Part shown: piece after piece, positions 1-64,000 of the stretch | How positions within the stretch are numbered: position 1 is the first letter of the stretch | Layout of the letters: each line of letters begins with the position of its first letter | Assembly: GCA_016933575.1 (NCBI GenBank) | Contig: JAFGAR010000175.1 | Span: forward strand, 27,520 to 91,519 | Length of the DNA: 64,000 nucleotides | Origin: Candidatus Thorarchaeota archaeon | Lineage (GTDB): Archaea > Asgardarchaeota > Thorarchaeia > Thorarchaeales > Thorarchaeaceae | Direction: 5' to 3' | Notes under the pieces: generated by a model | Told to the model about the DNA's origin: nothing | The model's input: only the letters and a program-made list of their open reading frames with translations | The model's database searches: none | Translations under genes and position numbers: made by a program

Positions 1-193
1 GCTTTGATGCTATAAATTTTGGAAGTACCTCTGTGAAGAAAGAGGGAACTCGATCATGCTCACCGGAAGCAAAATCCCCTACCAAGAGATATGCATCGTC
101 TCTAGATAATAGTTCATTTACAAACTCAACGAAGGTAGTGCTCTCAGATAGCCATGAGATAGGATATAATGCCCTTAGTTCTTTTCCAATCAT
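1..193 (-). CDS. Partial hypothetical protein (N-terminus; runs off the window)
   Basis: Open frame from ATG at 193 (MIGKELRALYPISWLSESTTFVEFVNELLSRDDAYLLVGDF...) to the window edge, 15 nt downstream of the cupin stop. Confidence 0.6.
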   Translation of the reverse strand, partial: MIGKELRALYPISWLSESTTFVEFVNELLSRDDAYLLVGDFASGEHDRVPSFFTEVLPKFIASK

Positions 194-207
194 TAGATTC
201 TGCAAAC

Positions 208-540
208 CTATGAGTATTTTATTTCGAAGACTTTGGCTTCTTGATCTTGTGTAATTACATAGTGTTCCTCATTGCTTTCGAGAAGTACGAAATCACCAGG
301 TTTCAAAGATAGAGTTTCTTTTCCATTTGTTATGTCTGCTACGCCTTCAATTAGATAAAGCAATTGTTTCTCCGAGTGTATATGAGGTCGAGTCGGAACA
401 TCACTATTCCTTTGAATGACACGGACCCCAGCAGTCATGGTCCCTGTTATGACATCGAAGGCATTAACAGAACCTCTCTTGCCAAGTATTATCGAAGGAT
501 GTATCTCGTTTTCATGTATCTTCTTCAATAGTGTCACCAA
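208..540 (-). CDS. Cupin domain protein
   Basis: PHIHSEKQLLYLIEG and LKPGDFVLLESNEEHYV cupin metal-binding motifs. Confidence 0.85.
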   Translation of the reverse strand: MVTLLKKIHENEIHPSIILGKRGSVNAFDVITGTMTAGVRVIQRNSDVPTRPHIHSEKQLLYLIEGVADITNGKETLSLKPGDFVLLESNEEHYVITQDQEAKVFEIKYS

Positions 541-594
541 TGAGAAAAAGTGAAGGCAGAAGGCCTTATCAGGCCTGCGGAAGTAACAATCTTC

Positions 595-1809
595 ATGACT
601 TCAAATATTTCAGACATCGTTGGTAGAAATATTGGGGTCATCGGTTTCAATGCAAGGCCAATAGCCGCTTCGTTGAAACAGCTTGGCGCCAAGACATTTG
701 TTTCAGATTATTGGGGAGATTTAGATCTTAAGGAGAGCTCACATGATTGCATCGCGATTCTTGCTCCAAAACCTGGAATAAGGCAAAGAAAGCCTCTTGA
801 GATGCCTTTACATCAAGCATTAGTAGAGAATTATTTACATCTCACAAAGGAAATTGATATCGACTTCGTTGTAATTGGAAGTGGTTTTGACGATTATTCA
901 GAATCTCTCAAACCAATTGAAGAGAGTGGAAAACTAATCGGGAATTCTATTGAGACAATTAAGAGAGCTCGCGACCATACAATAATTGACCGAATCTCAT
1001 CTAAATTGAAACTTAAACGACCAAAAGAATGTGTGATAAATGAAATTTCTCAAATATCAGAATGTGTGGAAGAATTAGCATTCCCTTGTTTGATTCGACC
1101 TATGCATTCTGGTGGAGGGCTTGGGATTAGGTTCATCCATTCCAATGCAGATATCAGCAAAGTATCTCGTATTGTTGAAAAAAGAGGGGAAATGAAAATT
1201 CAACAGTATATATCTGGGATGGACACCAGTACGAGTGTGCTATCATCAACAAATGATGCATTCTGCATTACAGTTCAAGGTCAGCTTATTGGAATGCCTT
1301 CTGCAGGCAGCAATTGCGGTTTCAAGTATTGTGGCAATTATTATCCAACATCTTTGGATGAGTCTGTCAGAAATCGTATTGCAAGAATTTCCGAGTCCCT
1401 TATCAAAGAACTCCATCTGATAGGTTCTAATGGTTTGGATTTTATCGTAGATAACTCAAATAACATCTATCTTTTGGAGGTCAATCCTCGAATTCAAGGA
1501 ACATTGGAAATGATTGAACGAGCCTCAGGTTCCTCACTGACGCAGCTTCATCTGCAAGCCATTTCTGGGGATATTAGACAGTCTCCTCTGAGTATCAGGC
1601 CAGCTGTTAAGATGATTGTATACTCAAGAAAAAGAGGATCAGTTCCTAATCTAAAGCAATTTCCGAACACATTCGATAGGTCTCCAGAAGGCGTGCTTGT
1701 AGAGAAAGGAGACCCTATCTGCACAATAATAGAGGTTGAAGATACTCTTCAAAAAGCATTCTCGACTGTGTGTATTGCTGCTTTAAATATTCAAAATCTC
1801 GTTCAATAG
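595..1809 (+). CDS. ATP-grasp domain protein (archaeal ATP-grasp_3 / MfnD-like family)
   Basis: PCLIRPMHSGGGLGI, QQYISG, GSNGLDF, LLEVNPRIQG motifs; ATG at 595 preferred over GTG 550. Confidence 0.8.
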   Translation: MTSNISDIVGRNIGVIGFNARPIAASLKQLGAKTFVSDYWGDLDLKESSHDCIAILAPKPGIRQRKPLEMPLHQALVENYLHLTKEIDIDFVVIGSGFDDYSESLKPIEESGKLIGNSIETIKRARDHTIIDRISSKLKLKRPKECVINEISQISECVEELAFPCLIRPMHSGGGLGIRFIHSNADISKVSRIVEKRGEMKIQQYISGMDTSTSVLSSTNDAFCITVQGQLIGMPSAGSNCGFKYCGNYYPTSLDESVRNRIARISESLIKELHLIGSNGLDFIVDNSNNIYLLEVNPRIQGTLEMIERASGSSLTQLHLQAISGDIRQSPLSIRPAVKMIVYSRKRGSVPNLKQFPNTFDRSPEGVLVEKGDPICTIIEVEDTLQKAFSTVCIAALNIQNLVQ

Positions 1810-1870
1810 TTGTTTTTGAATATCCAGCAAAGTTTAATCAGTGGTGAATACACAGTAGTTTATACTTGAG

Positions 1871-2866
1871 GTGAGGTCATTGCGTACTTGTGATAAGTGT
1901 GGGAAAGTCAACCAACCTACACGAAAATTCTGTATCAGATGTGGTGCTTCTCTTATCAAAGTAGAAAAAGCAAAACCAGCTCCAGCACAACCAAGTGCTC
2001 CAGTTGAAAGTTCAAAGAGTCAGGGGAAACTCACACCTGCACCACCCATAACTACAGACGACAAATGGGTGAAGCCAAGTGAAGTATCAAAAGATAGAGT
2101 AAGAGTTGCAGGTCACTCCAAAGGAAAGACAGAACTCGAGAAAGCCCGTGAGGCATTTGCCAAAGCTGAAACGGTTGGAATTGATGAAGCTGATGGTTCA
2201 GGTATCATTGAAACACGGATGCTTCGAGCAAGTGAAGTACGTGAACTCCTTGAAGGTCCTGGAATGATGCAGGTTGATGAAGTGCCTACGCCTACTATGA
2301 TGGAAGGAAGTGAACCATTACCGCCGGAAGCAACAGAGATGATGGCTCCATCAATGCCTTCATCTTCACAGATTGAGGAATCGATTCTGGGATCAAAATC
2401 AGGATTTGTAAGCAAACCAAAGAAACCGGAACCTGAAGTAATGGATACGGGACACGTATCATCTCAGATATCCGCTGAATTCTCTTCATCACGATACGAA
2501 CAGGATGAAGGTGCGTCAGAATTTGAAGGAGACGCAGAAGTAGCACCTTCACCTCGTCCTACTTCCAAACCAAGTGCACCACAGGTTGGCAGTGAACGAA
2601 AAATCAGTGAGGATGCTATAGATCTCGTTATCACATGTCCAGATTGCGGAAAGACTATCAACGTAGATATGTTCGAGTATCCATCGGAAGTCTACAGTGC
2701 AATGGCTGCTGCTCGTATGAAACAAGCGAGATTTTTCATAGTACAGGGCAAGGGTGAGGATGCTCTACGTATTGTTCGTATGGCAAACGCGTTGTATACA
2801 AAGGCAAATGATAAGATTGGTCTGCAAGAGATTCGAAAACTTATTGAGACCTTGGCCAAAGGCTAG
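1871..2866 (+). CDS. Zinc-ribbon protein with long low-complexity linker
   Basis: N-terminal CDKC..FCIRCG ribbon, P/E/S-rich middle, CPDCGK near C-terminus, helical tail; start may be TTG 1880. Confidence 0.75.
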   Translation: MRSLRTCDKCGKVNQPTRKFCIRCGASLIKVEKAKPAPAQPSAPVESSKSQGKLTPAPPITTDDKWVKPSEVSKDRVRVAGHSKGKTELEKAREAFAKAETVGIDEADGSGIIETRMLRASEVRELLEGPGMMQVDEVPTPTMMEGSEPLPPEATEMMAPSMPSSSQIEESILGSKSGFVSKPKKPEPEVMDTGHVSSQISAEFSSSRYEQDEGASEFEGDAEVAPSPRPTSKPSAPQVGSERKISEDAIDLVITCPDCGKTINVDMFEYPSEVYSAMAAARMKQARFFIVQGKGEDALRIVRMANALYTKANDKIGLQEIRKLIETLAKG

Positions 2867-3660
2867 GCAGACAACCATAGTTTCAGGAATTTCTTCCGCT
2901 CTGATTGGAAGGCTAGTGGATCTCTACTCAGCATCAGAAAGCGGCCATCATACCCACGCTGTTTGAGAGACCTGAATATTGGTTCAAAATCAATTGTGCC
3001 TTCACCAATAGGAAGATGTTCATCACACTTTCTTGCCATTTCGCGAAGCTCAATATGGGATATCTCACTAAGAACTCGCTTTGCGATATCATCCTTATAT
3101 GAATCACATGCAGAGTTATCGTGAACATTAATCATCTCTATTTTATCAAAGAATGAATCAATGTGACTCATAACTCGGTTCTGAGATGAGAGAATCTGTC
3201 CATGACCTATATCAAGGACCATTTTGACTTCTGAGAACTGGTCAAAGAAGAGGATAAGTTCCGTGTAATAGTGAATGAGAGTCTCAATGGCCAGTTTCAC
3301 TCCCATCTCCTTTGACGCATCATAGACAAGTGAGAACGATTCCAAGAATAGATCGATCTCATCGTCTGAATAGAGGAGGGTTGAGAGGGGTGAATGAAAA
3401 GTTAAAAACTCGGCCTCAAGATCCTGTCCGAGCTCAAGAAATGGTGCAATATCTTGCGTGATATCAGTTGGTTTCCATTCAGGGTCACTTGGGAGATGAA
3501 CTGTGATAGGAACCCCAGCATCATCAAGGATGCGTTTTGCCTCTCTGAAATTGATCTGATGCTCATAATCCATTCGCAGGTCAATGTAGTCCAGTTTTCC
3601 TTTGAGAGCGTAAGCAATCTGTTCATCTGTACGGGCATAGGTTCCGATTTGCATCTTCAC
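2863..3660 (-). CDS. Sugar phosphate isomerase/epimerase family (xylose isomerase-like TIM barrel)
   Basis: KLAIET, LDIGHG, INVHDN, DEHLPIGEGTIDF motifs. Confidence 0.8.
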   Translation of the reverse strand: MKMQIGTYARTDEQIAYALKGKLDYIDLRMDYEHQINFREAKRILDDAGVPITVHLPSDPEWKPTDITQDIAPFLELGQDLEAEFLTFHSPLSTLLYSDDEIDLFLESFSLVYDASKEMGVKLAIETLIHYYTELILFFDQFSEVKMVLDIGHGQILSSQNRVMSHIDSFFDKIEMINVHDNSACDSYKDDIAKRVLSEISHIELREMARKCDEHLPIGEGTIDFEPIFRSLKQRGYDGRFLMLSRDPLAFQSERKKFLKLWLSA

Positions 3661-3802
3661 ATCCTCATCATTTTGGCTTCAGTCGCGTCTTTTTTGACTT
3701 TTGGTTCTGCTATTTCAATTTAAGCAATCATCAATTCTGGGCGATAGTGTTAAATGATTGATTAGCCTTTCCTACTCATATTCACGCTTTTAGGCGGAGG
3801 TT

Positions 3803-4345
3803 TTGACTCTGGCGGATACTGCTTCATATCTCTTTAAAATCGTCTTTCTAGGAGAAGGTGCTGTTGGGAAGACAAGTCTTGTAGGGCGTTTTGTCTACAA
3901 CTCTTTCGAGGGTGACTATCTTGCCACCATCGGTACAGATATTCATCTCAAGATGGTTAAATTAGAGGATGTTTTGGTCAAATTAGTAATATGGGATATT
4001 GCAGGACAAGACAACTTCGCTCAGCTGAGACGTGCCTATTATATGAATGCGAGCGGCGCATTCTTTGTCTTTGATACGACTCGTCCTGAGACTATTGCAC
4101 GAGTGGATGAATGGATAAATGCTCTGACAACTGTGACAGGGACGATTCCATTAGTCATGCTCGAGAATAAGGTTGACCTTGAGAGTGCTATAACAAAGGA
4201 GCAGAAAGAAGCAATATCAAAGAAATATGGTGTCAAGATAATCCCGACTAGTGCAAAAGAGGATACAAATGTAGAAGATGCCTTCACAGAGATGACACAG
4301 CGTATTCTTGATAAGGCAAGAAACAAAAGTATGAAAGCAATGTAG
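3803..4345 (+). CDS. Rab-like small GTPase
   Basis: G1 GEGAVGKTS, G2 TIGTD, G3 WDIAGQ, G4 NKVD, G5 TSAK; start may be CTG 3809. Confidence 0.93.
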   Translation: MTLADTASYLFKIVFLGEGAVGKTSLVGRFVYNSFEGDYLATIGTDIHLKMVKLEDVLVKLVIWDIAGQDNFAQLRRAYYMNASGAFFVFDTTRPETIARVDEWINALTTVTGTIPLVMLENKVDLESAITKEQKEAISKKYGVKIIPTSAKEDTNVEDAFTEMTQRILDKARNKSMKAM

Positions 4346-4371
4346 AGAATGATACCCTAGGAGATAACACC

Positions 4372-4902
4372 TTGGTAGTGAGAGAACCAGACTTTGTGCA
4401 TAAGATTGTCTTTCTCGGAGACTCAGGGGTGGGTAAAACTTCTATCATTCAAAGATACGTATACGATAGTATGGATCCTGACATTGGTCGAACCATAGGG
4501 GCAGTGCTCCATGTCAAGACTATGGTCGTAAACAACGAGTTCCATAAGCAAGTTATCTGGGACCTCGGAGGACAGGAGTCATTTGCTCAGTTGAGGGAGC
4601 AATACTGCGCAAATGCTTCAGGTGCATTTTTCATCTTCGACCGTACACGTCTTGAGACCCTGCAACACATTGATGATTGGCTCATTGCACTCCACGCTTC
4701 AGTAGGAAAGGTGCCAGTAATCGCAGTTGAGAATAAAATCGATCTTGAATCTGTGATAACTAATGAACAGATACGTGGAATGCTAGAGGTTCGTCAGCTT
4801 GAACATATTCAGACTAGTGCTTTGCAAAACAAAAACGTGGAACAAGCGTTTTTTGAGTTAGTAACGAAAATTCGAGAGAACATGGGAAAGCGAGCTAGAT
4901 AA
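4372..4902 (+). CDS. Rab-like small GTPase (tandem paralog)
   Basis: G1 GDSGVGKTS, TIG, WDLGGQ, NKID, TSAL; AGGAG RBS before TTG. Confidence 0.93.
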   Translation: MVVREPDFVHKIVFLGDSGVGKTSIIQRYVYDSMDPDIGRTIGAVLHVKTMVVNNEFHKQVIWDLGGQESFAQLREQYCANASGAFFIFDRTRLETLQHIDDWLIALHASVGKVPVIAVENKIDLESVITNEQIRGMLEVRQLEHIQTSALQNKNVEQAFFELVTKIRENMGKRAR

Positions 4903-4904
4903 CA

Positions 4905-5603
4905 TTAGATGTCAAGCGTCATATCGCGGATATCATCAATCCCTTTGTATGCCAGACCTAGCTTTTTCCTCTTCCCACTAACGAGATAAACCGCAGACTC
5001 CGCTATCGTAATAGCTTGGTCCGAGGCTCGTTCATAGTATCTACCCACAATGACATATAACATGGCAATATTGCTGATATCACGGCGGTGATTCAAGTAA
5101 TCGGCAATCTCCTGAAACATCTCAGATGCTTCATTATCACTCTGTGCTTCTAATTTCTCAAGTTCATCGATCTCATCTAGATTCTCATCAATAACAGACC
5201 TGATGGAAACAGAGAGAGCGGACGTTGAAAGTTCGGCAAGATATGGTAATGTAACGAGTTCCTTGAAGTGGTCTAATCCTTCGGCAAGATTCACTATCTC
5301 GCATATCTTCATGGCATAGCGGCCAATACTTCTGAGTCCTCCAGCCGTGTGAATATATGAGATAAGTCTTCTTAGGTCCTTGTCCTGAGGTTGATATCTG
5401 GAGATACCTTCGAAGGCTTTGTCTTCGATACTATGATGAATTACCTCAACTGTTTCCGATTCATTTGTAACTTCATCTGCCAATTCACAGTCAAGATCTT
5501 CAAAGGCCTTAGTGGATTGGACAAGAGCTGAGGCAACTATCGAGTGAAGGTTCTCTAGGAGACCCCTGATTTCTGTCTTTAGTGACTCAAGTTCCGGGTT
5601 CAC
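4905..5603 (-). CDS. phoU: PhoU family phosphate signalling protein (paralog 2)
   Basis: Two PhoU repeats (YQPQDKDLRR; RYYERASDQA); last gene of pst operon; GTG 5603 chosen from GGTGG RBS. Confidence 0.85.
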   Translation of the reverse strand: MNPELESLKTEIRGLLENLHSIVASALVQSTKAFEDLDCELADEVTNESETVEVIHHSIEDKAFEGISRYQPQDKDLRRLISYIHTAGGLRSIGRYAMKICEIVNLAEGLDHFKELVTLPYLAELSTSALSVSIRSVIDENLDEIDELEKLEAQSDNEASEMFQEIADYLNHRRDISNIAMLYVIVGRYYERASDQAITIAESAVYLVSGKRKKLGLAYKGIDDIRDMTLDI

Positions 5604-5669
5604 GTTGACACCACCAGTTCTAAGCAAAGGTACAGACTGCAATTAAGGTATTTCTACACGTCCTCAGAA

Positions 5670-6356
5670 TCAATGTGGCGCTTGGCTGGATTTTCCTTTG
5701 TACGCAAGCCCGAGTTTTACTCGTTTTCCTTTTACCATGTACACAGCTTTCTCTGCTATTTGAAAAGCTTGGTCAGCTGCTCGTTCACAATATCTACCAA
5801 TTATGATATAGAACAAAGCCATCTCTTCAATACCATTCTGTTCACGAAGATACTTCACTATTTCGTTGAACATATCTGAGGTTTCCCTATCACTTTCTGA
5901 CTCGAGCTTTTCCAATTCATCCATTTTTGATAGGTCGCCATTCAATATCCCTTTCATGGCAATATCAAGTGTCTTCTTAGCCAATTCAGCCAAATAGGGG
6001 ATAGATTGAAGTTCCTTAAAGTGCTGAAGGTCTTTGCAGAGATAGGTGATGTGAGCTATTTTGTATGCGTATCTACCCACTCGATGGAGGTTATGTGCAG
6101 TTTGAAGATAAACTGATAATCGACGTAAATCACTTGCAACAGGTTGTCGGCGACCAATTGTTTCCAAGACATTTGCTTCTATCTTTTCCTCAAGCTCATC
6201 AATATCACCAGCTAGATCCTTAACATCTTTTGCTACATCCTGATCTAGATTCTTGAAGGACTCCATAGAATCCATAAATGCCTTCTCAGACAGTTCATGA
6301 AGTCGCATCAGTCTACCTTGAATTTCATCCAAATAGAATTCTAATTGTGTCTTCAT
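5670..6356 (-). CDS. phoU: PhoU family phosphate signalling protein (paralog 1)
   Basis: RRQPVASDLRR and RYCERAADQA motifs; follows pstB. Confidence 0.9.
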   Translation of the reverse strand: MKTQLEFYLDEIQGRLMRLHELSEKAFMDSMESFKNLDQDVAKDVKDLAGDIDELEEKIEANVLETIGRRQPVASDLRRLSVYLQTAHNLHRVGRYAYKIAHITYLCKDLQHFKELQSIPYLAELAKKTLDIAMKGILNGDLSKMDELEKLESESDRETSDMFNEIVKYLREQNGIEEMALFYIIIGRYCERAADQAFQIAEKAVYMVKGKRVKLGLAYKGKSSQAPH

Positions 6357-6365
6357 TATATTCAC

Positions 6366-7136
6366 CTATCCAATTCTTCCTGTTATGAAGGCTTCAGTTC
6401 TAGGATCAGCAGGCGCTTCCAGTATTCGTTTTGTCTGGTCGAACTCTACTAATTCACCTAGGTAAAGAAATGCTGCTTGGTCTGAAACCCTAAAAGCTTG
6501 TTGTACATTATGCGTGACAAGGATAATAGTATAATCCTTTTTTAATTCAGTTATCAGATCCTCAATCTTTGAGGCACTAATAGGATCTAGTGATGATACT
6601 GGTTCATCCATTAATAGAACTGGAGGATTTACAGAGAGAGCTCGTGCAATGCATAATCTCTGTTGCTGACCACCCGAGAGATTTGGTCCAGGTTTATCCA
6701 GTTCGTCCTTTACTTCATCCCATAACGCTGCCTTCTTGAGCGAGTCTTCAACTAGCTTGTCAAGTTTATCCTTATCATTCAGTCCATGTAATTTAGGACC
6801 ATAAGCAATATTGTCATAGATGGACATGGGGAATGGGTTTGGTTTCTGAAACACCATTCCAATCCGCTTTCTGAGGTCATATACACTTGCACCTTGTCCA
6901 AAGATGTTGTTACCCATGAATCGGACCTCACCTTTTTGACGAAAGCTTGGAACAAGATCGTTTAATCGGTTCAATGTCCTGAGAAGTGTGGACTTGCCAC
7001 ATCCAGATGGTCCCATAATGGCCGTTACAGAATTATCTTCAAAGTAACATGATATTTCTTTGAGGATCTTATGTGAACCAAACCATGTAGACAGAGTATC
7101 TACTTCTAAAGTATGAGTATATTGCTTGTTTGCCAG
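6366..7136 (-). CDS. pstB: Phosphate ABC transporter ATP-binding protein
   Basis: GPSGCGKST, GMVFQKPNPFPMSIYDN, LSGGQQQR, LLMDEP; frame extends 40 codons beyond the ORF-track start to CTG at 7136. Confidence 0.95.
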   Translation of the reverse strand: MANKQYTHTLEVDTLSTWFGSHKILKEISCYFEDNSVTAIMGPSGCGKSTLLRTLNRLNDLVPSFRQKGEVRFMGNNIFGQGASVYDLRKRIGMVFQKPNPFPMSIYDNIAYGPKLHGLNDKDKLDKLVEDSLKKAALWDEVKDELDKPGPNLSGGQQQRLCIARALSVNPPVLLMDEPVSSLDPISASKIEDLITELKKDYTIILVTHNVQQAFRVSDQAAFLYLGELVEFDQTKRILEAPADPRTEAFITGRIG

Positions 7137-8108
7137 TTATACCAGCCTCCTAGTTACTTTTCTAGAAATAATATTAGCGACAATGTCAATTGCAAGGACC
7201 ATAGTCATGAGTGCAACAGCTGTGGCATGTGCTTTGATGTTAAGATAGGCTCGTGGATCGCTTATGTATGACCAGATTGTATAGGGCATAGATGCAACCC
7301 ATGAACCAGGTCCAATGATTTCAGTTGGTGTTGTGAGACTATTGCCAGAAGTGAATATCAGCGGAGCAGTTTCGCCCATTACCCTTCCAATCGCCAATAA
7401 TACTCCAGTGATCACTCCGGGAAATGCCGCTCTTAGTGTGATATTCCATGTTGTTGACCATTTAGTAGCGCCGAGGGCAAGAGATGCTTCTCTCAAAGAC
7501 ATTGGGACTGCGCGAAGAGCTTCCTGAGTTGTTCTCAAGACAGTGGGTATCATCATGAAAGCAAGTGTCAGACTCCCTGATAAGAGACCCATCCCCAAGT
7601 CCAAGAACCCTACTAGAAATACAAAACCAAATGCGCCAAAGACAATACTTGGTATTCCTGCAAGTACATCTGATGTGAATTCGACAACATCACGAAGTCG
7701 ACCAGGTCTTGTGTACTCGTTGATATATACAGCTCCAAAGACACTCAATGGAATTCCTACTGCTGACGCAAGTGTAACAAGAAATAGAGTGCCAAAGAAT
7801 GCATTACGGATTCCACCCATTAACCCTCTACCTGGTTCTGTCAGGAAGAAATTGCTAAATGATTCAAAACCATTAGAGAATAACTCGACAAAACCCACTG
7901 ATGCAACCTGATATAAAACAAGAAAGAAAGGCAGAATGATAATAATAATCCCAATGCCTAAGATGACGTGAAAAAGAAAATCCTTGAAATTCCTACGTGT
8001 TTTTACTATGTTTGACGATACGAGTTTTAATTCTTTAATAAAGTCCCTCTTATCTTTCTCAAACACATCTGGTGCACGTTCATCAAGAGGAATTTCGTTT
8101 TTCGTCAT
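7137..8108 (-). CDS. pstA: Phosphate ABC transporter permease PstA
   Basis: LAGIPSIVFG, REASLALGAT, RVMGETAPL motifs. Confidence 0.95.
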   Translation of the reverse strand: MTKNEIPLDERAPDVFEKDKRDFIKELKLVSSNIVKTRRNFKDFLFHVILGIGIIIIILPFFLVLYQVASVGFVELFSNGFESFSNFFLTEPGRGLMGGIRNAFFGTLFLVTLASAVGIPLSVFGAVYINEYTRPGRLRDVVEFTSDVLAGIPSIVFGAFGFVFLVGFLDLGMGLLSGSLTLAFMMIPTVLRTTQEALRAVPMSLREASLALGATKWSTTWNITLRAAFPGVITGVLLAIGRVMGETAPLIFTSGNSLTTPTEIIGPGSWVASMPYTIWSYISDPRAYLNIKAHATAVALMTMVLAIDIVANIISRKVTRRLV

Positions 8109-8109
8109 T

Positions 8110-9156
8110 CTATACATACCCCCTCGTCTTCATTCCCCATCGGATGAATATCTTAGCTGTAAAAGTGAAAAAGATAGACATGAGTAATAGAATGAATCCC
8201 ACAGCAAAGAGTGCTGATCTCCATAATGGGAAGATAAATGCATATCCAAGTTGATTGGTTATTATGCTAGTCATTACATAAGTAGGATCGAATAGACTAT
8301 AGGGAATTTGAAGAGAATTTCCTGTTACCATTAGAACAGCCATTGTTTCACCTACAGCTCTTCCTAATGACAGGACAACAGCGGCTCCGACTCCGGGAAG
8401 AGCTGCAGAAACAACTATTCTCCTTGCTGTTTCGCTCTTTGTTGCACCAAGTGCGTACGAAGCCTCCCGTAGACTCATTGGAACTGATTGAAGGGCATCG
8501 TTTGATATTGCAACAACTGTGGGTAAAAGCATAATCGCTAGAATGAGCCCTCCTGCAAGAAGGCTGAATCCATTCGTATCTCCTTGAAACCATGGTATCC
8601 AACTAATTAGGATATTATTTTGAACTGCAGGAGCAAAACTATTCTTAATGAATGGTACGATAACAAGTAATGCCCAAAGTCCGTAGACTATTGAAGGAAT
8701 TGCAGCCATCATTTCAACAATCATTCGTATGGGTGAACGAAGATGATTTGGACAATACTCACTAAGGAATATTGCACCTCCCACACCAAGGGGAACAGCA
8801 AGACCGATAGCAATGGCTGCACACATTAAGGAGCCCGTGATGAATACTCCAATCCCATATAGATCTCTATTTGGATCCCACGTAGGTCCAACAATTATTC
8901 CAGGTCCACCCTCAGGACTTGTGAATATCGGTGCAGATTCAAACCACAGGAAAGTGAGAATAAGTATGATTATTATTGTACTGGCAAGAGCAGGTATTGC
9001 TAGTCCAATTCGACCGAAGAAATCGATACGACCTGGAGTATCAGCTTCACGAACTTCGATAAAAGGGGCTTTCAGTTTTTGTAGAATCCTTTTTGTAAGA
9101 CCAGATTGATCTTCACTCATTTCAGTTGCTGAAGCTGAGTCAATATCTTGAGTCAT
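8110..9156 (-). CDS. pstC: Phosphate ABC transporter permease PstC
   Basis: AAIPSIVYGLW, REASYALGAT, GRAVGETMAV motifs. Confidence 0.95.
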   Translation of the reverse strand: MTQDIDSASATEMSEDQSGLTKRILQKLKAPFIEVREADTPGRIDFFGRIGLAIPALASTIIIILILTFLWFESAPIFTSPEGGPGIIVGPTWDPNRDLYGIGVFITGSLMCAAIAIGLAVPLGVGGAIFLSEYCPNHLRSPIRMIVEMMAAIPSIVYGLWALLVIVPFIKNSFAPAVQNNILISWIPWFQGDTNGFSLLAGGLILAIMLLPTVVAISNDALQSVPMSLREASYALGATKSETARRIVVSAALPGVGAAVVLSLGRAVGETMAVLMVTGNSLQIPYSLFDPTYVMTSIITNQLGYAFIFPLWRSALFAVGFILLLMSIFFTFTAKIFIRWGMKTRGYV

Positions 9157-9236
9157 ATTTGATTCTCCTGACAATCAGTTCTAGTTCTTTGTTAATTTCT
9201 GATTTTTTCCGTGACAAATTCGTTGAAAAAGTGTGT

Positions 9237-9274
9237 GGAAGCCAGGTTTCTATATTTGCATTGACCTGGCTTCC
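9237..9274 (-). terminator. Intra-operonic stem-loop between pstS and pstC
   Basis: 11-bp inverted repeat GGAAGCCAGGT...ACCTGGCTTCC just downstream of pstS. Confidence 0.55.
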
Positions 9275-9303
9275 TTTTTGGAAGGAGGATGCTATTAATC
9301 TGT

Positions 9304-10350
9304 TTAACTTGGTATTAAATCACCAACAACACTGAGTGCATAGGTGACAGCTGATGTACCTGAGATTGGCACGTAGCCAACATCAGAGATGTACTGCTGT
9401 CCCTGAGCTAGAACCCAGTTTAAGTATACGATCACATACCAAGCAAGATTGTCTTCATTGACAAGGTAGTACAATAACCTAGCAATTGGATAAGCACCTG
9501 TATTTGCGGAGTTCATCAAGTTTGCTCCAGGATCTGTGAGTTCAGCAGGGAGTGCCTTTAATGCATTCTCCAGATTGGGAGTGATATATTCCTGAATTGT
9601 TGGGTTATAGAGGTCAACGACTGCAAGGTCTTCCATGAATGCAAGTCCTACATATCCAATTCCGCTTGTATCCCCAAGGACACCAGCTGCAACACCTGGA
9701 TTTCCTTCAACAGCACTGATTCCAGCAGGCCATGAAATTGACTCGCTATCACCAAGCCCCCATGTATAGTTTTGGTAGGGATTTGGATTAGCACCTGCTG
9801 TCTTTAGCCATTTTCCAAAAGTCGCAGTTGTTCCAGAAGCATCAGATCTTACGTAGACATTAATATCTCCAGTAGCAGCAATTACAACATTGAAGGCAGT
9901 TTCAAAAACTTCCCATGTTGTAATGTTTCCTTGAAAGATTGCAACTGCCATATCACAGTCCATCTTGAAATTGGATCCATTGACAGCGGGATTGGCTACT
10001 ATGCCAAGTGCATCAGCTGAAACTGGGATAATCTTTACATTAGGATTAGCTGTTCTGTAGTCTGAATTTGGATAAGAGCTTGATGCACCAATATCGATTA
10101 ATTCATCAGCTACTTGAGACTGGCCAAGACCAGAGCCTCCGGTGCTGGGATTAACTGTCATTGCTGGAAAATCAGCGTGGAACTGGGTCGCCCATTCCTG
10201 TGACAAGGGATATACTGTGGTAGAACCAGCAGTAGTGATTATGTATGTGGTGGTTCCAGTACCCCCGGGAGGTGCAATCATGTACATTGCACCTGCGCCA
10301 ATAACAAGTCCTACAACAAGGACTGCTATCAGTTTGATACTATCATTCAT
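9304..10350 (-). CDS. pstS: Phosphate ABC transporter substrate-binding protein
   Basis: AGSTTVYP, GGSGLG, RSDASGTT, GAYPIAR motifs; N-terminal TM anchor; ATG 10350. Confidence 0.93.
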   Translation of the reverse strand: MNDSIKLIAVLVVGLVIGAGAMYMIAPPGGTGTTTYIITTAGSTTVYPLSQEWATQFHADFPAMTVNPSTGGSGLGQSQVADELIDIGASSSYPNSDYRTANPNVKIIPVSADALGIVANPAVNGSNFKMDCDMAVAIFQGNITTWEVFETAFNVVIAATGDINVYVRSDASGTTATFGKWLKTAGANPNPYQNYTWGLGDSESISWPAGISAVEGNPGVAAGVLGDTSGIGYVGLAFMEDLAVVDLYNPTIQEYITPNLENALKALPAELTDPGANLMNSANTGAYPIARLLYYLVNEDNLAWYVIVYLNWVLAQGQQYISDVGYVPISGTSAVTYALSVVGDLIPS

Positions 10351-10455
10351 TTTTTTTATTACTCCTATAGAGCGTACTCCAATTGAGTATGAAGACCCTC
10401 CAAAATCCCTAGTAATTAAGAAATAGGCAAGAGCTTCAGTAGCTGCATTTATCAG

Positions 10456-10518
10456 TATATGCTTCATATGCATATAATTAATTCCCCCTATCTTGCTTTA
10501 TCACAAAGCATAGATAGG
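10456..10518. promoter_or_regulatory. Palindromes in divergent pstS / regulator promoter region
   Basis: TATATGC-N7-GCATATA (10456-10476) and CCTATCT-TGCTTT...AAAGCA-T-AGATAGG (~10487-10518). Confidence 0.3.
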
Positions 10519-10624
10519 TTTTCAAAAATCAAAGATATCAACTCAGCTTCAAAAGCCGCTCTATCTTAAAAAATAGCAAATGTACATTTACATCATATGA
10601 AACATTCATAGGATGTGCTGAACA

Positions 10625-11638
10625 ATGATTACTACCAGAAAGCTCAATCAAGTAAGAAACTCATACTATGTGTATCTTCCTAGAGAATGGTGCGATGAAC
10701 ATCGACTGGACAAAAACTCAGAAGTCACACTGGAAAGAACTCAAGACGGAGCACTTCATATCTCACCTTCTGTTATTCAAGCAAAACAGACAACTCCGCT
10801 GAAAATAACCATTGAAAATGAACACAGGCAAGACCTCTCAAATCTACTTATCGGAGCTTATATAGTCGGAGCTGGAGAATTGGAGCTTACATTCACTGAT
10901 GCATTGGATATGGCTACACGTGAAGAGATTAGCAAGTGGGTAGACAAGCTTGAAGGATGGGGTATTCTTGATGAACACAGTAATAGTATGCTGATAAGTG
11001 ATATTCTTACTAGTGATCGAGAGGTTATTCGGAAGGTGCTCAAGCGACAATTTGCAACTACGAAATACATGCTTCAGCAGATGATATCATCAATCTCTGG
11101 TGGTGACATAACTGACTATATGCACATTGTTTCAAGGGATGAGCAGGTCGACCGTAATAGATACCTTGTCGAAAGATTGTGTCACCTTGTTCTCAGAGAC
11201 CCCGCGTATGCAAGAAAAATCGCACTCTCACCACCGGATGCTCTCAGTTTTAGTTTAGCTGCGAAGTTTGTCGAGAGATTAGCAGATCATATTTGCGGTG
11301 CGGTTAATGAGATTATGGACATTAAAAAAATTGATACAAAACTGGTTAAGCTGACTACAAGAATCTCTGAACTCTACGAGAAGACAACATCTGTTTTCTT
11401 CAGCATCGACAAGAAAGGAAGAGAGCAAAAGGAAGAATTAACCGTCGAAGCTACTGAGGCATTTGAATCACTACGAGAAGCAAATGATCTCGCAGACTCA
11501 CTGAGTCGTCTTGAGTCTTCAAGAAGCGAAAAAAACCCACACGAGATCATACTTGCACTGCATCTTGAAAGAATTGCTTCGTACTGCTCGGACATTATCG
11601 AGATTGGAATCAATAGAATCGTTGAAGTGAGAATATAG
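10625..11638 (+). CDS. Phosphate uptake regulator (AbrB/SpoVT DNA-binding domain + PhoU domains)
   Basis: RKLNQVRNSYYVYLPREW AbrB-like N-terminus; VERLADH and LERIASY PhoU repeats; divergent from pstS. Confidence 0.88.
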   Translation: MITTRKLNQVRNSYYVYLPREWCDEHRLDKNSEVTLERTQDGALHISPSVIQAKQTTPLKITIENEHRQDLSNLLIGAYIVGAGELELTFTDALDMATREEISKWVDKLEGWGILDEHSNSMLISDILTSDREVIRKVLKRQFATTKYMLQQMISSISGGDITDYMHIVSRDEQVDRNRYLVERLCHLVLRDPAYARKIALSPPDALSFSLAAKFVERLADHICGAVNEIMDIKKIDTKLVKLTTRISELYEKTTSVFFSIDKKGREQKEELTVEATEAFESLREANDLADSLSRLESSRSEKNPHEIILALHLERIASYCSDIIEIGINRIVEVRI

Positions 11639-11674
11639 AGGTTAGACTTATGACGTACTTTAACCTTAATTGAC

Positions 11675-12517
11675 ATGGTGAAGGGTGTGCGTCAGAGACC
11701 TAAGAATACTATGAATGACCTCGATAGCAAAGAATGGGTTAAATCAACTAAATCGTGGTTCATAATCAATCCTCGACCTAGATCTGATGTCCAGCTTGAA
11801 CATCCAGCAAAATTCCCTGAGGAACTAGTAAAGCATTTTCTTAGATTCTTCACAAAGGAAGGTTCTTGGGTCCTTGATCCATTTGCTGGCATTGGCAGTA
11901 CCCTTATCGCTTGCAAGGAGTCTTCAAGAAACTCTGTAGGTATTGAACTCAATCCGGAATTTGTTGATATTGGGAGGCGGTTTTTGTCAACATATCCGGG
12001 CAAAGGAGAACATCACTTTCTCGATGGAAATTCAATGAGAATTAGAGAGTTGCTTGAGAATGAGTTTAAGCATGAGGTACCAACATTTGATTTCCTAATT
12101 ACTTCACCACCATACTGGGACATGCTTCGAAAGTCTCGAGGGGGAAATGATTCAATCCAAAAAGACAGAAAGGAGCGAGGTCTACGCCAGTTCTATAGCA
12201 ATCTTGAATATGACCTTGGGAATATTGATAATTACTACCGGTATATCGAGACCTTGAGCTCCATTATTTGTAGCCTGAAGCCCTTCTTACGGGATGGAGC
12301 TTACCTATCCATTATTGTGCAGAATATGAGAGATACAAACGGTGAGATGCGACCGATAGCTTGGGATGTAGCAAAGCAACTCTCGAATCAATATCAACTT
12401 CAACAGGAGATGATCTGGTGTCAAGATAATAAGAAACTAGGTTGTTGGGGGTATCCAACCACCTACGTATCGAATGTGCATCACCACTATTGTCTCATAT
12501 TCAGGAATTCAGTTTAA
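11675..12517 (+). CDS. DNA methyltransferase (N4-cytosine/N6-adenine family), orphan
   Basis: HPAKFP (motif X), VLDPFAGIGST (motif I), ITSPPY (motif IV). Confidence 0.88.
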   Translation: MVKGVRQRPKNTMNDLDSKEWVKSTKSWFIINPRPRSDVQLEHPAKFPEELVKHFLRFFTKEGSWVLDPFAGIGSTLIACKESSRNSVGIELNPEFVDIGRRFLSTYPGKGEHHFLDGNSMRIRELLENEFKHEVPTFDFLITSPPYWDMLRKSRGGNDSIQKDRKERGLRQFYSNLEYDLGNIDNYYRYIETLSSIICSLKPFLRDGAYLSIIVQNMRDTNGEMRPIAWDVAKQLSNQYQLQQEMIWCQDNKKLGCWGYPTTYVSNVHHHYCLIFRNSV

Positions 12518-12571
12518 CAGTCGTTATAGCCATAAACATTCACATACTATGTTATACTGAGAGTATGTTGC

Positions 12572-13090
12572 TTGGTCGAACGAGTTGAAATCTTTGGAAT
12601 TGAAGAGAAAGAGCTCGAAGGATTTCTGCATGCACTATCTAATTTGTATAACAGTAAAACAAAATTCTACGAGTCAGGAATAAATCTGCTTCTTAGTAAT
12701 GAATTAGATAGCAAGCAAGTTCTTTTCATAACACATCTCTATACTATATCGACCGGTATTATTCTTCTATTCGTTGAGTATCTCAAAGATCTCAATACAG
12801 CATCCTTCAAAATTCATGCGTTTCGACCTTTTCTTGCATCACAAACCACATATGAATTTGCAGAGAAAAAGCTCAAGGAAACTCTAGAGTACTTCAAAGA
12901 CAAAGACATGAAACCTTTTGCACTTGAAGCCATCATTGATGTTTTTATATGTCCAAACTGCAATGCTCGGTATTCATCCAGAATTCTTAGGATGAGAGAT
13001 GACGGTTATATTGAATGTCAGAATTGTGGCAAGTATGTGTTTGTAAGAAAAAGTGAAGATACGCCTGAGTCACAATCGGTACAAGTTTGA
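12572..13090 (+). CDS. Hypothetical protein with C-terminal zinc ribbon
   Basis: CPNC...CQNCG. Confidence 0.7.
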   Translation: MVERVEIFGIEEKELEGFLHALSNLYNSKTKFYESGINLLLSNELDSKQVLFITHLYTISTGIILLFVEYLKDLNTASFKIHAFRPFLASQTTYEFAEKKLKETLEYFKDKDMKPFALEAIIDVFICPNCNARYSSRILRMRDDGYIECQNCGKYVFVRKSEDTPESQSVQV

Positions 13091-13143
13091 ATGTGAGAAC
13101 CATGTCATATCATTCTTAAGTAGATTCTTTTGAACGAGCATTT

Positions 13144-14031
13144 ATGCCAAATAGTCCTCGTCACCTCACTATTGAGGATCATCGACAAGTTAAGTTGCTT
13201 TGTGAAACAATATGGGAAGGTAATGACTATGTGCCAGAAACTTTTCCAAAATGGGTATCGGATTCTAAGGCAACGCCAATGGGAGTATTCGAAGGAGAAG
13301 ATCTCATAGCGCTTGCAAACTTAGAGAGAGTTGATGGTACCTCAATTGCATGGGTTCAAGGTCTTAGAGTAAAAGATGGCTATAGACAGAAGGGCTATGG
13401 TACAAGTGTGACAAATGCAATAGTCGATATCTCACGAACTATGGGAATCCGAACTTTATGGTATGCTACTAGCTCTAAAAATACATCATCACAACATGTG
13501 GCTGAACGAACTGGATTCAAAGTTGTGGACAACACCGGTTACTTTCGTCTATACAAGCCATACCCGCCACATGCAAAACCCAGTCCAAGCATCGTTCCTC
13601 TACAAGTAAATCCCTCGAGACTATTTGAAATCCTACAAGAAAATCCCGACCTTGTTCAAAGTACCACATTTCCATTAGCATGGGAATTCGACTTCAGGAG
13701 TATTGAAGGATTGACAAGACTACTCCAAAATGCTACCATCAGAGTCATTATCGATGAATCTGGTAGGGCTCAAGGCGTCTATTGTATGATAACTAGGCAG
13801 AGAAAGGACGAACTTACTGCTGCGTATACAGTATTCACCACTGATAGATCAATATTTGTTGACATCATTTCCAGGACTATTGATGAAGCAGAAACATTGG
13901 GAGCAAATCGTGCGGTCTACTTTCTTGGACCACGGGCAACAGAGTGGGCACTTACGCTTGGTTTTGTAGATGAGGAATTCAATGGTAGACAATTCCTCCT
14001 CTATGAGCTGAATCCAGCGGCCAATGCCTAA
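13144..14031 (+). CDS. GNAT family N-acetyltransferase
   Basis: GLRVKDGYRQKGYG acetyl-CoA motif A; NTSSQHVAERTGF. Confidence 0.85.
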   Translation: MPNSPRHLTIEDHRQVKLLCETIWEGNDYVPETFPKWVSDSKATPMGVFEGEDLIALANLERVDGTSIAWVQGLRVKDGYRQKGYGTSVTNAIVDISRTMGIRTLWYATSSKNTSSQHVAERTGFKVVDNTGYFRLYKPYPPHAKPSPSIVPLQVNPSRLFEILQENPDLVQSTTFPLAWEFDFRSIEGLTRLLQNATIRVIIDESGRAQGVYCMITRQRKDELTAAYTVFTTDRSIFVDIISRTIDEAETLGANRAVYFLGPRATEWALTLGFVDEEFNGRQFLLYELNPAANA

Positions 14032-14041
14032 GCGATAGATG

Positions 14042-17000
14042 CTATCTATTTCTCAGTTTTTTATAGATAGATAGAAATCCAACAAAGATTGCGACTGCAA
14101 GAGTTGTATACAAAGCAACTCTAAGTATTAGTTCCACATCACTAAAGGGATTTGGAGCTGGAAGTAGAGTAATTGTTAGGACAAGAGTATTGTAGTTATT
14201 ATATAAGTCAAAGACTGCAACTTCAATTGTGTAAACTCCTGAATCTAGATCAATGGAATTTATCAACCAACCTGTAGTATTCACTGAAAACCGAGTGTCA
14301 TTCACACTCCAATGATCTATACCTGAGAAATCAGTTGCCTCGAGATATACTTCTAGATTTGATCCATATTGAAGGTCGATGGATGCATCTGAGTATATCC
14401 AAGTCGGTGAGATTGTATCAATAACTTGGATCGTGACCTCATCTATCAATGTATTGTCGAATGGATCTATAGCTGTTAGCTCTAGACCATAACTTCCAAC
14501 ATGCAGAGGTACAACGTTAGATAGTTGTCCACTCAATGTCAATACAAAATGAACGGTATCGTTTATAGTAAAAGAGTCAAGGCCGCTATCATCGAAGATA
14601 TCGAATTGAAACACAAACGATTGACCAGCTTCGGCGACTATGTATTCCAGAGGTGTTAACCATTCTGGTGGATTATTATCAACCGCGGGGAGGTAACTGC
14701 TGTTTGTCACCCAACCAGTTAGATTTTCACCATCAAGTTCCACGGTTGCAAGGATTCCATTACTTCTGAAAATAGATGCAGTTTGCCCAGTAGTAGTAGA
14801 AGCTGAACGCCATATAGCATAGCTTTCCCAAATTGAAGAACTGGTCACTCGTTGATTATCAAACCAAGCATGCAATGCATGAACATCGCCAATCTCTGCA
14901 TAGCTGTTGGTATATGTTGGAGACCTTAATCCAGTGATAAAGAAGAGACGAGATCCCTCTAGTACTCCTGAGGAAATATAACCGTTCAATGTGTTAGCTG
15001 TTATCTCAACCTCTGCTTGCATAATTGTTACATTATTCTCATCCAATACAGCCATGCTTACATCTACTCCAACTTCGTATATACCTATCATACCACTGAA
15101 TGTATAATTCAACTGGATTGAATAGGGTTCTGCTCGCTGATACCAATTATAGAAATCCCCTAGTTCAGGATCTAGAAGCGGAACAACTTCAGTTGATGTT
15201 ATGGTCACAGACTCAGTATCTGTACGAGTGTCATTCCATTGGACAGTAAGTTCAATTAAATTGGTACCATTTTGAAACACCGGGACCATGACCTCTAATT
15301 GAGTAATATTCACAATATGAATGATATCTTCATCATTGACCGACACATCTAGAGATTCAACTTCTTCAATTTGGTCTATAGTATATTCTACAAGAACAAG
15401 ACCGCCTCTGACTGTCTGACTACTTGTTGGAGATGTTATTTCGAAGTTACGGGGAATCTCGACTGATACATTTTGCATTATAGCATTGTTTGAGGTCATC
15501 AACTCCCCAACAACTGGTGTTACATATACACACACATTATGCAATCCTAAATCAGTTGGGATCCAGATGTATTCAAATTCATAATATGCACTTGGTGCGA
15601 GAGAAGAAATTTCATCTTCGTCAACAACTACATCATCAATAAAGATTGTGAGTTCGACATCATATTCTGTGCTATTTCCGATATTATGAGCAATTGCAGT
15701 AATCTCAACAGGTTCGTTGAGTGAAGCATAGGAGGGTGCTAAGAGACCTGCTTCTAGTTCACTCCCTTGATATTTGTATAAAAAGTTGAGACTAAATTCA
15801 GTCGTATATGATAGGAGCGAACTATCATATGAGTTATAGTGAATCCCATCACCATGGTTAAGACCTACAGTACCGTCATAGATATTGCCCATTGTCTGAT
15901 AATTAAACTGAATTAGTCCATTCTCGTAGAAGACTACTTCAAATGTGCCAGCTATTCCTCCTGAGAGATAGTAATACTCGCGAAACTCTATGACCACTCT
16001 ATCCTCTGTTGCCCAACACCAGATATTGTTGTATGCAATGAGATCAGCCCACATTGGTGCAAGTGAGTAAACATATCGAGAATCAGTGGTTGGATATTCT
16101 ACATTGTTATATTGCCAAGGATTGTCATTCTCAAAACTAAGCCACCCATTACTACTAACATAGACTGTATCGAAGATATTATCATAGAATTGAAACTCAA
16201 AGGGAAGTACCACACCGACTGACTCGTCATCACCATCAACGTCTAGATTGACACCGTTTACAAAAGCATCATACCAAGTATATGTTACCTCGGACATCAT
16301 GTAGTCATGCAGGTCACGCACACTTACCATTTGAGTTGCATAATTATTAGCTTCTGAGTATTCATCATCCACAGGCTCTGCATAGGCTGTGATATTGTAT
16401 GAGTTCACTTCAAAGGGTGCCCAAGGATATTCAATTGATTCAGCGTGTCCACTAAGAAGCACTGGAACTGAGATTGAATCGACTTCACTACCATTGATTA
16501 GAAGTGTCAAGACTACATTAGTTTCATCCATAGTTCCTTTATTCTGAACTGAAGCTGTTATTGTAGTCGATTCTCCGGGCCCTAAAGTTGCAGGGACATC
16601 TATAGTGACTGAGAGATCATGTTCTGGAACTTCGTAATTTGACCAGATTAGGGCATTATAGACAATTTGGCAATCATCAGCGCCACTTGAGTATTCAGGC
16701 AATCCAGTGAATAGAACCATCCCGCGGTATGCGATAATTGCTCCGTAAGGAGTTGCGGAATCATGAAGTGCAAGATACATACCACCATCTAACTTGCTAC
16801 TGTCCCATTGTGAGTCGAGTGGATAGAATGTCATTGGATAAGCCTGAGTATAGGAGCCCTCGAGTCCATTGAATAGTGGATGAGTTTCTTCAATTAGATC
16901 ATACACTACTGAACCACTGTAATATACTGAAGTTGTTCCATAGTCAGCTAATCCGAGGAATTCAGCCCAATCTTCAAGATTGTAATGGAGTGCTCCTCCG

Positions 17001-20000
17001 CCTATAATGAATCCATGACCCGATTCAATATACTCCTTGATAGCATTGATTTCAGAAGTTGACATTTGTTCAGGCGGTAGACCTAGATGAAGAACATCAG
17101 GTCTCAGGGTTTCAAGTGTGTTAAGTGTTAATGGAAGAGACTCATTTTGAAATGAAGTGTAGTCAATATAGAGTGGAGAATCTCCGTAGCTATCCCAATG
17201 TAGCATAATCTCATCCCAGCAGCATTGATCAGCATATTCTGTGCCGGCACTTGGCAAAATGAGAATGCTTATTCTCACAGGCAGAGTAATCGATGCGTCG
17301 ATATAACCACCGAACTTTCCAGTTGCTGTAATTATCCCTGCAGAATCAGACATAAGTGCAAATGAAATCATTCCACTTTCATTTGTGTAGCCATTCTCGC
17401 TGTTACCAAGACCTGTAACGTTGATGAAGCAGTTCTCAAGTGGAGTTCCCTCATAATAATCGCTTGCTGTGAATGTCACTATCGTTGATTGTGAACGTTC
17501 CAAATAGCTAGGGCTTGCATCGAGTGCAATGATAGATGAATCATAGACAATGATTGTTGTAGAGAAATTCAAATACCCTGCTTTTGTCACATGTACATCA
17601 ATCAAACCACTAGATGTTGGAGAGATAAACACACTACATGTTCCGTCAGCTTTCGATGTATTTGCTACCGAAATACCACATCCTGAGAGTGAAACTGATG
17701 CGCCTTCAATTGGAGTTTCTGTGGCAGAATCAAAAGCCTCTAGATAGATTGTTTCAGAAGAACCTGACTTTAGAGCATTATCCGACAATAAAACAACAAG
17801 TGATGGGAATAAGAGGAATTCAATCGCATTAGCAATTAGTCTGTTGCGATTATTAACATCTGCAATTGCGTCAATTGAAAACCCGATGAATACGACTCCA
17901 CCCAAACTTGGAGAGGGGGAAAGCCCCGTTATAGCACTTCCACCAGAATAACTTCCACCATATGCAGCAGCATTTAGTGAACCATTAGCCGCAGCAAAAA
18001 CATCCGCATATGCAGTTCCAAGTTGATTGGCAAGTAGGATGTTTGAAGGAAGATTAGATACAATTGGATGTGAACCTGGTACAAGTTCGAGAGAACCGGT
18101 GTTTGTAGTCCTCTCTGTCCATTCTACATGAAACAATGATGAGAACCTACTATCCTCTACGCCATCTAATGAATAAAGGATTGAAGCTCCTTCAAAGAGG
18201 AGATTTCCTCCAGTATTATGGTATTCATAGAGAACATCAAGAAGATAGCTCATTGGTGCATTCAAGGGATAACCATAGTTGTCACCTGTAGAAACAATTA
18301 CTGCATCAAATCCTTGAAGGAAACTTAGAGCGGGTGTAGACTCATGCATTGTAAAATAGACTGTTACATCATACTCGTCTTTTAGGGCTAGAACATAGTC
18401 ACCAGGATTCGAAGCATCACCAAAGTTATCATCAGCCCACCCTCCAGGATAGTCTGGACCAGAGCTTGTTCCTGCATTATCACCAATAACTAGGACATCT
18501 CCCCGACTAACTTTGAAACGTATCTCGGATCCCCCACTCATTGATCCATTATCAAATTGAATGTAGAGTTTTAACCATCCAAATGTCGTAATATTGATTG
18601 AATCTGAATATTCTCCTGATACAGCTGTAAGATCCATTGTATGAATCACATTGCCAGAAGAATCCAACAATGTTGCATTTCCATTACAGTCATCATTAAC
18701 ATTTCCTGAAAAATTCAGGAAGGTATTGTAAATGGGAAGTCCATCAAGTTGAGTCGATACATCAAGTTTCCCTACATGTATTGAGGAAACTGAAGTACTC
18801 GCGAAGGGTTGAGTGATTCTTGTCACTACAGTGTAGTCACCAGGAAGTGAGTCTGGAGTGAATTCAATGGAGAACTGGCCCAGACTATTTGTAGATACTA
18901 GTTCCGAATACACAGTCACACCTAGTGGGTTCTTGATTGTGACATTAACTGTATCAGTGATTGGTTTATTGTTATATTGCAGGCAGGTCCCATCTACAGT
19001 TACTGTTTCGTGTAAATCGACTTGGTCAGTAGCAATAGTGACATTGTGTTTCCAATACATTCTGAGAGCAGGGTCTCCAAAATAAATAGCGTGATAAATA
19101 GTCTCTAAGGTTGGTCCATTTGATGTGTCATAGTTCGTAGCCATGAAATTCAGGGCATCATGAAATGCATCCTTTGGACTTGCCTCATGATTTGCTAATG
19201 CCTCAGTGAAAAAGTACTCCCAAAAGAGGTTATGAAATCCATCAAAGCAATCATATCCCGCCCAAGCAATACGGGTTGCACCAATATAGGTTGATGCGCC
19301 GCCGTTTGTAGCTCTGAAGAAAGCTTCACCAATTGTGGGTTCAACACCTTCAACATCAAATGCTGCAGTTTCGCATGCCATCGCAAAAGCAAAGGGAGTC
19401 TTATTCCCATTATTGAGTGCAAGTACATCACTCACATCAAGAGCATTGACCCAAACATCGTATGCTCCATGGTCGAAGAAATTGACGATATTGATGCCTG
19501 AGTTGATTTTTGTAACAATATCTACTGTCGAGAGAGAACCATCGGTTGGATAATATCGAAAGACATCGAAGAATGAATCAAAAAGATATTTCTGATTCAG
19601 CTGACCTTCTGACATCACGACACCGTCTCCATCTCCAAAGCAGTCAACAGCTATGAGCATGAAATCATTCATCCAATCTCCGGGTTCTGGGTCACTCTCA
19701 TAGCTAATTATACGAGTGAGGACTCGCTGGGCATCCGTAGAAGTCTGAATAGGCAATCGACCAACCTTGACCTCTGGGAAGAGATCTACATCATCATCGA
19801 ATTCGCCAAAGATATCATTATCATTAGCATCCCAATCGCCATCTAAGCACTCGTAATATAGGTCACTAGGTTCAGTCCCGTTATCTAAGCTCATTCCTGC
19901 ATTTGCAGGATCCCATACCTCCCTTGCTGGTACAAGGTCACAATCACCTATTAATAGAAAATACTCGGTAGCATTTGTCGCATAAGCATCTGTGATAAAT

Positions 20001-21004
20001 GAACGAACCTTTTCAGGATTATCTCGACCACTATATCCAGATAGAATATCACTGACTGTTTCAACAAAAACATCGAAACCAATACTGGTTTTCCAGTCGA
20101 TGAAGTCATCTAGAATAGGAGCTATATCATCTGTTGTAATGATTGTATAGCTCGCCCCTTGGTAGTCACTCCAACCATTGAATGTGATGGATTCTTCTGT
20201 CACAGAATCCGTAAAGAGAACTTCAATACTAATCTCAGTGTGGAGTAGGCCCTGTTTCTCTATTGGATTATATTGCAGAGGATGCAGAGTCAACATCAAA
20301 GCTCGTTCTTCGCCACTCTTAATAACTTGAGAATCTACAAGCTCTGAGGGGTATGTCGTACTTGATTCATAGACTTCAGGATCAAAGAATAGAGTTAGAT
20401 CAGGAACCATATCGCCGAAGATTGCTAATGGTTTCGGTCCGGGAACTAAATCGAGACCGTATAGGACTTCGTGCGTCTGACTAGAAACTCGGATTTCAAG
20501 TACATCTAAGTCTGTGGGTACGTTGAACATAATCTTACTATAGGGTAAAACTGGCACTCCATAATTTGTCGAGAGTTCCATCTCGGGTATGAAAACTGCA
20601 TCGAAATAGCCCTCCTCAAAATTGTACGTGGCAATACTATAATCATGAATCAATGCATCGACAATCATTACATTTCCGAGTACATCATAAGACACTTCCA
20701 GACCAGTGCATGCATCTCCATCAATAGAAGTTCGGTATTTCGAAAATGAATCAGCTTTTGACCGATAAGTTTCAAGAAGTTCTCTAGCATCAAGATATTC
20801 TCCTTGATTGTCAAGCGTGAGCCAATCTGCTGGAGTGTCTATGCCATATGGGTTGTGGCTCTCAGTCTCCTGAATATCAAACCTATTATCTTCCTGCACA
20901 TCACTATTACTAGATGGAGTAAGAGATAAAATTCCTATTAATGAAGAGCAACATATCATTCCAATGATGATTATGGACAATATACGATTGATGTAGCGGG
21001 GCAT
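14042..21004 (-). CDS. Large membrane-anchored C25 (gingipain-family) cysteine peptidase with CARDB, NIDO-like and Ig/cadherin-like domains
   Basis: Signal/TM N-terminus, C25 propeptide (GVPVLP; PLQYNP), YFLLIGD, SDLYY..LDGDWD, VGRLP, catalytic DHG and AMACE; two CARDB repeats; C-terminal TM followed by KKLRNR. Confidence 0.88.
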   Translation of the reverse strand: MPRYINRILSIIIIGMICCSSLIGILSLTPSSNSDVQEDNRFDIQETESHNPYGIDTPADWLTLDNQGEYLDARELLETYRSKADSFSKYRTSIDGDACTGLEVSYDVLGNVMIVDALIHDYSIATYNFEEGYFDAVFIPEMELSTNYGVPVLPYSKIMFNVPTDLDVLEIRVSSQTHEVLYGLDLVPGPKPLAIFGDMVPDLTLFFDPEVYESSTTYPSELVDSQVIKSGEERALMLTLHPLQYNPIEKQGLLHTEISIEVLFTDSVTEESITFNGWSDYQGASYTIITTDDIAPILDDFIDWKTSIGFDVFVETVSDILSGYSGRDNPEKVRSFITDAYATNATEYFLLIGDCDLVPAREVWDPANAGMSLDNGTEPSDLYYECLDGDWDANDNDIFGEFDDDVDLFPEVKVGRLPIQTSTDAQRVLTRIISYESDPEPGDWMNDFMLIAVDCFGDGDGVVMSEGQLNQKYLFDSFFDVFRYYPTDGSLSTVDIVTKINSGINIVNFFDHGAYDVWVNALDVSDVLALNNGNKTPFAFAMACETAAFDVEGVEPTIGEAFFRATNGGASTYIGATRIAWAGYDCFDGFHNLFWEYFFTEALANHEASPKDAFHDALNFMATNYDTSNGPTLETIYHAIYFGDPALRMYWKHNVTIATDQVDLHETVTVDGTCLQYNNKPITDTVNVTIKNPLGVTVYSELVSTNSLGQFSIEFTPDSLPGDYTVVTRITQPFASTSVSSIHVGKLDVSTQLDGLPIYNTFLNFSGNVNDDCNGNATLLDSSGNVIHTMDLTAVSGEYSDSINITTFGWLKLYIQFDNGSMSGGSEIRFKVSRGDVLVIGDNAGTSSGPDYPGGWADDNFGDASNPGDYVLALKDEYDVTVYFTMHESTPALSFLQGFDAVIVSTGDNYGYPLNAPMSYLLDVLYEYHNTGGNLLFEGASILYSLDGVEDSRFSSLFHVEWTERTTNTGSLELVPGSHPIVSNLPSNILLANQLGTAYADVFAAANGSLNAAAYGGSYSGGSAITGLSPSPSLGGVVFIGFSIDAIADVNNRNRLIANAIEFLLFPSLVVLLSDNALKSGSSETIYLEAFDSATETPIEGASVSLSGCGISVANTSKADGTCSVFISPTSSGLIDVHVTKAGYLNFSTTIIVYDSSIIALDASPSYLERSQSTIVTFTASDYYEGTPLENCFINVTGLGNSENGYTNESGMISFALMSDSAGIITATGKFGGYIDASITLPVRISILILPSAGTEYADQCCWDEIMLHWDSYGDSPLYIDYTSFQNESLPLTLNTLETLRPDVLHLGLPPEQMSTSEINAIKEYIESGHGFIIGGGALHYNLEDWAEFLGLADYGTTSVYYSGSVVYDLIEETHPLFNGLEGSYTQAYPMTFYPLDSQWDSSKLDGGMYLALHDSATPYGAIIAYRGMVLFTGLPEYSSGADDCQIVYNALIWSNYEVPEHDLSVTIDVPATLGPGESTTITASVQNKGTMDETNVVLTLLINGSEVDSISVPVLLSGHAESIEYPWAPFEVNSYNITAYAEPVDDEYSEANNYATQMVSVRDLHDYMMSEVTYTWYDAFVNGVNLDVDGDDESVGVVLPFEFQFYDNIFDTVYVSSNGWLSFENDNPWQYNNVEYPTTDSRYVYSLAPMWADLIAYNNIWCWATEDRVVIEFREYYYLSGGIAGTFEVVFYENGLIQFNYQTMGNIYDGTVGLNHGDGIHYNSYDSSLLSYTTEFSLNFLYKYQGSELEAGLLAPSYASLNEPVEITAIAHNIGNSTEYDVELTIFIDDVVVDEDEISSLAPSAYYEFEYIWIPTDLGLHNVCVYVTPVVGELMTSNNAIMQNVSVEIPRNFEITSPTSSQTVRGGLVLVEYTIDQIEEVESLDVSVNDEDIIHIVNITQLEVMVPVFQNGTNLIELTVQWNDTRTDTESVTITSTEVVPLLDPELGDFYNWYQRAEPYSIQLNYTFSGMIGIYEVGVDVSMAVLDENNVTIMQAEVEITANTLNGYISSGVLEGSRLFFITGLRSPTYTNSYAEIGDVHALHAWFDNQRVTSSSIWESYAIWRSASTTTGQTASIFRSNGILATVELDGENLTGWVTNSSYLPAVDNNPPEWLTPLEYIVAEAGQSFVFQFDIFDDSGLDSFTINDTVHFVLTLSGQLSNVVPLHVGSYGLELTAIDPFDNTLIDEVTIQVIDTISPTWIYSDASIDLQYGSNLEVYLEATDFSGIDHWSVNDTRFSVNTTGWLINSIDLDSGVYTIEVAVFDLYNNYNTLVLTITLLPAPNPFSDVELILRVALYTTLAVAIFVGFLSIYKKLRNR

Positions 21005-21210
21005 TGGTTCAGATTCTCCTAACTTATCTCAACGTGCACTTACGAGTAGAAGAAATGACTAACTGATCCGGTGGTTTTATTCAGGACTAAGTTAAAGACT
21101 CCCATCCTTATGCACGATATGAGAACTCGAATTTGAACACTTATAAATTTCTCATACGCATATCATAATGGTCATCTACAAGATATGCGCAACTATCACA
21201 AATAAAAGGA

Positions 21211-21224
21211 GCTGGAGACCCAGC
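21211..21224 (-). terminator. Putative terminator hairpin
   Basis: GCTGG-AGAC-CCAGC followed on the minus strand by TCCTTTTATTT. Confidence 0.35.
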
Positions 21225-21231
21225 CCCTGCA

Positions 21232-21585
21232 TTATTTTTCGAAATGCACCTTTACATTTGGTGAAATTAAGTAAATGAGACACATGAGACTCAAGATGAC
21301 TCCGGGCCAATTATCGCCCACAGCATAGAGGAATATCGCAATAACATTGAATATCACAGTCATCATCCAAGCTGAATAGTCCTGCTTCAGAATCATTGTG
21401 TAAAGCCAAAATGCAACAATTGCAAGGATTACGCCTAACAGCGAGAGTTCGTTCTCCCATATAAGATATTCAACCCCGCCAACAATTAGGCCGGTAATAG
21501 CTTCAAGAAGCACTAACCAACCAGCGTAAGTGACTTCCTTTGGACGTGCACCTACACCAGCATCGGTCATTGGTATTTCGGTCAT
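21232..21585 (-). CDS. Small membrane protein (about 4 TM)
   Basis: Hydrophobic segments throughout; GGTGA RBS. Confidence 0.75.
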   Translation of the reverse strand: MTEIPMTDAGVGARPKEVTYAGWLVLLEAITGLIVGGVEYLIWENELSLLGVILAIVAFWLYTMILKQDYSAWMMTVIFNVIAIFLYAVGDNWPGVILSLMCLIYLISPNVKVHFEK

Positions 21586-21628
21586 ATAGAATCACCAAGT
21601 ATCTTAGCGATGTATGCAGTGGTTCATA

Positions 21629-22183
21629 TTACTCTTTCGAGTCAATTTGATAATTAGCTTCTTCAGAAGTTTCATCCGCATATTCATAGAGAACTGACCA
21701 ATCAGGTGCGTAGTCAATTGGTTCTAGGTCACTTGCCTCAAGTTCGAGCCCCTCAATACCTGCCACAATCTTTCTTAGTGTATAGGATTTGGCTCCTTCC
21801 CACCGGAGATAATCATTGAGATCTTTCGAGAACTCGCCCTGGTATCTCCGACATCGACCACTACAGAAGATCTTGTCATCACGAATCTCGAGAACGTCAC
21901 CACACCACTTGCAGACTGCCTCTTCACCATGTGCGTAAATGCGGCCATTAACGAGGCGGATGAGAAGGACAGTACCATCAAAATTACAGACACCCCATTC
22001 TTGATTGAGGTTGACTACCTTGAACCACAACTGGTTCTTGGGTCGTGCTGAGGAGCGGGAAGCAACTGGAAGAGAAGAGGCGACTGGATTCGTTTCGCTG
22101 TATTCGTTACTCGATAAGGCGGTCTCATCCTTGAGTTCTGAGAATTCAGATAACTTCGTCTGTTCTGTCCGCCTCATGTACAT
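21629..22183 (-). CDS. Hypothetical protein with Cys cluster
   Basis: CKWC...CSGRC putative Zn site; 184-aa ORF. Confidence 0.65.
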   Translation of the reverse strand: MYMRRTEQTKLSEFSELKDETALSSNEYSETNPVASSLPVASRSSARPKNQLWFKVVNLNQEWGVCNFDGTVLLIRLVNGRIYAHGEEAVCKWCGDVLEIRDDKIFCSGRCRRYQGEFSKDLNDYLRWEGAKSYTLRKIVAGIEGLELEASDLEPIDYAPDWSVLYEYADETSEEANYQIDSKE

Positions 22184-22294
22184 GAGTGTTCCAAGAGCAC
22201 AGATAAACTCCTATCTGAAATCGAATGAGATAGTTACGAAGCAATTAGAAGAATTTATGTTATGATATATAGAAAACACTTGGAGGTTTTATCG

Positions 22295-22702
22295 ATGGTA
22301 CTTCTAGGAAGCACAGCTCCATTACTTATTGACATAAATTTGATTCTTCAATACATGACTCTGATCCTGTTAGTGATTGGGTATATCAAAAGGAAGCCAT
22401 TCAAGACTCATGGGTATCTTATGCTCTTTGTTCTCATAATAACTATAGGAACAACTATTCTTATTATGGCTCCTAGACTATTGATTACACTCAGTAGCTA
22501 TGGATATCCAATCATTGCGCATGCGTTGTTAGGCATAATTTCCATTATTCTTGGATCTTTGTTTGCTATTAGATTCATCTTAGCAGTAAGAAACAACAGA
22601 CCATTAACTTGCGGGACAAAGATTATGATGCGACTTGCCTTGGTGGTATGGATAATTCCAATACTTGCAGGGACTATGATGTACATTACACTCTATCTCT
22701 AA
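22295..22702 (+). CDS. DUF420-like membrane protein
   Basis: 4 TM with conserved His (KTHGYLM, IAHALLG); GGAGG RBS before ATG 22295. Confidence 0.65.
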   Translation: MVLLGSTAPLLIDINLILQYMTLILLVIGYIKRKPFKTHGYLMLFVLIITIGTTILIMAPRLLITLSSYGYPIIAHALLGIISIILGSLFAIRFILAVRNNRPLTCGTKIMMRLALVVWIIPILAGTMMYITLYL

Positions 22703-22720
22703 AACACGGTTAATAATTGA

Positions 22721-22736
22721 GGTTAACAAGTTAACC
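22721..22736. promoter_or_regulatory. Palindrome upstream of surface protein gene
   Basis: GGTTAAC-AA-GTTAACC perfect 7-2-7 inverted repeat. Confidence 0.3.
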
Positions 22737-22816
22737 CTACTAATTACTTCTGCAAAACTACATAAGATTAGATTTAATCAAAATAGTAGAACGCTATGAC
22801 ATAGCGAGGGAAAGTA

Positions 22817-25060
22817 ATGATTAGAAAAGCTCTCTTTATTGTCATCTTATGCCTGATGATGTCATCACAACTTCTACCTCAGGCATCGATTTCAAGAACG
22901 CAAACTCTTACACAGGAATCAGTCACAGTACCATCTGAAACTAACCTGGGACGAGTCACTTGGACAACGAATACATTTCCGAATGTTGGTCTAGAAGAAT
23001 GGTATAATCCACATTCTCCAGAGGATATCTATACTGTCAGAACAACTGAGGAAGCAAGCTGGTACGAAACAAGTAATGTGTATGAAGGTGCAAAATCCTT
23101 TGGAATGCATGCTCGTGCTCTTGATCCATCACATTACTCAGAAGTTCGACTTACTCAGCAATCATGGATATATTGGGATAATCCAACAAATACAACCCTT
23201 GATTTCGATTGGTATTTGGATTCGATTGGCACACCAATCAATCAAGACTATTATCAAGTTAGATTACGAATAAGTAATCGTGACATGTACTACTATATTG
23301 GCTGTCAGAATTCTGTGGTAATGAATGGGTCGATGGCATATTTCTTCATAAATGGACCTCTTCAAACTTGGAATCACCTGCATAGAAATCTTACAAGTGA
23401 TTATTTCGAGGTCTTTGGTCAACTTCCAACAGAATTTGAATGGGCTGAATGGTGGATACGGAGTTATAGTACGACATATACTCGTATTTACATGGATGAT
23501 GTAAATATTGTAAATGGTACTTTTGTAAAAGTAGGTGGATCTACATTAAATGGCAATTTTGAAGGAACTGGCGGTTGGACTTTTCAAACATCAACTGATC
23601 CAGCAGATATTTCTCAATCACCAGTGAGAAAAGAAGGCGATTGGAGTATGAACATGACTGTTCTATCCAATGACTACACATCTTATGCCTATGCTAGCTA
23701 TAATCCTAACAAGTTACTATCTGAATCGAATAAAGGACAGCTCTCATTCTGGTGGATGATAGAAGATTGGGTAAATCCTGATGTATTTTCATACTGCCGT
23801 TTGATAGTCAATGTCAAAAATTCAACCACAGACTTTCAAATATACTATTTCTTTGCTATTGGCGGAGCTGGAACTATGCCTATGGTAATAATGGACAATA
23901 CAATCAAAATTAAGGTTGATAGTTTCAATGCAACAGGAACATGGAATCGTTTTGATAGAAACATTTGGGAAGATTTCACTGGAGTCTATGATACTGAAAA
24001 CCTCTGGATTGATGAGATTGAATTCCAAGTCCGAACCACTGTAGACAACAGCCTTCTCTCTCTCTTGTTCGATGATATTCAATTCGAAACAGCAATCCTA
24101 AATGATATGAATTATGAACACCAAGATGCTGTTGGGTCGCCAATTCTAGGATGGGATTACACATCAGGATTAGATGACGTTACTGTAACAGATTTTGCTA
24201 AGAGTGGTAACAAAGCAGCCAATCTTACATTGAATAACGATGAATCATGTGGCTATGATCAAACAATCGGAAAACTTGTTTTAAATAGTAGTACGGAACT
24301 TATACTAGATTTCAATGTCTACATTGATGATTTTAATCTGACATCAGAGGACTACCTGCTTTTTGCATTATCAGTTCAAGATACGTCTATGTACTATATT
24401 ATTGCTAACTCAACTAGTGCGTTTGAATCATCCTTAGGAGAAGAAGGTGGAGATTTTATTCTACTTCAGGACACTATTACTACCAACCAATGGCTGAATT
24501 TCCAAATAGATATCGTTCATGATTATGAGGATTTGTTTGGAAACGCGCCAGATACTACTCTGACATATCTTTACCTATCAGCACGGTCAGGACCTGCAAG
24601 TAGACTCTCTGTCATCTTTGATGATCTCTATATCTATTGTGACCCAGCCCCAGATGTAATAGATGTTGACCATTTGATAATCCTTGCTCCTGGTGGTGGT
24701 CCGGGATATGCAATCATTAATGCTACAGCTATTGACGCAACACTTGAATCTGTGGTTCTAAACTATCGAGTAGATAATGGAACATGGCAGCAAGTTGACA
24801 TGAATCAACTAGATACAACACTGTTTGAAGCAAATATAACAAACTTGGTAGGAGATTTGACTGTAGAATACAGCATAACCGCCACAGATGCCTTTGATAA
24901 GACATTTACAGCACTCAATGGGACAGAATACTTCTCATTCACGCTGAGTACTGGTACTCTTCCGACAGGAGATCTACTTGGACCTATTCTAATTCTCGGT
25001 GTTATCATAGCGATAGGTGTAGTTTTGTTGGTCTATGTCTTTGTCTATAAGAGAAAATAG
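22817..25060 (+). CDS. Secreted, C-terminally anchored surface protein with three tandem carbohydrate-binding-module-like repeats
   Basis: Signal peptide; repeats beginning N.(G/N)(F/L/Y)E and ending DD(V/I/L); Ig-like domain; C-terminal TM + KRK. Confidence 0.75.
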   Translation: MIRKALFIVILCLMMSSQLLPQASISRTQTLTQESVTVPSETNLGRVTWTTNTFPNVGLEEWYNPHSPEDIYTVRTTEEASWYETSNVYEGAKSFGMHARALDPSHYSEVRLTQQSWIYWDNPTNTTLDFDWYLDSIGTPINQDYYQVRLRISNRDMYYYIGCQNSVVMNGSMAYFFINGPLQTWNHLHRNLTSDYFEVFGQLPTEFEWAEWWIRSYSTTYTRIYMDDVNIVNGTFVKVGGSTLNGNFEGTGGWTFQTSTDPADISQSPVRKEGDWSMNMTVLSNDYTSYAYASYNPNKLLSESNKGQLSFWWMIEDWVNPDVFSYCRLIVNVKNSTTDFQIYYFFAIGGAGTMPMVIMDNTIKIKVDSFNATGTWNRFDRNIWEDFTGVYDTENLWIDEIEFQVRTTVDNSLLSLLFDDIQFETAILNDMNYEHQDAVGSPILGWDYTSGLDDVTVTDFAKSGNKAANLTLNNDESCGYDQTIGKLVLNSSTELILDFNVYIDDFNLTSEDYLLFALSVQDTSMYYIIANSTSAFESSLGEEGGDFILLQDTITTNQWLNFQIDIVHDYEDLFGNAPDTTLTYLYLSARSGPASRLSVIFDDLYIYCDPAPDVIDVDHLIILAPGGGPGYAIINATAIDATLESVVLNYRVDNGTWQQVDMNQLDTTLFEANITNLVGDLTVEYSITATDAFDKTFTALNGTEYFSFTLSTGTLPTGDLLGPILILGVIIAIGVVLLVYVFVYKRK

Positions 25061-25070
25061 ATTCACTATG

Positions 25071-25106
25071 ACCCAGCAAAAACAGCTGGGTTTCTCTTCT
25101 TTTTTC
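25071..25106 (+). terminator. Terminator hairpin + T tract
   Basis: ACCCAGC-AAAAACA-GCTGGGT followed by TTCTCTTCTTTTTT. Confidence 0.6.
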
Positions 25107-25114
25107 TAATTCAA

Positions 25115-25855
25115 TCATTCTAGGTAGTCGAGAAGCTCCACCAAATCTTTGATTATTAGTACATCTTCATTTTCTGACTGCAATTCTTCTTTTAGTTTCG
25201 AAAGAAGGATTGGTTGCATTCCAGCTCTTCGCGCGGCTTCCACATCAAGATTTATTTTATTACCAACAAAAGCACATCTAATCGGATTGACCCCTAACTC
25301 ATGTGCATTCATTATCAACATGTATGGAGAGGGTTTTGCATAACCTCGGATCAAGGTCCATTGTAGACTCTGGAATAGATGCCGAATTCCTGATGAAGAG
25401 AGAAGATCATCAGGACTCTGAGTCCAGTTTGTTGCAACACCTAACTTCAATCCACGATGATACAAATCTTCTAGGACCTCCTTTGCTCCGAGTCTCAAAG
25501 TATTTGGATGACTTGTAAGAAGATCATTCCAGAGACGTTGATACTCTAAAGATTTCTTGTCTATATCAGCATCGACACCCAAGCTCTGTAAAAGAACTCT
25601 ATCAAAGTATAGCCATTCTTCATGATTTATCTCGTGATTTGGTCCAGTTGCCACTTCATCTAGCAACTCATAGAGTGCAATTTCAGCCTTATCTTCTGCT
25701 TGTACAAGCTCCTCATATGTAACAACAAAATCCTCTCCACAGACTTCTCGAAGGAATTTCATATGATAGTCTGAAACAGAATAGGGCATTGTATACAGCG
25801 TATCGCCCATATCGAAAATCACAGCTTTTATTTCTTTCAGGTTTCTAAGAGGCAA
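25115..25855 (-). CDS. HAD-superfamily hydrolase
   Basis: IFDMGDTL, GVATN, KPSP, FVGN..NLD motifs. Confidence 0.9.
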   Translation of the reverse strand: MPLRNLKEIKAVIFDMGDTLYTMPYSVSDYHMKFLREVCGEDFVVTYEELVQAEDKAEIALYELLDEVATGPNHEINHEEWLYFDRVLLQSLGVDADIDKKSLEYQRLWNDLLTSHPNTLRLGAKEVLEDLYHRGLKLGVATNWTQSPDDLLSSSGIRHLFQSLQWTLIRGYAKPSPYMLIMNAHELGVNPIRCAFVGNKINLDVEAARRAGMQPILLSKLKEELQSENEDVLIIKDLVELLDYLE

Positions 25856-25860
25856 CTATC

Positions 25861-26667
25861 TCACCTAAATTCCTCTTGAACCCTTAAAATTGAGATTAGA
25901 CTTACAAACACCATCGTGAATATTGTGATCAAGAGCATTGACCAATAGATCATAGGAAATGTTGTAGCAAAAAAAGGAGCTAGTAAGAACTGGAAACTGA
26001 TTCCCAGATACATCAAGGGTATTGAATGCCAGAAAAATTTGGAATCAACCTTAGTTGAAAGGCTTTCGTCAGCATTCTTCGACAGGAAGAATGCAAAGAT
26101 GAAATAGATCAAGAAGATAGTAAAGAACCATCCGAAGTAATTAGTCAGCGGCACTCCAAAATAAAAACCACCATCCTCCCATACCCACTCTCCTTGTATT
26201 GTAGAAAGAATCGGGTCCATGACAAGGTCCCACATAACCATCACAAATGCGGCAACAAAAGGAATCAGACCAATTTGCTTACCCTGGATTTCTGGAGTGA
26301 ATTTCCCAACTAGAATATGAGCGATTGACCAAGAGAGATAGCCTGTTCCAAGATAGGCTGGCATAATAATCCATGGAACTTCACCAATCTTTCCTAGACC
26401 GGTGTAGTAATAATTGCCAAAGGGAAATCCAATAGCAATGCTTAGTGATTCAAGGGTCCATGAGATTGTAAACGTGATAATAATGAATACTATCAGATTC
26501 TTTGGTCCGTAGAATTTCGAGCCATGAAGTAATACAAAGAGAACGGTCACTAAGACACCTAGAAATCCTACTGGTGCTGATATTACCTTCGCAATTACTG
26601 TCGTGATATAGAGAATTGCGATGATTAGGATTATGAGTGAAGCTTCTATTTTGTTCAGTTTTGACAT
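25861..26667 (-). CDS. Carotenoid biosynthesis membrane protein (CruF/DUF422 family)
   Basis: GFPFGNYYY, WDLVMDP, WVW..GG.YFGVPLTNYFGW motifs. Confidence 0.82.
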   Translation of the reverse strand: MSKLNKIEASLIILIIAILYITTVIAKVISAPVGFLGVLVTVLFVLLHGSKFYGPKNLIVFIIITFTISWTLESLSIAIGFPFGNYYYTGLGKIGEVPWIIMPAYLGTGYLSWSIAHILVGKFTPEIQGKQIGLIPFVAAFVMVMWDLVMDPILSTIQGEWVWEDGGFYFGVPLTNYFGWFFTIFLIYFIFAFFLSKNADESLSTKVDSKFFWHSIPLMYLGISFQFLLAPFFATTFPMIYWSMLLITIFTMVFVSLISILRVQEEFR

Positions 26668-26876
26668 AATGGCGGCTCTCTCCTATCTTGAGTTACACGA
26701 AACAGTAGTCCAGAATAATGGATTTCTCTCTTTTCATTCTTTTCAAAGTGGATACCTCAAATAATCTGATTCATCATATCCGTCTTTCAGAGTTTTATTA
26801 CAAGGCCCTCAAGTATAATTCCTGCGTATTAGTAGAGACTTTTATTTCACTATATTTCGTAGTCCTGAGACCAGTA

Positions 26877-27788
26877 ATGACTCTTAAAATGCGATCATTT
26901 CATTGGAGTCAAGATTTTGACAAGATCCAAGAATTTCTCTTTAACACATACAAACTGACAAAGACCTTCCACAACTGGATTCCCTCAATGTTTGAAAATT
27001 TGCAGTTTGGACCATGTGGAACACCATATCTAGATGAAGAAGATGAGTATGTCAAAATATGGGAAGATTCTGGTGTTGGGATAGTTGCTGTTACTATTTG
27101 CAAACCATCAGGAGAGTGTCGTTTCCTGATACATCCAGACTACTACGAATATGGAGATACCTTTGTTGAAACTTTAGAGAGCCAAGCAAAAGAGATGAAA
27201 ATAGACGATTCAGAGCAAAAGATCTACTTCATGATTGAAGAGGGTGATATAGTTCGTGAAAAAGTTCTGAAACAACGCGAATATAATAATAGAGGGGTGT
27301 ATGAACACAATAGATACCTTCCAAAGAACTTTGAAGTCCCTGAGATTACACTTCCTGTGGGTTATTCAATAAGGCACGTAGACATCGTAAATGATTTTGA
27401 AAATTACAAAGCAGTTCAAGGAGCGGTCTTCTCTCATTGCATAAGCATGACAGTAGAACTCGCGAAGAAATATGCTAGTGCCAAATTCTATCATCCAGAA
27501 CGTGATGTTGTAGTTGTCGCACCTGATGGAACATTTGCAGCATTCGCTACAGGCAGAATGGATCCAATTAGCAAGCTAGCTGAAACAGAACCTGTTGGGG
27601 TTCATCCAGATCATAGACAGAAAGGACTAGGTAAAGCCATTGTCTATGAGGGTATTAGAAGACTCCAGCAGCATGGTGCTAAGGCAATCGTTATACTAGG
27701 TGCAGCTAGTTCTGACGCCGCAACGAAACTCTATGACGCGGTCGGTTTTGAGAGAAGAGACGTAAACGCATGGATGAAGATTATCTAG
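26877..27788 (+). CDS. GNAT family N-acetyltransferase
   Basis: EPVGVHPDHRQKGLGKA, KLYDAVGF; ATG 26877 preferred. Confidence 0.85.
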   Translation: MTLKMRSFHWSQDFDKIQEFLFNTYKLTKTFHNWIPSMFENLQFGPCGTPYLDEEDEYVKIWEDSGVGIVAVTICKPSGECRFLIHPDYYEYGDTFVETLESQAKEMKIDDSEQKIYFMIEEGDIVREKVLKQREYNNRGVYEHNRYLPKNFEVPEITLPVGYSIRHVDIVNDFENYKAVQGAVFSHCISMTVELAKKYASAKFYHPERDVVVVAPDGTFAAFATGRMDPISKLAETEPVGVHPDHRQKGLGKAIVYEGIRRLQQHGAKAIVILGAASSDAATKLYDAVGFERRDVNAWMKII

Positions 27789-27833
27789 TGAAAGGATAAA
27801 TTCAAGGAAGTGATTGTTCAGAAAAAAGGAGCA

Positions 27834-27858
27834 AAGTCCAGCCTTCTTGACTGGACTT
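27834..27858 (-). terminator. Terminator hairpin
   Basis: AAGTCCAG-N9-CTGGACTT, with a T-run following on the minus strand. Confidence 0.5.
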
Positions 27859-27866
27859 AATTTGAA

Positions 27867-30188
27867 TTATCGCTTCTTTAAGACAAAGACATAGATGATA
27901 AAAACAGCTCCGAGCGCGATAATAGCGACCGCGATAGCAGCCATAAGCAATAGCGCACCATCATCAGTTGGTAGAATGGGAGTTGTAGTTGTAGTGGTTG
28001 TTGAAGTTGCGGATGCGACTGTGATTGTGAAATATCCACTATCATCCATCACTGAGGTTGTCTTTCCGAAGGCATCAACTGCAGTGACATTGTATTCAAT
28101 CAATGAATCTGCGATAAGACCCATGATGTTCAATTCATAAAGGTCATTAGAAACAAGACTCATTGCAGTACTTGTCCATGAACCACCATTGACTCTATAG
28201 TTCACCACAACTGAAGTAAGTGTCGCATCAATCACTGTTGCAGTGATGAGTACTGAACCACCTGCTGATGGATTAGTTGGTGTATTTTGAACATTCAGGA
28301 CATCTGGAGACGGATCTTCGTAGATATAGAGATCATCCATGAAGACTACAAGTTTACTTCCCAAATCTGCAGAACCCCAAATCTCAATATCGTAGATATA
28401 GTTGTCATTAATGGCACCAAATGCTGACTCAAAAGCATGCACAATATCAATCTGCCAGTTTATCCAAGAACCAACAGAATTAGTTTCAGGTTGAAGAACT
28501 ATTGCTTCATACTCACTCAATGAATAGATATTCTCAAAGGAGGTAGAATTGGCTATCAAGAAGAATAGTGTGTTATCAATGAAATTCACTGCTAAAAGGA
28601 GATAGTCCTCTGAGGTTTGATTTAGTGTTTCAATGTACCAATTTAGATCGAGGATATACTCTGTCGAATCATCGAGCGTAAGATAACTTACTTCTTGGTA
28701 TCTATTTATTTCATCACTATTTACAAGGGTGATGTTAGCTGCCTTTTCACCATTGCATGAGAAATCTGTAACAGTATGAGTAGAAGTAGTATCGAATCCA
28801 CTATCCCAACCATAGATGGGTTCACCAACATCTTTCTGATCTTCATATCCTCCATCATGCAAAATGGATGTCGTCAAAGATGCATCATCAAAAAGCACAG
28901 AAACACGCGAGCCAGAATCTTCAGCTGATGCATAGAAATAGATTGATTCTATCAGCACTTCAGCATTAGGATAACGTGAGTGTATATCGTCAATAACACT
29001 TCGATTAAAGAGATTCCAAACCCCTGTCGTATTGAATCCATCAACTGCATATTCGATATCGTCTGGACCTCCGAATATTTGTGGTCCACCGCCATAACCA
29101 AAAATGTAGAATACATACAATCCGCTGGCAGTACGATTACTATATTCGACCCACATGTATGCTCTTGAATTATAGGTGGATACCTGCCAATCTGCAATGT
29201 TCCAGTAGAAACTGAATTGGTCCTTGTTAAGAACTGTGGGTATCATATCGACGGATGTACTGAATCTGGCAAATCCTGTATTTCCTACCGTGTTGATAGT
29301 CATATTGAGACTCCAGTCAGCCTCAACTCGGGTAGTACACTGAGAGATATCTCCAGAGCCAGCATCAGAGTCGAAGCCCCACCACCAAGAACCTGTACCA
29401 CCTAATTCAATATTTCCAGAGTTTACACTTCCTCCAACTTTGACATAAGAACCATTCACGAAATAGACATTGTCAATGTATGCACGAGACCATTCGTATT
29501 CGTAACTTATCACGCGAAATTGAAATCGACTCAGATACATTATACTACCTGTTCCAAATGTATCAACGTAATCCTGAGTGACATTTCGACTGAAAGTATT
29601 CCATTGTTGCAGTGGTCCGGTATCAATTAAGAAATATACCTGTGTGCTAGTATTTGAAGCAGTAATTGTTGACCCAATTCTATAGTAGATAACTCGATTC
29701 GAACCTGCAAATGGGAGATATAATTCTAGACAGTCACCCAGATCAGCATTAGCTAATGTATGAATATAATAATCAAAGGCTACGGTTAAATTAGCAGGAT
29801 TCGTCAGAGCAGACCATGATTGAAGCATTAAATTAGCCATTGCAGGATGATTGATATCCGTGCCTTTTGCCATCAACCGAGCGGACTGACTACCCTCACT
29901 CACTATTGAATACTCCAAATCAATATCTATCATCTGAGTACGTGATGTCATCATGTCTTCAGGTTCGTGGGGATTTGCCCAGTCTTCGAATCCTCCATTC
30001 GGAAACAGATCCATTCTAGTATTTACCCTGTTCAAATCGGTATCTGAAATTGAGTACTCATCTACCTCTAGAGGTGTTGTTGAACTATCGCCACTGACTA
30101 AATTTGATGGCATTGCTACCGTTGTTACTAACAATACTTGAGAGATAAGTAGAGTAAAGAAAAACAAACACAGTCTCTTATTTTTCAT
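27867..30188 (-). CDS. Secreted, C-terminally anchored surface protein, paralog of 22817-25060
   Basis: Shared motifs FPNGGFEDWANPHEPED, FVNGSYVKVGG, DISQ..R.E.DWS.NMT, DDLYIY.DP.PDV; Thr-rich linker and C-terminal TM + KKR. Confidence 0.78.
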   Translation of the reverse strand: MKNKRLCLFFFTLLISQVLLVTTVAMPSNLVSGDSSTTPLEVDEYSISDTDLNRVNTRMDLFPNGGFEDWANPHEPEDMMTSRTQMIDIDLEYSIVSEGSQSARLMAKGTDINHPAMANLMLQSWSALTNPANLTVAFDYYIHTLANADLGDCLELYLPFAGSNRVIYYRIGSTITASNTSTQVYFLIDTGPLQQWNTFSRNVTQDYVDTFGTGSIMYLSRFQFRVISYEYEWSRAYIDNVYFVNGSYVKVGGSVNSGNIELGGTGSWWWGFDSDAGSGDISQCTTRVEADWSLNMTINTVGNTGFARFSTSVDMIPTVLNKDQFSFYWNIADWQVSTYNSRAYMWVEYSNRTASGLYVFYIFGYGGGPQIFGGPDDIEYAVDGFNTTGVWNLFNRSVIDDIHSRYPNAEVLIESIYFYASAEDSGSRVSVLFDDASLTTSILHDGGYEDQKDVGEPIYGWDSGFDTTSTHTVTDFSCNGEKAANITLVNSDEINRYQEVSYLTLDDSTEYILDLNWYIETLNQTSEDYLLLAVNFIDNTLFFLIANSTSFENIYSLSEYEAIVLQPETNSVGSWINWQIDIVHAFESAFGAINDNYIYDIEIWGSADLGSKLVVFMDDLYIYEDPSPDVLNVQNTPTNPSAGGSVLITATVIDATLTSVVVNYRVNGGSWTSTAMSLVSNDLYELNIMGLIADSLIEYNVTAVDAFGKTTSVMDDSGYFTITVASATSTTTTTTTPILPTDDGALLLMAAIAVAIIALGAVFIIYVFVLKKR

Positions 30189-30331
30189 CAATGCACTCCT
30201 CATATGTGAGTATCACTGACCAATCGCCAAAATCAACAGTTAATATACATTGAGGCGATGCACATCTTTGGAAAATAAGAAAAGTAAGCCACTGATAAAT
30301 CTCAACTTTAAAGATGTAGAATTTGATATAG

Positions 30332-30931
30332 TTAATCGCAGTTTCTGATTGATTTGATGCCCAATTCTCGAGCAATGGTGAGATGTTCTGGATGATCCTG
30401 AACGTCATTTCTTCCATTCAATCCGGATGCCACGATAACATCAATGCATGTCATACCTAAATAATGACAGATATCCTTGAACATACCAACGGTATGACGA
30501 GCATAATAGTCATTATTACCGCCCATTGATACTACTAGAATCACCTGTTTTCCTTGAAAGAGTCTTTGATTCACTCCGTACCAGCGGTCGATGAAAGCTT
30601 TGAATTGAGCACTTGGCCCCCACCAATAGATTGGTGTACCGAGCACCCAGACATCGCTTTTTTCCATTAGTTCAAAGAGGGATTCCATATCATCATCTTG
30701 GATGCACCCACCAGTCTTTTGGCAGGAGTCGCAGGCTTTGCATGGAGAGATTTCAAGATCTTGAAGAATTACCTTATCATAGGTTGCTCCACATTCAGCT
30801 GCTCCTGCCAAGACAGTATCGATAAGAGTATCACTATTTCCTCCTCTGCGAGGACTTCCACTGATTCCAAGAATCGATTTTCTTTCTGAGGACGGTGTAT
30901 CAAGTCCACATTTTTGTTTGATTGATTGCAT
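30332..30931 (-). CDS. Flavodoxin family / iron-sulfur flavoprotein
   Basis: GSPRRGGNS, CKACDSC...CIQDDDM, GTPIYW, KAFIDR. Confidence 0.9.
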   Translation of the reverse strand: MQSIKQKCGLDTPSSERKSILGISGSPRRGGNSDTLIDTVLAGAAECGATYDKVILQDLEISPCKACDSCQKTGGCIQDDDMESLFELMEKSDVWVLGTPIYWWGPSAQFKAFIDRWYGVNQRLFQGKQVILVVSMGGNNDYYARHTVGMFKDICHYLGMTCIDVIVASGLNGRNDVQDHPEHLTIARELGIKSIRNCD

Positions 30932-30980
30932 CTATCATGCCTCGGTTTACAATCAATGTTTCGAAATCAACGAACTACAG

Positions 30981-31925
30981 TCATTTACTCTCCTTCTGAT
31001 GAACATAGAAGATCTCATACAACTCAATGTTAGATTGCATCTTTGCAACACCCATGGCTGTCGGATCTTGAGATTCGTATCCAAATGAGACTCTAAGTGG
31101 AATATCACTCATTCCTGATGCGTTACACTCTTTTGCCAATTCAACAACAAGACGGTCCCATGCAAATTCATACCCTGGATGAAATGCTGTAAATCTCATG
31201 ATTATTCTATCTTCCTCACCCCTTAGGATGCTTCCATCAGGTCTGAATCTTAGAGCAGCTGTAGCTGCAACTGGTTTATCACTATCAAAAAGGAGGATAC
31301 AATGACCATCCTTCAAAACTCTATCTCGAAAATAAGCAGTAAATCCTTCCTCATTTGGAAAGGCATAACGAAGTCTATTATCAATAAGTGCAATTTCAAC
31401 AAGAGCATGTAGGTCCTCCTCCGTTGCGGCTCTAGCAGTTAGCGTTTCTGTATCATCATCTAACTTCATCTTTGCTGTTTCCTTAACGTCCATATCAAGA
31501 TTATACCGATAATTTCTCTCAGTCTCAATAAACCCTCGTTCTTTGAAAAATTGAATCTGTTCGTTCTTTGTCTTTGAACCTACAACTACTGCTGTTATAA
31601 TGCGGTTAATCCCATCAAGACTATACAGGTGGTCCAATAGATCATTAAAGAGCTTGTTTTTGACCTCTGTCGGACAAACATTCATTGACCAAGGATAACC
31701 AATTAGAGCACTACCTGGTACATTATCTATGATATCTGAAGTAATGTATGCTAATGGTTTTCCATCCTCTGTCAACGCATACCTTGTAGCTTCCTTTCCG
31801 CGATTGTCATTTCTAGGTCCTATTTGTTCAGCACGTGCAGGAAGTCCAGATACCTCAGTATAGATCTTAGCCTGCACCTCTTCAAGACCCTGTCCAGGTT
31901 CCCATTTCTTATACACGACGTTCAT
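30981..31925 (-). CDS. Hypothetical protein, probable tandem GNAT fold
   Basis: FFKERGFIE and RAATEEDLHAL motifs typical of GNAT halves; ATG 31925 with GAGG RBS. Confidence 0.6.
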   Translation of the reverse strand: MNVVYKKWEPGQGLEEVQAKIYTEVSGLPARAEQIGPRNDNRGKEATRYALTEDGKPLAYITSDIIDNVPGSALIGYPWSMNVCPTEVKNKLFNDLLDHLYSLDGINRIITAVVVGSKTKNEQIQFFKERGFIETERNYRYNLDMDVKETAKMKLDDDTETLTARAATEEDLHALVEIALIDNRLRYAFPNEEGFTAYFRDRVLKDGHCILLFDSDKPVAATAALRFRPDGSILRGEEDRIIMRFTAFHPGYEFAWDRLVVELAKECNASGMSDIPLRVSFGYESQDPTAMGVAKMQSNIELYEIFYVHQKESK

Positions 31926-32132
31926 CCAATTTGCCTCAGTTATTTCAAACTGAAATGAATGAACAATGGTTTGTCTAATAAACCTTATTCCTTGCGATGC
32001 TTTAATAGACACACTTATATCTGTGAATGGCTTACAATAGAAACTATAGACAGGATGGAGCAGGTAGTGAGTATTAGGTCTGAAAGCATAGAATTACTTT
32101 GCATTATTGCTGTTTAGGCTTTGTATGAAATA

Positions 32133-32195
32133 TTAGACATTTTCACCAAAGAACATCAAATGATCTGTCCTTGGAACATCATACCCAAGATAGCG
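32133..32195 (-). repeat. Duplicated 3' end of the dinB-family gene (left boundary of insertion)
   Basis: Minus strand reads RYLGYDVPRTDHLMFFGENV*, matching DinB C-terminus SNLGYDVPGTDYLMFFGENS* at 38634-38696. Confidence 0.85.
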
Positions 32196-32498
32196 AAAAG
32201 AACCCGGTCCTTTAGGCAATGGCGACCGAAGAATAGGCTTTTGTCAAATATATCACTCTTTTCTAAGTATGCATAATACTAACATATTCGAGTAAAATCT
32301 AACAGGTTAATAGTAATCACAAAACGAAGAAAGTACTCATAATCATAAAATTGAAGAAAAGACCAAACTTGGACAAGATTCGTTTAATGATTAGAGCAAA
32401 ATATCTTGAGATTACCATATCTTCTTGATTTATATGGTTCTTTAGAAATCTAATCATCGATATTTATTGATGACAAAACAATTGCAATTATAACAAGA

Positions 32499-33137
32499 AT
32501 GATGGATAATAGGTGTCATTTTAAGATGAGAATGAGGAGTAAGAAGCTACTACTTTTCTTAGTTGCCATATTTGGCTTATTCATGGGAACGACTCTTGCA
32601 ATAGTTCCAGGAATTACAGGATTGAGCAAAGGGTTTCCGAATGCTATTGTGCTCCTTTTTTTTGGAGGTATTACGTATGCGTGTTCGATAAAAATAGCTT
32701 TTATAATAAGAACTCAATTTGAGGAAATACGAGTAGTCCCAAAACCAGATGCTGCTGTTAGCGTGATAGCAATTGATGATGAAGCAGACATCTTGCAACT
32801 TATCCGTATGAAATTATCCAAAGAAGGATTCGATGTTTATACAGCCTCAAATGGTGATGAGGGTATCGAGAAAGTACTTCGTGATAAACCTGATGTTATG
32901 ATTGTAGATATATTGATGCCGGGAAAAGACGGCTATCAGGTAGTAGCTGAAGTGAAAGCAAGACTTCGAGAAGATTCTCCGGTTATAATAATGCTAACTT
33001 CAAAGACTGAAGATGCAGATATGGTTAAGGGGCTATCCATGGATATAGATGATTATATCACGAAACCATTTAGTCCAAGAGAATTAATCGAGAGAATAAA
33101 TGTAGCTCTCATTAAAAGCGCCAAGGAGAATAAGTGA
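32499..33137 (+). CDS. Membrane-anchored response regulator (2 TM + receiver, no output domain)
   Basis: Two hydrophobic helices, then AIDDE, MIVDILMP, MLTS, YITKPF. Confidence 0.88.
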   Translation: MMDNRCHFKMRMRSKKLLLFLVAIFGLFMGTTLAIVPGITGLSKGFPNAIVLLFFGGITYACSIKIAFIIRTQFEEIRVVPKPDAAVSVIAIDDEADILQLIRMKLSKEGFDVYTASNGDEGIEKVLRDKPDVMIVDILMPGKDGYQVVAEVKARLREDSPVIIMLTSKTEDADMVKGLSMDIDDYITKPFSPRELIERINVALIKSAKENK

Positions 33138-33155
33138 GATTGTGGAGGATAAAGT

Positions 33156-36100
33156 TTGGAAGATGAAATCAACGAATCCGACACGGATCTACCAATTGAG
33201 GGCGAAACAATACCATTAATGGAACCAGTGACAAGAATCCACTTTGGCCGTGACAGTCTCCCAATAAGATCCGTACAATATTGGCGAGCTCAGTCTTTTG
33301 CTTCGAGACTTCATAGAGATTTCACTGAGAGTTTAAAAACTGGAAATATTACTTTGATGAAACGCAGCTTTTATGCCCTGGCGGAATTTTATGGACTAAC
33401 ATTAAAATTAATGAGACATTCGCTTCTTAATGGAAATTCTGCATTAATGGTGTCTTCTCTAAGAAGTCTAATTGCACTCAATGCACCACTTCATGACATG
33501 CATAATAGAGCACCAAATACAATACCATTCCCATTGACTTTAGATGAAACTCTATTGAAGTCATTAATATCCGACCTCATTATCAGAGCTTTTAAGGAAT
33601 CAGACATATCCCTCGAGGAATCGAAAATAGTAGAAGATGTAAATCAACATATCTTCGTGCAGCAAATTGCGTCTTTAGTTATTAAAAATCAGCTTCTCGA
33701 GTTAGTAGAGAAAGGACACTTGATGAAGACAGATACAAGCTATACAAGAACAAAACGACCATATGTACACTCAAACTTAGATGATACAAGTCTTCAGTCT
33801 TTTCTGGGTAAAAATATCTATGAAAAATTTCAGATGGGGGGTTTTCCAGGTGTTTCTAATATTATAAACCGTAGAAAATCGTTTCATAAGTTCTTCGAGA
33901 AACTCACTTCATTTGGAGATTTAATCGCAGACATGTTCATTTCTGCATTGATTAGCCTTCTTCTTTCAGAAACTATGAAATCAAAACTTAATGCATGGTC
34001 TCACTTTGATTTAATCAGTTCAGCAATTCCACGACCATATCAACGTGACGCATTCACGATTTTTCGAGGGTATGGATATCAAGGGCAGCTAATTGAAGCA
34101 CCGACAGGTTCAGGAAAAACACTCATTGGTATGATGGCAATTCAAGATTGGATGACATCAATGTCATCAGGTGAGTCTATACTAATTCTAGTACCAACAG
34201 TTAATTACGAACAACAATGGATTAGAGAATTATGCTATAAATTCACAGGACTCAATCTTCCACCTGATGATGTATATGCAGGCACACCGATTGATTATGA
34301 ATCTACTAAGAAGGAATTAGACGCCTCCCCACCTATTCTAATCATGACATATCAATCTCTTGCTCAGTTGGGCTCTTCAAAAGGGAAAGGGGGGTTTGAT
34401 ACCAATTCCATCGAAAAATTCCTTCAAGGTAGCAACATCCGGTATGTGATTTTAGATGAAGTTCACAAGGTAGTCGTTAATTATGATAGTGTTTCAACAG
34501 ATATTACGAGATTACTCCTAGAATGGTTGCATGACGGAAGTATAGAGGGGCTCATTGGTTTCACTGGAACAGCAATAGCATTCAGACAACGATTTCAAGA
34601 TTTAGGATTGCAACTGGTCTATACTCTGTCTTCTGCTGAATTGATAGCATATGGCTTTGTTGCTCCATTTGCTGAGTTTGGGCTTCCATTTACTCATTCT
34701 AATAGAGAAAGAATTATACTCTCTCTTCTTGATGCCTATAAATCGTCAATACGTGAATTCATTGATATTCTAGGGTCAGTGAATTTGAGAACAGTATTTA
34801 GTCAGATACCCTTGGAAAAAAAGATTACAATTGGTCGGGATATTTTAGAAGTTTTTTCAGGAAGAAGGGATCAAGAGATTGCATTAACAGAGCGCTATCA
34901 CGGTTGGGAAAGTGGCGAAGTTTTGAATTTCTATGAATGGCACCTGATCAGCATAATTCAAATTGCTGAGAATTTATCGGATTCTGATCTTCTTGAGAAA
35001 ATGATAGTTGGTCTCCCAATTAATGAACAACATGAGAGAAAGAATAGATTCACAGTAATGTTAGGTTTTTTGATGAAATTGCGGCAAGAATTAGTCAGTC
35101 TGTTAAGATCTCAAGATATCACATATCGCCTTGAAATGCAAGATTTTGGAATAAAGTTAGATACAGAATCACTATATAAAATTGCTAATTCAAAGCGACC
35201 AAAGACCAAAATACGAAATAGAATCAGAGATCTTTTATCAACCACAATCCTAGGTCTTTATACATCTCTCAGTAGTTATCACTATCGAATGGGCGAAGGA
35301 CTTGTAGAATCAGTGAATTCCATAATTAAAGCAGAAAGAGCTGTAAGAAAGCTAAATGCGGTAATTGTTTTTGGTGAAAGTAAACGTATTAAATGGGAGG
35401 AAGGACTTGCTTTTCCAGGATACGCAGGTGTAGCTGGTATTTTTGCTCAATTACTGAACCAACGTGGACTATATCCAATGGCTGTACTTTCAAGTGAAGT
35501 ATATCTTCGTTGGACAAAGAAAAATCAAACTCCACAACGAATTGCAGATTATATCAAAAAGGACATTATGAAGAATGAATTGGGGAATATTCTATTTAGA
35601 CTCCTGACAGTGGGATTGGATCTTTCTCCAGAGAATAGCAATTTGTTCAAAGAATCGTTTGATTCTATTTTAATGAAGTATGCCAATAGACTCACTTCGA
35701 TAGGAGCAACAAGACCTGCGGAATTTGTGAGAGAAGTTCTTAAACCACTTCAAAAGACGTTGCCCAGTATAGTAGAAAGAGATGATATTCCTAAACTTAA
35801 ATCAAGATTGAGTTTAAAAAATCGTCACGTGCAGAAATGGATAACTGATTTCTATAACTATGGAATCATCGCAGCTCGTTTCTTGAAAGCACCAACAGCA
35901 GAATTGTACCAAGCATCTGGTAAAAAAATGAAATTCTTTGTAGTGAAAATGCCTCAAGGAGAAATGAAGCAACTCATGTATGATTTAGCCAGTAGAATAG
36001 TTGATGAAGAAAAACTGGGAATCAATGTCATAATTGTATCAAATTGGGCGAGAACTGGATGGAATGTCATAAGACCAGATCTCCTCATAGATACAACAGC

Positions 36101-36764
36101 AACACGAAATGTAACAGCATGGCAACAACTTCGAGGAAGAGCCATGAGAGCCACGTCTACTTGGGATAAAAAGTGCTATGAGGCATTGATGCTTCTCGTA
36201 GGTTCAAGAATAGGAGATCTTGTTGAGCAAACTGGTGACTTCAGTAAAACCGGTGAAGATCAGAGTGTTCAAGAATACAAGCAATTGGACAAGGCTACTA
36301 TCAACCTATTCTTGCAGATTCATAACGAGGCTAGGCAAATAAGTGACTATAATCCAAAGTACAATCTGACAAGAAAAATCATACAAGGGGATCTAGAACA
36401 ATTTATGGATGTTGAACGAGAACAACTTGCTCTTGAAATGATGATTGTCCGGAACAAGGTGACGCATATTTATGAACTTGTCAAAGCATATGGAAGCTCA
36501 ATCCAAATAAGACAAAATAGGCAAACAAAGGTATGGAGCAGAATTGATTCGATTGCTACCAAACATTCCTCTCAGTATTCTGTCAATCCATTTACAGGTA
36601 AATATTGTTCAGGTGAAAGTCATGCACCTCTAGTTTATTGGAAAGACCCGAGGAAATATTCTCCAGAAGAATTGAGAGTATATTTAACATCAAAACTGAA
36701 AGGCTGCGATCCTAGAATTATACAAGGGTGGTTTGATGCGGTCATCTCAGGAAGAGGAAACTAG
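33156..36764 (+). CDS. Large SF2 DExH helicase/ATPase (ResIII/XPB-like core with helical insertions)
   Basis: PRPYQ, APTGSGKT, LVPT, TYQSL, DEVH, GFTGT, TGWN, QQLRGRAMR; GGAGG RBS + TTG. Confidence 0.88.
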   Translation: MEDEINESDTDLPIEGETIPLMEPVTRIHFGRDSLPIRSVQYWRAQSFASRLHRDFTESLKTGNITLMKRSFYALAEFYGLTLKLMRHSLLNGNSALMVSSLRSLIALNAPLHDMHNRAPNTIPFPLTLDETLLKSLISDLIIRAFKESDISLEESKIVEDVNQHIFVQQIASLVIKNQLLELVEKGHLMKTDTSYTRTKRPYVHSNLDDTSLQSFLGKNIYEKFQMGGFPGVSNIINRRKSFHKFFEKLTSFGDLIADMFISALISLLLSETMKSKLNAWSHFDLISSAIPRPYQRDAFTIFRGYGYQGQLIEAPTGSGKTLIGMMAIQDWMTSMSSGESILILVPTVNYEQQWIRELCYKFTGLNLPPDDVYAGTPIDYESTKKELDASPPILIMTYQSLAQLGSSKGKGGFDTNSIEKFLQGSNIRYVILDEVHKVVVNYDSVSTDITRLLLEWLHDGSIEGLIGFTGTAIAFRQRFQDLGLQLVYTLSSAELIAYGFVAPFAEFGLPFTHSNRERIILSLLDAYKSSIREFIDILGSVNLRTVFSQIPLEKKITIGRDILEVFSGRRDQEIALTERYHGWESGEVLNFYEWHLISIIQIAENLSDSDLLEKMIVGLPINEQHERKNRFTVMLGFLMKLRQELVSLLRSQDITYRLEMQDFGIKLDTESLYKIANSKRPKTKIRNRIRDLLSTTILGLYTSLSSYHYRMGEGLVESVNSIIKAERAVRKLNAVIVFGESKRIKWEEGLAFPGYAGVAGIFAQLLNQRGLYPMAVLSSEVYLRWTKKNQTPQRIADYIKKDIMKNELGNILFRLLTVGLDLSPENSNLFKESFDSILMKYANRLTSIGATRPAEFVREVLKPLQKTLPSIVERDDIPKLKSRLSLKNRHVQKWITDFYNYGIIAARFLKAPTAELYQASGKKMKFFVVKMPQGEMKQLMYDLASRIVDEEKLGINVIIVSNWARTGWNVIRPDLLIDTTATRNVTAWQQLRGRAMRATSTWDKKCYEALMLLVGSRIGDLVEQTGDFSKTGEDQSVQEYKQLDKATINLFLQIHNEARQISDYNPKYNLTRKIIQGDLEQFMDVEREQLALEMMIVRNKVTHIYELVKAYGSSIQIRQNRQTKVWSRIDSIATKHSSQYSVNPFTGKYCSGESHAPLVYWKDPRKYSPEELRVYLTSKLKGCDPRIIQGWFDAVISGRGN

Positions 36765-36805
36765 TATTTTGACATATTGTATCAGGTATAAGGAAGGGAA
36801 TATCT

Positions 36806-38350
36806 TTGACCGAGCTGCCAAGTGCTTTTAGAAAAGCAGAATGGGAAAAACTCATAGCATTAGTTTTAGAGATAAATGGTATTTTAATGACTGATTCAAA
36901 TGGGATTATTCTTTGGGTTAATGATGCCTTTACTCATATAACTGGTTACTCTCCCGAAGAAGCAATTGGAAAAAAAACCAATCTTCTGAAATCCGGATAT
37001 CATGATTCAAATTTTTACAGGATTCTTTGGGACACGATAACCTCAGGCGAAGTATGGTCTGGGGTAATAACAAATAGAAGAAAAGATGGAAGCTACTACA
37101 GGGAATTGATGTCAATAGCTCCATTGAAAATAGAAGATGGAAGTATTGCTCGTTACATTGCTATGAAAAAAGATGTAAGAGACTTTCATAATTTGAGTGA
37201 TGCTGAAAGACAACCCAGCGCAGTGATCGATAGGGTTGTGCCATTGATGACCGAGCTTAATGATGTCACTACTGCACTAGAACAAGCCAAAAGTGAAACG
37301 AATGCCATGCTCAACGCAACAAGTGAGGCAATAATGCTTCTCTCAATTGATGATAGGATGTTGTGGCTTAACAAGGCCTTTGGGAGATTCTTCTCATTAA
37401 TTACACAAGATGTAATTGATGATTTCTTTCACAACTTGAAATCCCATTGGGATAGAGTCTTCGAGGATTCATCGAAAATAATGCACATTGTTAATAGTGC
37501 AAAGGAAAATCAGGTTTCTGAGTATCGAGAAGCAGTTTCCCAAATTTGGCCACAGAAACGAGAGCTAGAAGTATACTCAGCACCTGTAAAAGATGCTAGC
37601 GGAAAATATTTGGGACAGCTCTTCGTGTTCCGTGATGTAACACGTGAGCGAGCGATAGAACGAATGAAATCGGAATTTGTATCTTTGGTATCTCACGAGT
37701 TCCGAACACCCTTAACGTCTATTTGTGGTTATACGGAAATGTTGTTAGAAGGAGATGCTGGAGAGCTCACTGATGAACAAACAGATTTTCTGAAAACTAT
37801 TCAAAGAAACGCAAACAATCTTGCTGATATTATAAACAGTCTTCTGGTTGTTTCTCGACTTGAGGCAGGCGCAATAAAACTAAACTTGGGTGAAATTGAG
37901 ATACATGATATTGTGGATAACACAATTGAATTATTACGACCTCATATTGTTGCCAAAAATTTGAAACTAAAGGTAAATGTTAATCCAGATTTACCAGTAG
38001 TGGAAGGTGATAGTCAATGGATTAATCAAGTCATCCTTAATCTTCTGTCAAACGCTTACAAATACACTCCCTCTGGTGGGACAATAACAATTTCAGCAAA
38101 AGCAAAAGATGATTTTCTCTATATCAAAATCACGGATTCAGGAATAGGAATGTCAACAGATGAACAAAAGAAATTATTTACGAAGTTCTTTCGAGCTGAA
38201 AATCCTGAAACCATTAAAGCAGGTGGGACAGGTTTGGGACTTTGGATCTCTCGTTCATTGGTTGAAATGCATGGGGGAGAGATTTTCGTAATCAGTAAAC
38301 CCAAAAAGGGTTCCATTCTCACGATTAAATTGCCAATCAAAAACAAATAA
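36806..38350 (+). CDS. Soluble PAS-PAS sensor histidine kinase
   Basis: PAS (WVNDAFTHITGYS..EAIG...RRKDG), H-box SHEFRTPL, N-box NLLSNAYKYT, DSGIG, GGTGLGL. Confidence 0.95.
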   Translation: MTELPSAFRKAEWEKLIALVLEINGILMTDSNGIILWVNDAFTHITGYSPEEAIGKKTNLLKSGYHDSNFYRILWDTITSGEVWSGVITNRRKDGSYYRELMSIAPLKIEDGSIARYIAMKKDVRDFHNLSDAERQPSAVIDRVVPLMTELNDVTTALEQAKSETNAMLNATSEAIMLLSIDDRMLWLNKAFGRFFSLITQDVIDDFFHNLKSHWDRVFEDSSKIMHIVNSAKENQVSEYREAVSQIWPQKRELEVYSAPVKDASGKYLGQLFVFRDVTRERAIERMKSEFVSLVSHEFRTPLTSICGYTEMLLEGDAGELTDEQTDFLKTIQRNANNLADIINSLLVVSRLEAGAIKLNLGEIEIHDIVDNTIELLRPHIVAKNLKLKVNVNPDLPVVEGDSQWINQVILNLLSNAYKYTPSGGTITISAKAKDDFLYIKITDSGIGMSTDEQKKLFTKFFRAENPETIKAGGTGLGLWISRSLVEMHGGEIFVISKPKKGSILTIKLPIKNK

Positions 38351-38633
38351 TCTTGATATCGTTATTCAGATGTGAGCGATATTCGAACCTATAATATGTT
38401 CATCTACAATTTTGAATTCACATGTCACATCAATCTGTGTTGGCTTAATGAGGTTCATCAATATCGTCACAAAGTGGTATCAATTGAATGTTATTGATCG
38501 TGAACAAGTTATCTGAGAAACTAGACCTATGTTCAGTAAAATTCGAAAATTCAAGATTCGAATGACTTCACATGCACGAACATGAATTTGACAAGTGAAT
38601 CTTGTGAACAATAAAGATCGCATTGAAGAGTAT

Positions 38634-39116
38634 CTATGAGTTCTCACCAAAGAACATCAAATAATCTGTTCCAGGAACATCATAACCAAGATTGCTAAGG
38701 ACCATTGCTAATTGTCCCCGGTGATGGGTTGTATGAAGCAAGTAATGGAGATAGAAATCAAAGACATCTATCTCAAAGGGTTCTTCGTTGATGTGCGTCA
38801 CAGAGAGTTTTCCCTGAGGGATCTCTTCGATAACTTGACTTAGCAGATTATCGAGCACTTCCCATCGTTTCAATAATTCTTGTCTTGGAAATCTCTTCAC
38901 TCTATCAAAGACAGATGCATCTTTCTCACCATCAATATAAAAGAAACAGGTCTCCAATGCCAGTACAATATGCTGGACCAACTCCTTAGGACTCTTTCCT
39001 GCAACCTGTTTTACAAAGGTATCTACATCGAGCTCCTTGAGAAGCTCTCTCATCTTCCAACCAGCCCAAATATGATAGTCAGCTAAGTACTTGAAGACCA
39101 ATTGAATCTCCCTCAA
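38634..39116 (-). CDS. DinB/YfiT family protein
   Basis: Y..WA, QHIV, H..HHRGQL..VL..LG motifs. Confidence 0.85.
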   Translation of the reverse strand: MREIQLVFKYLADYHIWAGWKMRELLKELDVDTFVKQVAGKSPKELVQHIVLALETCFFYIDGEKDASVFDRVKRFPRQELLKRWEVLDNLLSQVIEEIPQGKLSVTHINEEPFEIDVFDFYLHYLLHTTHHRGQLAMVLSNLGYDVPGTDYLMFFGENS

Positions 39117-39181
39117 GAATTCTTAGGATTCCTACCGTATTAGTTTACCGAGAGAGTTCAAACGTCTTTTCAGCTGACACA

Positions 39182-39313
39182 ATTGACCCGCTTAGCCATC
39201 TCAGAAGCTCGGACAACTCAGGTACTCTACTCATCATAATTATAGTTGGAGGAGCTGGAGTCGCTGTGATAGGGATTCTCATTGTAATTAGAAAGATGAG
39301 AGGATACAAATAG
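39182..39313 (+). pseudogene. Remnant C-terminal membrane anchor of a surface protein
   Basis: Frame ...IDPLSHLRSSDNSGTLLIIIIVGGAGVAVIGILIVIRKMRGYK* with no upstream start. Confidence 0.5.
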
Positions 39314-39327
39314 AACATGATAGGAAT

Positions 39328-39358
39328 TGCTTCTTACGGTGAAATCTCGTAAGAAGCA
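39328..39358. terminator. Hairpin, possibly bidirectional terminator
   Basis: TGCTTCTTACG-N9-CGTAAGAAGCA 11-bp inverted repeat with T-run on + strand; downstream of pfkA on - strand. Confidence 0.55.
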
Positions 39359-39386
39359 GAATTCTTTTTTCTAGAATATGATTGAT

Positions 39387-40352
39387 TCAGCTTGAAAGTT
39401 CACTTAACAAACCGAGTAACCATTGGTCAAGAGGCTTTTTCTTTGTCCAGGTCTCCTCGAAGGGAGTCATCACAAGTTCTCCATTGACTTCACCCACGAG
39501 GCCACCACTCTGACCGCTGAGTAGGCACTCAATTGAAAAGGCTCCAAGCTTCGTGGCAAGTAGACGATCGAAGTGAGTAGGATTCCCTCCTCTCTGTATG
39601 TAACCAAGAACTGATACCCTGCATTTTTCACCAATTCTCACGGATAGTGCCTTACCTATAGTATCAGCATTTCCTAATTCATCACCTTCAGCAACCACAA
39701 CCAAAACACTGGATTTCGCGCGTTCTTTGGCTTTCATGACTGTCTGAGCAAGCTCCTCAATCGTCGTTCTTGTTTCAGGCATTAGGATTGCAGATGCGCC
39801 TGTTGCAACACCAACATGAAATGCGATAAATCCCGCATGTCGACCCATTACTTCGACGAGAAAAGTACGTGAGAATGCTTCAGCAGTATCTCGTATCTTA
39901 TCAAGTGCCTCCAGTGCATTATTTACTGCAGTATCAAAACCAATGGTGTAATCGGTACCATAGAGGTCATTATCAATTGTACCGGGAAGTCCTATCAATT
40001 TACCATTCCAGTGTTGACTGAGTGCGGCCAATCCTCTCATGGTACCGTCTCCACCTATTGCGATCAAAGCATCAAAACCACGATCTGTTAGAATCTTTGC
40101 AGCCTTCTTCTGTCCTGTCTCGGTCTTGAATTCCTCGGATCTACCTGTAGTCAGGAATGTGCCACCTCTATGTAGAATTCTCGATACTGATCGAGAGTTC
40201 AATTCATGTATTTGTTGGTCGAGGATTCCTTGGAATCCACCAAATACTCCATAGACCTCGCAATTTCGGTGAATTCCAACACGAGTTATCGCACGAATAG
40301 CGGCATTCATTGCTGGTGCATCGCCACCACTCGTAAGAACTGCAATTTTCAT
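39387..40352 (-). CDS. pfkA: ATP-dependent 6-phosphofructokinase
   Basis: TSGGDAPAMN, GGDGT, PGTIDND, TIGFDTA, EVMGRHAG, LGYIQRGG. Confidence 0.95.
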   Translation of the reverse strand: MKIAVLTSGGDAPAMNAAIRAITRVGIHRNCEVYGVFGGFQGILDQQIHELNSRSVSRILHRGGTFLTTGRSEEFKTETGQKKAAKILTDRGFDALIAIGGDGTMRGLAALSQHWNGKLIGLPGTIDNDLYGTDYTIGFDTAVNNALEALDKIRDTAEAFSRTFLVEVMGRHAGFIAFHVGVATGASAILMPETRTTIEELAQTVMKAKERAKSSVLVVVAEGDELGNADTIGKALSVRIGEKCRVSVLGYIQRGGNPTHFDRLLATKLGAFSIECLLSGQSGGLVGEVNGELVMTPFEETWTKKKPLDQWLLGLLSELSS

Positions 40353-40421
40353 GAGAACTACAAAACACCTTCAGATAAATAAGTACAACCTATGCAAGAT
40401 ATATGAGCGGAGATACCGAGG

Positions 40422-41057
40422 ATGGGACCAAAGAGAACTCATGGAAAAAGTCCTGATGAACACAGTAGAATTGTCAGAGATGGTTACGATAAGATTGCAC
40501 ATCAATATATGCAGGAGAGAGAGCAATACTGCAATGACAAAGAGATTCAGGAGTTTATCAACCGATTACATGAAAAAGCAAGAGTATTGGACATTGGTTG
40601 TGGAGGCGGAGTTCCTGTTCTTAAGATGATGCTTGAAAATGGATTCATTGCAACAGGTATTGACTTCTCAAAAACGATGTTAGAAATTGCTAAGAAGAAT
40701 GTTCCTGATGCACATTTGATTCATGGAGATGTTACGAAGGCAGATTTCGAATCGAATTTTTTTGATGGCATTATCTCTACCTATGCCATCATTCACATTC
40801 ACAAGAGTCTGCATCCTGTAATATACGCACAAATCTACAAATGGTTAAAACCAGGTGGAGTGATGCTTATGGGAACATCGTGGTCAGATTGGGAAGAGAT
40901 TGCGGAATATATGGGAGTTGACATGGCTTGGAGTCATCCAGCTCCTGATACTAGTCTTCAAATGGTTAAGAACGCAGGATTTGAAGTCATCTTTGACCGT
41001 CTTGTTCCAACAGGAAATAATGAAACCGTTTATTGGATTTTAGCGAGAAAGAATTAG
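40422..41057 (+). CDS. Class I SAM-dependent methyltransferase
   Basis: VLDIGCGGG, GIDFS, WLKPGG. Confidence 0.9.
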   Translation: MGPKRTHGKSPDEHSRIVRDGYDKIAHQYMQEREQYCNDKEIQEFINRLHEKARVLDIGCGGGVPVLKMMLENGFIATGIDFSKTMLEIAKKNVPDAHLIHGDVTKADFESNFFDGIISTYAIIHIHKSLHPVIYAQIYKWLKPGGVMLMGTSWSDWEEIAEYMGVDMAWSHPAPDTSLQMVKNAGFEVIFDRLVPTGNNETVYWILARKN

Positions 41058-42019
41058 ACCAGGTTCTTCTTTCTGAGAATAAATAGAAGTGGGAGTGTTA
41101 TCGAGAAACTTGTTAACATCACAATGGGAAAGGCAAACGGATCTGATTGGAATGGAAGACCTACATTCATACCATAAATACTGGCAATCAAAGTAGGCAC
41201 ACTTACAAGTAATGAAATAGATGTGAGTGTCTTAATGACCTTATTCAAGTTGTGACTCACTATACTATCGTAGGAATTCATGGCATTCGCAATTAGCTCT
41301 CGATAGATTGCACTTAGTTCCACTTGCTGCTGAAGGTCTACCTCTAGTTCTTCCAAGCGATCAACATCAAGAATCATACGACCAAGAACGTGATGCCGTT
41401 CAAGCCTGCGCAAGACTTTCATGTTGGCTTTTAGTGCAGTTTCAATAAAAATAGCATCTCGGGAGAGTTGGAAAAACCATTCAAGTTGAGAGGGATATAT
41501 ATCACTCATGATTACATCTTCAGTTTCGTTAATGGTCGCTTCAATAAAATCAAGGGTCGTTTCGAAAGAGTGAATGACAATCTCCAACCATCTGTATATG
41601 ATGTCAGAAGCTGTTGTGCTATAATGTACCCTCTGACGAAGTCTGTTCTTTCTCAGAGGCACTGTATCATTCTGGATGACAATAATGTCTTTACCATTAG
41701 TGAAGATACCAATGGGATTGGTGGAATATTCACGTTTCTCTTCTCGAAGATTGACAGGAACTCTTAGCACAATCATTGTATAGGTGTCTTCCATCTGGAG
41801 ACGGGGGCGTTCATCAAGATCCTGAACATCTTGGAGGTCATCCAAATCTATCTCAAAACGTTGCGAAATCTTTGCTAAATCATCCGGGCGTATACCGATA
41901 ATTTCTATGAGTAATGGGACATCTGGTGCTTCATCTAAACTGACGTACTTCAACCCACTCTCCAATGCCATTATGGAGATACTTCCATTCTCTGGATTGT
42001 CCATGCTCATATGATCCAC
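41054..42019 (-). CDS. corA: CorA family Mg2+ transporter
   Basis: ERPR, LN.VIK.LT, YGMN signature and two C-terminal TMs. Confidence 0.92.
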   Translation of the reverse strand: MDHMSMDNPENGSISIMALESGLKYVSLDEAPDVPLLIEIIGIRPDDLAKISQRFEIDLDDLQDVQDLDERPRLQMEDTYTMIVLRVPVNLREEKREYSTNPIGIFTNGKDIIVIQNDTVPLRKNRLRQRVHYSTTASDIIYRWLEIVIHSFETTLDFIEATINETEDVIMSDIYPSQLEWFFQLSRDAIFIETALKANMKVLRRLERHHVLGRMILDVDRLEELEVDLQQQVELSAIYRELIANAMNSYDSIVSHNLNKVIKTLTSISLLVSVPTLIASIYGMNVGLPFQSDPFAFPIVMLTSFSITLPLLFILRKKNLV

Positions 42020-42188
42020 CTCGTGATAGCGGATGACTTTTGTACATCGGTTTTTGCCTGCCTGGAAGTTGGTTCTCGAATGAGAGCCTGATATACAGTC
42101 GGGCTGTAAGAGCCAAAAGGCTATTATTAGAAATGACTGTCGGTCTTATAGGGTTTTGTAATAGCGACAAGTTTTGAGGACAACTAAG

Positions 42189-44123
42189 CTATGATTTGAG
42201 ATATCGCTTGAAAAAGTCAACAATACGATTGTAGACTTCGACTTTATTCTCATACTTGAGAACATCATGACCTTCATCTTCAAACATAAGATATTCCACA
42301 TGTTTGCCAGATGCATTGAGTCTATCAACGATATCTTTGGATTCACTTTCAACCACTCTTGGATCATTCTTTCCTTGGACCACTAAAAGAGGCGCGCTGA
42401 GTTGGTTCATGTATGTACTTGGTGAGCGCTCTTTTAGAAAATCAGCATCTTTCTCTGGATGTCCAATTGAGAGATAAAAGTATGCAGCCCAAGACTCTGG
42501 AAGTCGTTCTACAAATGTGATTAGATTGTAAGGACCGAACATATCACATGCTGCCTGCCATAACTCAGGGTGTCGTGTAGCGAGGATAAGGGTCATGTAT
42601 CCACCATACGACCTTCCCACAACAGCACGACGAGAAGAATCGATTCGGGTGTCTTTCTCTAGGAATTTAAGTCCCTCAACATGGTCTAATCGGTCATTGC
42701 CGCCCCAGTCATGGTCTACATGTTTCATATACTCGAAACCATACCCAGTGCTTCCTCGTACATTCGGTACAAACACAGCAAATCCATTCATTGTTAATAG
42801 TTGAATAAGCGGCATACTAAACCACGTAAAATCTGGGCGTTCCTGACCTTGAGGACCTCCATGCACATACAATACAAGAGGTCGAGGACCTTGATAGTTC
42901 AACTTCGAAGAAGGCAGGTACAACCGTGCAGAAATACGTAATCCATCGAAGGTCTTGTAACTTGCATCTTCTCCAGGAGAGAAGATGTCTTCAGAAATCC
43001 CTAATACTCGCTCGTAGGATAATTGGGTATATTCTGGTTTTTTCTTTGAACTATTCATAAGATAAAGTTGAGATGGTTTAGTGGCACTTGTGAATGAAAT
43101 AACATACTCTGAAGGGAATCTGGAATTATAGTCTTGAATCTGGTCCCATCCAATGCCTAACTCTATACCTCCATCTAAAGGATGTTGACCAACAACTGCT
43201 TGAATTACATTCATTTGCACTTTCTTGATATCGAATTCGACTTCATAGTTCCATGAGCAACCATCGATATTATACCCAATCATGAATCTGTTACCATCAA
43301 TGTGTTCGAATGTATCGAGTTCACCAGCGCCTTTATGCATAAGATTGGCAACTTGTACTTCATGGAAATCCAACGGAGAGTCTAGGTCAATCAAAGCAAA
43401 TCCTCCAAGATCATCGAAGATAGTTGTGTAGAGTAGAATCTTATTTCCAAACCAATGCACAGGAAAAACATTATAGACAACAGTTTCTTCGTTAGAATCA
43501 CGTTCATCCAAAGGAGTACCGATGATTTTCTTCAGACCCTGTTTTCCTTCTTCCCATAAGCGAATCACGAAGTCTCCAGATATGTAGCTCTCAGAAAGGA
43601 ATATCCTTGAGTGATTACCCTCAGGGGTTGGAATAAAACCATGTTCACTTACACCTAATTCAGTCTCTTCCATTGTTTCTAAATTGACGCGGATTGAATA
43701 CTGCAGAGACCTATCTTTCACAGTTCGATCATCCCTTCGAAAATAGGTAATGTTCTTCTTGATGTCAACATGGGCACAGATCACCTGTTGTCCAGCATAT
43801 CTATCGCCAAATATCGATTCGGGAATGCCACCTTCTAAGGGAATAAAGCTTGGTTGGTAGAGCTCGTTTCCGTTCTCGTCAATCATCACGAGAACTTTCC
43901 CTAATTTCGGAAATACAACAAAGAGATGTCCCGCCATGAGATGGGGATTCTGTAAGGCTAGACCAGCAGGTAGTAAACGTTCTGGAAAGCTACCTATCTT
44001 TTTCATCCTATACAGACTCATCATCCCACTCATGTCACTGACGAAATAGATGTAGTCTTCTGCAAGTTGGGGGGAAACAAGTTGTCGTGCTGAAAGTATT
44101 GATTCAACTGGATACGACTTCAT
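42189..44123 (-). CDS. S9 family (prolyl oligopeptidase/acylaminoacyl) peptidase
   Basis: VHGGP, NVRGSTGYG, GRSYGG nucleophile, NDPRV, DEGH. Confidence 0.93.
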   Translation of the reverse strand: MKSYPVESILSARQLVSPQLAEDYIYFVSDMSGMMSLYRMKKIGSFPERLLPAGLALQNPHLMAGHLFVVFPKLGKVLVMIDENGNELYQPSFIPLEGGIPESIFGDRYAGQQVICAHVDIKKNITYFRRDDRTVKDRSLQYSIRVNLETMEETELGVSEHGFIPTPEGNHSRIFLSESYISGDFVIRLWEEGKQGLKKIIGTPLDERDSNEETVVYNVFPVHWFGNKILLYTTIFDDLGGFALIDLDSPLDFHEVQVANLMHKGAGELDTFEHIDGNRFMIGYNIDGCSWNYEVEFDIKKVQMNVIQAVVGQHPLDGGIELGIGWDQIQDYNSRFPSEYVISFTSATKPSQLYLMNSSKKKPEYTQLSYERVLGISEDIFSPGEDASYKTFDGLRISARLYLPSSKLNYQGPRPLVLYVHGGPQGQERPDFTWFSMPLIQLLTMNGFAVFVPNVRGSTGYGFEYMKHVDHDWGGNDRLDHVEGLKFLEKDTRIDSSRRAVVGRSYGGYMTLILATRHPELWQAACDMFGPYNLITFVERLPESWAAYFYLSIGHPEKDADFLKERSPSTYMNQLSAPLLVVQGKNDPRVVESESKDIVDRLNASGKHVEYLMFEDEGHDVLKYENKVEVYNRIVDFFKRYLKS

Positions 44124-44189
44124 GAAAATCGATTTTTGTGATGGAATAATTGCATATGTGTCTGTTGAAACGTACTCATGGAGGGATTT

Positions 44190-45503
44190 CTAAATTACAA
44201 CACTCTCAATCTCAACATTTCTGTCCTTGATGCTTAGCATTTTGGATGAAACCTTCTTGCCTCCAAAGAGCTCAGCCTCAGGTTCTCCCCGATAGAGTGC
44301 ATCAGCAATACGTGCAAGAGCATCTGCTTTCATGATTCCAGAGCCACTAGCTCCGTTGACAACGAGAACTCCGCATTCCATATAGACGAAGGGTATGCTA
44401 TCTGGAGAATAACAGTAGCCTCCAGCCCAACTGTTGACCGGACGCGCTCCTTCAAAGGCGGGAAAGTATTTTGATAGAACAGGGTACATGCTATTCTCAT
44501 AATATGCAGATTCAGGAACCATCATCTCATCTGTTTGGATATACTCGTACGCTCGTCCGAATTTATCCCCACAGCCTATCCAATATCCACGTTCTTGAAG
44601 CTGTGGCCTGAAGTATACACCAGCTGATGGTAGAATCGTGAAGGGGATACAATTAATCTCATTGAATCCTTTTGTATCTAAGAGCTCTACCATTTTTGGA
44701 TTATCTTCAGCATGAAGGACAAATAACTGTCGCTTTTTTGCTTTTGTCATACTATTGATGCCAACAGGATCCAATAATTCATTCGCCCAAGCACCAGTTG
44801 CAAGTACTGTCACATCAGCACGAAATGTGCCCTTATTCGTCACAACACCTTTGATTTTCTTCTGTTGCCAGACATATGGTTCCCCAGGTAGGTCTAATTT
44901 TGGTTCAGCCTCTAGCAACAACTTTTGAACATTTACACCAAATCGAGGTTTGACATGAGTTATTTTCTTGAACTCTTCAAAGTAGTACTCCACCAAGCGA
45001 GTTGGATCCAGAACTCCACAATCTCCTCCATAGAGACCATAGCATACTTCTTGCAGGTTCATTAACTCTGCTTCTTCATCTCCAGCAAAGTTAACATTAA
45101 GGCTGGGTATCAGTTTCTTCAGTTCATCCTTATTATAGACCTTATAGTGAATACCTGATTTCTCCATTCGCTTCATCCATAGTTGGACGCTCTCGTGTTC
45201 GAATTGCTCTTTACTCAAAAGCCATAGATATCCTGTTTTTTCGAAAAGTAGATCATGTCCAAGTTCGTTCTGAATGTACTCAAAACATTTGATTGATGTG
45301 TCAGTAAGAATCTGATTCGTTGAGGATGAAAACATATTTCGAACAGCAGCTGCACTCATCGCAGTGTTGGCTTGTCCAGCTGCCAAGGTTCTCTCAACTA
45401 AGAGAATTTTCTTGTCAGGATTGTTCTGTTGCATATAGTAAGCTGTTGCTACTCCTAAAGCACCAGCACCTACAATAATGACATCAAAGGTTTCTTCGCT
45501 CAT
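44190..45503 (-). CDS. FAD-dependent oxidoreductase (DadA / sarcosine-proline dehydrogenase beta family)
   Basis: IVGAGALG, VLATGAWA, WAGGY..SPD, SGSGIM. Confidence 0.88.
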   Translation of the reverse strand: MSEETFDVIIVGAGALGVATAYYMQQNNPDKKILLVERTLAAGQANTAMSAAAVRNMFSSSTNQILTDTSIKCFEYIQNELGHDLLFEKTGYLWLLSKEQFEHESVQLWMKRMEKSGIHYKVYNKDELKKLIPSLNVNFAGDEEAELMNLQEVCYGLYGGDCGVLDPTRLVEYYFEEFKKITHVKPRFGVNVQKLLLEAEPKLDLPGEPYVWQQKKIKGVVTNKGTFRADVTVLATGAWANELLDPVGINSMTKAKKRQLFVLHAEDNPKMVELLDTKGFNEINCIPFTILPSAGVYFRPQLQERGYWIGCGDKFGRAYEYIQTDEMMVPESAYYENSMYPVLSKYFPAFEGARPVNSWAGGYCYSPDSIPFVYMECGVLVVNGASGSGIMKADALARIADALYRGEPEAELFGGKKVSSKMLSIKDRNVEIESVVI

Positions 45504-45588
45504 TGTAAGGGCCTCTAATGAACGAATCCGCGATGTTCAGACCTGACCTTTAACGTTTACCCTCTGAACCTATTTCCTAGGTAGTTTT

Positions 45589-46410
45589 TCATTTGTTTGG
45601 AGGAGGAACAGTTAGCTGAAGACGTGCATTGAACATCTCTTTCAAGAATAATCTCGAGGCGACCAAGCCTGCAATGATTGATGACAGGAAGATCATTATG
45701 AAGACAATTACCTGAAAGAGAGAAGCGACAACAGGATTTTCGCCGCCAATAATCATGCCACTCATGAGTCCTGGAATCGTCACGATTCCCAACGCAGCGT
45801 ACCTATTCAGGTTAGGCAAGAATCCACTCTCTATTGATTCACGTACGGTTAATTCAGTAGCTTGGATAGGATTCGCTCCCAACGCCAGAGCAGTCTCTAG
45901 AAGACTCCGTTGTTTCTGGGCATTGGACCACATGCGGTCGATAACAAGACTGGACATGTTCATGGAATTACCAATGACCATACCTCCCATTGGAATTACA
46001 TATTCACCAATCGGTTCGACAACTCCAAGAAGAACACTTGCAGCCATAACTGAGAGGGATCCAAGAAAAATACCAGGTAATGATGTCTTGAAGACTCCTG
46101 GTATCTTCTCCAGATTGCCAGCCGTTGTATAAGCTGCGAATACAGCCATGAACGCAAGAACACTAAACATAATCAGTAGTTCACTGAGATTGAAGATATA
46201 CACCAAGATGAGCCCCATTAGGATAATTTGAATGGTTCCACGAGCTGTTCCGATAATCAGGCTCTTTTGAATTCTAATTCTCTGCCATTTGCTAACAATC
46301 AGGAGTACTACTAAGAGTATGATTGCTGCAACGTACCTTCCAAATGCGACCTGAATTTCAGGAGGAATTGAGTCCCATAGTGTTTGTAAGAAACTAAAAT
46401 CAATCTGCAT
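45589..46410 (-). CDS. fetB: ABC transporter permease FetB/YbbM (UPF0014)
   Basis: R..IQ, IPMGGMVIGNSM, LALGA, GIVTIPGLMSGMIIGG. Confidence 0.88.
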   Translation of the reverse strand: MQIDFSFLQTLWDSIPPEIQVAFGRYVAAIILLVVLLIVSKWQRIRIQKSLIIGTARGTIQIILMGLILVYIFNLSELLIMFSVLAFMAVFAAYTTAGNLEKIPGVFKTSLPGIFLGSLSVMAASVLLGVVEPIGEYVIPMGGMVIGNSMNMSSLVIDRMWSNAQKQRSLLETALALGANPIQATELTVRESIESGFLPNLNRYAALGIVTIPGLMSGMIIGGENPVVASLFQVIVFIMIFLSSIIAGLVASRLFLKEMFNARLQLTVPPPNK

Positions 46411-46413
46411 TGT

Positions 46414-47061
46414 CTATCCACTTCCTGCATGAATATCTACGACACGAGATGTAAATCGTCTTGCCTGTTCTACATTATGAGTAACGATAAGGATGCCAAT
46501 TTGATGAGTTTTGATTAGTTCATCTAGCACTTCTTCCACTGCGATAGCTGATTCAGTATCTAATGCAGCTGTTGGCTCATCCAATAGCAGAGCCTTTGGA
46601 TTCATCATCATAGCTCGAGCAATAGCAATGCGTTGCTTTTCGCCGCCTGATAGATTAAACGCATCATCGTCGAGGTCTAAGGAGGATAATTGTACTTCCT
46701 CTAGAATTTTTAATAGCGCTTCATCATCTATTGATTCTCCATGAATTTTCAGACCCCATGTGAGATTATCTCGTACAGTATTTGGGAACATCTGACTCTC
46801 TTGAAGAACAAGAATTACATTTCGTCTTAATTCCCGAGGGTCCCAATCCTTTACAGGCCGATCAAGGGCATATACTTCTCCAGATTGCGGCGTAACTAGA
46901 TCTACAGCGATTCGAAGAAGAGTGCTCTTTCCCGAACCAGATTGACCAGTAAGACCAACTACTTCATTGCTATCAACTGTAAGATTGAAGTTTTGGAAGA
47001 GCTGTCTATCATCAAATGCCATTGATACATTTACGAATTCGAGTAAATGCTCTGTTTTCAT
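46414..47061 (-). CDS. fetA: ABC transporter ATP-binding protein FetA/YbbL-like
   Basis: GQSGSGKST, LSGGEKQR, LLLDEPT; adjacent to fetB; ATG 47061. Confidence 0.8.
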   Translation of the reverse strand: MKTEHLLEFVNVSMAFDDRQLFQNFNLTVDSNEVVGLTGQSGSGKSTLLRIAVDLVTPQSGEVYALDRPVKDWDPRELRRNVILVLQESQMFPNTVRDNLTWGLKIHGESIDDEALLKILEEVQLSSLDLDDDAFNLSGGEKQRIAIARAMMMNPKALLLDEPTAALDTESAIAVEEVLDELIKTHQIGILIVTHNVEQARRFTSRVVDIHAGSG

Positions 47062-47167
47062 TTTCTTTCGCCATAGAAAAAAAGGTGGAACGATTACAAA
47101 AATGGTTGTATAGAACATATAATCCACCAAAGAAATATCAAGCGATGATACATTCCAAAGTGAGGTT

Positions 47168-48154
47168 GTGACTATGCCCGGTTTTATAGTAAGAATGGAT
47201 AATGGCGATTTGAAATGGTTCCCACTCTTTTACTATGATGGAAAATACAAGTTCTACCCACCAAAGGGTGAGAAGACAGGAAGAGAAGTAGGACGTGATT
47301 GGAATTTCAAAAAATACATCTCTGGTTATTGGACACCTACAGCAGCTCCGACATATCGAAGAAGAATTGGTGGTGGCTCAGACCTTGTGGTTCTCGATGA
47401 TGATGGAGACCTTAGATTCTATCCCTTCAAGGAAGAGTCTTTCATGTGTATGGGGACAGGTGACAAGGTAGGTAAAGGCTTCAGAGATACCCTTGACTAC
47501 TATGTTGCTGAATGGACAGGTAATGGAACCTCTGATCTTCTTGTGCGAGATGAAGATGGAGATCTTAGATTGTATCCATGGAATGGAAAGGAGTTCAAAG
47601 ACCTAGGTCGCCAAGAAAAAGTTGGTAATGGATTTGACAAGAAGAAAGTACCAGATATTTATCCAGGCTATTGGACTGGAGGAAGTAGACCAGACATCAT
47701 GATTAGGAAAGATAATGGAGACCTCATTGTCTTTCCATTCGATGGTAAGTCATTCTATGGGAAGGAAGACATTAAGATAGGAGATGATTTCAAACCTAAG
47801 CACTTCCAACACCTCTTGATAGATGAATGGCTTGGAAATGGTACACCTGATATGTTAGCGTATAGGGATAAGCGACTACATCTCTATCAGTTCGGAGTTC
47901 TAGATCCTAAGAATGAAAAACCGATTCGCCCAGATGACTATCAATGGAGATCAGAGAAAGATTTTCATGAGGACTGGACATATCTTGTTGGGCACTGGAG
48001 AACCCCTGGAAGACCTGATCTAATCACAGTGAATAGGAGTAATGACCTCTGGTTCTATCCCTTTGAAGATGGAGTTCTTGTTGATCTTAAGAACGATAAA
48101 CAGGTAGGTAATGATTGGAAGGTAAGTCATTTCTTTGATTTCTATCCAATCTAA
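47168..48154 (+). CDS. FG-GAP/tachylectin-like repeat (beta-propeller) protein
   Basis: About six ~50-aa repeats W.G.G..D(L/I/M).....GDL..YP(F/W).......VG..(F/W). Confidence 0.7.
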   Translation: MTMPGFIVRMDNGDLKWFPLFYYDGKYKFYPPKGEKTGREVGRDWNFKKYISGYWTPTAAPTYRRRIGGGSDLVVLDDDGDLRFYPFKEESFMCMGTGDKVGKGFRDTLDYYVAEWTGNGTSDLLVRDEDGDLRLYPWNGKEFKDLGRQEKVGNGFDKKKVPDIYPGYWTGGSRPDIMIRKDNGDLIVFPFDGKSFYGKEDIKIGDDFKPKHFQHLLIDEWLGNGTPDMLAYRDKRLHLYQFGVLDPKNEKPIRPDDYQWRSEKDFHEDWTYLVGHWRTPGRPDLITVNRSNDLWFYPFEDGVLVDLKNDKQVGNDWKVSHFFDFYPI

Positions 48155-48219
48155 AAAATTTCACCGCAAGCGTCATAAGTAATGTCTAATCGCAGACGCT
48201 TGCCTGTGAGGGGTAAGAA

Positions 48220-48993
48220 TTGATAGAAGGACAAGAAAATCAAGACATGGAGCTATTTAGAGCATCTAATGAAACAAAGAAAATAGCAGTTGGAGTAATA
48301 TTAATCGCCCTTTATGGAATACTAGCTTTACTACCAATGAGTGGATTCATTGGAGCTGCAGGTTTGAGTAGTATACTGAGCTTTGCTATATGTGTTGCTC
48401 CATTGATGGGAATTGTCCTAGGTCCAGGGAGAGGTTTTGGATTTGGACTAATCGCTGGACTCGTGGCAACCATGATCAGTTTACCCATAGGTGGCGGGGT
48501 GTATTTAATTATCCCAACAACAATTCTCGGTCCAGCTGTTTCAGCATTATTCACAGGCTTATCATTAAAGAAGACAACTAAGATTCATGGATTCAAATTA
48601 CCAGGTCCAATAATAACGATATTATATCTCATCATCGTAATCATCCTGTATGAAATCATTAACTATGGAGCATGGTGGTTTATGCTGCCTTACATGCTTG
48701 CAGCAGTAGTCGCAATAATGTTCCAAATAAGAAACTTTGAATTTGACTTAGAAAAATCATATCTTCAGCTTATTCCTTTTACATTCTTAGGGGCTATATT
48801 GGACCATTCGATGATGGCAATCGGATCAGTTTATCTACTTCAAATTCCTTCGGACGTTTTTGGTTATCTAATCTTTCCAGCAATGCTTTTAGAACGGATT
48901 ATAGCAACTCTTCTCGGTGCAATATTAGGATTCATAATTTTCAGAATCTTTGGAAATGAGATTGGCTCTAAACTAAATATAGAGAATCAATGA
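48220..48993 (+). CDS. Membrane protein, ECF S-component-like
   Basis: Multi-TM; APLMGIVLGP..G motif and late ER motif. Confidence 0.6.
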   Translation: MIEGQENQDMELFRASNETKKIAVGVILIALYGILALLPMSGFIGAAGLSSILSFAICVAPLMGIVLGPGRGFGFGLIAGLVATMISLPIGGGVYLIIPTTILGPAVSALFTGLSLKKTTKIHGFKLPGPIITILYLIIVIILYEIINYGAWWFMLPYMLAAVVAIMFQIRNFEFDLEKSYLQLIPFTFLGAILDHSMMAIGSVYLLQIPSDVFGYLIFPAMLLERIIATLLGAILGFIIFRIFGNEIGSKLNIENQ

Positions 48994-49582
48994 TTATCAT
49001 CAAAGCCTCTACCTCAACTTCAAGGGGTAATGTTGCAAGAGACATCATGTCTTTTTGAATGGCTTGAGAGGGAATTGGTGGAAGGTGGATAAAAGTTGCT
49101 TTGATGTTCATATTGTTAGTCACAATTCTCTGCATCACATTATACAAAAGCCAATTACAACCATATGCACCAGCAAAATAGCTGACCTCTGCAGGAATCT
49201 CATTTTCTTTTAATATCTCAACAAGTGTATGGGGATCGATATTAGCAAAATAGGCTGCCAAGCCTTCGTGATTAATGACATCAGTTTGGGGTATGTTATC
49301 GTAATTATCAGGACGCTTATTACTTAGAACATTAATAGCAATCCTCTCAATTGTGATAGCAGCTCTATTTGCTTGTCCGCAACATAAAATAAATGCAGGA
49401 TTATGCCTTTCCAATGCCACGTCGAGAATATCAAGTGCTCTAGTATAATCAAGGGGAAGCACGAGACCTACAATGGCATAGTTGTCAATTCTTTGACCAT
49501 CAAGAATCTTTGCCACTTCAGCTGACGGATTGATATCAAATCCATCAAATGGTTCGAATCCTGTTATGAGAACAATTGGCAT
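48968..49582 (-). CDS. pcp: Pyroglutamyl-peptidase I
   Basis: LITGFEPF..NPS, ERIAIN, AG.YGCN, FIHLP. Confidence 0.93.
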   Translation of the reverse strand: MPIVLITGFEPFDGFDINPSAEVAKILDGQRIDNYAIVGLVLPLDYTRALDILDVALERHNPAFILCCGQANRAAITIERIAINVLSNKRPDNYDNIPQTDVINHEGLAAYFANIDPHTLVEILKENEIPAEVSYFAGAYGCNWLLYNVMQRIVTNNMNIKATFIHLPPIPSQAIQKDMMSLATLPLEVEVEALMIIIDSLYLV

Positions 49583-49629
49583 ATTATCACACCTCGTTAA
49601 TTACGCATCATCCTAATGAGTACTATGAA

Positions 49630-50307
49630 TCAGCTAAACACAGCAATAAGTCCGGGTGCAGCAAGAATAACAAACCAGAAACCTAGTCCAATTTGAACAA
49701 GACCAATGATGACACTTATCCAGTTGATGCCACCAACCTTTGCTTTCTTTGTTGCCACATCGGTGCCAAGTGTAAGTGCTGCTCCATAGATGAAATCTGT
49801 AGAAACATGGGTGATGTAGATTAGAACTCCAGCTAGGAAGACTGTGCCAACGCCTACTTGGAGTGTACCAACCAACATTGTGACATTAGCTAATCCTACG
49901 CCAAACCACCAGAGCAGGAAATAAGGGCTTAGTATACTCACAGCAGCGCCTTGAGTCGTAGCCTCAAGAATGGAGGATGCAGTAGCTTTTGGTGTTTCTT
50001 GGACCTTTGTTTCCTCTCGAAATCGATAATCCCGTAGCGCGAGAACTCCAAAGAGAATGATCACTGCGCCTCCAAATCCCACTAATAAATCAATCATGAG
50101 AGATGTTAGGGTGAGTGTTTGTACACTAATTATAATCGCGGCGATGATGCCTACCTCCACGATAGCATGACCAACCATTGGCAATATTCCATGGAGTCTT
50201 CCATGTTTACTACTCTGCATCACTACTGCTGCAGTTAGAGGACCTGGTGCGAGTGCCCCAGTAAGCGAGAGTGCGAACCAAGCTGCAAGAATCTCAAAAA
50301 CACCCAT
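49630..50307 (-). CDS. LysE family transporter
   Basis: GALAPGP, GHAIVE, SPYFLLWW motifs. Confidence 0.85.
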   Translation of the reverse strand: MGVFEILAAWFALSLTGALAPGPLTAAVVMQSSKHGRLHGILPMVGHAIVEVGIIAAIIISVQTLTLTSLMIDLLVGFGGAVIILFGVLALRDYRFREETKVQETPKATASSILEATTQGAAVSILSPYFLLWWFGVGLANVTMLVGTLQVGVGTVFLAGVLIYITHVSTDFIYGAALTLGTDVATKKAKVGGINWISVIIGLVQIGLGFWFVILAAPGLIAVFS

Positions 50308-50475
50308 GGATTGACCTCTTACTAAGGGAGTTGAGAATGCTTAGAAAAGCATAATGCTATGAACGTTTCTTGAATGAATGTATTAATGGTATTACAAAAT
50401 CCAAGAAAATGCCTTTCCAGAAATGCTTAAGTGGACTGCAATAAAGTCACGCTACCAAAATGGAGCTGTAAGTCT

Positions 50476-51597
50476 GTGAAACAGGTACAGATAACGGTAC
50501 CCTACGAAAAGACAGAGGCCGTAATTGATTTTCTTCTTGATGGATTGAGTATTAAGAATATAATGAAATTCAATGCGGATAATGCCATTGTTCTTCAGTT
50601 TAGAATCAAAGATGATTCTATTAACGAAACAATCGAGGGTCTCAAAAGCAGAGGTGTCGGTGTAGAATACGGATTTGTAGATATCCTAGATCTCAAAGCA
50701 TCCCTTCCAAGAGAAGCGGAAGAAAAAGCAAATGATGCAAAGATTCAGCGAGAGGCAGCTTTAGCTGTAGAAGAGATCTATGACAATGTCAAGAAGCAAG
50801 CATCACTTGGTTTTGACTATATATCATTCGTAGTTCTTGCTGCTGTGATGGCAGGAATAGGCCTCATTCAAAATAATGTCACTGTTATTGTTGCATCTAT
50901 GCTCCTATCACCACTCATGGGGCCGATGTTAGGTGTAGCCCTTGGATATGTCGTACGCGATAATGCTCTCTTTGTGAAAGGCACTCGTAATGAATTAATT
51001 GGAATTGCATTATCGTTATCAGTTGGAGCCATATTGGGACTTGTCCTATTATTCTTTTTACCAAGCATTGATGGAGTTATCCAGGCTGAAGTCGAAGGTG
51101 GAATTATTACTGAGATAACCCGACGTAATGGATTTGCTGCACTTGATATTGGAGTAGCAATATTCTCAGGTGCTGCTGTAGCTGTATCTGTAACCCGAGG
51201 TGATATGTCATCTCTGGTCGGTGTTGCAATATCAGCTGCATTAATGCCTCCAGCGGTAAATGCGGCTATGATGGCAGTTCTTGGTCTTATTACCGCTAAT
51301 GCAGTAGTCCTTAACGTTGGGATAGGTTCCTTCGCACTCCTAGGAATGAATATCATCCTCATTGATATTTCTGCAATTGTGATGTTTAAAGTCAAGAAAC
51401 TCACTCATATGGCAGATAAATCTGCAACTTGGACTGCAGTCACACAATTCAGAAAGACCTCTTTAGAGAGCCTCTATCATCACCCCACACCTGAGAAGAA
51501 GGAAGAGGCGGCTGCGACATTTACACCTGTTGAGAAAAAGGAAAAATCCAAGGAATTACCAGAAACAAACTCCGCAGAAGCAGAGAAGTCTGAATAG
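50476..51597 (+). CDS. TIGR00341/DUF389 family membrane protein
   Basis: IVASMLLSPLMGP, LVGVAISAALMPPA; GTG 50476 after GGAG. Confidence 0.85.
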   Translation: MKQVQITVPYEKTEAVIDFLLDGLSIKNIMKFNADNAIVLQFRIKDDSINETIEGLKSRGVGVEYGFVDILDLKASLPREAEEKANDAKIQREAALAVEEIYDNVKKQASLGFDYISFVVLAAVMAGIGLIQNNVTVIVASMLLSPLMGPMLGVALGYVVRDNALFVKGTRNELIGIALSLSVGAILGLVLLFFLPSIDGVIQAEVEGGIITEITRRNGFAALDIGVAIFSGAAVAVSVTRGDMSSLVGVAISAALMPPAVNAAMMAVLGLITANAVVLNVGIGSFALLGMNIILIDISAIVMFKVKKLTHMADKSATWTAVTQFRKTSLESLYHHPTPEKKEEAAATFTPVEKKEKSKELPETNSAEAEKSE

Positions 51598-51602
51598 TTT
51601 CG

Positions 51603-52250
51603 GTGGGGCAGATGACCTCAGAAATAGTATTCAGGGTACTGTTTACAACGGTATTTGTAGCCTTCTGGATAGTCAGGATGTACTATGTTAGAAAGACTCG
51701 AAATCCTGCAAAGCCTCGATCTAGAGCTGAGCGACGAGAGGCCATGAAGAAAGAGGGATGGACAGGAATCGCGTTAGTTATCCTCACTCCTATTGAACTA
51801 ATTATCATCATTCTGTATATCTTAAATCCAATATGGATGATGTGGGCAACCCTTGTCGTTGATGAAGGTGCTCGCTGGTTGGGATTCGCCTTTATGATTG
51901 TTTCACTCCCGTTTATGGCATGGGTCCACAGAACACTTGGAAAACATTATTCTTATGCACTTGAAACAAAGATTGAACAAGCGATAGTTAGAGAAGGTCC
52001 ATATGCACGTCTAAGGCATCCCTTGTATTCAGCACACAACCTCTTCAACCTGGGAATGATTTTATTCACGGTTTACGTGCCATTAATTATCTTTGCAGTT
52101 ATTGGGATTCCAATCACCTACTCGAGAATGAAATCTGAAGAATCGATGTTGGTACGTGAATTTGGTGATGACTATACGGGTTACATGCATCGAACAGGTA
52201 GGATCTTTCCAAAGGTTAGAAGGAGTTCTTCTTCTAAAAATGAAACCTAG
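51603..52250 (+). CDS. Isoprenylcysteine carboxyl methyltransferase (ICMT/PEMT) family protein
   Basis: GPYARLRHPLYS, EE..L...FG..Y..Y...TGRIFP. Confidence 0.88.
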   Translation: MGQMTSEIVFRVLFTTVFVAFWIVRMYYVRKTRNPAKPRSRAERREAMKKEGWTGIALVILTPIELIIIILYILNPIWMMWATLVVDEGARWLGFAFMIVSLPFMAWVHRTLGKHYSYALETKIEQAIVREGPYARLRHPLYSAHNLFNLGMILFTVYVPLIIFAVIGIPITYSRMKSEESMLVREFGDDYTGYMHRTGRIFPKVRRSSSSKNET

Positions 52251-52300
52251 TATTTCCTCAGTATCACAAGACAATATAGGATTAATCGAAGAGGGTTAAC

Positions 52301-52666
52301 TTGCTAACCTTTTGGAAGGAAAACCGAATGACCGAGCAAGGACCTCTTAAAAATAAGCTCTTCAAAGGACTCACCGAGCATGATATCCTTACCTGGGAAG
52401 AGGAAAAGATGCGATACCAACGTAAAATGCGACGAAAGGTTACAGATCTCGAATTTCTGAGGTATTTGATGATGAAAGCGACGAGACCGGTCATCACAAC
52501 CAAGGATGGAGTTGCCTCTGGTTTCCTTACTGGCCAAGGTCCAATTTATGAAAAAGGAGAGACCCTTCTGACAAAATATCGAACTCAAACACATGAAGAG
52601 ATGATTGCTTCAACACAGAATCCTCAAAAACGTTCCAAATTGCCACATTCTGATATGTCCATGTGA
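52301..52666 (+). CDS. Hypothetical protein
   Basis: 121-aa ORF with RBS-like GAGGGT / GGAAGGA. Confidence 0.55.
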   Translation: MLTFWKENRMTEQGPLKNKLFKGLTEHDILTWEEEKMRYQRKMRRKVTDLEFLRYLMMKATRPVITTKDGVASGFLTGQGPIYEKGETLLTKYRTQTHEEMIASTQNPQKRSKLPHSDMSM

Positions 52667-52686
52667 TAAGCCTTAAATTGGTTTTT

Positions 52687-52712
52687 TCTAGTATACCACT
52701 TGGTATACTAGA
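52687..52712. promoter_or_regulatory. Perfect 12-2-12 inverted repeat
   Basis: TCTAGTATACCA-CT-TGGTATACTAGA. Confidence 0.5.
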
Positions 52713-52976
52713 TACGATGTGTTTGTATAGAACAAAGATCAATGACCAAAAATTCATCGTTCTAAACATACCTTGGAGAAAAAAATATGCTTACGCATCA
52801 AAACGAAGAGATTCCAGAAACATTCCCACCTTACGTTTCGAATGCGGGTTTAGATTTCTGGGAACCAGACCAGCTGTACATTGAATGGATTGCATTCCTG
52901 TACGCAATTTGGGAAAAAGTTGACTATCTATAATAATAGGTATGTTATTTGAAAAACGGAATGAAGGTACATCTAA

Positions 52977-53720
52977 TTGACCCAAGAAAGGCCGAGTGAT
53001 CTTGACAAAGTATTCAAAGCTCTCGGAAATGAAACCAGAAGAAAAATCCTACAACTTTTAGCTCAAGGAGCACGTTACCCATATGATTTGGCAAACACCC
53101 TTGATCTAACACCCCGAGGCGCATTCAAGCATCTTGAAGTACTTAGAGAAGCAGGATTGGTTGAGCGAGAGCATGGAGAGAGTAATCTAGGTCCAGATAG
53201 GGTGTATTATAGATTAAATGTGAGATTTGGTCTATCAACTACAATACTACCTGATACTTTCGTTGTTCGACTCACAAGACGTGACGGGATGGCTGGCAGA
53301 ATTAGAATACCTCACGGTTTCATCATTCCCGAAGCAAGATCTGATGTTCTAGCAGTACGAAAACTCCTCAGCGAATTGGGAAGAGTAAACAAACGGTTAA
53401 TGGAAATTGATGACGAAAGAATGAGATTTGCATCTCTAAGAGGACAAATAATCAAACGTATTGAGACTATCATGAGTCAATGCAATTGGGATGATGAGAG
53501 CTGTAGGCAAGTTCGTTCTCTCCTAGATCGTTCACTTGTAGATTCTATAGAACAAACAACTCCATCAGCTGATGATGCTGTTACAGAGACTTGGACTGAT
53601 ATAATGAAACAGACACTCGACCTCTTTGAGAGGCTCTTCTCTTCTCGCAGTATTCAATTGAGAGAAAAAGACGAATTAGACGAAGAGGATGATGAAGAGA
53701 TTGAGTTGGATATTGAGTGA
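52977..53720 (+). CDS. ArsR-family transcriptional regulator with coiled-coil C-terminus
   Basis: FKALGNETRRKIL..L, HLEVLREAGLV, RVYY winged HTH. Confidence 0.9.
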   Translation: MTQERPSDLDKVFKALGNETRRKILQLLAQGARYPYDLANTLDLTPRGAFKHLEVLREAGLVEREHGESNLGPDRVYYRLNVRFGLSTTILPDTFVVRLTRRDGMAGRIRIPHGFIIPEARSDVLAVRKLLSELGRVNKRLMEIDDERMRFASLRGQIIKRIETIMSQCNWDDESCRQVRSLLDRSLVDSIEQTTPSADDAVTETWTDIMKQTLDLFERLFSSRSIQLREKDELDEEDDEEIELDIE

Positions 53721-53722
53721 TA

Positions 53723-54403
53723 TCACCAATTCCATGTTATTTCCCAGCTGGATCTATTTGGCTTAGACATGTTTGGCACATATTCAATCGGATTGTAGGG
53801 AAGTTCGACACCTTTAGCTTTCTTAACAGTCAAGTAGTGCTTTCCTCGAGTTGTAGTTAATGTGATAATACCTTGGGCAAGCGAGAATAACTGATTCACT
53901 GTTACTGAATCGGCAGTCTCTGCGTGAACTAGATAGAACTCATTAGAACCAATCTTGATACTCTCTTCAACGCATTCCTTGAAAAATTGTACAACATCAC
54001 GAGCTGAGAAATCAATTAAAAGTGGAGTGAGTCCCTCAAACGTGATAAGTTTGGGAGCCAAGTCTTTTCTAAGGCTTCTGAGTTGGATATTTATTTCGTG
54101 AAGATGAGGAGAACAAGTATGGACACCCAAGGGCTTTTGACCGTATCCCACTTCAAGAATCGTGAAATCGTTATTCTGCTTTTCAGCAAGTTCAATCATT
54201 AGTGAGCGGTTTCGAGCCTCTGTAACTACCTCTAGTGTTTTGAGTTTCAACTCGATGGCTCTTCGTATCAATGTGAGCATGAAGAGATCATAATGACTGT
54301 CTTGTGATGCCATAACGAGGAAAACATAGCCTGGAGGTGGTTTAGTCAGCAAACTGTCTACGATGCTATACTGTGAACCTGATTTAGTAGGTTCTTCGGC
54401 CAT
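53723..54403 (-). CDS. Inactivated KaiC/RecA-superfamily ATPase-like protein
   Basis: KaiC-like fold cues (ITFEGLTPL, QGIITL, LTVKKAKG); Walker A replaced by ASQDSHYD. Confidence 0.6.
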   Translation of the reverse strand: MAEEPTKSGSQYSIVDSLLTKPPPGYVFLVMASQDSHYDLFMLTLIRRAIELKLKTLEVVTEARNRSLMIELAEKQNNDFTILEVGYGQKPLGVHTCSPHLHEINIQLRSLRKDLAPKLITFEGLTPLLIDFSARDVVQFFKECVEESIKIGSNEFYLVHAETADSVTVNQLFSLAQGIITLTTTRGKHYLTVKKAKGVELPYNPIEYVPNMSKPNRSSWEITWNW

Positions 54404-54421
54404 GTTACAATCACTCTTCTT

Positions 54422-54802
54422 CTATATTCCCAGATGTTTTCTAATTGTTGCAACTAAAGCCTTACCTGAAAATGGTTTAACGATGTACTCATCAGCGCCG
54501 ACTTCCTCTCCTCGTTCCATATCGCTACTAAGTCCTTTAGCAGTAAACATCAAAATTGGTGTGTTTCTGAATTGGTCAGTCGCTTTGAGCGTTTTACATA
54601 CTGTAAAACCATCAATTGTTGGTAGCATCACATCAAGGAGAATAAGGTCAGGATCTTCCGACCGTGCAATTTCAATTGCCTCTTCTCCATCTCCTGCAAT
54701 GATTACCACGAAATCATGCTTCTCAAGAAAGGTCTTTGCTAATTCAGTTGTGAGTTCCTCGTCATCAACGACCAAAATTTTCTTTGTTTTAGAGCTGTTC
54801 AC
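54422..54802 (-). CDS. Single-domain response regulator
   Basis: LVVDDE, ILLDVMLP, MFTA, YIVKPF. Confidence 0.93.
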   Translation of the reverse strand: MNSSKTKKILVVDDEELTTELAKTFLEKHDFVVIIAGDGEEAIEIARSEDPDLILLDVMLPTIDGFTVCKTLKATDQFRNTPILMFTAKGLSSDMERGEEVGADEYIVKPFSGKALVATIRKHLGI

Positions 54803-54811
54803 TAGCTCACC

Positions 54812-56194
54812 TCATACGATTGGTATTAATTCATAGTCAAGGAATCCTTTAGAGAGCACAGGACTCACTGCCAAGTAGTTCGTTCTTGGAATGATTCCAC
54901 ATACACTTAGCACTCCGCTTAATTCCTTGACTCGTAAATGTACGCCATGAGCAACAGAGCCACTCTTGAGGCTTTGTTGTTGGCTTAATATTGAAACTGT
55001 AGCTCTCTGACTTAGGGGAAGAGCTGCTGTTATTTCTGCAAGCATTCCTTTTACATCAGTAACTCCGTATTTATTCTCCAATAGGTCCAATGAGAAAAGT
55101 TCTGTCACTGGAGACCCAAATTCACGTTCTAATAATGTTGATTCATATCTGATTTCCTGGAGAGTCTTCCAAGGATCATCATCAATACTTCGTACGTTGC
55201 TTCTGGTCCCAAGAGCATGTCTACCAAAGAAGACAACCTGTTTTTCAACAACTTCTGGTTCAACAAAATGGCAGAGGCCATGTATGAAACGATTTGGAGA
55301 CCAACCTTCAGGAAGTAGGATTAGTGCAGATCTTCCGAGTTGTAAATGATTAGAAAGAAAAGGAATGTAGATGGTCTCAAGATAAGGTGCTGCAAGATTC
55401 TCTACCTCTATAAGACTGAGTAGCCCCTTATCGAATCCGCCACCTAGAATGACATCAAGACTCCTATTTCCTGTGGATATTTTATTCTTGGAAGGATCTT
55501 CTATCGGTTCTCGTTCTACTGTGATTGGAGGAAACTGATGGGTATGCCAAGGAATATAGCTAAATCTCCCACCAGTCAAAGTAAACAAGAACGTATCTTG
55601 ACTGACAGGTCTTGCCCTCATCTTCTCAATGCTCATCTGTCTGAACATGCGATGGTTATCGTGGAGTTTCTCGAATCGCAATATTGCATCAGCAGAATAG
55701 AAAAGAGATCGTAATTCTAAGTTCTCTGTTCCACCTTCTGTGACAAAAATCAGTTTCTTTCCTTCGTTACGGGCTGCATAGATCATTGACTGCTGAATCT
55801 CTTGTCTTTTAGAATCTTGAATTGGCATAATAAAATCAGTCCAAGAGTCAATGATGACAATATTACTATCAGGAGATATATCTGAAGATCCCAGTAGAGT
55901 ACCCAACTGGTCAGACATAGGCATTTCATGGAGGAGTTTGTCACCAATTGTTCTCCAATAGTGAGCAACAATGTTACGCTCTTTCCAATTCGGGTATCTT
56001 GAGAGTTCTTGTTTGGCTACACTTGTTGCTTCAGCATTTGAAAGAATGAGAAGGGAGTCCGCATACTCTCTAAAAATCTCATGCACAAACAAAGTCTTTC
56101 CAGTTCCTGGTTTTCCAGTCACCATCATGACATATCCCTGTGCTGAGTCTAATGCATCTCTAATACTGGGTGGAATTGCACCCTGTGCGCTCAT
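54812..56194 (-). CDS. GvpD-like double-domain KaiC-family P-loop ATPase
   Basis: GKPGTGKT, IIDSW, IEKMR in domain 1; ISTGNRSLDVILGGG with degenerate Walker A in domain 2. Confidence 0.82.
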   Translation of the reverse strand: MSAQGAIPPSIRDALDSAQGYVMMVTGKPGTGKTLFVHEIFREYADSLLILSNAEATSVAKQELSRYPNWKERNIVAHYWRTIGDKLLHEMPMSDQLGTLLGSSDISPDSNIVIIDSWTDFIMPIQDSKRQEIQQSMIYAARNEGKKLIFVTEGGTENLELRSLFYSADAILRFEKLHDNHRMFRQMSIEKMRARPVSQDTFLFTLTGGRFSYIPWHTHQFPPITVEREPIEDPSKNKISTGNRSLDVILGGGFDKGLLSLIEVENLAAPYLETIYIPFLSNHLQLGRSALILLPEGWSPNRFIHGLCHFVEPEVVEKQVVFFGRHALGTRSNVRSIDDDPWKTLQEIRYESTLLEREFGSPVTELFSLDLLENKYGVTDVKGMLAEITAALPLSQRATVSILSQQQSLKSGSVAHGVHLRVKELSGVLSVCGIIPRTNYLAVSPVLSKGFLDYELIPIV

Positions 56195-56360
56195 GTGAAA
56201 GGCCCCTTACTTGCGCAATGAAGTCAATATTATAACTCCAGCTATGGCAGTTTGACTTAATGGTCATATAAGGATATGTGGCTCATTTATTCCTAGTTTT
56301 TTTGGATAATTCATTAATATCTACTAGAGAGTAAGTCCACTAAAATATCGAAACATGGCA

Positions 56361-56729
56361 CTAATTATGCTCTGGAGATCGCGGGAGTGTCCGTGGTCTT
56401 CGAGGAATCTCAACTTGCGACCCTGATTTTCCAGGGATTGTTCCCATACAGAAATGTCGGAATGTCTTTGCTGTGGTGTATACAATGCCTAATGATTGAG
56501 ATGGCAATCCCTTCGGGAAGATGAAAACTGAGTCATCAAAAGCAAGAATGTCTTCATACTTCTTATCAAATCCATAACTGTAGCATATACACTCTGTATA
56601 GGAAAGATGGAATTTAAGATACGACATAGGAATGCCAGCTAATTTCCGAGGGATATGAAGGGTTTCAAGTTCAGCCTCATAATAAACAGAATCAGCTTGA
56701 GCTGTGAACGGACCTTGAGAAAAGTCCAT
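56361..56729 (-). CDS. Hypothetical protein
   Basis: 122-aa ORF co-oriented with neighbours. Confidence 0.55.
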   Translation of the reverse strand: MDFSQGPFTAQADSVYYEAELETLHIPRKLAGIPMSYLKFHLSYTECICYSYGFDKKYEDILAFDDSVFIFPKGLPSQSLGIVYTTAKTFRHFCMGTIPGKSGSQVEIPRRPRTLPRSPEHN

Positions 56730-56799
56730 TACAAACTACCAAAAAAAAAGAAAGAGCTTGGCACATTTTATTTGTTCCTAATTGTATTTGCAGAATGAG

Positions 56800-58386
56800 T
56801 TATTTTTCGAGTTTCGCCATGAAATCCCGGAAGAAGGGACAGAGCGAACCCATCCAATAGAGATTACCAAAGCACTCTTTTCGAAGCTCCTTACGCTCTA
56901 CCCGACATTCAAAGTTCTTCTCGCCATCATAAAACACACACAGATCAATCTCAGAGCCGGGGTCTTCTAAAACAATCCTACGAACCTTTCTCATAAGGGA
57001 AGAATCGGAAGCATCTAACCAATCAGAAAAGGGGCTCATAATAGTGCGAGTCTGTTCTATCAATTCGGGATTTGGTTGTTGACCTCTGGCCCATTGTGTG
57101 ACGATAATACTTGTTTCTGCATTAAATGAGTATAATTTGTGAGCAACTTCCGCAGAAACCTTTCTTGCAAGTTCATAATTTTCAAGTGCTACATCGAGAT
57201 TTTGGAGCAAATAATATGCATCACCGATTACAAAATAAATGAGGGCAAGTGTCTGCTTCATACCAGCATTTTTGGCATATTCAATAGCTTCCTCATAGAG
57301 TCTGAGGGCTTCATGAACATCGCCTCTTCTTATAGAAACGTCGCCAAGATTCAAAGTAGCAACCGTAATTCCACGCATATACTCTGCTTCTTGACTGATT
57401 TCAAGAGCACGTCTGTTGTAGGTTTCCATTTGGTCTATTTGATCAAGAGCTCTATCAATCTCACCTACATTGATTAGAGTTCTTGCAAGACCGACTTGGT
57501 TATTGAGCTGCTGTTGAACAATCAACAATTCCTCGAATTGGTCCCGAGCCTCCTGAAGCTGACCCATATTGAGGTGTATTACACCTCGTAGGTTTCGTGC
57601 ATCAGCAACTCCAGCAATATACCCCATTCGTTCATATTTACGTAATGCAGAAGTCACAAGAGTCATTGCACGATCATGTTCATACATATCTTCCAATGCT
57701 CTGGCTCGATAGTATTGAATGTCATTGAGGGCAAGCTGATGATCAAGGAGTTTTGCAGTATCATGAGCTGAATCAAGTCTAATTAGAGCCTCTTCTCGCG
57801 ATTCTGCATATCCTGCAATGAATGCAAGGATAATCCGAGGTCGTAACAATGCAGACTGCACCATTGTCCTAATTCCAGGATCCTGTGTAGTTGCGATTGT
57901 CACTTTATCTATGCTCTCAGATGCAACATCTCGCGCATGGTCCGCATAGCCTAAATCCATCAGGGCAGAGGCAAGTAGACCAGATAGTTCAGCAAATGTG
58001 ATGTAGTCTTTAGCTTGCCAAGACTGATTGGTAATATTCCTGAGATTGTTCAACCACCTAGGATCAAGACTCTGTTTACAATACGCAGCTGCTGCATAGC
58101 CTTTGCAATTCAAACTCCGACTGTCGCGTGCTAGTATTTGATTATAGCCATACATTCCTCTCAAGAAACAAGCTTTGCTTAGCATTGAAAGAAAAGCAGG
58201 ACTTCTATTGTGCCATTCACCTGCTCCAACGAATTCAATTAGAATGTCAGTGAAAAGCATGAAACGGTCTTTAGTACTTCGAGAGTGAGTTGCTAAGCGA
58301 TTCCCAATCTCCTCTACTTCTGATTTTTCTAACCCTGGTCGGTACATCATGAATTCGGGGATTATTGGGTCGTTCTCCAAGTGCAT
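56800..58386 (-). CDS. Tetratricopeptide repeat protein with C-terminal Cys cluster
   Basis: Repeated A...N.G.....G....A......AL motifs; C-terminal four Cys (C..CRV..ECF..LCPFF). Confidence 0.85.
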   Translation of the reverse strand: MHLENDPIIPEFMMYRPGLEKSEVEEIGNRLATHSRSTKDRFMLFTDILIEFVGAGEWHNRSPAFLSMLSKACFLRGMYGYNQILARDSRSLNCKGYAAAAYCKQSLDPRWLNNLRNITNQSWQAKDYITFAELSGLLASALMDLGYADHARDVASESIDKVTIATTQDPGIRTMVQSALLRPRIILAFIAGYAESREEALIRLDSAHDTAKLLDHQLALNDIQYYRARALEDMYEHDRAMTLVTSALRKYERMGYIAGVADARNLRGVIHLNMGQLQEARDQFEELLIVQQQLNNQVGLARTLINVGEIDRALDQIDQMETYNRRALEISQEAEYMRGITVATLNLGDVSIRRGDVHEALRLYEEAIEYAKNAGMKQTLALIYFVIGDAYYLLQNLDVALENYELARKVSAEVAHKLYSFNAETSIIVTQWARGQQPNPELIEQTRTIMSPFSDWLDASDSSLMRKVRRIVLEDPGSEIDLCVFYDGEKNFECRVERKELRKECFGNLYWMGSLCPFFRDFMAKLEK

Positions 58387-58590
58387 CAGTCCCTATCTCT
58401 CTCAGAACAATTCTAGATGATGAACAGTTATACCTTAGTTCCACTTTTTCCATTTCAAAAGGATTCTAGTGGTTCTATCCGCGAATTTACCTATTAGCAA
58501 AAGATATAGCTTTCTTGCATATCCTAACTAAGATAGAACCAATTGTGAAATGTTAATTTTATCAAAATATGGGATGAAGCTGTGGTTGAC

Positions 58591-59344
58591 ATGGCCAAAA
58601 ACGAGTTAGTAGTGGATTATCAAGTCTAGATGGATACTTGACAGGGGGCTATGTTGAGGGGATGTCAACACTCATAGCAGGCGGTCCTGGAACTGGCAAG
58701 AGTATTTTGACTTGACACTTTCTCTTTGATGGCATAGAAAAAGGAGAGAGGGGGCTCCTTTTTTCCCTGGATCAGACCTCCGACATGCTAATTGAGGACA
58801 TGCAAGATTTTGGATGGGACCCAAAAGAAGCAATTGAAGCAGGGAATCTATCAATCCTGAGTGGAAGCCTTAGAATTTACCGACTGAGACCAGTTATGAA
58901 TATGTCATAGGTTTTGGTCATGCTCTACTTAGAGAACAGCCCTTCACCGTCCCCCGATTAGCAGAGTTAGTCCGGAAGCGAGCGAAAGAATTCAATGCAA
59001 AAAGAATAGTGATTGATGGATTAGGACCTCTTTTGGAACTTGCAGGAAATCGCTCAGAGATCCGACAGTGAGTCTATGGTTTTATTCGCGAGATAGCGGA
59101 TGTCAAGACAACAGTGTTTCTTACCCATGAGTTGAGATCGACGGATCCAGGTCAGAGCGATCAGATGCCATTCTTCATCTGTGATGGAGTAGTTAAACTA
59201 GATACATTGTATTCAGCTGGAGCCTATGTCAGAACGATGCGAATTGTAAAGATGCGTTGAGCCAATTATACAATGAAACGAGCCATGTTCAAGATTGGCC
59301 CTGAGGGTATAGCAGTCTTCCCAGATACAAAGGTACCAGAGTGA
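58591..59344 (+). pseudogene. KaiC/RAD55-family ATPase pseudogene
   Basis: Reconstructed RVSSGLSSLDGYLTGG..AGGPGTGKS..RIVIDGL..CDGVVKL..RIVKMR; two frameshifts and three in-frame TGA. Confidence 0.88.
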
Positions 59345-59349
59345 CACAT

Positions 59350-59727
59350 TCATAAAACGGGCTGGACTTTCTTTACTATGTCGGTCATATCGTACATACT
59401 AAAGGGCTTTTGAAGAAAGGCTCTAGCGCCAGCAGCCAATACGGTCTCATTCTGACCATCAATTAAATCTGAAATGACCACAATTGCGACAAGGGGGTCA
59501 ATATCCAATAGACTCTCAATCAGTCGTACTATCTCGAGTTGTTCCATATCAAAATCTATCAACACAACAGCAGGACTCTCCCCTTGACACATGATGAGAA
59601 GTGAATCAGAGTCTTCTGCCTCACCTATTACATCAAAACCAGAGTCTTCCAGAGCCATTTTTAAGAGCACCCTAAGTAGAGGGACTTCACCAGCAACTAT
59701 GACTCCTGAATGGTTCCGTTTATTCAG
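59350..59727 (-). CDS. Single-domain response regulator (atypical acidic pocket)
   Basis: VIVAGE (for VDD), VLIDFDM, FLQKPF; frame extended to CTG 59727. Confidence 0.8.
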   Translation of the reverse strand: MNKRNHSGVIVAGEVPLLRVLLKMALEDSGFDVIGEAEDSDSLLIMCQGESPAVVLIDFDMEQLEIVRLIESLLDIDPLVAIVVISDLIDGQNETVLAAGARAFLQKPFSMYDMTDIVKKVQPVL

Positions 59728-59777
59728 ACTACAACGACCCCCAAGAAGTCGTTTTTTGGACTACTACTGCTAAACTC

Positions 59778-60140
59778 TTACCCAGATACAGCACTCTCGA
59801 CGAGATCAAGCATGTGTCTGATCGTCACAGGTTTCAATCCAAAACTCACAGCGCCATTGCTCATAGCCTGTTCTCGAACATTTGCATCAGCACTGATGAA
59901 GACAATCTTAGCGTTTGCTTCTATTTCTAGAATCTCTTTCATTGTCTGCATGCCATCTTTGTTCGGCATTCTGTGATCTAGGATTATTACATCTGGTCTT
60001 GGATTGAGAGAAATATACTTTTCAACAGCTTCAGCACCATCAAAAGCGTCTGCTACAACCTCATGTCCTTTAATACTGAAAACGTCCTTATACAAGCGAT
60101 GTAAAATCGCCTCGTCATCGACAATGAAGATTGTAACCAT
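59778..60140 (-). CDS. Single-domain response regulator (CheY-like)
   Basis: IVDDE, ILDHRMP, FISA, LKPV. Confidence 0.92.
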   Translation of the reverse strand: MVTIFIVDDEAILHRLYKDVFSIKGHEVVADAFDGAEAVEKYISLNPRPDVIILDHRMPNKDGMQTMKEILEIEANAKIVFISADANVREQAMSNGAVSFGLKPVTIRHMLDLVESAVSG

Positions 60141-61264
60141 TTGGTGACCTCTTGTCGTTTTTATGGAAGTGCACTGTTGTTACGCAGCCAAAAGATACTC
60201 TCTCTAGGCTTTGTACCTATCGGTAATAACAACGATGTTTGTATCTGTTGTAAGCGTTCTTTCTTTCGAGATATAAATGATATGTGATTGTTCCCAAAGA
60301 ACATTTAGTTTTTGAAATATTGTTGATTGAATCAGGATTAGAGCATTCTATAGGATAATCTTTCATTCTCAATCCCAAATTCAACTAGATAGGTTATCTG
60401 CATAATTTTTTCGCTCTATTCTTGTTTCTCCTGAAACCTTCATACCTTTCGATTTTTCGACGATGTCATCTTACTGAGTGGTGTTTATTTATAACATTTA
60501 TTTGTTAAAATATTATTTACAAAAAATAATTTGTTGCCCCTAATATTATATATTATATACTAATCAAAATAAGTTCATCAATCAAGGGTAACCAACACCA
60601 CCGATCATTCTAGTATCAATTAAAAAGAGATGAGCGCAGTTAGAAGAATCGAAAACAAACACTGAGTCCAGATTGCATATATTCTGTAACCAAATATAGA
60701 ATACATCTATTCATCCTACAACGAAATATAGCCTGAAGTCATACTCATTTAGTGTGTATTGCTACCTTTTTGCGTGGATAACCTGGATTATTTAGTATCA
60801 AAATAGTGCGATAGACCATATGACTCGATTTCTGTGTATGGGAATTAACATATAATCAGAATATTGAGTGGAAAAAAGAGGAGCATGTCAGTCACGAAAA
60901 TTTTGAGAAGACACAATTAGTTTAATTTCAACCATTATCTAATATAATATTCTTGCCTAGTAATGCCTTTCAATGGTACATTATGTACCGATAAAGGGAA
61001 TTTGAATACATTAAAAGTATAAACGATTATTATATTAATTGTTGACGAAAAATCGTCAGATATTGAGTGATAATATTGAGGGATAAAGAAAAATATTAAC
61101 TATAGAAAATTAAGCCATTAAAACAAAATACGCCAGAGAATACATTCAATCTCGTAGAGATGCCACTCTCAGAGGATGCACATCAGCAACTTACACTCAT
61201 TCTTCACACATTCAATCTGCGTAAATGACAGAATCTTCCTGGAAAGAATCATCGTGACAGGCGT

Positions 61265-62314
61265 TCATTCAACATATTCAAGTTCGATTTCTGCATCTTC
61301 TTCAGTGAGTACAACAAGCTTTGATGGTTTACCATCTTTAGTGAATTCAAACCTCATTGCCCTTGCACTTAGCTCTGCTTTGAACTCAACCTCATTGAAA
61401 GGATCAAGGATCTCTTCAAACTCACCTATTCTAATTACGAGATTACTATCCTTGAAGATGAATTCAACTAGATTATTCCGTTTGTATTTCCCTTCAAGCC
61501 TCTTCAAACTCTCCGGAGTGACTTTCTTCTTGGGGTTCTTGAAAAATTCAGTCAGTTTCTTCTCTTCCGGATAACGTCCGACAGGAGCCAACAAAACAAC
61601 AAACTCTTCATCTGTATTCAAGTCAAGGAGTTCATCTAACTTATGCTGCTCATAATAACCAATAGCTACAGTCCCCAGATTTATTGCTTCACAAGCCATG
61701 TATAGGTTCTGACACGCAATTCCCAGATCAATTGCAATGAATTTATGAGAAAGAATAGTATAACGCCATTCAGTTCTGTATGGGACAGCTGTCCAACAGA
61801 AGACCGCAGGAGCAGCTCCGACGAATTTTTGGTCAAATGCGAGTTTGCCCATTTTCTCCTCCACTTCATCAATCTCCTTGAGGAACAGCAATTGATGACT
61901 AAAGGAGATGTACCGATAGAGACCAGATTTGAGTCCATCTACTCTGTTAATGACAAGATAGGTCTCTAAAGGACTCTTAGCGCCAGCAGAGGGAACGGTA
62001 CGTCTAACGCCACGACCTGATTTCAAGACCTCTTTCACACCCTGAGTACTCCAAAGCAGAAATGATAGCTCTTCTAAAGTAAGAGGATCGGAAGTATACT
62101 TCCTTCTGCTTTTCCTCTGATTGACAAGATCAATAAAGGGTGTCTTACCAATAGTAAATTTCTTTGGAGGAATTAGATCGATGAGAGGACTACCTTCAGG
62201 AAAAGGCTGCTGGAAGAGAGGCGCAGGAACCTTCTTGTGTTCATCTGATTCTGGAACTACTTGCTCGTATTCTTCGGAATCAAAAAAGTGTAGAAACCTT
62301 CTTCCCTCTTTCAT
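61265..62314 (-). CDS. SagB/ThcOx-family nitroreductase with C-terminal extension
   Basis: RKSRRKY, RTVPSAGAKSPLETY, WRY, QNLYMACEA..LG. Confidence 0.88.
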   Translation of the reverse strand: MKEGRRFLHFFDSEEYEQVVPESDEHKKVPAPLFQQPFPEGSPLIDLIPPKKFTIGKTPFIDLVNQRKSRRKYTSDPLTLEELSFLLWSTQGVKEVLKSGRGVRRTVPSAGAKSPLETYLVINRVDGLKSGLYRYISFSHQLLFLKEIDEVEEKMGKLAFDQKFVGAAPAVFCWTAVPYRTEWRYTILSHKFIAIDLGIACQNLYMACEAINLGTVAIGYYEQHKLDELLDLNTDEEFVVLLAPVGRYPEEKKLTEFFKNPKKKVTPESLKRLEGKYKRNNLVEFIFKDSNLVIRIGEFEEILDPFNEVEFKAELSARAMRFEFTKDGKPSKLVVLTEEDAEIELEYVE

Positions 62315-62562
62315 AGTTATAGGAGAACAAAGTAATCAATTAAATCTACGTAGGAAAGCAAGATTTCATACTCCTACCAGAGTCATAGTAAGTTTTCTTT
62401 CATATTACAATGTCAAATATACTATGGTGTACTCACATAGATGGAAGTAAACGTTTTACAAATTTGACAATCCCTAGGCCATTCAGATGCATTAAATGCA
62501 TTGATACAATTCTCTCCTCACCATTCGGGCAAATTGGTTTATTCCTTAAAACCTCCATCCAA

Positions 62563-62602
62563 AACGTGTACTCCACGGGACTAACGTGTACTCTACGTGA
62601 AT
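62563..62602. repeat. 20-bp tandem repeat, two copies
   Basis: AACGTGTACTCCACGGGACT / AACGTGTACTCTACGTGAAT. Confidence 0.6.
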
Positions 62603-62611
62603 AGGAAAACA

Positions 62612-62682
62612 AGCATGTACCAGTGACAATTCGTACACCCGGAGTTGGTGTTTCCGAAGATTCGAATTGACTGGTACATGCT
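62612..62682 (-). ncRNA. Candidate structured RNA (three-way junction with cUUCGg loop)
   Basis: 13-bp + 7-bp closing stem, internal ACACC/GGTGT hairpin, UC-UUCG-GA on minus strand. Confidence 0.35.
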
Positions 62683-62739
62683 ACTAATTTGTCGAAGAAC
62701 ATAATAGGCACATCAATTCATGATTTCGTCTGATACATC

Positions 62740-63957
62740 ATGCCATATGATACTGATGTCATCGTCATTGGTGCTGGTCCTGCAGGACTTATCGCGTCTC
62801 AAACTCTTGCATCATCCAATATTGCGTATACACTAATTGAGCGATCAAATGAACCAGGTTGCGATAAACCGTGTGGAGGCTTTATTCCAGCATCAACCAT
62901 CAAGAGATTCGAAATTCCAGCGGTTGAGGGCCAACATGAAATTGATACAGCTAGAATGAAATTCCCTAGAAGAGACCTTGTCAGTATCCAGTTTGAAGAG
63001 ATGCTTGGAGTCAATGTTAGCAGACCCGCCTTGGGGAAGGCACTCTTAAGCAAAATACCAGATCAACACAAGACCACACTATTAGGAACGACCGTAACAA
63101 AAATGGAAACAAGCAATGAGATGTGCCGAGTTTGGATTCAGCAAGGTGAAGATGAAAGAGTCCTAACTGCCCAACTCATTATAGATGCAAGTGGAGCAAA
63201 TCCAGTAAGTCAACGTTTTGTCACATTGAGAAAGAGGATACCCAATACAGGTATGGGATATGGTCTCCAATATCATATTGAAATGGAGCGAGAGCTAGGA
63301 GGCTCCAATGCATTCCTCTATGGTAACAAATATTCTCCGAGCGGGTATTGTTGGATCTTCCCTCGAGGACGCATAGCTATTGTTGGGACAGGCGGTCTAG
63401 TTAGTAGAGTAAGAGAGAATGATCGTCGCACACATGAATATCTTGACTATGTTCTTGCAGAAGTTGAACCATTTAATAACGAGCTAGACGGAGGTACAAT
63501 AATCAAGAAGGATTCCGCATTAATGCCGCTCTGCGGGATTATACGGCCTTCATTCGGGAAGAGGATTATGCTGGCAGGAGATGCTGCAGGACATTGTTCG
63601 CCAATAAGTGGAGAAGGTATTCATTACTCAATGGCCGGGGGATATGCTGCTGCAATGACTGCCATTCAGTGTATTAAGGGGTCTAATTTCTCGGATGATA
63701 TGCTTTCATCATACGAAAAGAGATGGACCAAAGACATAGGTTCTGACTTGAAATGGGGTTTATGGCTCCAAAGAAAACTCATGAGACCAGGCGCTGGTGA
63801 GAATGGAGGATGGTCTAGCTCTGGATTCATTGACTCAGAAAAGTCCCAGACAACAATAGCAGAGATGCTAATGGGAGTACGATCTGTTCGAAGTGCAATT
63901 CTCTCAATTGCTCCAGGATATCTTCGTTCGAAGATTGGACGAAGTTGGAAGAAATAG
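62740..63957 (+). CDS. Geranylgeranyl reductase family flavoprotein
   Basis: IGAGPAG, KPCGG, YCWIFP, LAGDAAG..SPISGEGI. Confidence 0.9.
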   Translation: MPYDTDVIVIGAGPAGLIASQTLASSNIAYTLIERSNEPGCDKPCGGFIPASTIKRFEIPAVEGQHEIDTARMKFPRRDLVSIQFEEMLGVNVSRPALGKALLSKIPDQHKTTLLGTTVTKMETSNEMCRVWIQQGEDERVLTAQLIIDASGANPVSQRFVTLRKRIPNTGMGYGLQYHIEMERELGGSNAFLYGNKYSPSGYCWIFPRGRIAIVGTGGLVSRVRENDRRTHEYLDYVLAEVEPFNNELDGGTIIKKDSALMPLCGIIRPSFGKRIMLAGDAAGHCSPISGEGIHYSMAGGYAAAMTAIQCIKGSNFSDDMLSSYEKRWTKDIGSDLKWGLWLQRKLMRPGAGENGGWSSSGFIDSEKSQTTIAEMLMGVRSVRSAILSIAPGYLRSKIGRSWKK

Positions 63958-64000
63958 TTCTCTCTTTTTATTGAACTTGCAATTTGCCGCCCCAAATATC

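Follow-up and report, generated by a model that had tools for sequence, protein, structure and literature searches.

A DinB-family 3'-end fragment as the probable scar of a cassette insertion in a Thorarchaeota genome

Beside a cassette of receiver, helicase and kinase genes in a Candidatus Thorarchaeota genome lies a short orphan copy of the 3' end of the DinB-family gene found on the cassette's other side, and we consider it rather probable that this fragment is the scar of an insertion in which DNA from a diverged donor was recombined, anchored by homology, at the tail of the DinB gene. The window analysed, that is, the whole stretch of 64,000 nucleotides, belongs to a metagenome-assembled genome (called G000 here) that is 85.5% complete with 6.9% contamination, and the junctions were read from its assembled contig. 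The gene called DinB (Table 1) is a member of the Pfam DinB family PF05163/DinB_2 and not DNA polymerase IV, scoring 40.2 bits against PF05163 (cut-off 23) over residues 11-155 and 36.3 bits against PF12867 (DinB_2). We regard its duplicated tail as a clear yet fairly ordinary footprint of gene transfer.

Table 1. Features of the cassette and its junctions, in window coordinates
Position	Strand	Feature	Basis or remark
30981..32012	-	343-aa gene; comes after DinB where relatives lack the cassette here	gene order in G013 and G017
32133..32197	-	orphan copy of the last 20 DinB codons and stop (left repeat), without start codon context	repeat search, blastn, alignment
32198..32394		junction DNA of about 197 nt, separating the fragment from the cassette's conserved edge	blastn
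32395..32525	+	conserved DNA upstream of the receiver gene	AT-rich block, TTTATAT at 32429-32435
32526..33137	+	membrane-anchored receiver-domain protein	Response_reg 1.9e-26
33156..36764	+	1202-aa SF2 helicase	DEAD/ResIII N-lobe at residues 292-473; weak Helicase_C at 922-999
36806..38350	+	PAS-PAS histidine kinase	HATPase_c 2.4e-29, HisKA, PAS
38351..38490		stretch 3' of the kinase gene, travelling with the cassette	conserved in G014 and L064
38491..38633		intergenic DNA reaching the DinB stop, common to G014 only	84-91% per 100 nt
38634..39116	-	intact DinB-family gene; right repeat is its last 63 nt (38634-38696)	PF05163 4.5e-10

The fragment (32133-32195, minus strand) reads RYLGYDVPRTDHLMFFGENV and a stop, the C-terminal end of the intact DinB protein is SNLGYDVPGTDYLMFFGENS and a stop, and the initial annotation had taken the former for a diverged copy of the latter with several synonymous differences, both of which we could confirm. 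The fragment, truncated to the last 20 codons and the stop, agrees with the DinB tail in 50 of 63 nt, with 13 differences spread over 10 codons that comprise five amino-acid changes, four synonymous changes (GGG/GGT, CCA/CCT, GAA/GAG and AAT/AAC), and TAA/TAG at the stop. In a repeat search of 25000-40000, no direct repeat was longer than this pair (58 nt at 86%, same orientation, with a spacing of 6501), and in blastn of 32013-32530 against the whole 3.47-Mb genome the DinB tail was the single second copy, with E=1.65e-12; the local alignment score of 76 stands about 27 SD above that of 500 shuffles (13.6 +/- 2.3, maximum 25). The similarity ends on one side at the stop codon and on the other about 63-65 nt into the gene. 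For the 223 nt upstream of the fragment, alignment with DinB codons 1-140 detected no similarity (score 16, shuffle mean 19, with 484 of 500 shuffles reaching at least 16), and tblastn of the full DinB protein against the region matched by residues 142-159 alone, so a longer DinB pseudogene upstream of the fragment was rejected. The fragment has H at a position that is Y in 19 of 19 genus orthologues and R at one that is G in 18 of the 19, and it therefore appears to be a decaying remnant. When DinB tails of relatives were compared, the intact tail was identical to that of G017 in 52/63 positions and to that of G014 in 48/63, and the fragment in 50/63 and 42/63, respectively; since no sampled tail exceeds the 50/63 that the fragment shares with its own DinB and with G017, native and donor copies are not separable by this comparison.

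That the receiver/helicase/kinase cassette would have arrived horizontally as a unit at the DinB 3' end, as had been claimed, is strongly supported by comparison with its relatives. Its synonymous distances (NG86 dS) range from 0.11 to 0.58, being 0.27, 0.18 and 0.11 for receiver, helicase and kinase against G014 and 0.43-0.58 against G017/G009 (helicase 0.44 and kinase 0.57 against G017), and the helicase keeps a dS of 0.04-0.59 in all 21 pairs among seven copies, whereas the flanking genes for DinB, PFK, CorA, a 644-aa peptidase, the 343-aa protein, FMN reductase, methyltransferase and GNAT are synonymously saturated (pS 0.72-0.88; 0.80 for DinB against G014). Along the DNA, 32520-38640 is about 92% identical to G014 against about 70-75% in the flanks, the fall coming at the stop codon of DinB on one side and, on the other, ahead of the receiver gene in its upstream region. 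Of 28 genus genomes, only 4 were found to have the helicase, and the compositional shift for which the initial annotation had suggested looking is present, the cassette having a GC content of 36.8% against 42.0 +/- 1.9% for the genome, below all 1,418 genome windows of equal size. As an accessory module, the cassette is exchanged among species of Thorarchaeota.

The edges of the inserted DNA and of the conserved cassette do not coincide on the left. Conservation with G017, G009 and L064 (the last a metagenome contig with the cassette at another site) begins at about 32395, and with G014 at about 32418, which places the left repeat about 200 nt outside; it therefore delimits the inserted DNA and not the conserved core of the module, and to that extent the earlier claim that the repeat bounds the three genes as one module has to be narrowed. 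The 197 nt between the two (32198-32394) have no similarity to DinB, and blastn at word 7 and E<=0.1 matched them neither in 34 fetched loci nor in the genome itself, bar one 22-nt hit at chance level. Within the conserved part, the AT-rich block with TTTATAT is a putative promoter, about 62 nt of the receiver upstream region that are present in four other copies are absent from G000, and the receiver ORF opens at 32499 with its conserved start at 32526, where homology in relatives begins. Metagenome runs X2, X4 and X10 hold relatives of the cassette at 90-95% identity with a G014-like left end, and in one contig of X4, the source of the only joint that we draw on from these runs, the spacer 38341-38630 is replaced by 23 nt, the end of the kinase gene being joined to the DinB tail. 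No terminal inverted or direct repeats of at least 24 nt were found flanking the cassette ends in G017 and G014, alignments of six left and four right ends gave no shared end motif, no RNA family was detected in 30000-40500 at E<=0.1, and the 64-kb window has no tRNA genes.

An empty-site order of the kind that the initial annotation had proposed to seek, with DinB followed by the 343-aa gene, exists in relatives. In G013, the DinB stop is followed by 698 nt and then by homologues of the 343-aa gene and FMN reductase, and G017 has the same order plus one methyltransferase gene between, the 343-aa-gene homologues being present in 2-3 tandem copies after DinB in both genomes. None of the 20 relatives' loci has a second DinB copy near DinB, be it a fragment or a full paralogue at the left. 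In G014, the cassette again lies at the DinB stop, ahead of HpaB/binding-protein/permease genes, and these same genes follow DinB directly in G011 and with one 127-aa ORF between in G003. Therefore, the same cassette/DinB-stop junction, which in G000 comes with the repeat, is present in two backgrounds, whose far-side neighbours differ (the 343-aa gene in G000 and the HpaB set in G014). The right junction of G014 is the same as that of G000, and the left repeat is absent there by blastn, so that insertion here does not always produce the duplication. The cassette is also found in G017, G009/L064 and G186, in three other contexts without DinB-like repeats.

Most plausibly, then, about 6.4 kb of foreign DNA (32198-38633), with a conserved core at about 32395-38490, would have been spliced in at the DinB stop codon, parting DinB from the 343-aa gene, which used to lie next to it downstream. 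This integration may have proceeded without an integrase of its own, the conserved DinB 3' end being the only sequence common to the recipient and the diverged donor. One possible route is of the Campbell type, in which a donor segment bearing some 60 nt of a DinB tail would have closed into a circle and entered by a single crossover. The other is C-terminal displacement, a one-sided, homology-facilitated illegitimate recombination by which the resident tail would have ended up beyond the insert. The high identity between G000 and G014 stops at the DinB stop codon, consistent with a one-sided anchor, and the decaying fragment, with no DinB sequence upstream of it, is what a displaced 3' end beyond the insert should look like. 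Both the recombination mechanism and the identity of the native copy are what we infer from these traits. Against this explanation, neither the event nor the donor was directly observed, it leaves the 197 nt between fragment and cassette edge unexplained, and 13 differences in 63 nt are many for a scar as old as the split of the G000 and G014 cassettes (dS 0.11-0.27), so that the event would have to be older or the donor diverged.

The initial annotation had allowed either recombination from a diverged donor or site-specific integration, and the latter is the main rival, although we judge it unlikely. The 58-63-nt repeats would be attL and attR of an element that targets the DinB 3' end and brings a replacement tail, its integrase having been lost or acting in trans. 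Such an element would account for direct repeats in the same orientation, one of them overlapping the 3' terminus of a conserved gene up to the stop codon, for an insertion point identical in the two backgrounds of G000 and G014, and for a low-GC cargo of patchy distribution; further orphan 3' ends occur at conserved genes in the genus, and the genome does have one tyrosine-recombinase gene (C189:686-1183). However, that gene is the single PF00589 match in this 85%-complete genome, lies on another contig, and is presumably of the chromosomal Xer type, and a Pfam scan found a recombinase domain in 0 of 52 window ORFs. In resemblance to islands that insert at gene 3' ends, a 3'-end repeat here bounds foreign, low-GC, patchy DNA and the target gene is intact, but, unlike them, the island has no integrase within it or nearby, the repeat, diverged to 79-86%, lies some 200 nt beyond the conserved cargo, the cargo also resides at sites without such repeats, and G014 has the right junction only. 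The helicase gave no pattern match in viral_contigs. Displaced fragments of a DUF35-type gene in the genus start at residues 74, 112, 145, 148 and about 171, lengths so unequal that they are not as expected from one att site. The integrated elements of the Asgard group Atabeyarchaeia have an 11-bp att motif and encode a tyrosine integrase themselves (PMC11529989). Homology-anchored recombination is favoured because there is no integrase in the window, G014 lacks the left repeat, and three other contexts have no DinB repeats, and of the two routes in the initial annotation it is this one that fits better.

Three further readings were weighed. A local rearrangement of a G017-like order (DinB, 343-aa genes, FMN reductase, GNAT, cassette, HAD), by a tandem duplication starting 63 nt inside DinB and subsequent loss of one copy of each block, has the merit that the G000 order is that of G017 with two adjacent blocks swapped, and that a duplication boundary within DinB would yield exactly such a fragment. 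It requires three events, including a deletion whose endpoint falls exactly on the DinB stop codon, and it is already disfavoured by dS, since the G000 cassette is not vertically related to that of G017 (dS 0.44 against saturated flanks) and groups with that of G014 (dS 0.18, same 283-nt spacer to DinB); we hold it to be very improbable. It seems hardly credible that a second DinB paralogue, long ago duplicated in tandem and since decayed, left the fragment as its last trace independently of the cassette's arrival: one diverged paralogue elsewhere in the genome (C150, 40% identity) indicates that the family does duplicate, but the fragment resembles the neighbouring DinB and the G017 orthologue (50/63 each) much more than it does that paralogue, the 20 relatives' loci and the DNA upstream of the fragment offer no trace of such a gene, and its position relative to the 343-aa gene is where the DinB end should be. 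Finally, we give almost no weight to chance similarity, against which stand the genome-wide E value and the distance from the shuffles, or to a chimeric contig joined at the conserved DinB tail. The genome is indeed a contaminated metagenome bin, Logan contigs of its likely source run X1 match short pieces of the locus only, and there is a precedent in G021, where an apparent second DinB end was a contig-end overlap (146/149 identical). Nevertheless, a chimera would need two precise joins, the longest exact run common to both copies (18 nt) is, in our judgement, too short to mislead an assembler, and the independent assembly of G014 has the same DinB-spacer-cassette junction.

Campbell-type integration is the insertion of circular DNA by a single homologous crossover, which leaves the duplicated homology segment flanking the insert. 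The scar described here resembles it in its flanking duplicated segment and in a similarity that ends where donor and recipient would diverge, at the stop codon, and differs from it in a homology of only about 60 nt, about 80% identical, with no circular form observed. For displacement, the closest parallel is with the T6SS clusters of Vibrio cholerae, whose orphan immunity genes are explained, in PMC5361080, by C-terminal displacement through homology-facilitated illegitimate recombination, and with the rhs loci cited there, which have arrays of orphaned 3' regions. The likeness lies in a conserved stretch acting as a one-sided anchor, with the incoming DNA supplying the new end and the old 3' end shifting downstream and decaying, and the fragment arrays at the DUF35-type gene in relatives recall those arrays; unlike them, the anchor here is an ordinary DinB-family enzyme instead of a polymorphic toxin, with a tail that is no variable domain, and what was inserted into the genome of this Asgard archaeon is a two-component/helicase module. 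The portions of literature on analogous systems returned by our search, which was not specific to the cassette, make no mention of the cassette or of the DinB-tail site.

Similar 3'-end scars occur elsewhere. In L064, the kinase gene 3' end is duplicated around an 870-bp insert; in G000, the DUF35-type gene (C140) and a gelsolin gene (C57) each have an orphan 3' end downstream; and relatives have C-terminal fragments of varied length downstream of the DUF35-type gene, where the G001 island between such fragments has no integrase. Genome-wide, there is no excess of short 3'-end copies (49, against 55 for gene middles and 40 for starts), and most of them are tandem paralogues or a repeat array, so only the individual orphan cases stand. 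A broader reading, which we put forward tentatively and with more doubt than belief, is that Thorarchaeota may routinely gain accessory islands by integrase-free docking on the last 50-400 nt of conserved genes, leaving displaced 3'-end copies, with this cassette as a frequent passenger, even between genera. Such copies were seen at the genes for the DinB family, the DUF35-type thiolase partner, gelsolin and the cassette kinase, and the process would be a recombination tolerating very short, diverged homology, or the work of an unrecognised recombinase.

In summary, the case offers a cleanly bounded and datable island transfer between species of Asgard archaea, in which the routes of gene exchange are little known. 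The receiver, helicase and kinase genes travel and stay together, which favours regarding them as a single functional module, and the tails of conserved genes are suggested as docking points for islands without an integrase, a suggestion testable across the many genomes of Thorarchaeota.

The diverged copy of a dinB 3' end that the initial annotation had described is real. This orphan fragment is identical at 50 of 63 bases to the last 63 nt of the intact DinB gene, it is the sole extra copy of that tail in the 3.47-Mb genome (E=1.65e-12), and its alignment with the tail scores 76 vs 13.6 +/- 2.3 for shuffles. Among the 13 differences are five replacements, four synonymous changes and TAA/TAG, in agreement with the earlier remark that several were synonymous. 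The pair is also the longest direct repeat within 25000-40000 (58 nt, 86%, 6501 nt apart). One limit of the likeness is the stop codon and the other lies about 63-65 nt into the gene, with no likeness to DinB codons 1-140 found in the 223 nt upstream of the fragment. The fragment carries H where 19/19 orthologues of the genus have Y, and R where 18/19 have G; judging by its sequence, the fragment is a remnant on which no selection acts. The intact gene product matches PF05163 (40.2 bits) and DinB_2 (36.3 bits) in Pfam, and, rather than being DNA polymerase IV, it belongs to the "DinB/YfiT" family of four-helix-bundle proteins.

Features of the DinB locus, in the order in which they lie in the window; phosphofructokinase (PFK), methyltransferase and CorA genes follow DinB
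Feature	Position	Strand	Remark
FMN reductase	30332-30931	minus	
343-aa gene, no family	30981-32012	minus	between FMN reductase and fragment
Orphan DinB tail fragment	32133-32195	minus	encodes RYLGYDVPRTDHLMFFGENV*
Receiver protein	32526-33137	plus	
SF2 helicase, 1202 aa	33156-36764	plus	
PAS-PAS histidine kinase	36806-38350	plus	
DinB-family gene, 160 aa	38634-39116	minus	C-terminal end SNLGYDVPGTDYLMFFGENS*

It is well supported, from sequence comparison, that the receiver, helicase and kinase genes form a foreign cassette that moved as one unit, as had been proposed of a horizontally acquired three-gene island bounded by the repeat. Our genome is a metagenome bin (85.5% complete, 6.9% contamination), as are all the genomes compared with it. 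In comparison with the relative G014, identity is about 92% over 32520-38640 and about 70-75% in PFK, CorA and the rest; it drops on the right at the DinB stop codon and on the left at the upstream region of the receiver gene. Nei-Gojobori synonymous divergence of receiver, helicase and kinase is 0.27, 0.18 and 0.11 to G014 and 0.43-0.58 to the relatives G017 and G009, whereas the flanking genes (DinB, PFK, CorA, 644-aa peptidase, 343-aa gene, FMN reductase, methyltransferase and GNAT) all have pS of 0.72-0.88, a saturated range that permits a contrast with the cassette but no dating. The compositional shift looked for across the cassette was also found, its GC content being 36.8% vs 42.0 +/- 1.9% over 1,418 equally long genome windows, none of them lower.

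The helicase was found in 4/28 genomes of the genus (G000, our own, G014, G017 and G009), and among 301 sampled genomes of the phylum there are copies 81-82% identical in two bins assigned to other genera (G218 and G186), both on short contigs (5.4 and 8.9 kb) for which mis-binning is possible; the remaining three g7 genomes with a match have homologues 49-50% identical, or 78% over a 77-residue piece. Helicase dS among seven copies spans 0.04-0.59 across all 21 pairs. It is as low as 0.04 between G218:C120 (L060/L093), a 5.4-kb contig holding the cassette alone, and G017:C114, in bins assigned to different genera; either the transfer was very recent or the contig was put in the wrong bin.

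When six left and four right ends are aligned, the conserved core of the cassette extends from about 32395 to about 38490; its ends show no terminal inverted repeats, and the left repeat falls outside it. The 143 nt from the core end to the DinB stop are common to G014 only, and no match was found for the 197 nt between fragment and core. At 32478-32490 our copy is without some 62 nt of receiver leader present in four others (L059, L056, L057, L064), and in the G014 locus a 50-nt unit is perfectly repeated in tandem, in two copies (L059:15964-16063).

The DinB orthologue was found in 20/27 other species of the genus, and its locus was compared in 18 genomes of the genus and two of other genera, G020 and G021 being omitted because the gene lies at a contig end. 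The order CorA-(methyltransferase)-PFK-DinB is conserved and the genes beyond DinB vary, with at least six different gene sets in the 18 genomes; PRC-barrel and TPR/AAA genes lie there in nine, directly in four, after an extra unknown gene in three and after a CAAX-protease-like gene in two. On these gene orders, the DinB stop is a general synteny break point. The expected empty site exists: in G013 (93% complete, no helicase match) DinB is followed by 698 nt, two homologues of the 343-aa gene and FMN reductase, and G017 has this same order with one methyltransferase gene in between, and carries its cassette about 5 kb further on, between GNAT and HAD genes. In G014 the cassette adjoins the DinB stop, as in our genome, and on its other side is a 296-aa gene, followed by HpaB, binding-protein and permease genes; in G011 these latter genes come directly after DinB and in G003 after one 127-aa ORF. 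The same junction therefore stands in two backgrounds that have nothing in common on the far side. In one contig of the metagenome run X4 the kinase gene end is joined to the DinB tail, with 23 nt replacing the 290-nt spacer. Elsewhere, the receiver end of the cassette adjoins an orthologue of window gene 21629-22183 in G009 and in the metagenome contig L064, the latter having an orthologue of window gene 22262-22702 on the kinase side, and in G186 the flank is unrelated.

The arrangement of an intact DinB gene, an insert, an orphan tail copy and then the former neighbour is the product of any of three events: att-site integration, a single crossover with a circular donor, or one-sided anchoring with an illegitimate join. 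We lean somewhat towards the two homology-driven versions taken together, in which either a circular donor bearing a short DinB tail would have entered by a single crossover, or homologous anchoring on one side with an illegitimate join on the other would have displaced the resident DinB tail. They are favoured because neither the island nor the window yielded an integrase, the single PF00589 match in the genome is on another contig, G014 has the right junction without the left repeat, no DinB-like sequence accompanies any other cassette copy, and the repeat lies outside the conserved core. A similarity limit exactly at the stop codon would also be expected if the two copies were tails of diverged DinB genes whose downstream DNA is unrelated. 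The fragment matches the G017 tail at 50/63 and the G014 tail at 42/63 positions, and the intact tail matches them at 52/63 and 48/63, similarities that would not tell which copy is native and which came from the donor.

Of the two routes in the initial annotation, recombination from a diverged donor is thus the one favoured, and site-specific integration at the DinB 3' end is rather unlikely, given the same integrase search and the G014 junction; no integrase, transposase or other recombinase domain was found in the 52 window ORFs scanned with Pfam, nor any tRNA gene in the window or Rfam match in 30000-40500. A local rearrangement by duplication and loss, starting from a G017-like order, would account for the gene order in our genome, but the dS pattern and the spacer common to G000 and G014 contradict it, and we hold it very improbable. 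That the fragment is a decayed tandem DinB paralogue is harder still to credit, since neither a full second dinB at the left nor any second DinB piece was found in the loci of relatives (0/20), and the shuffle scores and genome-wide E-value make chance or artefact the least credible reading.

The window also holds two Ras-family GTPase genes. At 22817-25060 and 27867-30203 it encodes two large paralogues, secreted or membrane-anchored (747 and 778 aa; weak DUF3047 match), and the ends of their genes are 74% complementary over 50 nt, an inverted repeat (25003-25052 / 27875-27924) that brackets HAD, carotenoid-synthase-like and GNAT genes.

Similar scars occur elsewhere. In L064:12423-13393 a 49-nt stretch, made up of the final 25 nt of the kinase gene and the 24 nt that follow its stop, is duplicated (76%) around an insert of 870 bp that contains a small membrane ORF, and the second kinase-end copy is 87% identical to the G014 kinase end. 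When the final 75 nt of each of 2,809 ORFs in our genome were compared with their 15-kb surroundings, the DinB case and two further orphan tails were found. In C140:99924-103086 (L066:2925-6087), a DUF35-type (ChsH2 OB-fold/zinc-ribbon) gene beside a thiolase has its orphan tail 2.5 kb downstream (63 nt, 94%); the opposite strand between them carries two unknown ORFs, of 236 and 529 aa, and the first 60 residues of the latter had no match in other genomes of the genus. In C57:156989-158523 (L067), a gelsolin-repeat gene has its tail 0.9 kb downstream (64 nt, 81%, with an internal stop), and one unknown 185-aa ORF lies between on the opposite strand. No genome-wide excess of gene-end copies was seen (ends 49 vs middles 55 and starts 40), and most matches were tandem paralogues or a repeat array, the latter at C76:1-2465, with 23-26-nt exact repeats every 73-75 nt or so, which looks like a CRISPR array.

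C-terminal fragments of the DUF35-type gene, differing in length, are found in G001, G018, G025, G017, G015 and G004, starting at residues including 74, 112, 145 and 148, some with stops; those of G001 and G018 share contig and strand with the gene and are downstream of it. In G001:C10 (L091, L092) the starts are residues 74 and 148, at distances of 10 and 27 kb, the second fragment having a stop, and in G018:C176 one fragment starts at residue 112 and has three stops. No integrase lies between the G001 fragments, where there are HerA-like, HNH/NUMOD3, HepT/MNT and heliorhodopsin genes. The pattern resembles the "C-terminal displacement" arrays described at rhs and T6SS loci (PMC5361080) and differs from the elements reported in Atabeyarchaeia, which bear an integrase and have an 11-bp att (PMC11529989).

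The feature is of a known kind, an island insertion scar at the 3' end of a gene. What gives it moderate interest is its setting in Asgard archaea, with no integrase, a cargo of two-component and helicase genes, and similar cases at further conserved genes.

Follow-up and report, generated by a model that had tools for sequence, protein, structure and literature searches.

A response-regulator receiver, an SF2 helicase and a histidine kinase encoded side by side in a Candidatus Thorarchaeota archaeon belong to a module that recurs across many bacterial and archaeal phyla, and this three-gene conservation points to a pathway whose output is a nucleic-acid motor, not a transcription factor. With slightly better than even confidence, we read the module as a dedicated two-component phosphorelay that senses redox state and gates a translocase, the nucleic-acid motor being its conserved output partner. 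Most archaeal and many bacterial response regulators are bare receiver domains whose targets are unknown (PMC5847659); one such family here gains a specific, testable partner conserved across phyla.

Organization and borders of the cassette

Within the window (the whole 64,000-nt stretch of DNA analysed), positions 32499-38350 hold three co-oriented open reading frames on the plus strand, in the order receiver, helicase, kinase, with intergenic gaps of 18 and 41 nt. The receiver gene (32499-33137, plus strand) encodes 212 aa, an N-terminal hairpin of two TM segments followed by an OmpR/PhoB-like REC domain; the helicase gene (33156-36764, plus strand, TTG start) encodes a 1202-aa SF2 helicase/translocase of a rare, unnamed family; and the kinase gene (36806-38350, plus strand, TTG start) encodes a soluble 514-aa protein of the architecture PAS1-PAS2-HisKA-HATPase_c. 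An earlier sequence-only reading had described this layout, with the helicase between regulator and kinase, together with a regulator that has an intact phospho-acceptor and no output, a helicase with SF2 motifs from Q to VI, and the lack of a nuclease or cognate methyltransferase, hence of a standard Type I/III restriction system. The ORF coordinates match that layout exactly, and the other three points were borne out by the features given below. Chance can be set aside as the origin of the arrangement because dozens of loci in unrelated phyla share it.

The cassette behaves as an indel and has a G+C content of 0.355-0.381 versus about 0.40 in the flanks. It lies between two imperfect copies (86% identical, unstranded) of a 58-nt direct repeat: the right copy (38641-38698) falls within the 3' end of an intact DinB-family gene (38634-39116, minus strand), and the left copy (32140-32197), at the left cassette border, is a relic of the 3' end of a DinB-family gene. 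Domain and profile searches found no methyltransferase or nuclease domain in the three-gene cassette; the nearest methyltransferase gene (40422-41057) is of the small-molecule type and is kept in relatives without the cassette. Patchy distribution, lower cassette G+C and indel behaviour are traits that would also fit a defence system.

Receiver and histidine kinase

The REC domain (32763-33101, plus strand) matches Pfam Response_reg at 1.9e-26 across residues 89-201 and retains a complete phospho-site, comprising the acidic pair D93/D94, the acceptor D137, T167 and K189. Apart from the TM hairpin and REC, the domain search revealed no output domain in the receiver. The predicted membrane hairpin (32541-32708, plus strand, residues ~15-70) consists of two hydrophobic stretches, residues ~15-42 and ~46-70, with six K/R among the first 16 residues; given this K/R-rich N-terminus, the REC domain should be cytoplasmic. 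Among the family loci the anchor is confined to Asgard-clade receivers, most receivers of the family being plain soluble REC-only proteins of ~130 aa. The receiver is of the OmpR/PhoB sequence type, and its conserved alpha4-beta5-alpha5 signature (GADDYITKPF...) is largely generic to the OmpR/PhoB family and therefore, by itself, no marker of a helicase-docking face.

The kinase matches HisKA at 1.1e-19 and HATPase_c at 2.4e-29. Its core (37664-38341, plus strand) comprises HisKA at residues 287-355, with the H-box SHEFRTP and His297, and HATPase_c at 401-512, with the N box at 412, G1 at 444, the F box at 458 and G2 at 473; no TM segment was detected in the protein (maximum KD19 1.34). The nearest solved relatives of PAS1 (36860-37210, plus strand, residues ~19-135) are MmoS (3ewk, 3e-29), NifL PAS1 (2gj3, 1e-18) and the Aer PAS domain (8dik, 2e-14), and on this sequence evidence PAS1 is flavin-type (MmoS/NifL/Aer), its closest counterparts being redox PAS domains that bind FAD. 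Sequence search returned no solved relative for PAS2 (37256-37654, plus strand, residues ~151-283). PAS2, HisKA and HATPase_c are kept in all 33 kinases adjoining a helicase of this family (E 1e-11 to 1e-87), with variation in the N-terminal sensor part, and these kinases are orthologous.

A helicase family near XPB, Hef and RIG-I

The helicase matches Pfam DEAD (3.3e-15), ResIII (2.5e-12, in the first RecA lobe) and, weakly, Helicase_C at residues 922-999. The motifs PRPYQ (292), APTGSGKT (315), DEVH (434), GFTGTA (468) and QQLRGRAMR (990) were all located, and the SF2 motifs Q, I, Ia, II, III and VI are invariant across 30 homologues. In the predicted model (mean pLDDT 80.7), which contains two RecA lobes, a disordered acidic tail (residues 1-43) precedes an N-domain (33288-33995, plus strand, residues ~45-280) made of a helical bundle and a probable winged helix (H155-163, H173-185, E189-192, E195-198). 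RecA-like lobe 1 (34023-34685, plus strand, residues ~290-510) carries the Q motif, motif I, DEVH and, at 468, motif III. It is followed by the insertions (34701-35885, plus strand), two large helical inserts (516-730 and 792-910) flanking a small beta subdomain (736-785), in a placement that resembles the Hel2i insertion of RIG-I-type helicases. The C-terminal part of RecA-like lobe 2 (35895-36155, plus strand, residues ~914-1000) includes motif VI, and a family-specific C-terminal domain (36276-36761, plus strand, residues 1041-1202) completes the protein. The latter has the invariant residues N1100, K1101, T1103, H1104, E1107, K1110, K1136, H1137, H1156, P1158, P1165 and R1166, and when folded alone it gave no structural match above Z 4.9. 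The longest protein with this domain has 1401 aa, and no receiver-helicase fusion was seen.

The family is rare, and its nearest relatives are XPB-, Hef- and RIG-I-type translocases. The best fold matches were Hef, XPB, SNF2-type proteins, Brr2 and RIG-I/MDA5/Dicer, with SF2 matches at Z 16-18; the helicase domain of Hef ranked first (Z 17.7) and XPB reached Z about 17. The best sequence matches were XPB/Rad25 (SSL2, COG1061) over the first RecA lobe (NCBIfam XPB 7e-10, PDB Rad25 6e-7). Membership in the XPB/Rad25 family (NCBIfam NF045503) was rejected, the match scoring 38 bits against a cut-off of 610 and covering residues 293-439 only. Comparison with Hef/FANCM/XPF, in which an XPF/ERCC4-type nuclease domain or a degenerate copy of it follows the helicase, gave no ERCC4 Pfam match. 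In contrast to XPB and Hef, neither Bax1 nor an XPF-type nuclease was recognised as a partner or a domain, the helicase adds an N-terminal winged-helix domain, inserts of 400 aa and a private C-terminal domain, and its partners are a receiver and a kinase. With RIG-I-like proteins and Dicer, which are among its best Foldseek matches (E about 1e-6), the helicase shares a duplex-tracking SF2 core whose second lobe carries a helical insertion, and an accessory domain at the C-terminus, but TM-scores by query are low (0.16-0.23), the sequences show no significant similarity outside motif I, and the C-terminal domain, without conserved Cys, is unrelated to the zinc-binding RIG-I CTD. The ResIII match is a likeness to the helicase subunits of Type I/III restriction systems; that assignment was rejected, as neither a Mod, HsdM or HsdS gene nor a recognisable endonuclease domain lies in the cassette or next to it, and the conserved partners are signalling proteins. 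Since no nuclease is recognised, helicase action would most likely be remodelling rather than cleavage, that is, unwinding, protein displacement or the opening of DNA/RNA structures.

Linkage and co-variation across phyla

Linkage was counted over the 69 homologous loci in which 600 nt or more are available upstream of the helicase. In 57 of them (57 of 61 without the divergent Heimdall branch) the helicase is immediately preceded by a receiver gene on the same strand, and REC and HK are the only gene clusters common to the homologous loci, whose hosts include Asgard, Bathyarchaeia, Methanomicrobia, Desulfobacterota, Chloroflexota and Actinomycetota, among others. No receiver occurs in a small basal clade (L065, L067, L077) where upstream DNA is available. 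The helicase-adjacent receivers are monophyletic, all 58 falling in one clade (support 0.96) whose sole other member is a REC fused to a kinase, directly upstream of the helicase in locus L054. Median identity is 50% among the adjacent RECs versus 29% to other RECs of the same loci, and pairwise identities of helicase and REC correlate with a Spearman coefficient of 0.62, a value that none of 200 label permutations reached.

An orthologous kinase adjoins in 33 loci, and the acceptor Asp is kept in all 32 RECs that have an adjacent kinase. In eight RECs the acceptor position is E or G; all of these lack an adjacent kinase and still stand beside the helicase, while 19 receivers have an intact Asp and no kinase within the fetched locus. 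The kinase is thus optional, the receiver not. When the tree is rooted on the Heimdall branch, archaeal versions fall within the bacterial ones, so the module is not specifically archaeal, and the adjacent receivers hold their position across phyla and inter-domain transfers. What the data show directly is how the genes are ordered, that the catalytic and phospho-acceptor residues are intact, and that receiver, kinase core and helicase stay linked and co-vary across phyla. The sequence-only reading had suggested that the helicase may be a phosphorylation-gated effector, an idea that would have suffered had its homologues mostly lacked two-component neighbours; mostly they have them, and the dedicated, monophyletic, co-varying receivers lend it further support. 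Direct gating remains an inference from linkage and co-variation only, without experimental or structural evidence of contact.

Proposed signal flow

In the phosphorelay that we favour, the soluble kinase would sense a signal in the cytoplasm, probably oxygen or redox state in this archaeon, via the flavin-type PAS1; it would then autophosphorylate at His297 and pass the phosphoryl group to Asp137 of the receiver. Having no output of its own, the receiver would serve the neighbouring 1202-aa helicase as a switch subunit, in this case from the membrane, and would either turn the helicase's ATP-driven translocation along duplex or branched nucleic acid on and off or localise the helicase. Phosphotransfer, receiver-helicase binding and its dependence on phosphorylation, the substrate (DNA or RNA) and the physiological role are all inferred; for phosphotransfer, the retention of the acceptor Asp in 32 of 32 loci with an adjacent kinase, and its replacement only where none adjoins, offers indirect support.

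Single-domain response regulators of the CheY type bind protein targets, as in CheY-FliM, CpdR-ClpXP and DivK. The cassette receiver is similar in having an intact phospho-acceptor, no output domain, and a gene beside those of its presumed target and cognate kinase. It differs in that the presumed target is an SF2 helicase, and in being of the OmpR/PhoB type and, in the Asgard clade, membrane-anchored. We found no description of a receiver paired with an SF2 helicase as its target in the literature searched.

Alternative readings

The module might instead be an undescribed defence against mobile elements, in which kinase or helicase would detect infection and the helicase, once licensed by the phosphorylated receiver, would interfere with invading nucleic acid; we regard this as unlikely, yet it survives best among the alternatives. 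The helicase gene is accessory, with a full-length copy in 3 of the 24 other genomes searched in the genus and a fragment in a fourth, and homologues at 40-50% identity are spread over bacteria and archaea. The indel, lower G+C and flanking repeat fit as well, large SF2 helicases are common in defence systems, and the RIG-I/MDA5/Dicer sensors are among the fold matches. Two-component-like modules also occur there, for example Ambrosia, whose receiver has a wHTH output controlling transcription (bioRxiv 10.1101/2025.09.30.679545). Ambrosia and the HEF_HK/Response_reg_2 modules accompany a methylase and an HNH or other nuclease in a restriction-modification context (bioRxiv 10.1101/2025.09.30.679545; PMC8011034), and resemble our cassette in combining kinase and receiver with nucleic-acid enzymes in an accessory cassette. 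Assignment to Ambrosia, with its REC-wHTH regulator, or to HEF_HK-Response_reg_2 (PF19191/PF19192) was rejected, the cassette having canonical HisKA, HATPase_c and Response_reg domains, no methylase or HNH gene, and the helicase as sole partner.

Against defence, PADLOC (PADLOC-DB v2) gave no full-length match: the best helicase match was PbeA (1.1e-9), confined to residues 289-439 in the first RecA lobe, and receiver and kinase gave generic REC and HATPase matches only, so the helicase, which the earlier reading had left open as a possible member of a known R-M or defence family, falls in none of those that PADLOC covers. No nuclease, methylase or other effector was found. Among 140 genes from the flanks of homologous loci, most have metabolic or housekeeping functions, the few that match defence models all belonging to generic families, and no defence-island context was seen. 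No PADLOC system occupies the corresponding position in related genomes, the plasmids, phages and IMG/VR contigs searched did not yield the helicase, and PAS1 is of the flavin/redox type. Of the roles first suggested (defence, stress, nucleic-acid remodelling), defence is thus the one least supported by genomic context; a stress or redox response is more likely than classical anti-phage defence.

It is more doubtful still that the flow is reversed, with a RIG-I-like helicase sensing nucleic acid and controlling the kinase, and the receiver as final output, for example at the membrane. The RIG-I/MDA5/Dicer matches in Foldseek, the membrane anchor of the Asgard-clade receivers and the retention of PAS2 in all adjacent kinases, where it could be a helicase docking site, would agree with this; but most receivers of the family, as small soluble REC proteins, have nothing able to serve as output, and the receiver-helicase pair persists in lineages without kinase and acceptor Asp, which is hard to explain if the kinase links the two. 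That the neighbourhood has no direct mechanistic meaning, the receiver being a phosphate sink or part of another pathway and the helicase merely co-transcribed, is highly improbable: physical interaction has not been demonstrated and stand-alone archaeal receivers are very common, most without an assigned partner (PMC5847659), yet the adjacent receivers form a single clade that co-varies with the helicase and holds its place next to it across phyla and inter-domain transfers, and pseudo-receivers are retained beside the helicase where there is no kinase.

Confirmation of the favoured phosphorelay would make it the first two-component pathway we could find with an SF2 helicase as direct output, and would supply a regulatory logic for an uncharacterised helicase family whose C-terminal domain is so far without structural match.

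In the divergent Heimdall branch another molecular switch, an Arf/Ras-like small GTPase, is encoded directly upstream of the helicase, where the receiver sits elsewhere, a parallel that also speaks for the favoured phosphorelay. A broader class of switch-gated motors is conceivable, although we think it improbable: helicases of one private family, combining a wHTH, large inserts in the SF2 core and a new C-terminal domain, would in every case work with a small switch encoded directly upstream, which in bacteria and most archaea would be a phospho-receiver fed by a dedicated kinase and in Heimdallarchaeia an Arf/Ras-like GTPase in a conserved operon with an actin-like ATPase. Were this true, two-component signalling would act directly on DNA/RNA mechanics without a transcription factor, and the Asgard version may place a nucleic-acid motor under regulation of the cytoskeleton or GTPase type. 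Experiments on the key points are feasible, since there is a cultured carrier, Methanosphaerula subterraneus (locus L028), and, the Asgard membrane anchor excepted, the module consists of soluble proteins.

Gene organization of the cassette

The sequence-only reading had described three co-oriented genes at 32499-38350, and open reading frame calling found them exactly there, all on the plus strand. The first encodes a 212-aa receiver (32499-33137), the second a 1202-aa SF2 helicase (33156-36764) and the third a 514-aa histidine kinase (36806-38350), with the gaps as claimed, 18 nt between receiver and helicase and 41 nt between helicase and kinase. The REC domain of the receiver is canonical (Pfam Response_reg, 1.9e-26), and its acidic pair D93/D94, acceptor D137, T167 and K189 were all observed to be intact. 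It is preceded by a K/R-rich N-terminus with two hydrophobic segments, and is accordingly expected on the cytoplasmic side; searches of the protein revealed no output domain. The kinase is soluble and consists of two PAS domains, a HisKA domain with the H-box residue His297 and a complete HATPase_c domain. The helicase carries all SF2 motifs, which are invariant in 30 diverse homologues, and domain searches found no nuclease or methylase domain anywhere in the cassette. Several of these features, among them the intact phospho-acceptor site, the SF2 motifs and the lack of a recognisable nuclease domain or cognate methyltransferase, had been read from the DNA alone and were borne out.

Conservation of the receiver-helicase pair

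The helicase is part of a well-conserved family. It has >250 full-length relatives (40-91% identity), which are spread over Thor- and Lokiarchaeota, Bathyarchaeia, Methanomicrobia, Desulfobacterota, Chloroflexota, Actinomycetota and further groups. Scoring the neighbours of helicase homologues for kinase and receiver genes had been suggested in the sequence-only reading, and for this analysis 80 loci were fetched from one-genome-per-species contigs. A same-strand receiver gene lies directly upstream of the helicase in 57 of the 69 loci that have at least 600 nt of upstream DNA, and a divergent branch from Heimdall-type Asgard genomes accounts for eight of the 12 exceptions. A kinase gene on the same strand was observed in 33 loci, downstream of the helicase in Asgard, Desulfobacterota and Bathyarchaeia and upstream of the receiver, often as a hybrid kinase, in Chloroflexota. 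These kinases are orthologous; PAS2 and the kinase core occur in 33/33, and the N-terminal sensor part varies by lineage. No further gene cluster common to the helicase-family loci was found besides receiver and kinase. The module is real and strongly conserved.

The receivers next to the helicase share a median identity of 50% among themselves versus 29% to other receivers of the same loci, and FastTree split analysis placed all of them (58/58) in one clade with a support of 0.96, the sole extra member being the kinase-fused REC domain of a Dormibacteraeota locus. Pairwise identities of helicases and receivers were observed to correlate (Spearman 0.62, a value reached by 0/200 label permutations); kinship inflates this correlation, which we read only as two genes travelling together. 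The acceptor Asp is kept in 32/32 receivers with an adjacent kinase, and it is replaced by Glu or Gly in eight receivers that have no adjacent kinase and still sit beside the helicase. The single clade, the co-variation and the acceptor pattern together indicate that the module centres on the receiver-helicase pair, with the kinase as a losable input. Complex prediction with the receiver domain and helicase residues 1-870 scored 0.23 against a mark of 0.32 and counts neither for nor against binding.

The eight Glu/Gly receivers come from Chloroflexota and Actinomycetota loci (L043, L044, L045, L047, L051, L053, L063 and L085), and judged by their sequences they look like pseudo-receivers retained as partners of the helicase. 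In the Dormibacteraeota locus (L054:~7860-9950) the gene immediately upstream of the helicase encodes a kinase fused at its C-terminus to a receiver of the helicase-associated type (696 aa), a fusion that links kinase and receiver.

Structure and family of the helicase

The full-length helicase model has a mean pLDDT of 80.7. Residues 1-43 (33156-33284, plus strand) were modelled as a disordered acidic tail. A helical N-domain follows that probably contains a winged helix, in agreement with scattered wHTH Pfam matches among the homologues. Next in the model come RecA lobe 1 and inserts of about 400 residues, which are largely helical; the remainder of RecA lobe 2 and a 160-residue C-terminal domain complete the chain. 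Hef, MDA5/RIG-I/Dicer, FANCM and XPF helicase domains took the top Foldseek ranks; VIA scored Hef at Z 17.7 and XPB at about 17, level with Brr2 and SNF2-type motors (about 16), and sequence profiles favoured XPB/Rad25 with scores far under the family thresholds. By the tests run the protein is not a member of XPB, and membership in Hef is not supported; it represents an unnamed SF2 family nearest to duplex or fork translocases.

The acidic tail bears a motif, LEPxLDVExSPMMEP, that is conserved in many homologues, not in all. It was considered as a docking peptide of the CheY-FliM kind and is not used as evidence here, because it is missing from several helicases that keep both receiver and kinase.

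Folded alone, the C-terminal domain reached a pLDDT of 84. A Foldseek search of this domain against the PDB returned nothing at E <= 0.001, the best hit of a wide VIA search had a Z of 4.9, the best TM in an ESM Atlas structure search was 0.38, and an Atlas feature search gave weak leads only. The domain remains without a fold assignment, and this absence of a match does not prove a new fold. A search of 1.84 billion proteins with its profile recovered only 126 representatives, and in all of them the domain occupies the C-terminal end, be it of a helicase of ~1050-1400 aa or a fragment. A reading as a beta-beta-alpha-metal/HNH nuclease, prompted by invariant His, Glu and Lys residues, was dropped because no His is conserved in the first strand and support from fold matches is lacking.

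Genomic context and the question of defence

The G+C content of the cassette (32-38 kb) is 0.355-0.381, versus ~0.40 in the flanks. An empty site occurs in a related genome (G013, locus L101), where genes for PFK, a DinB-family protein, two paralogues of the flanking family p343 and an FMN reductase stand without the cassette; in the window the three genes lie between p343 and the DinB-family gene, the product of which is a DinB/YfiT-like protein and not a polymerase. The cassette is bracketed by a 58-nt imperfect direct repeat whose two copies, 86% identical, duplicate the 3' end of this gene: the right copy (38641-38698) still belongs to the intact DinB-family (YfiT-like) gene, of which it forms the 3' end, and the left copy (32140-32197) is a relic. 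No integrase or transposase was found inside the cassette.

With the helicase tree rooted, by assumption, on the Heimdall branch, versions from Asgard, Bathyarchaeia and methanogens fall within the bacterial ones, and a small receiver-less clade is basal. The three members of this basal clade (L065, L067 and L077, from Verrucomicrobia and Dehalococcoidia) have no adjacent receiver where upstream DNA exists (L067, L077), and neighbours in the latter two loci encode a glutamate dehydrogenase, a disulphide oxidoreductase, a HIT protein and an MFS transporter. Two other helicases (L021 and L022) form adjacent near-zero-branch tips, although one contig was assigned to a Bathyarchaeota bin and the other to a Patescibacteria bin, and one of the bins is probably wrong. 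In relatives, the variable region beside the DinB-family gene holds other large accessory genes, which encode AAA_16-TPR STAND-type NTPases (~1040-1130 aa) or a Kelch-metallophosphatase protein (L102:2056-8651, L100:2980-6108, L103:3592-7041).

The horizontal transfer of the module, the indel behaviour of the cassette and the patchy distribution of the helicase, found at full length in 3/24 other genomes searched in its own genus and as a fragment in one more, would also fit a defence system. We consider this unlikely, however. The PADLOC run, likewise suggested beforehand, gave weak partial matches only for the cassette proteins, and the cassette contains no effector enzyme that could be found. 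Surveyed with Pfam and PADLOC, 140 genes flanking the module at homologous loci proved mostly metabolic or housekeeping, without defence enrichment. The equivalent variable locus in relatives, surveyed likewise, showed no enrichment either; its STAND-TPR and Kelch proteins match no PADLOC system. Searches of plasmid, phage and IMG/VR collections did not find the helicase. The sensor domain of the kinase, moreover, is of the redox type.

Kinase sensor and proposed signalling by the module

The nearest relatives of PAS1 in the kinase are the FAD-binding PAS domains of MmoS (3e-29), NifL (1e-18) and Aer (2e-14), with an NCBIfam NifL match at 1.9e-40. From what is known of these families we take PAS1 to be a flavin redox or oxygen sensor. 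As a two-component module, the cassette would then pass a redox cue through the kinase from His297 to D137 of the receiver; the phosphorylated receiver may control the activity or location of the helicase, which would act as a remodelling translocase. While the gene order, the residues, the linkage and the co-variation are established by the analysis, inference alone stands behind phosphotransfer, binding, substrate and physiological role; the mechanism is plausible but unproven.

In acting on a protein target, the regulator would resemble those of the CheY type, the target here being an SF2 helicase. By the tests run the cassette belongs neither to R-M systems nor to those modelled in PADLOC, and it differs from the Ambrosia and HEF_HK modules, in which kinases are paired with a methylase and a nuclease. 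The arrangement had not been recognised as a described system, and the literature searched indeed yielded no description of a receiver-helicase-kinase module, which is apparently undescribed and would constitute a new form of two-component signalling whose output is a helicase family not yet assigned.

The Heimdall branch

Helicases of the Heimdall branch are divergent (~1400 aa, 29-35% identity) and have no receiver (L078:5821-13909; also L072, L073, L075, L079, L081, L082 and L083). They lie in a conserved operon of an actin-like ATPase (ALP_N/MreB-like_C), two proteins without significant Pfam match, an Arf/Ras-like small GTPase and then the helicase. Because this GTPase stands immediately upstream of the helicase, the pairing of a switch protein with this helicase may be the general design. 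Downstream of the Heimdall-branch helicase are genes for a TrmB-like wHTH protein and a RING-finger protein.
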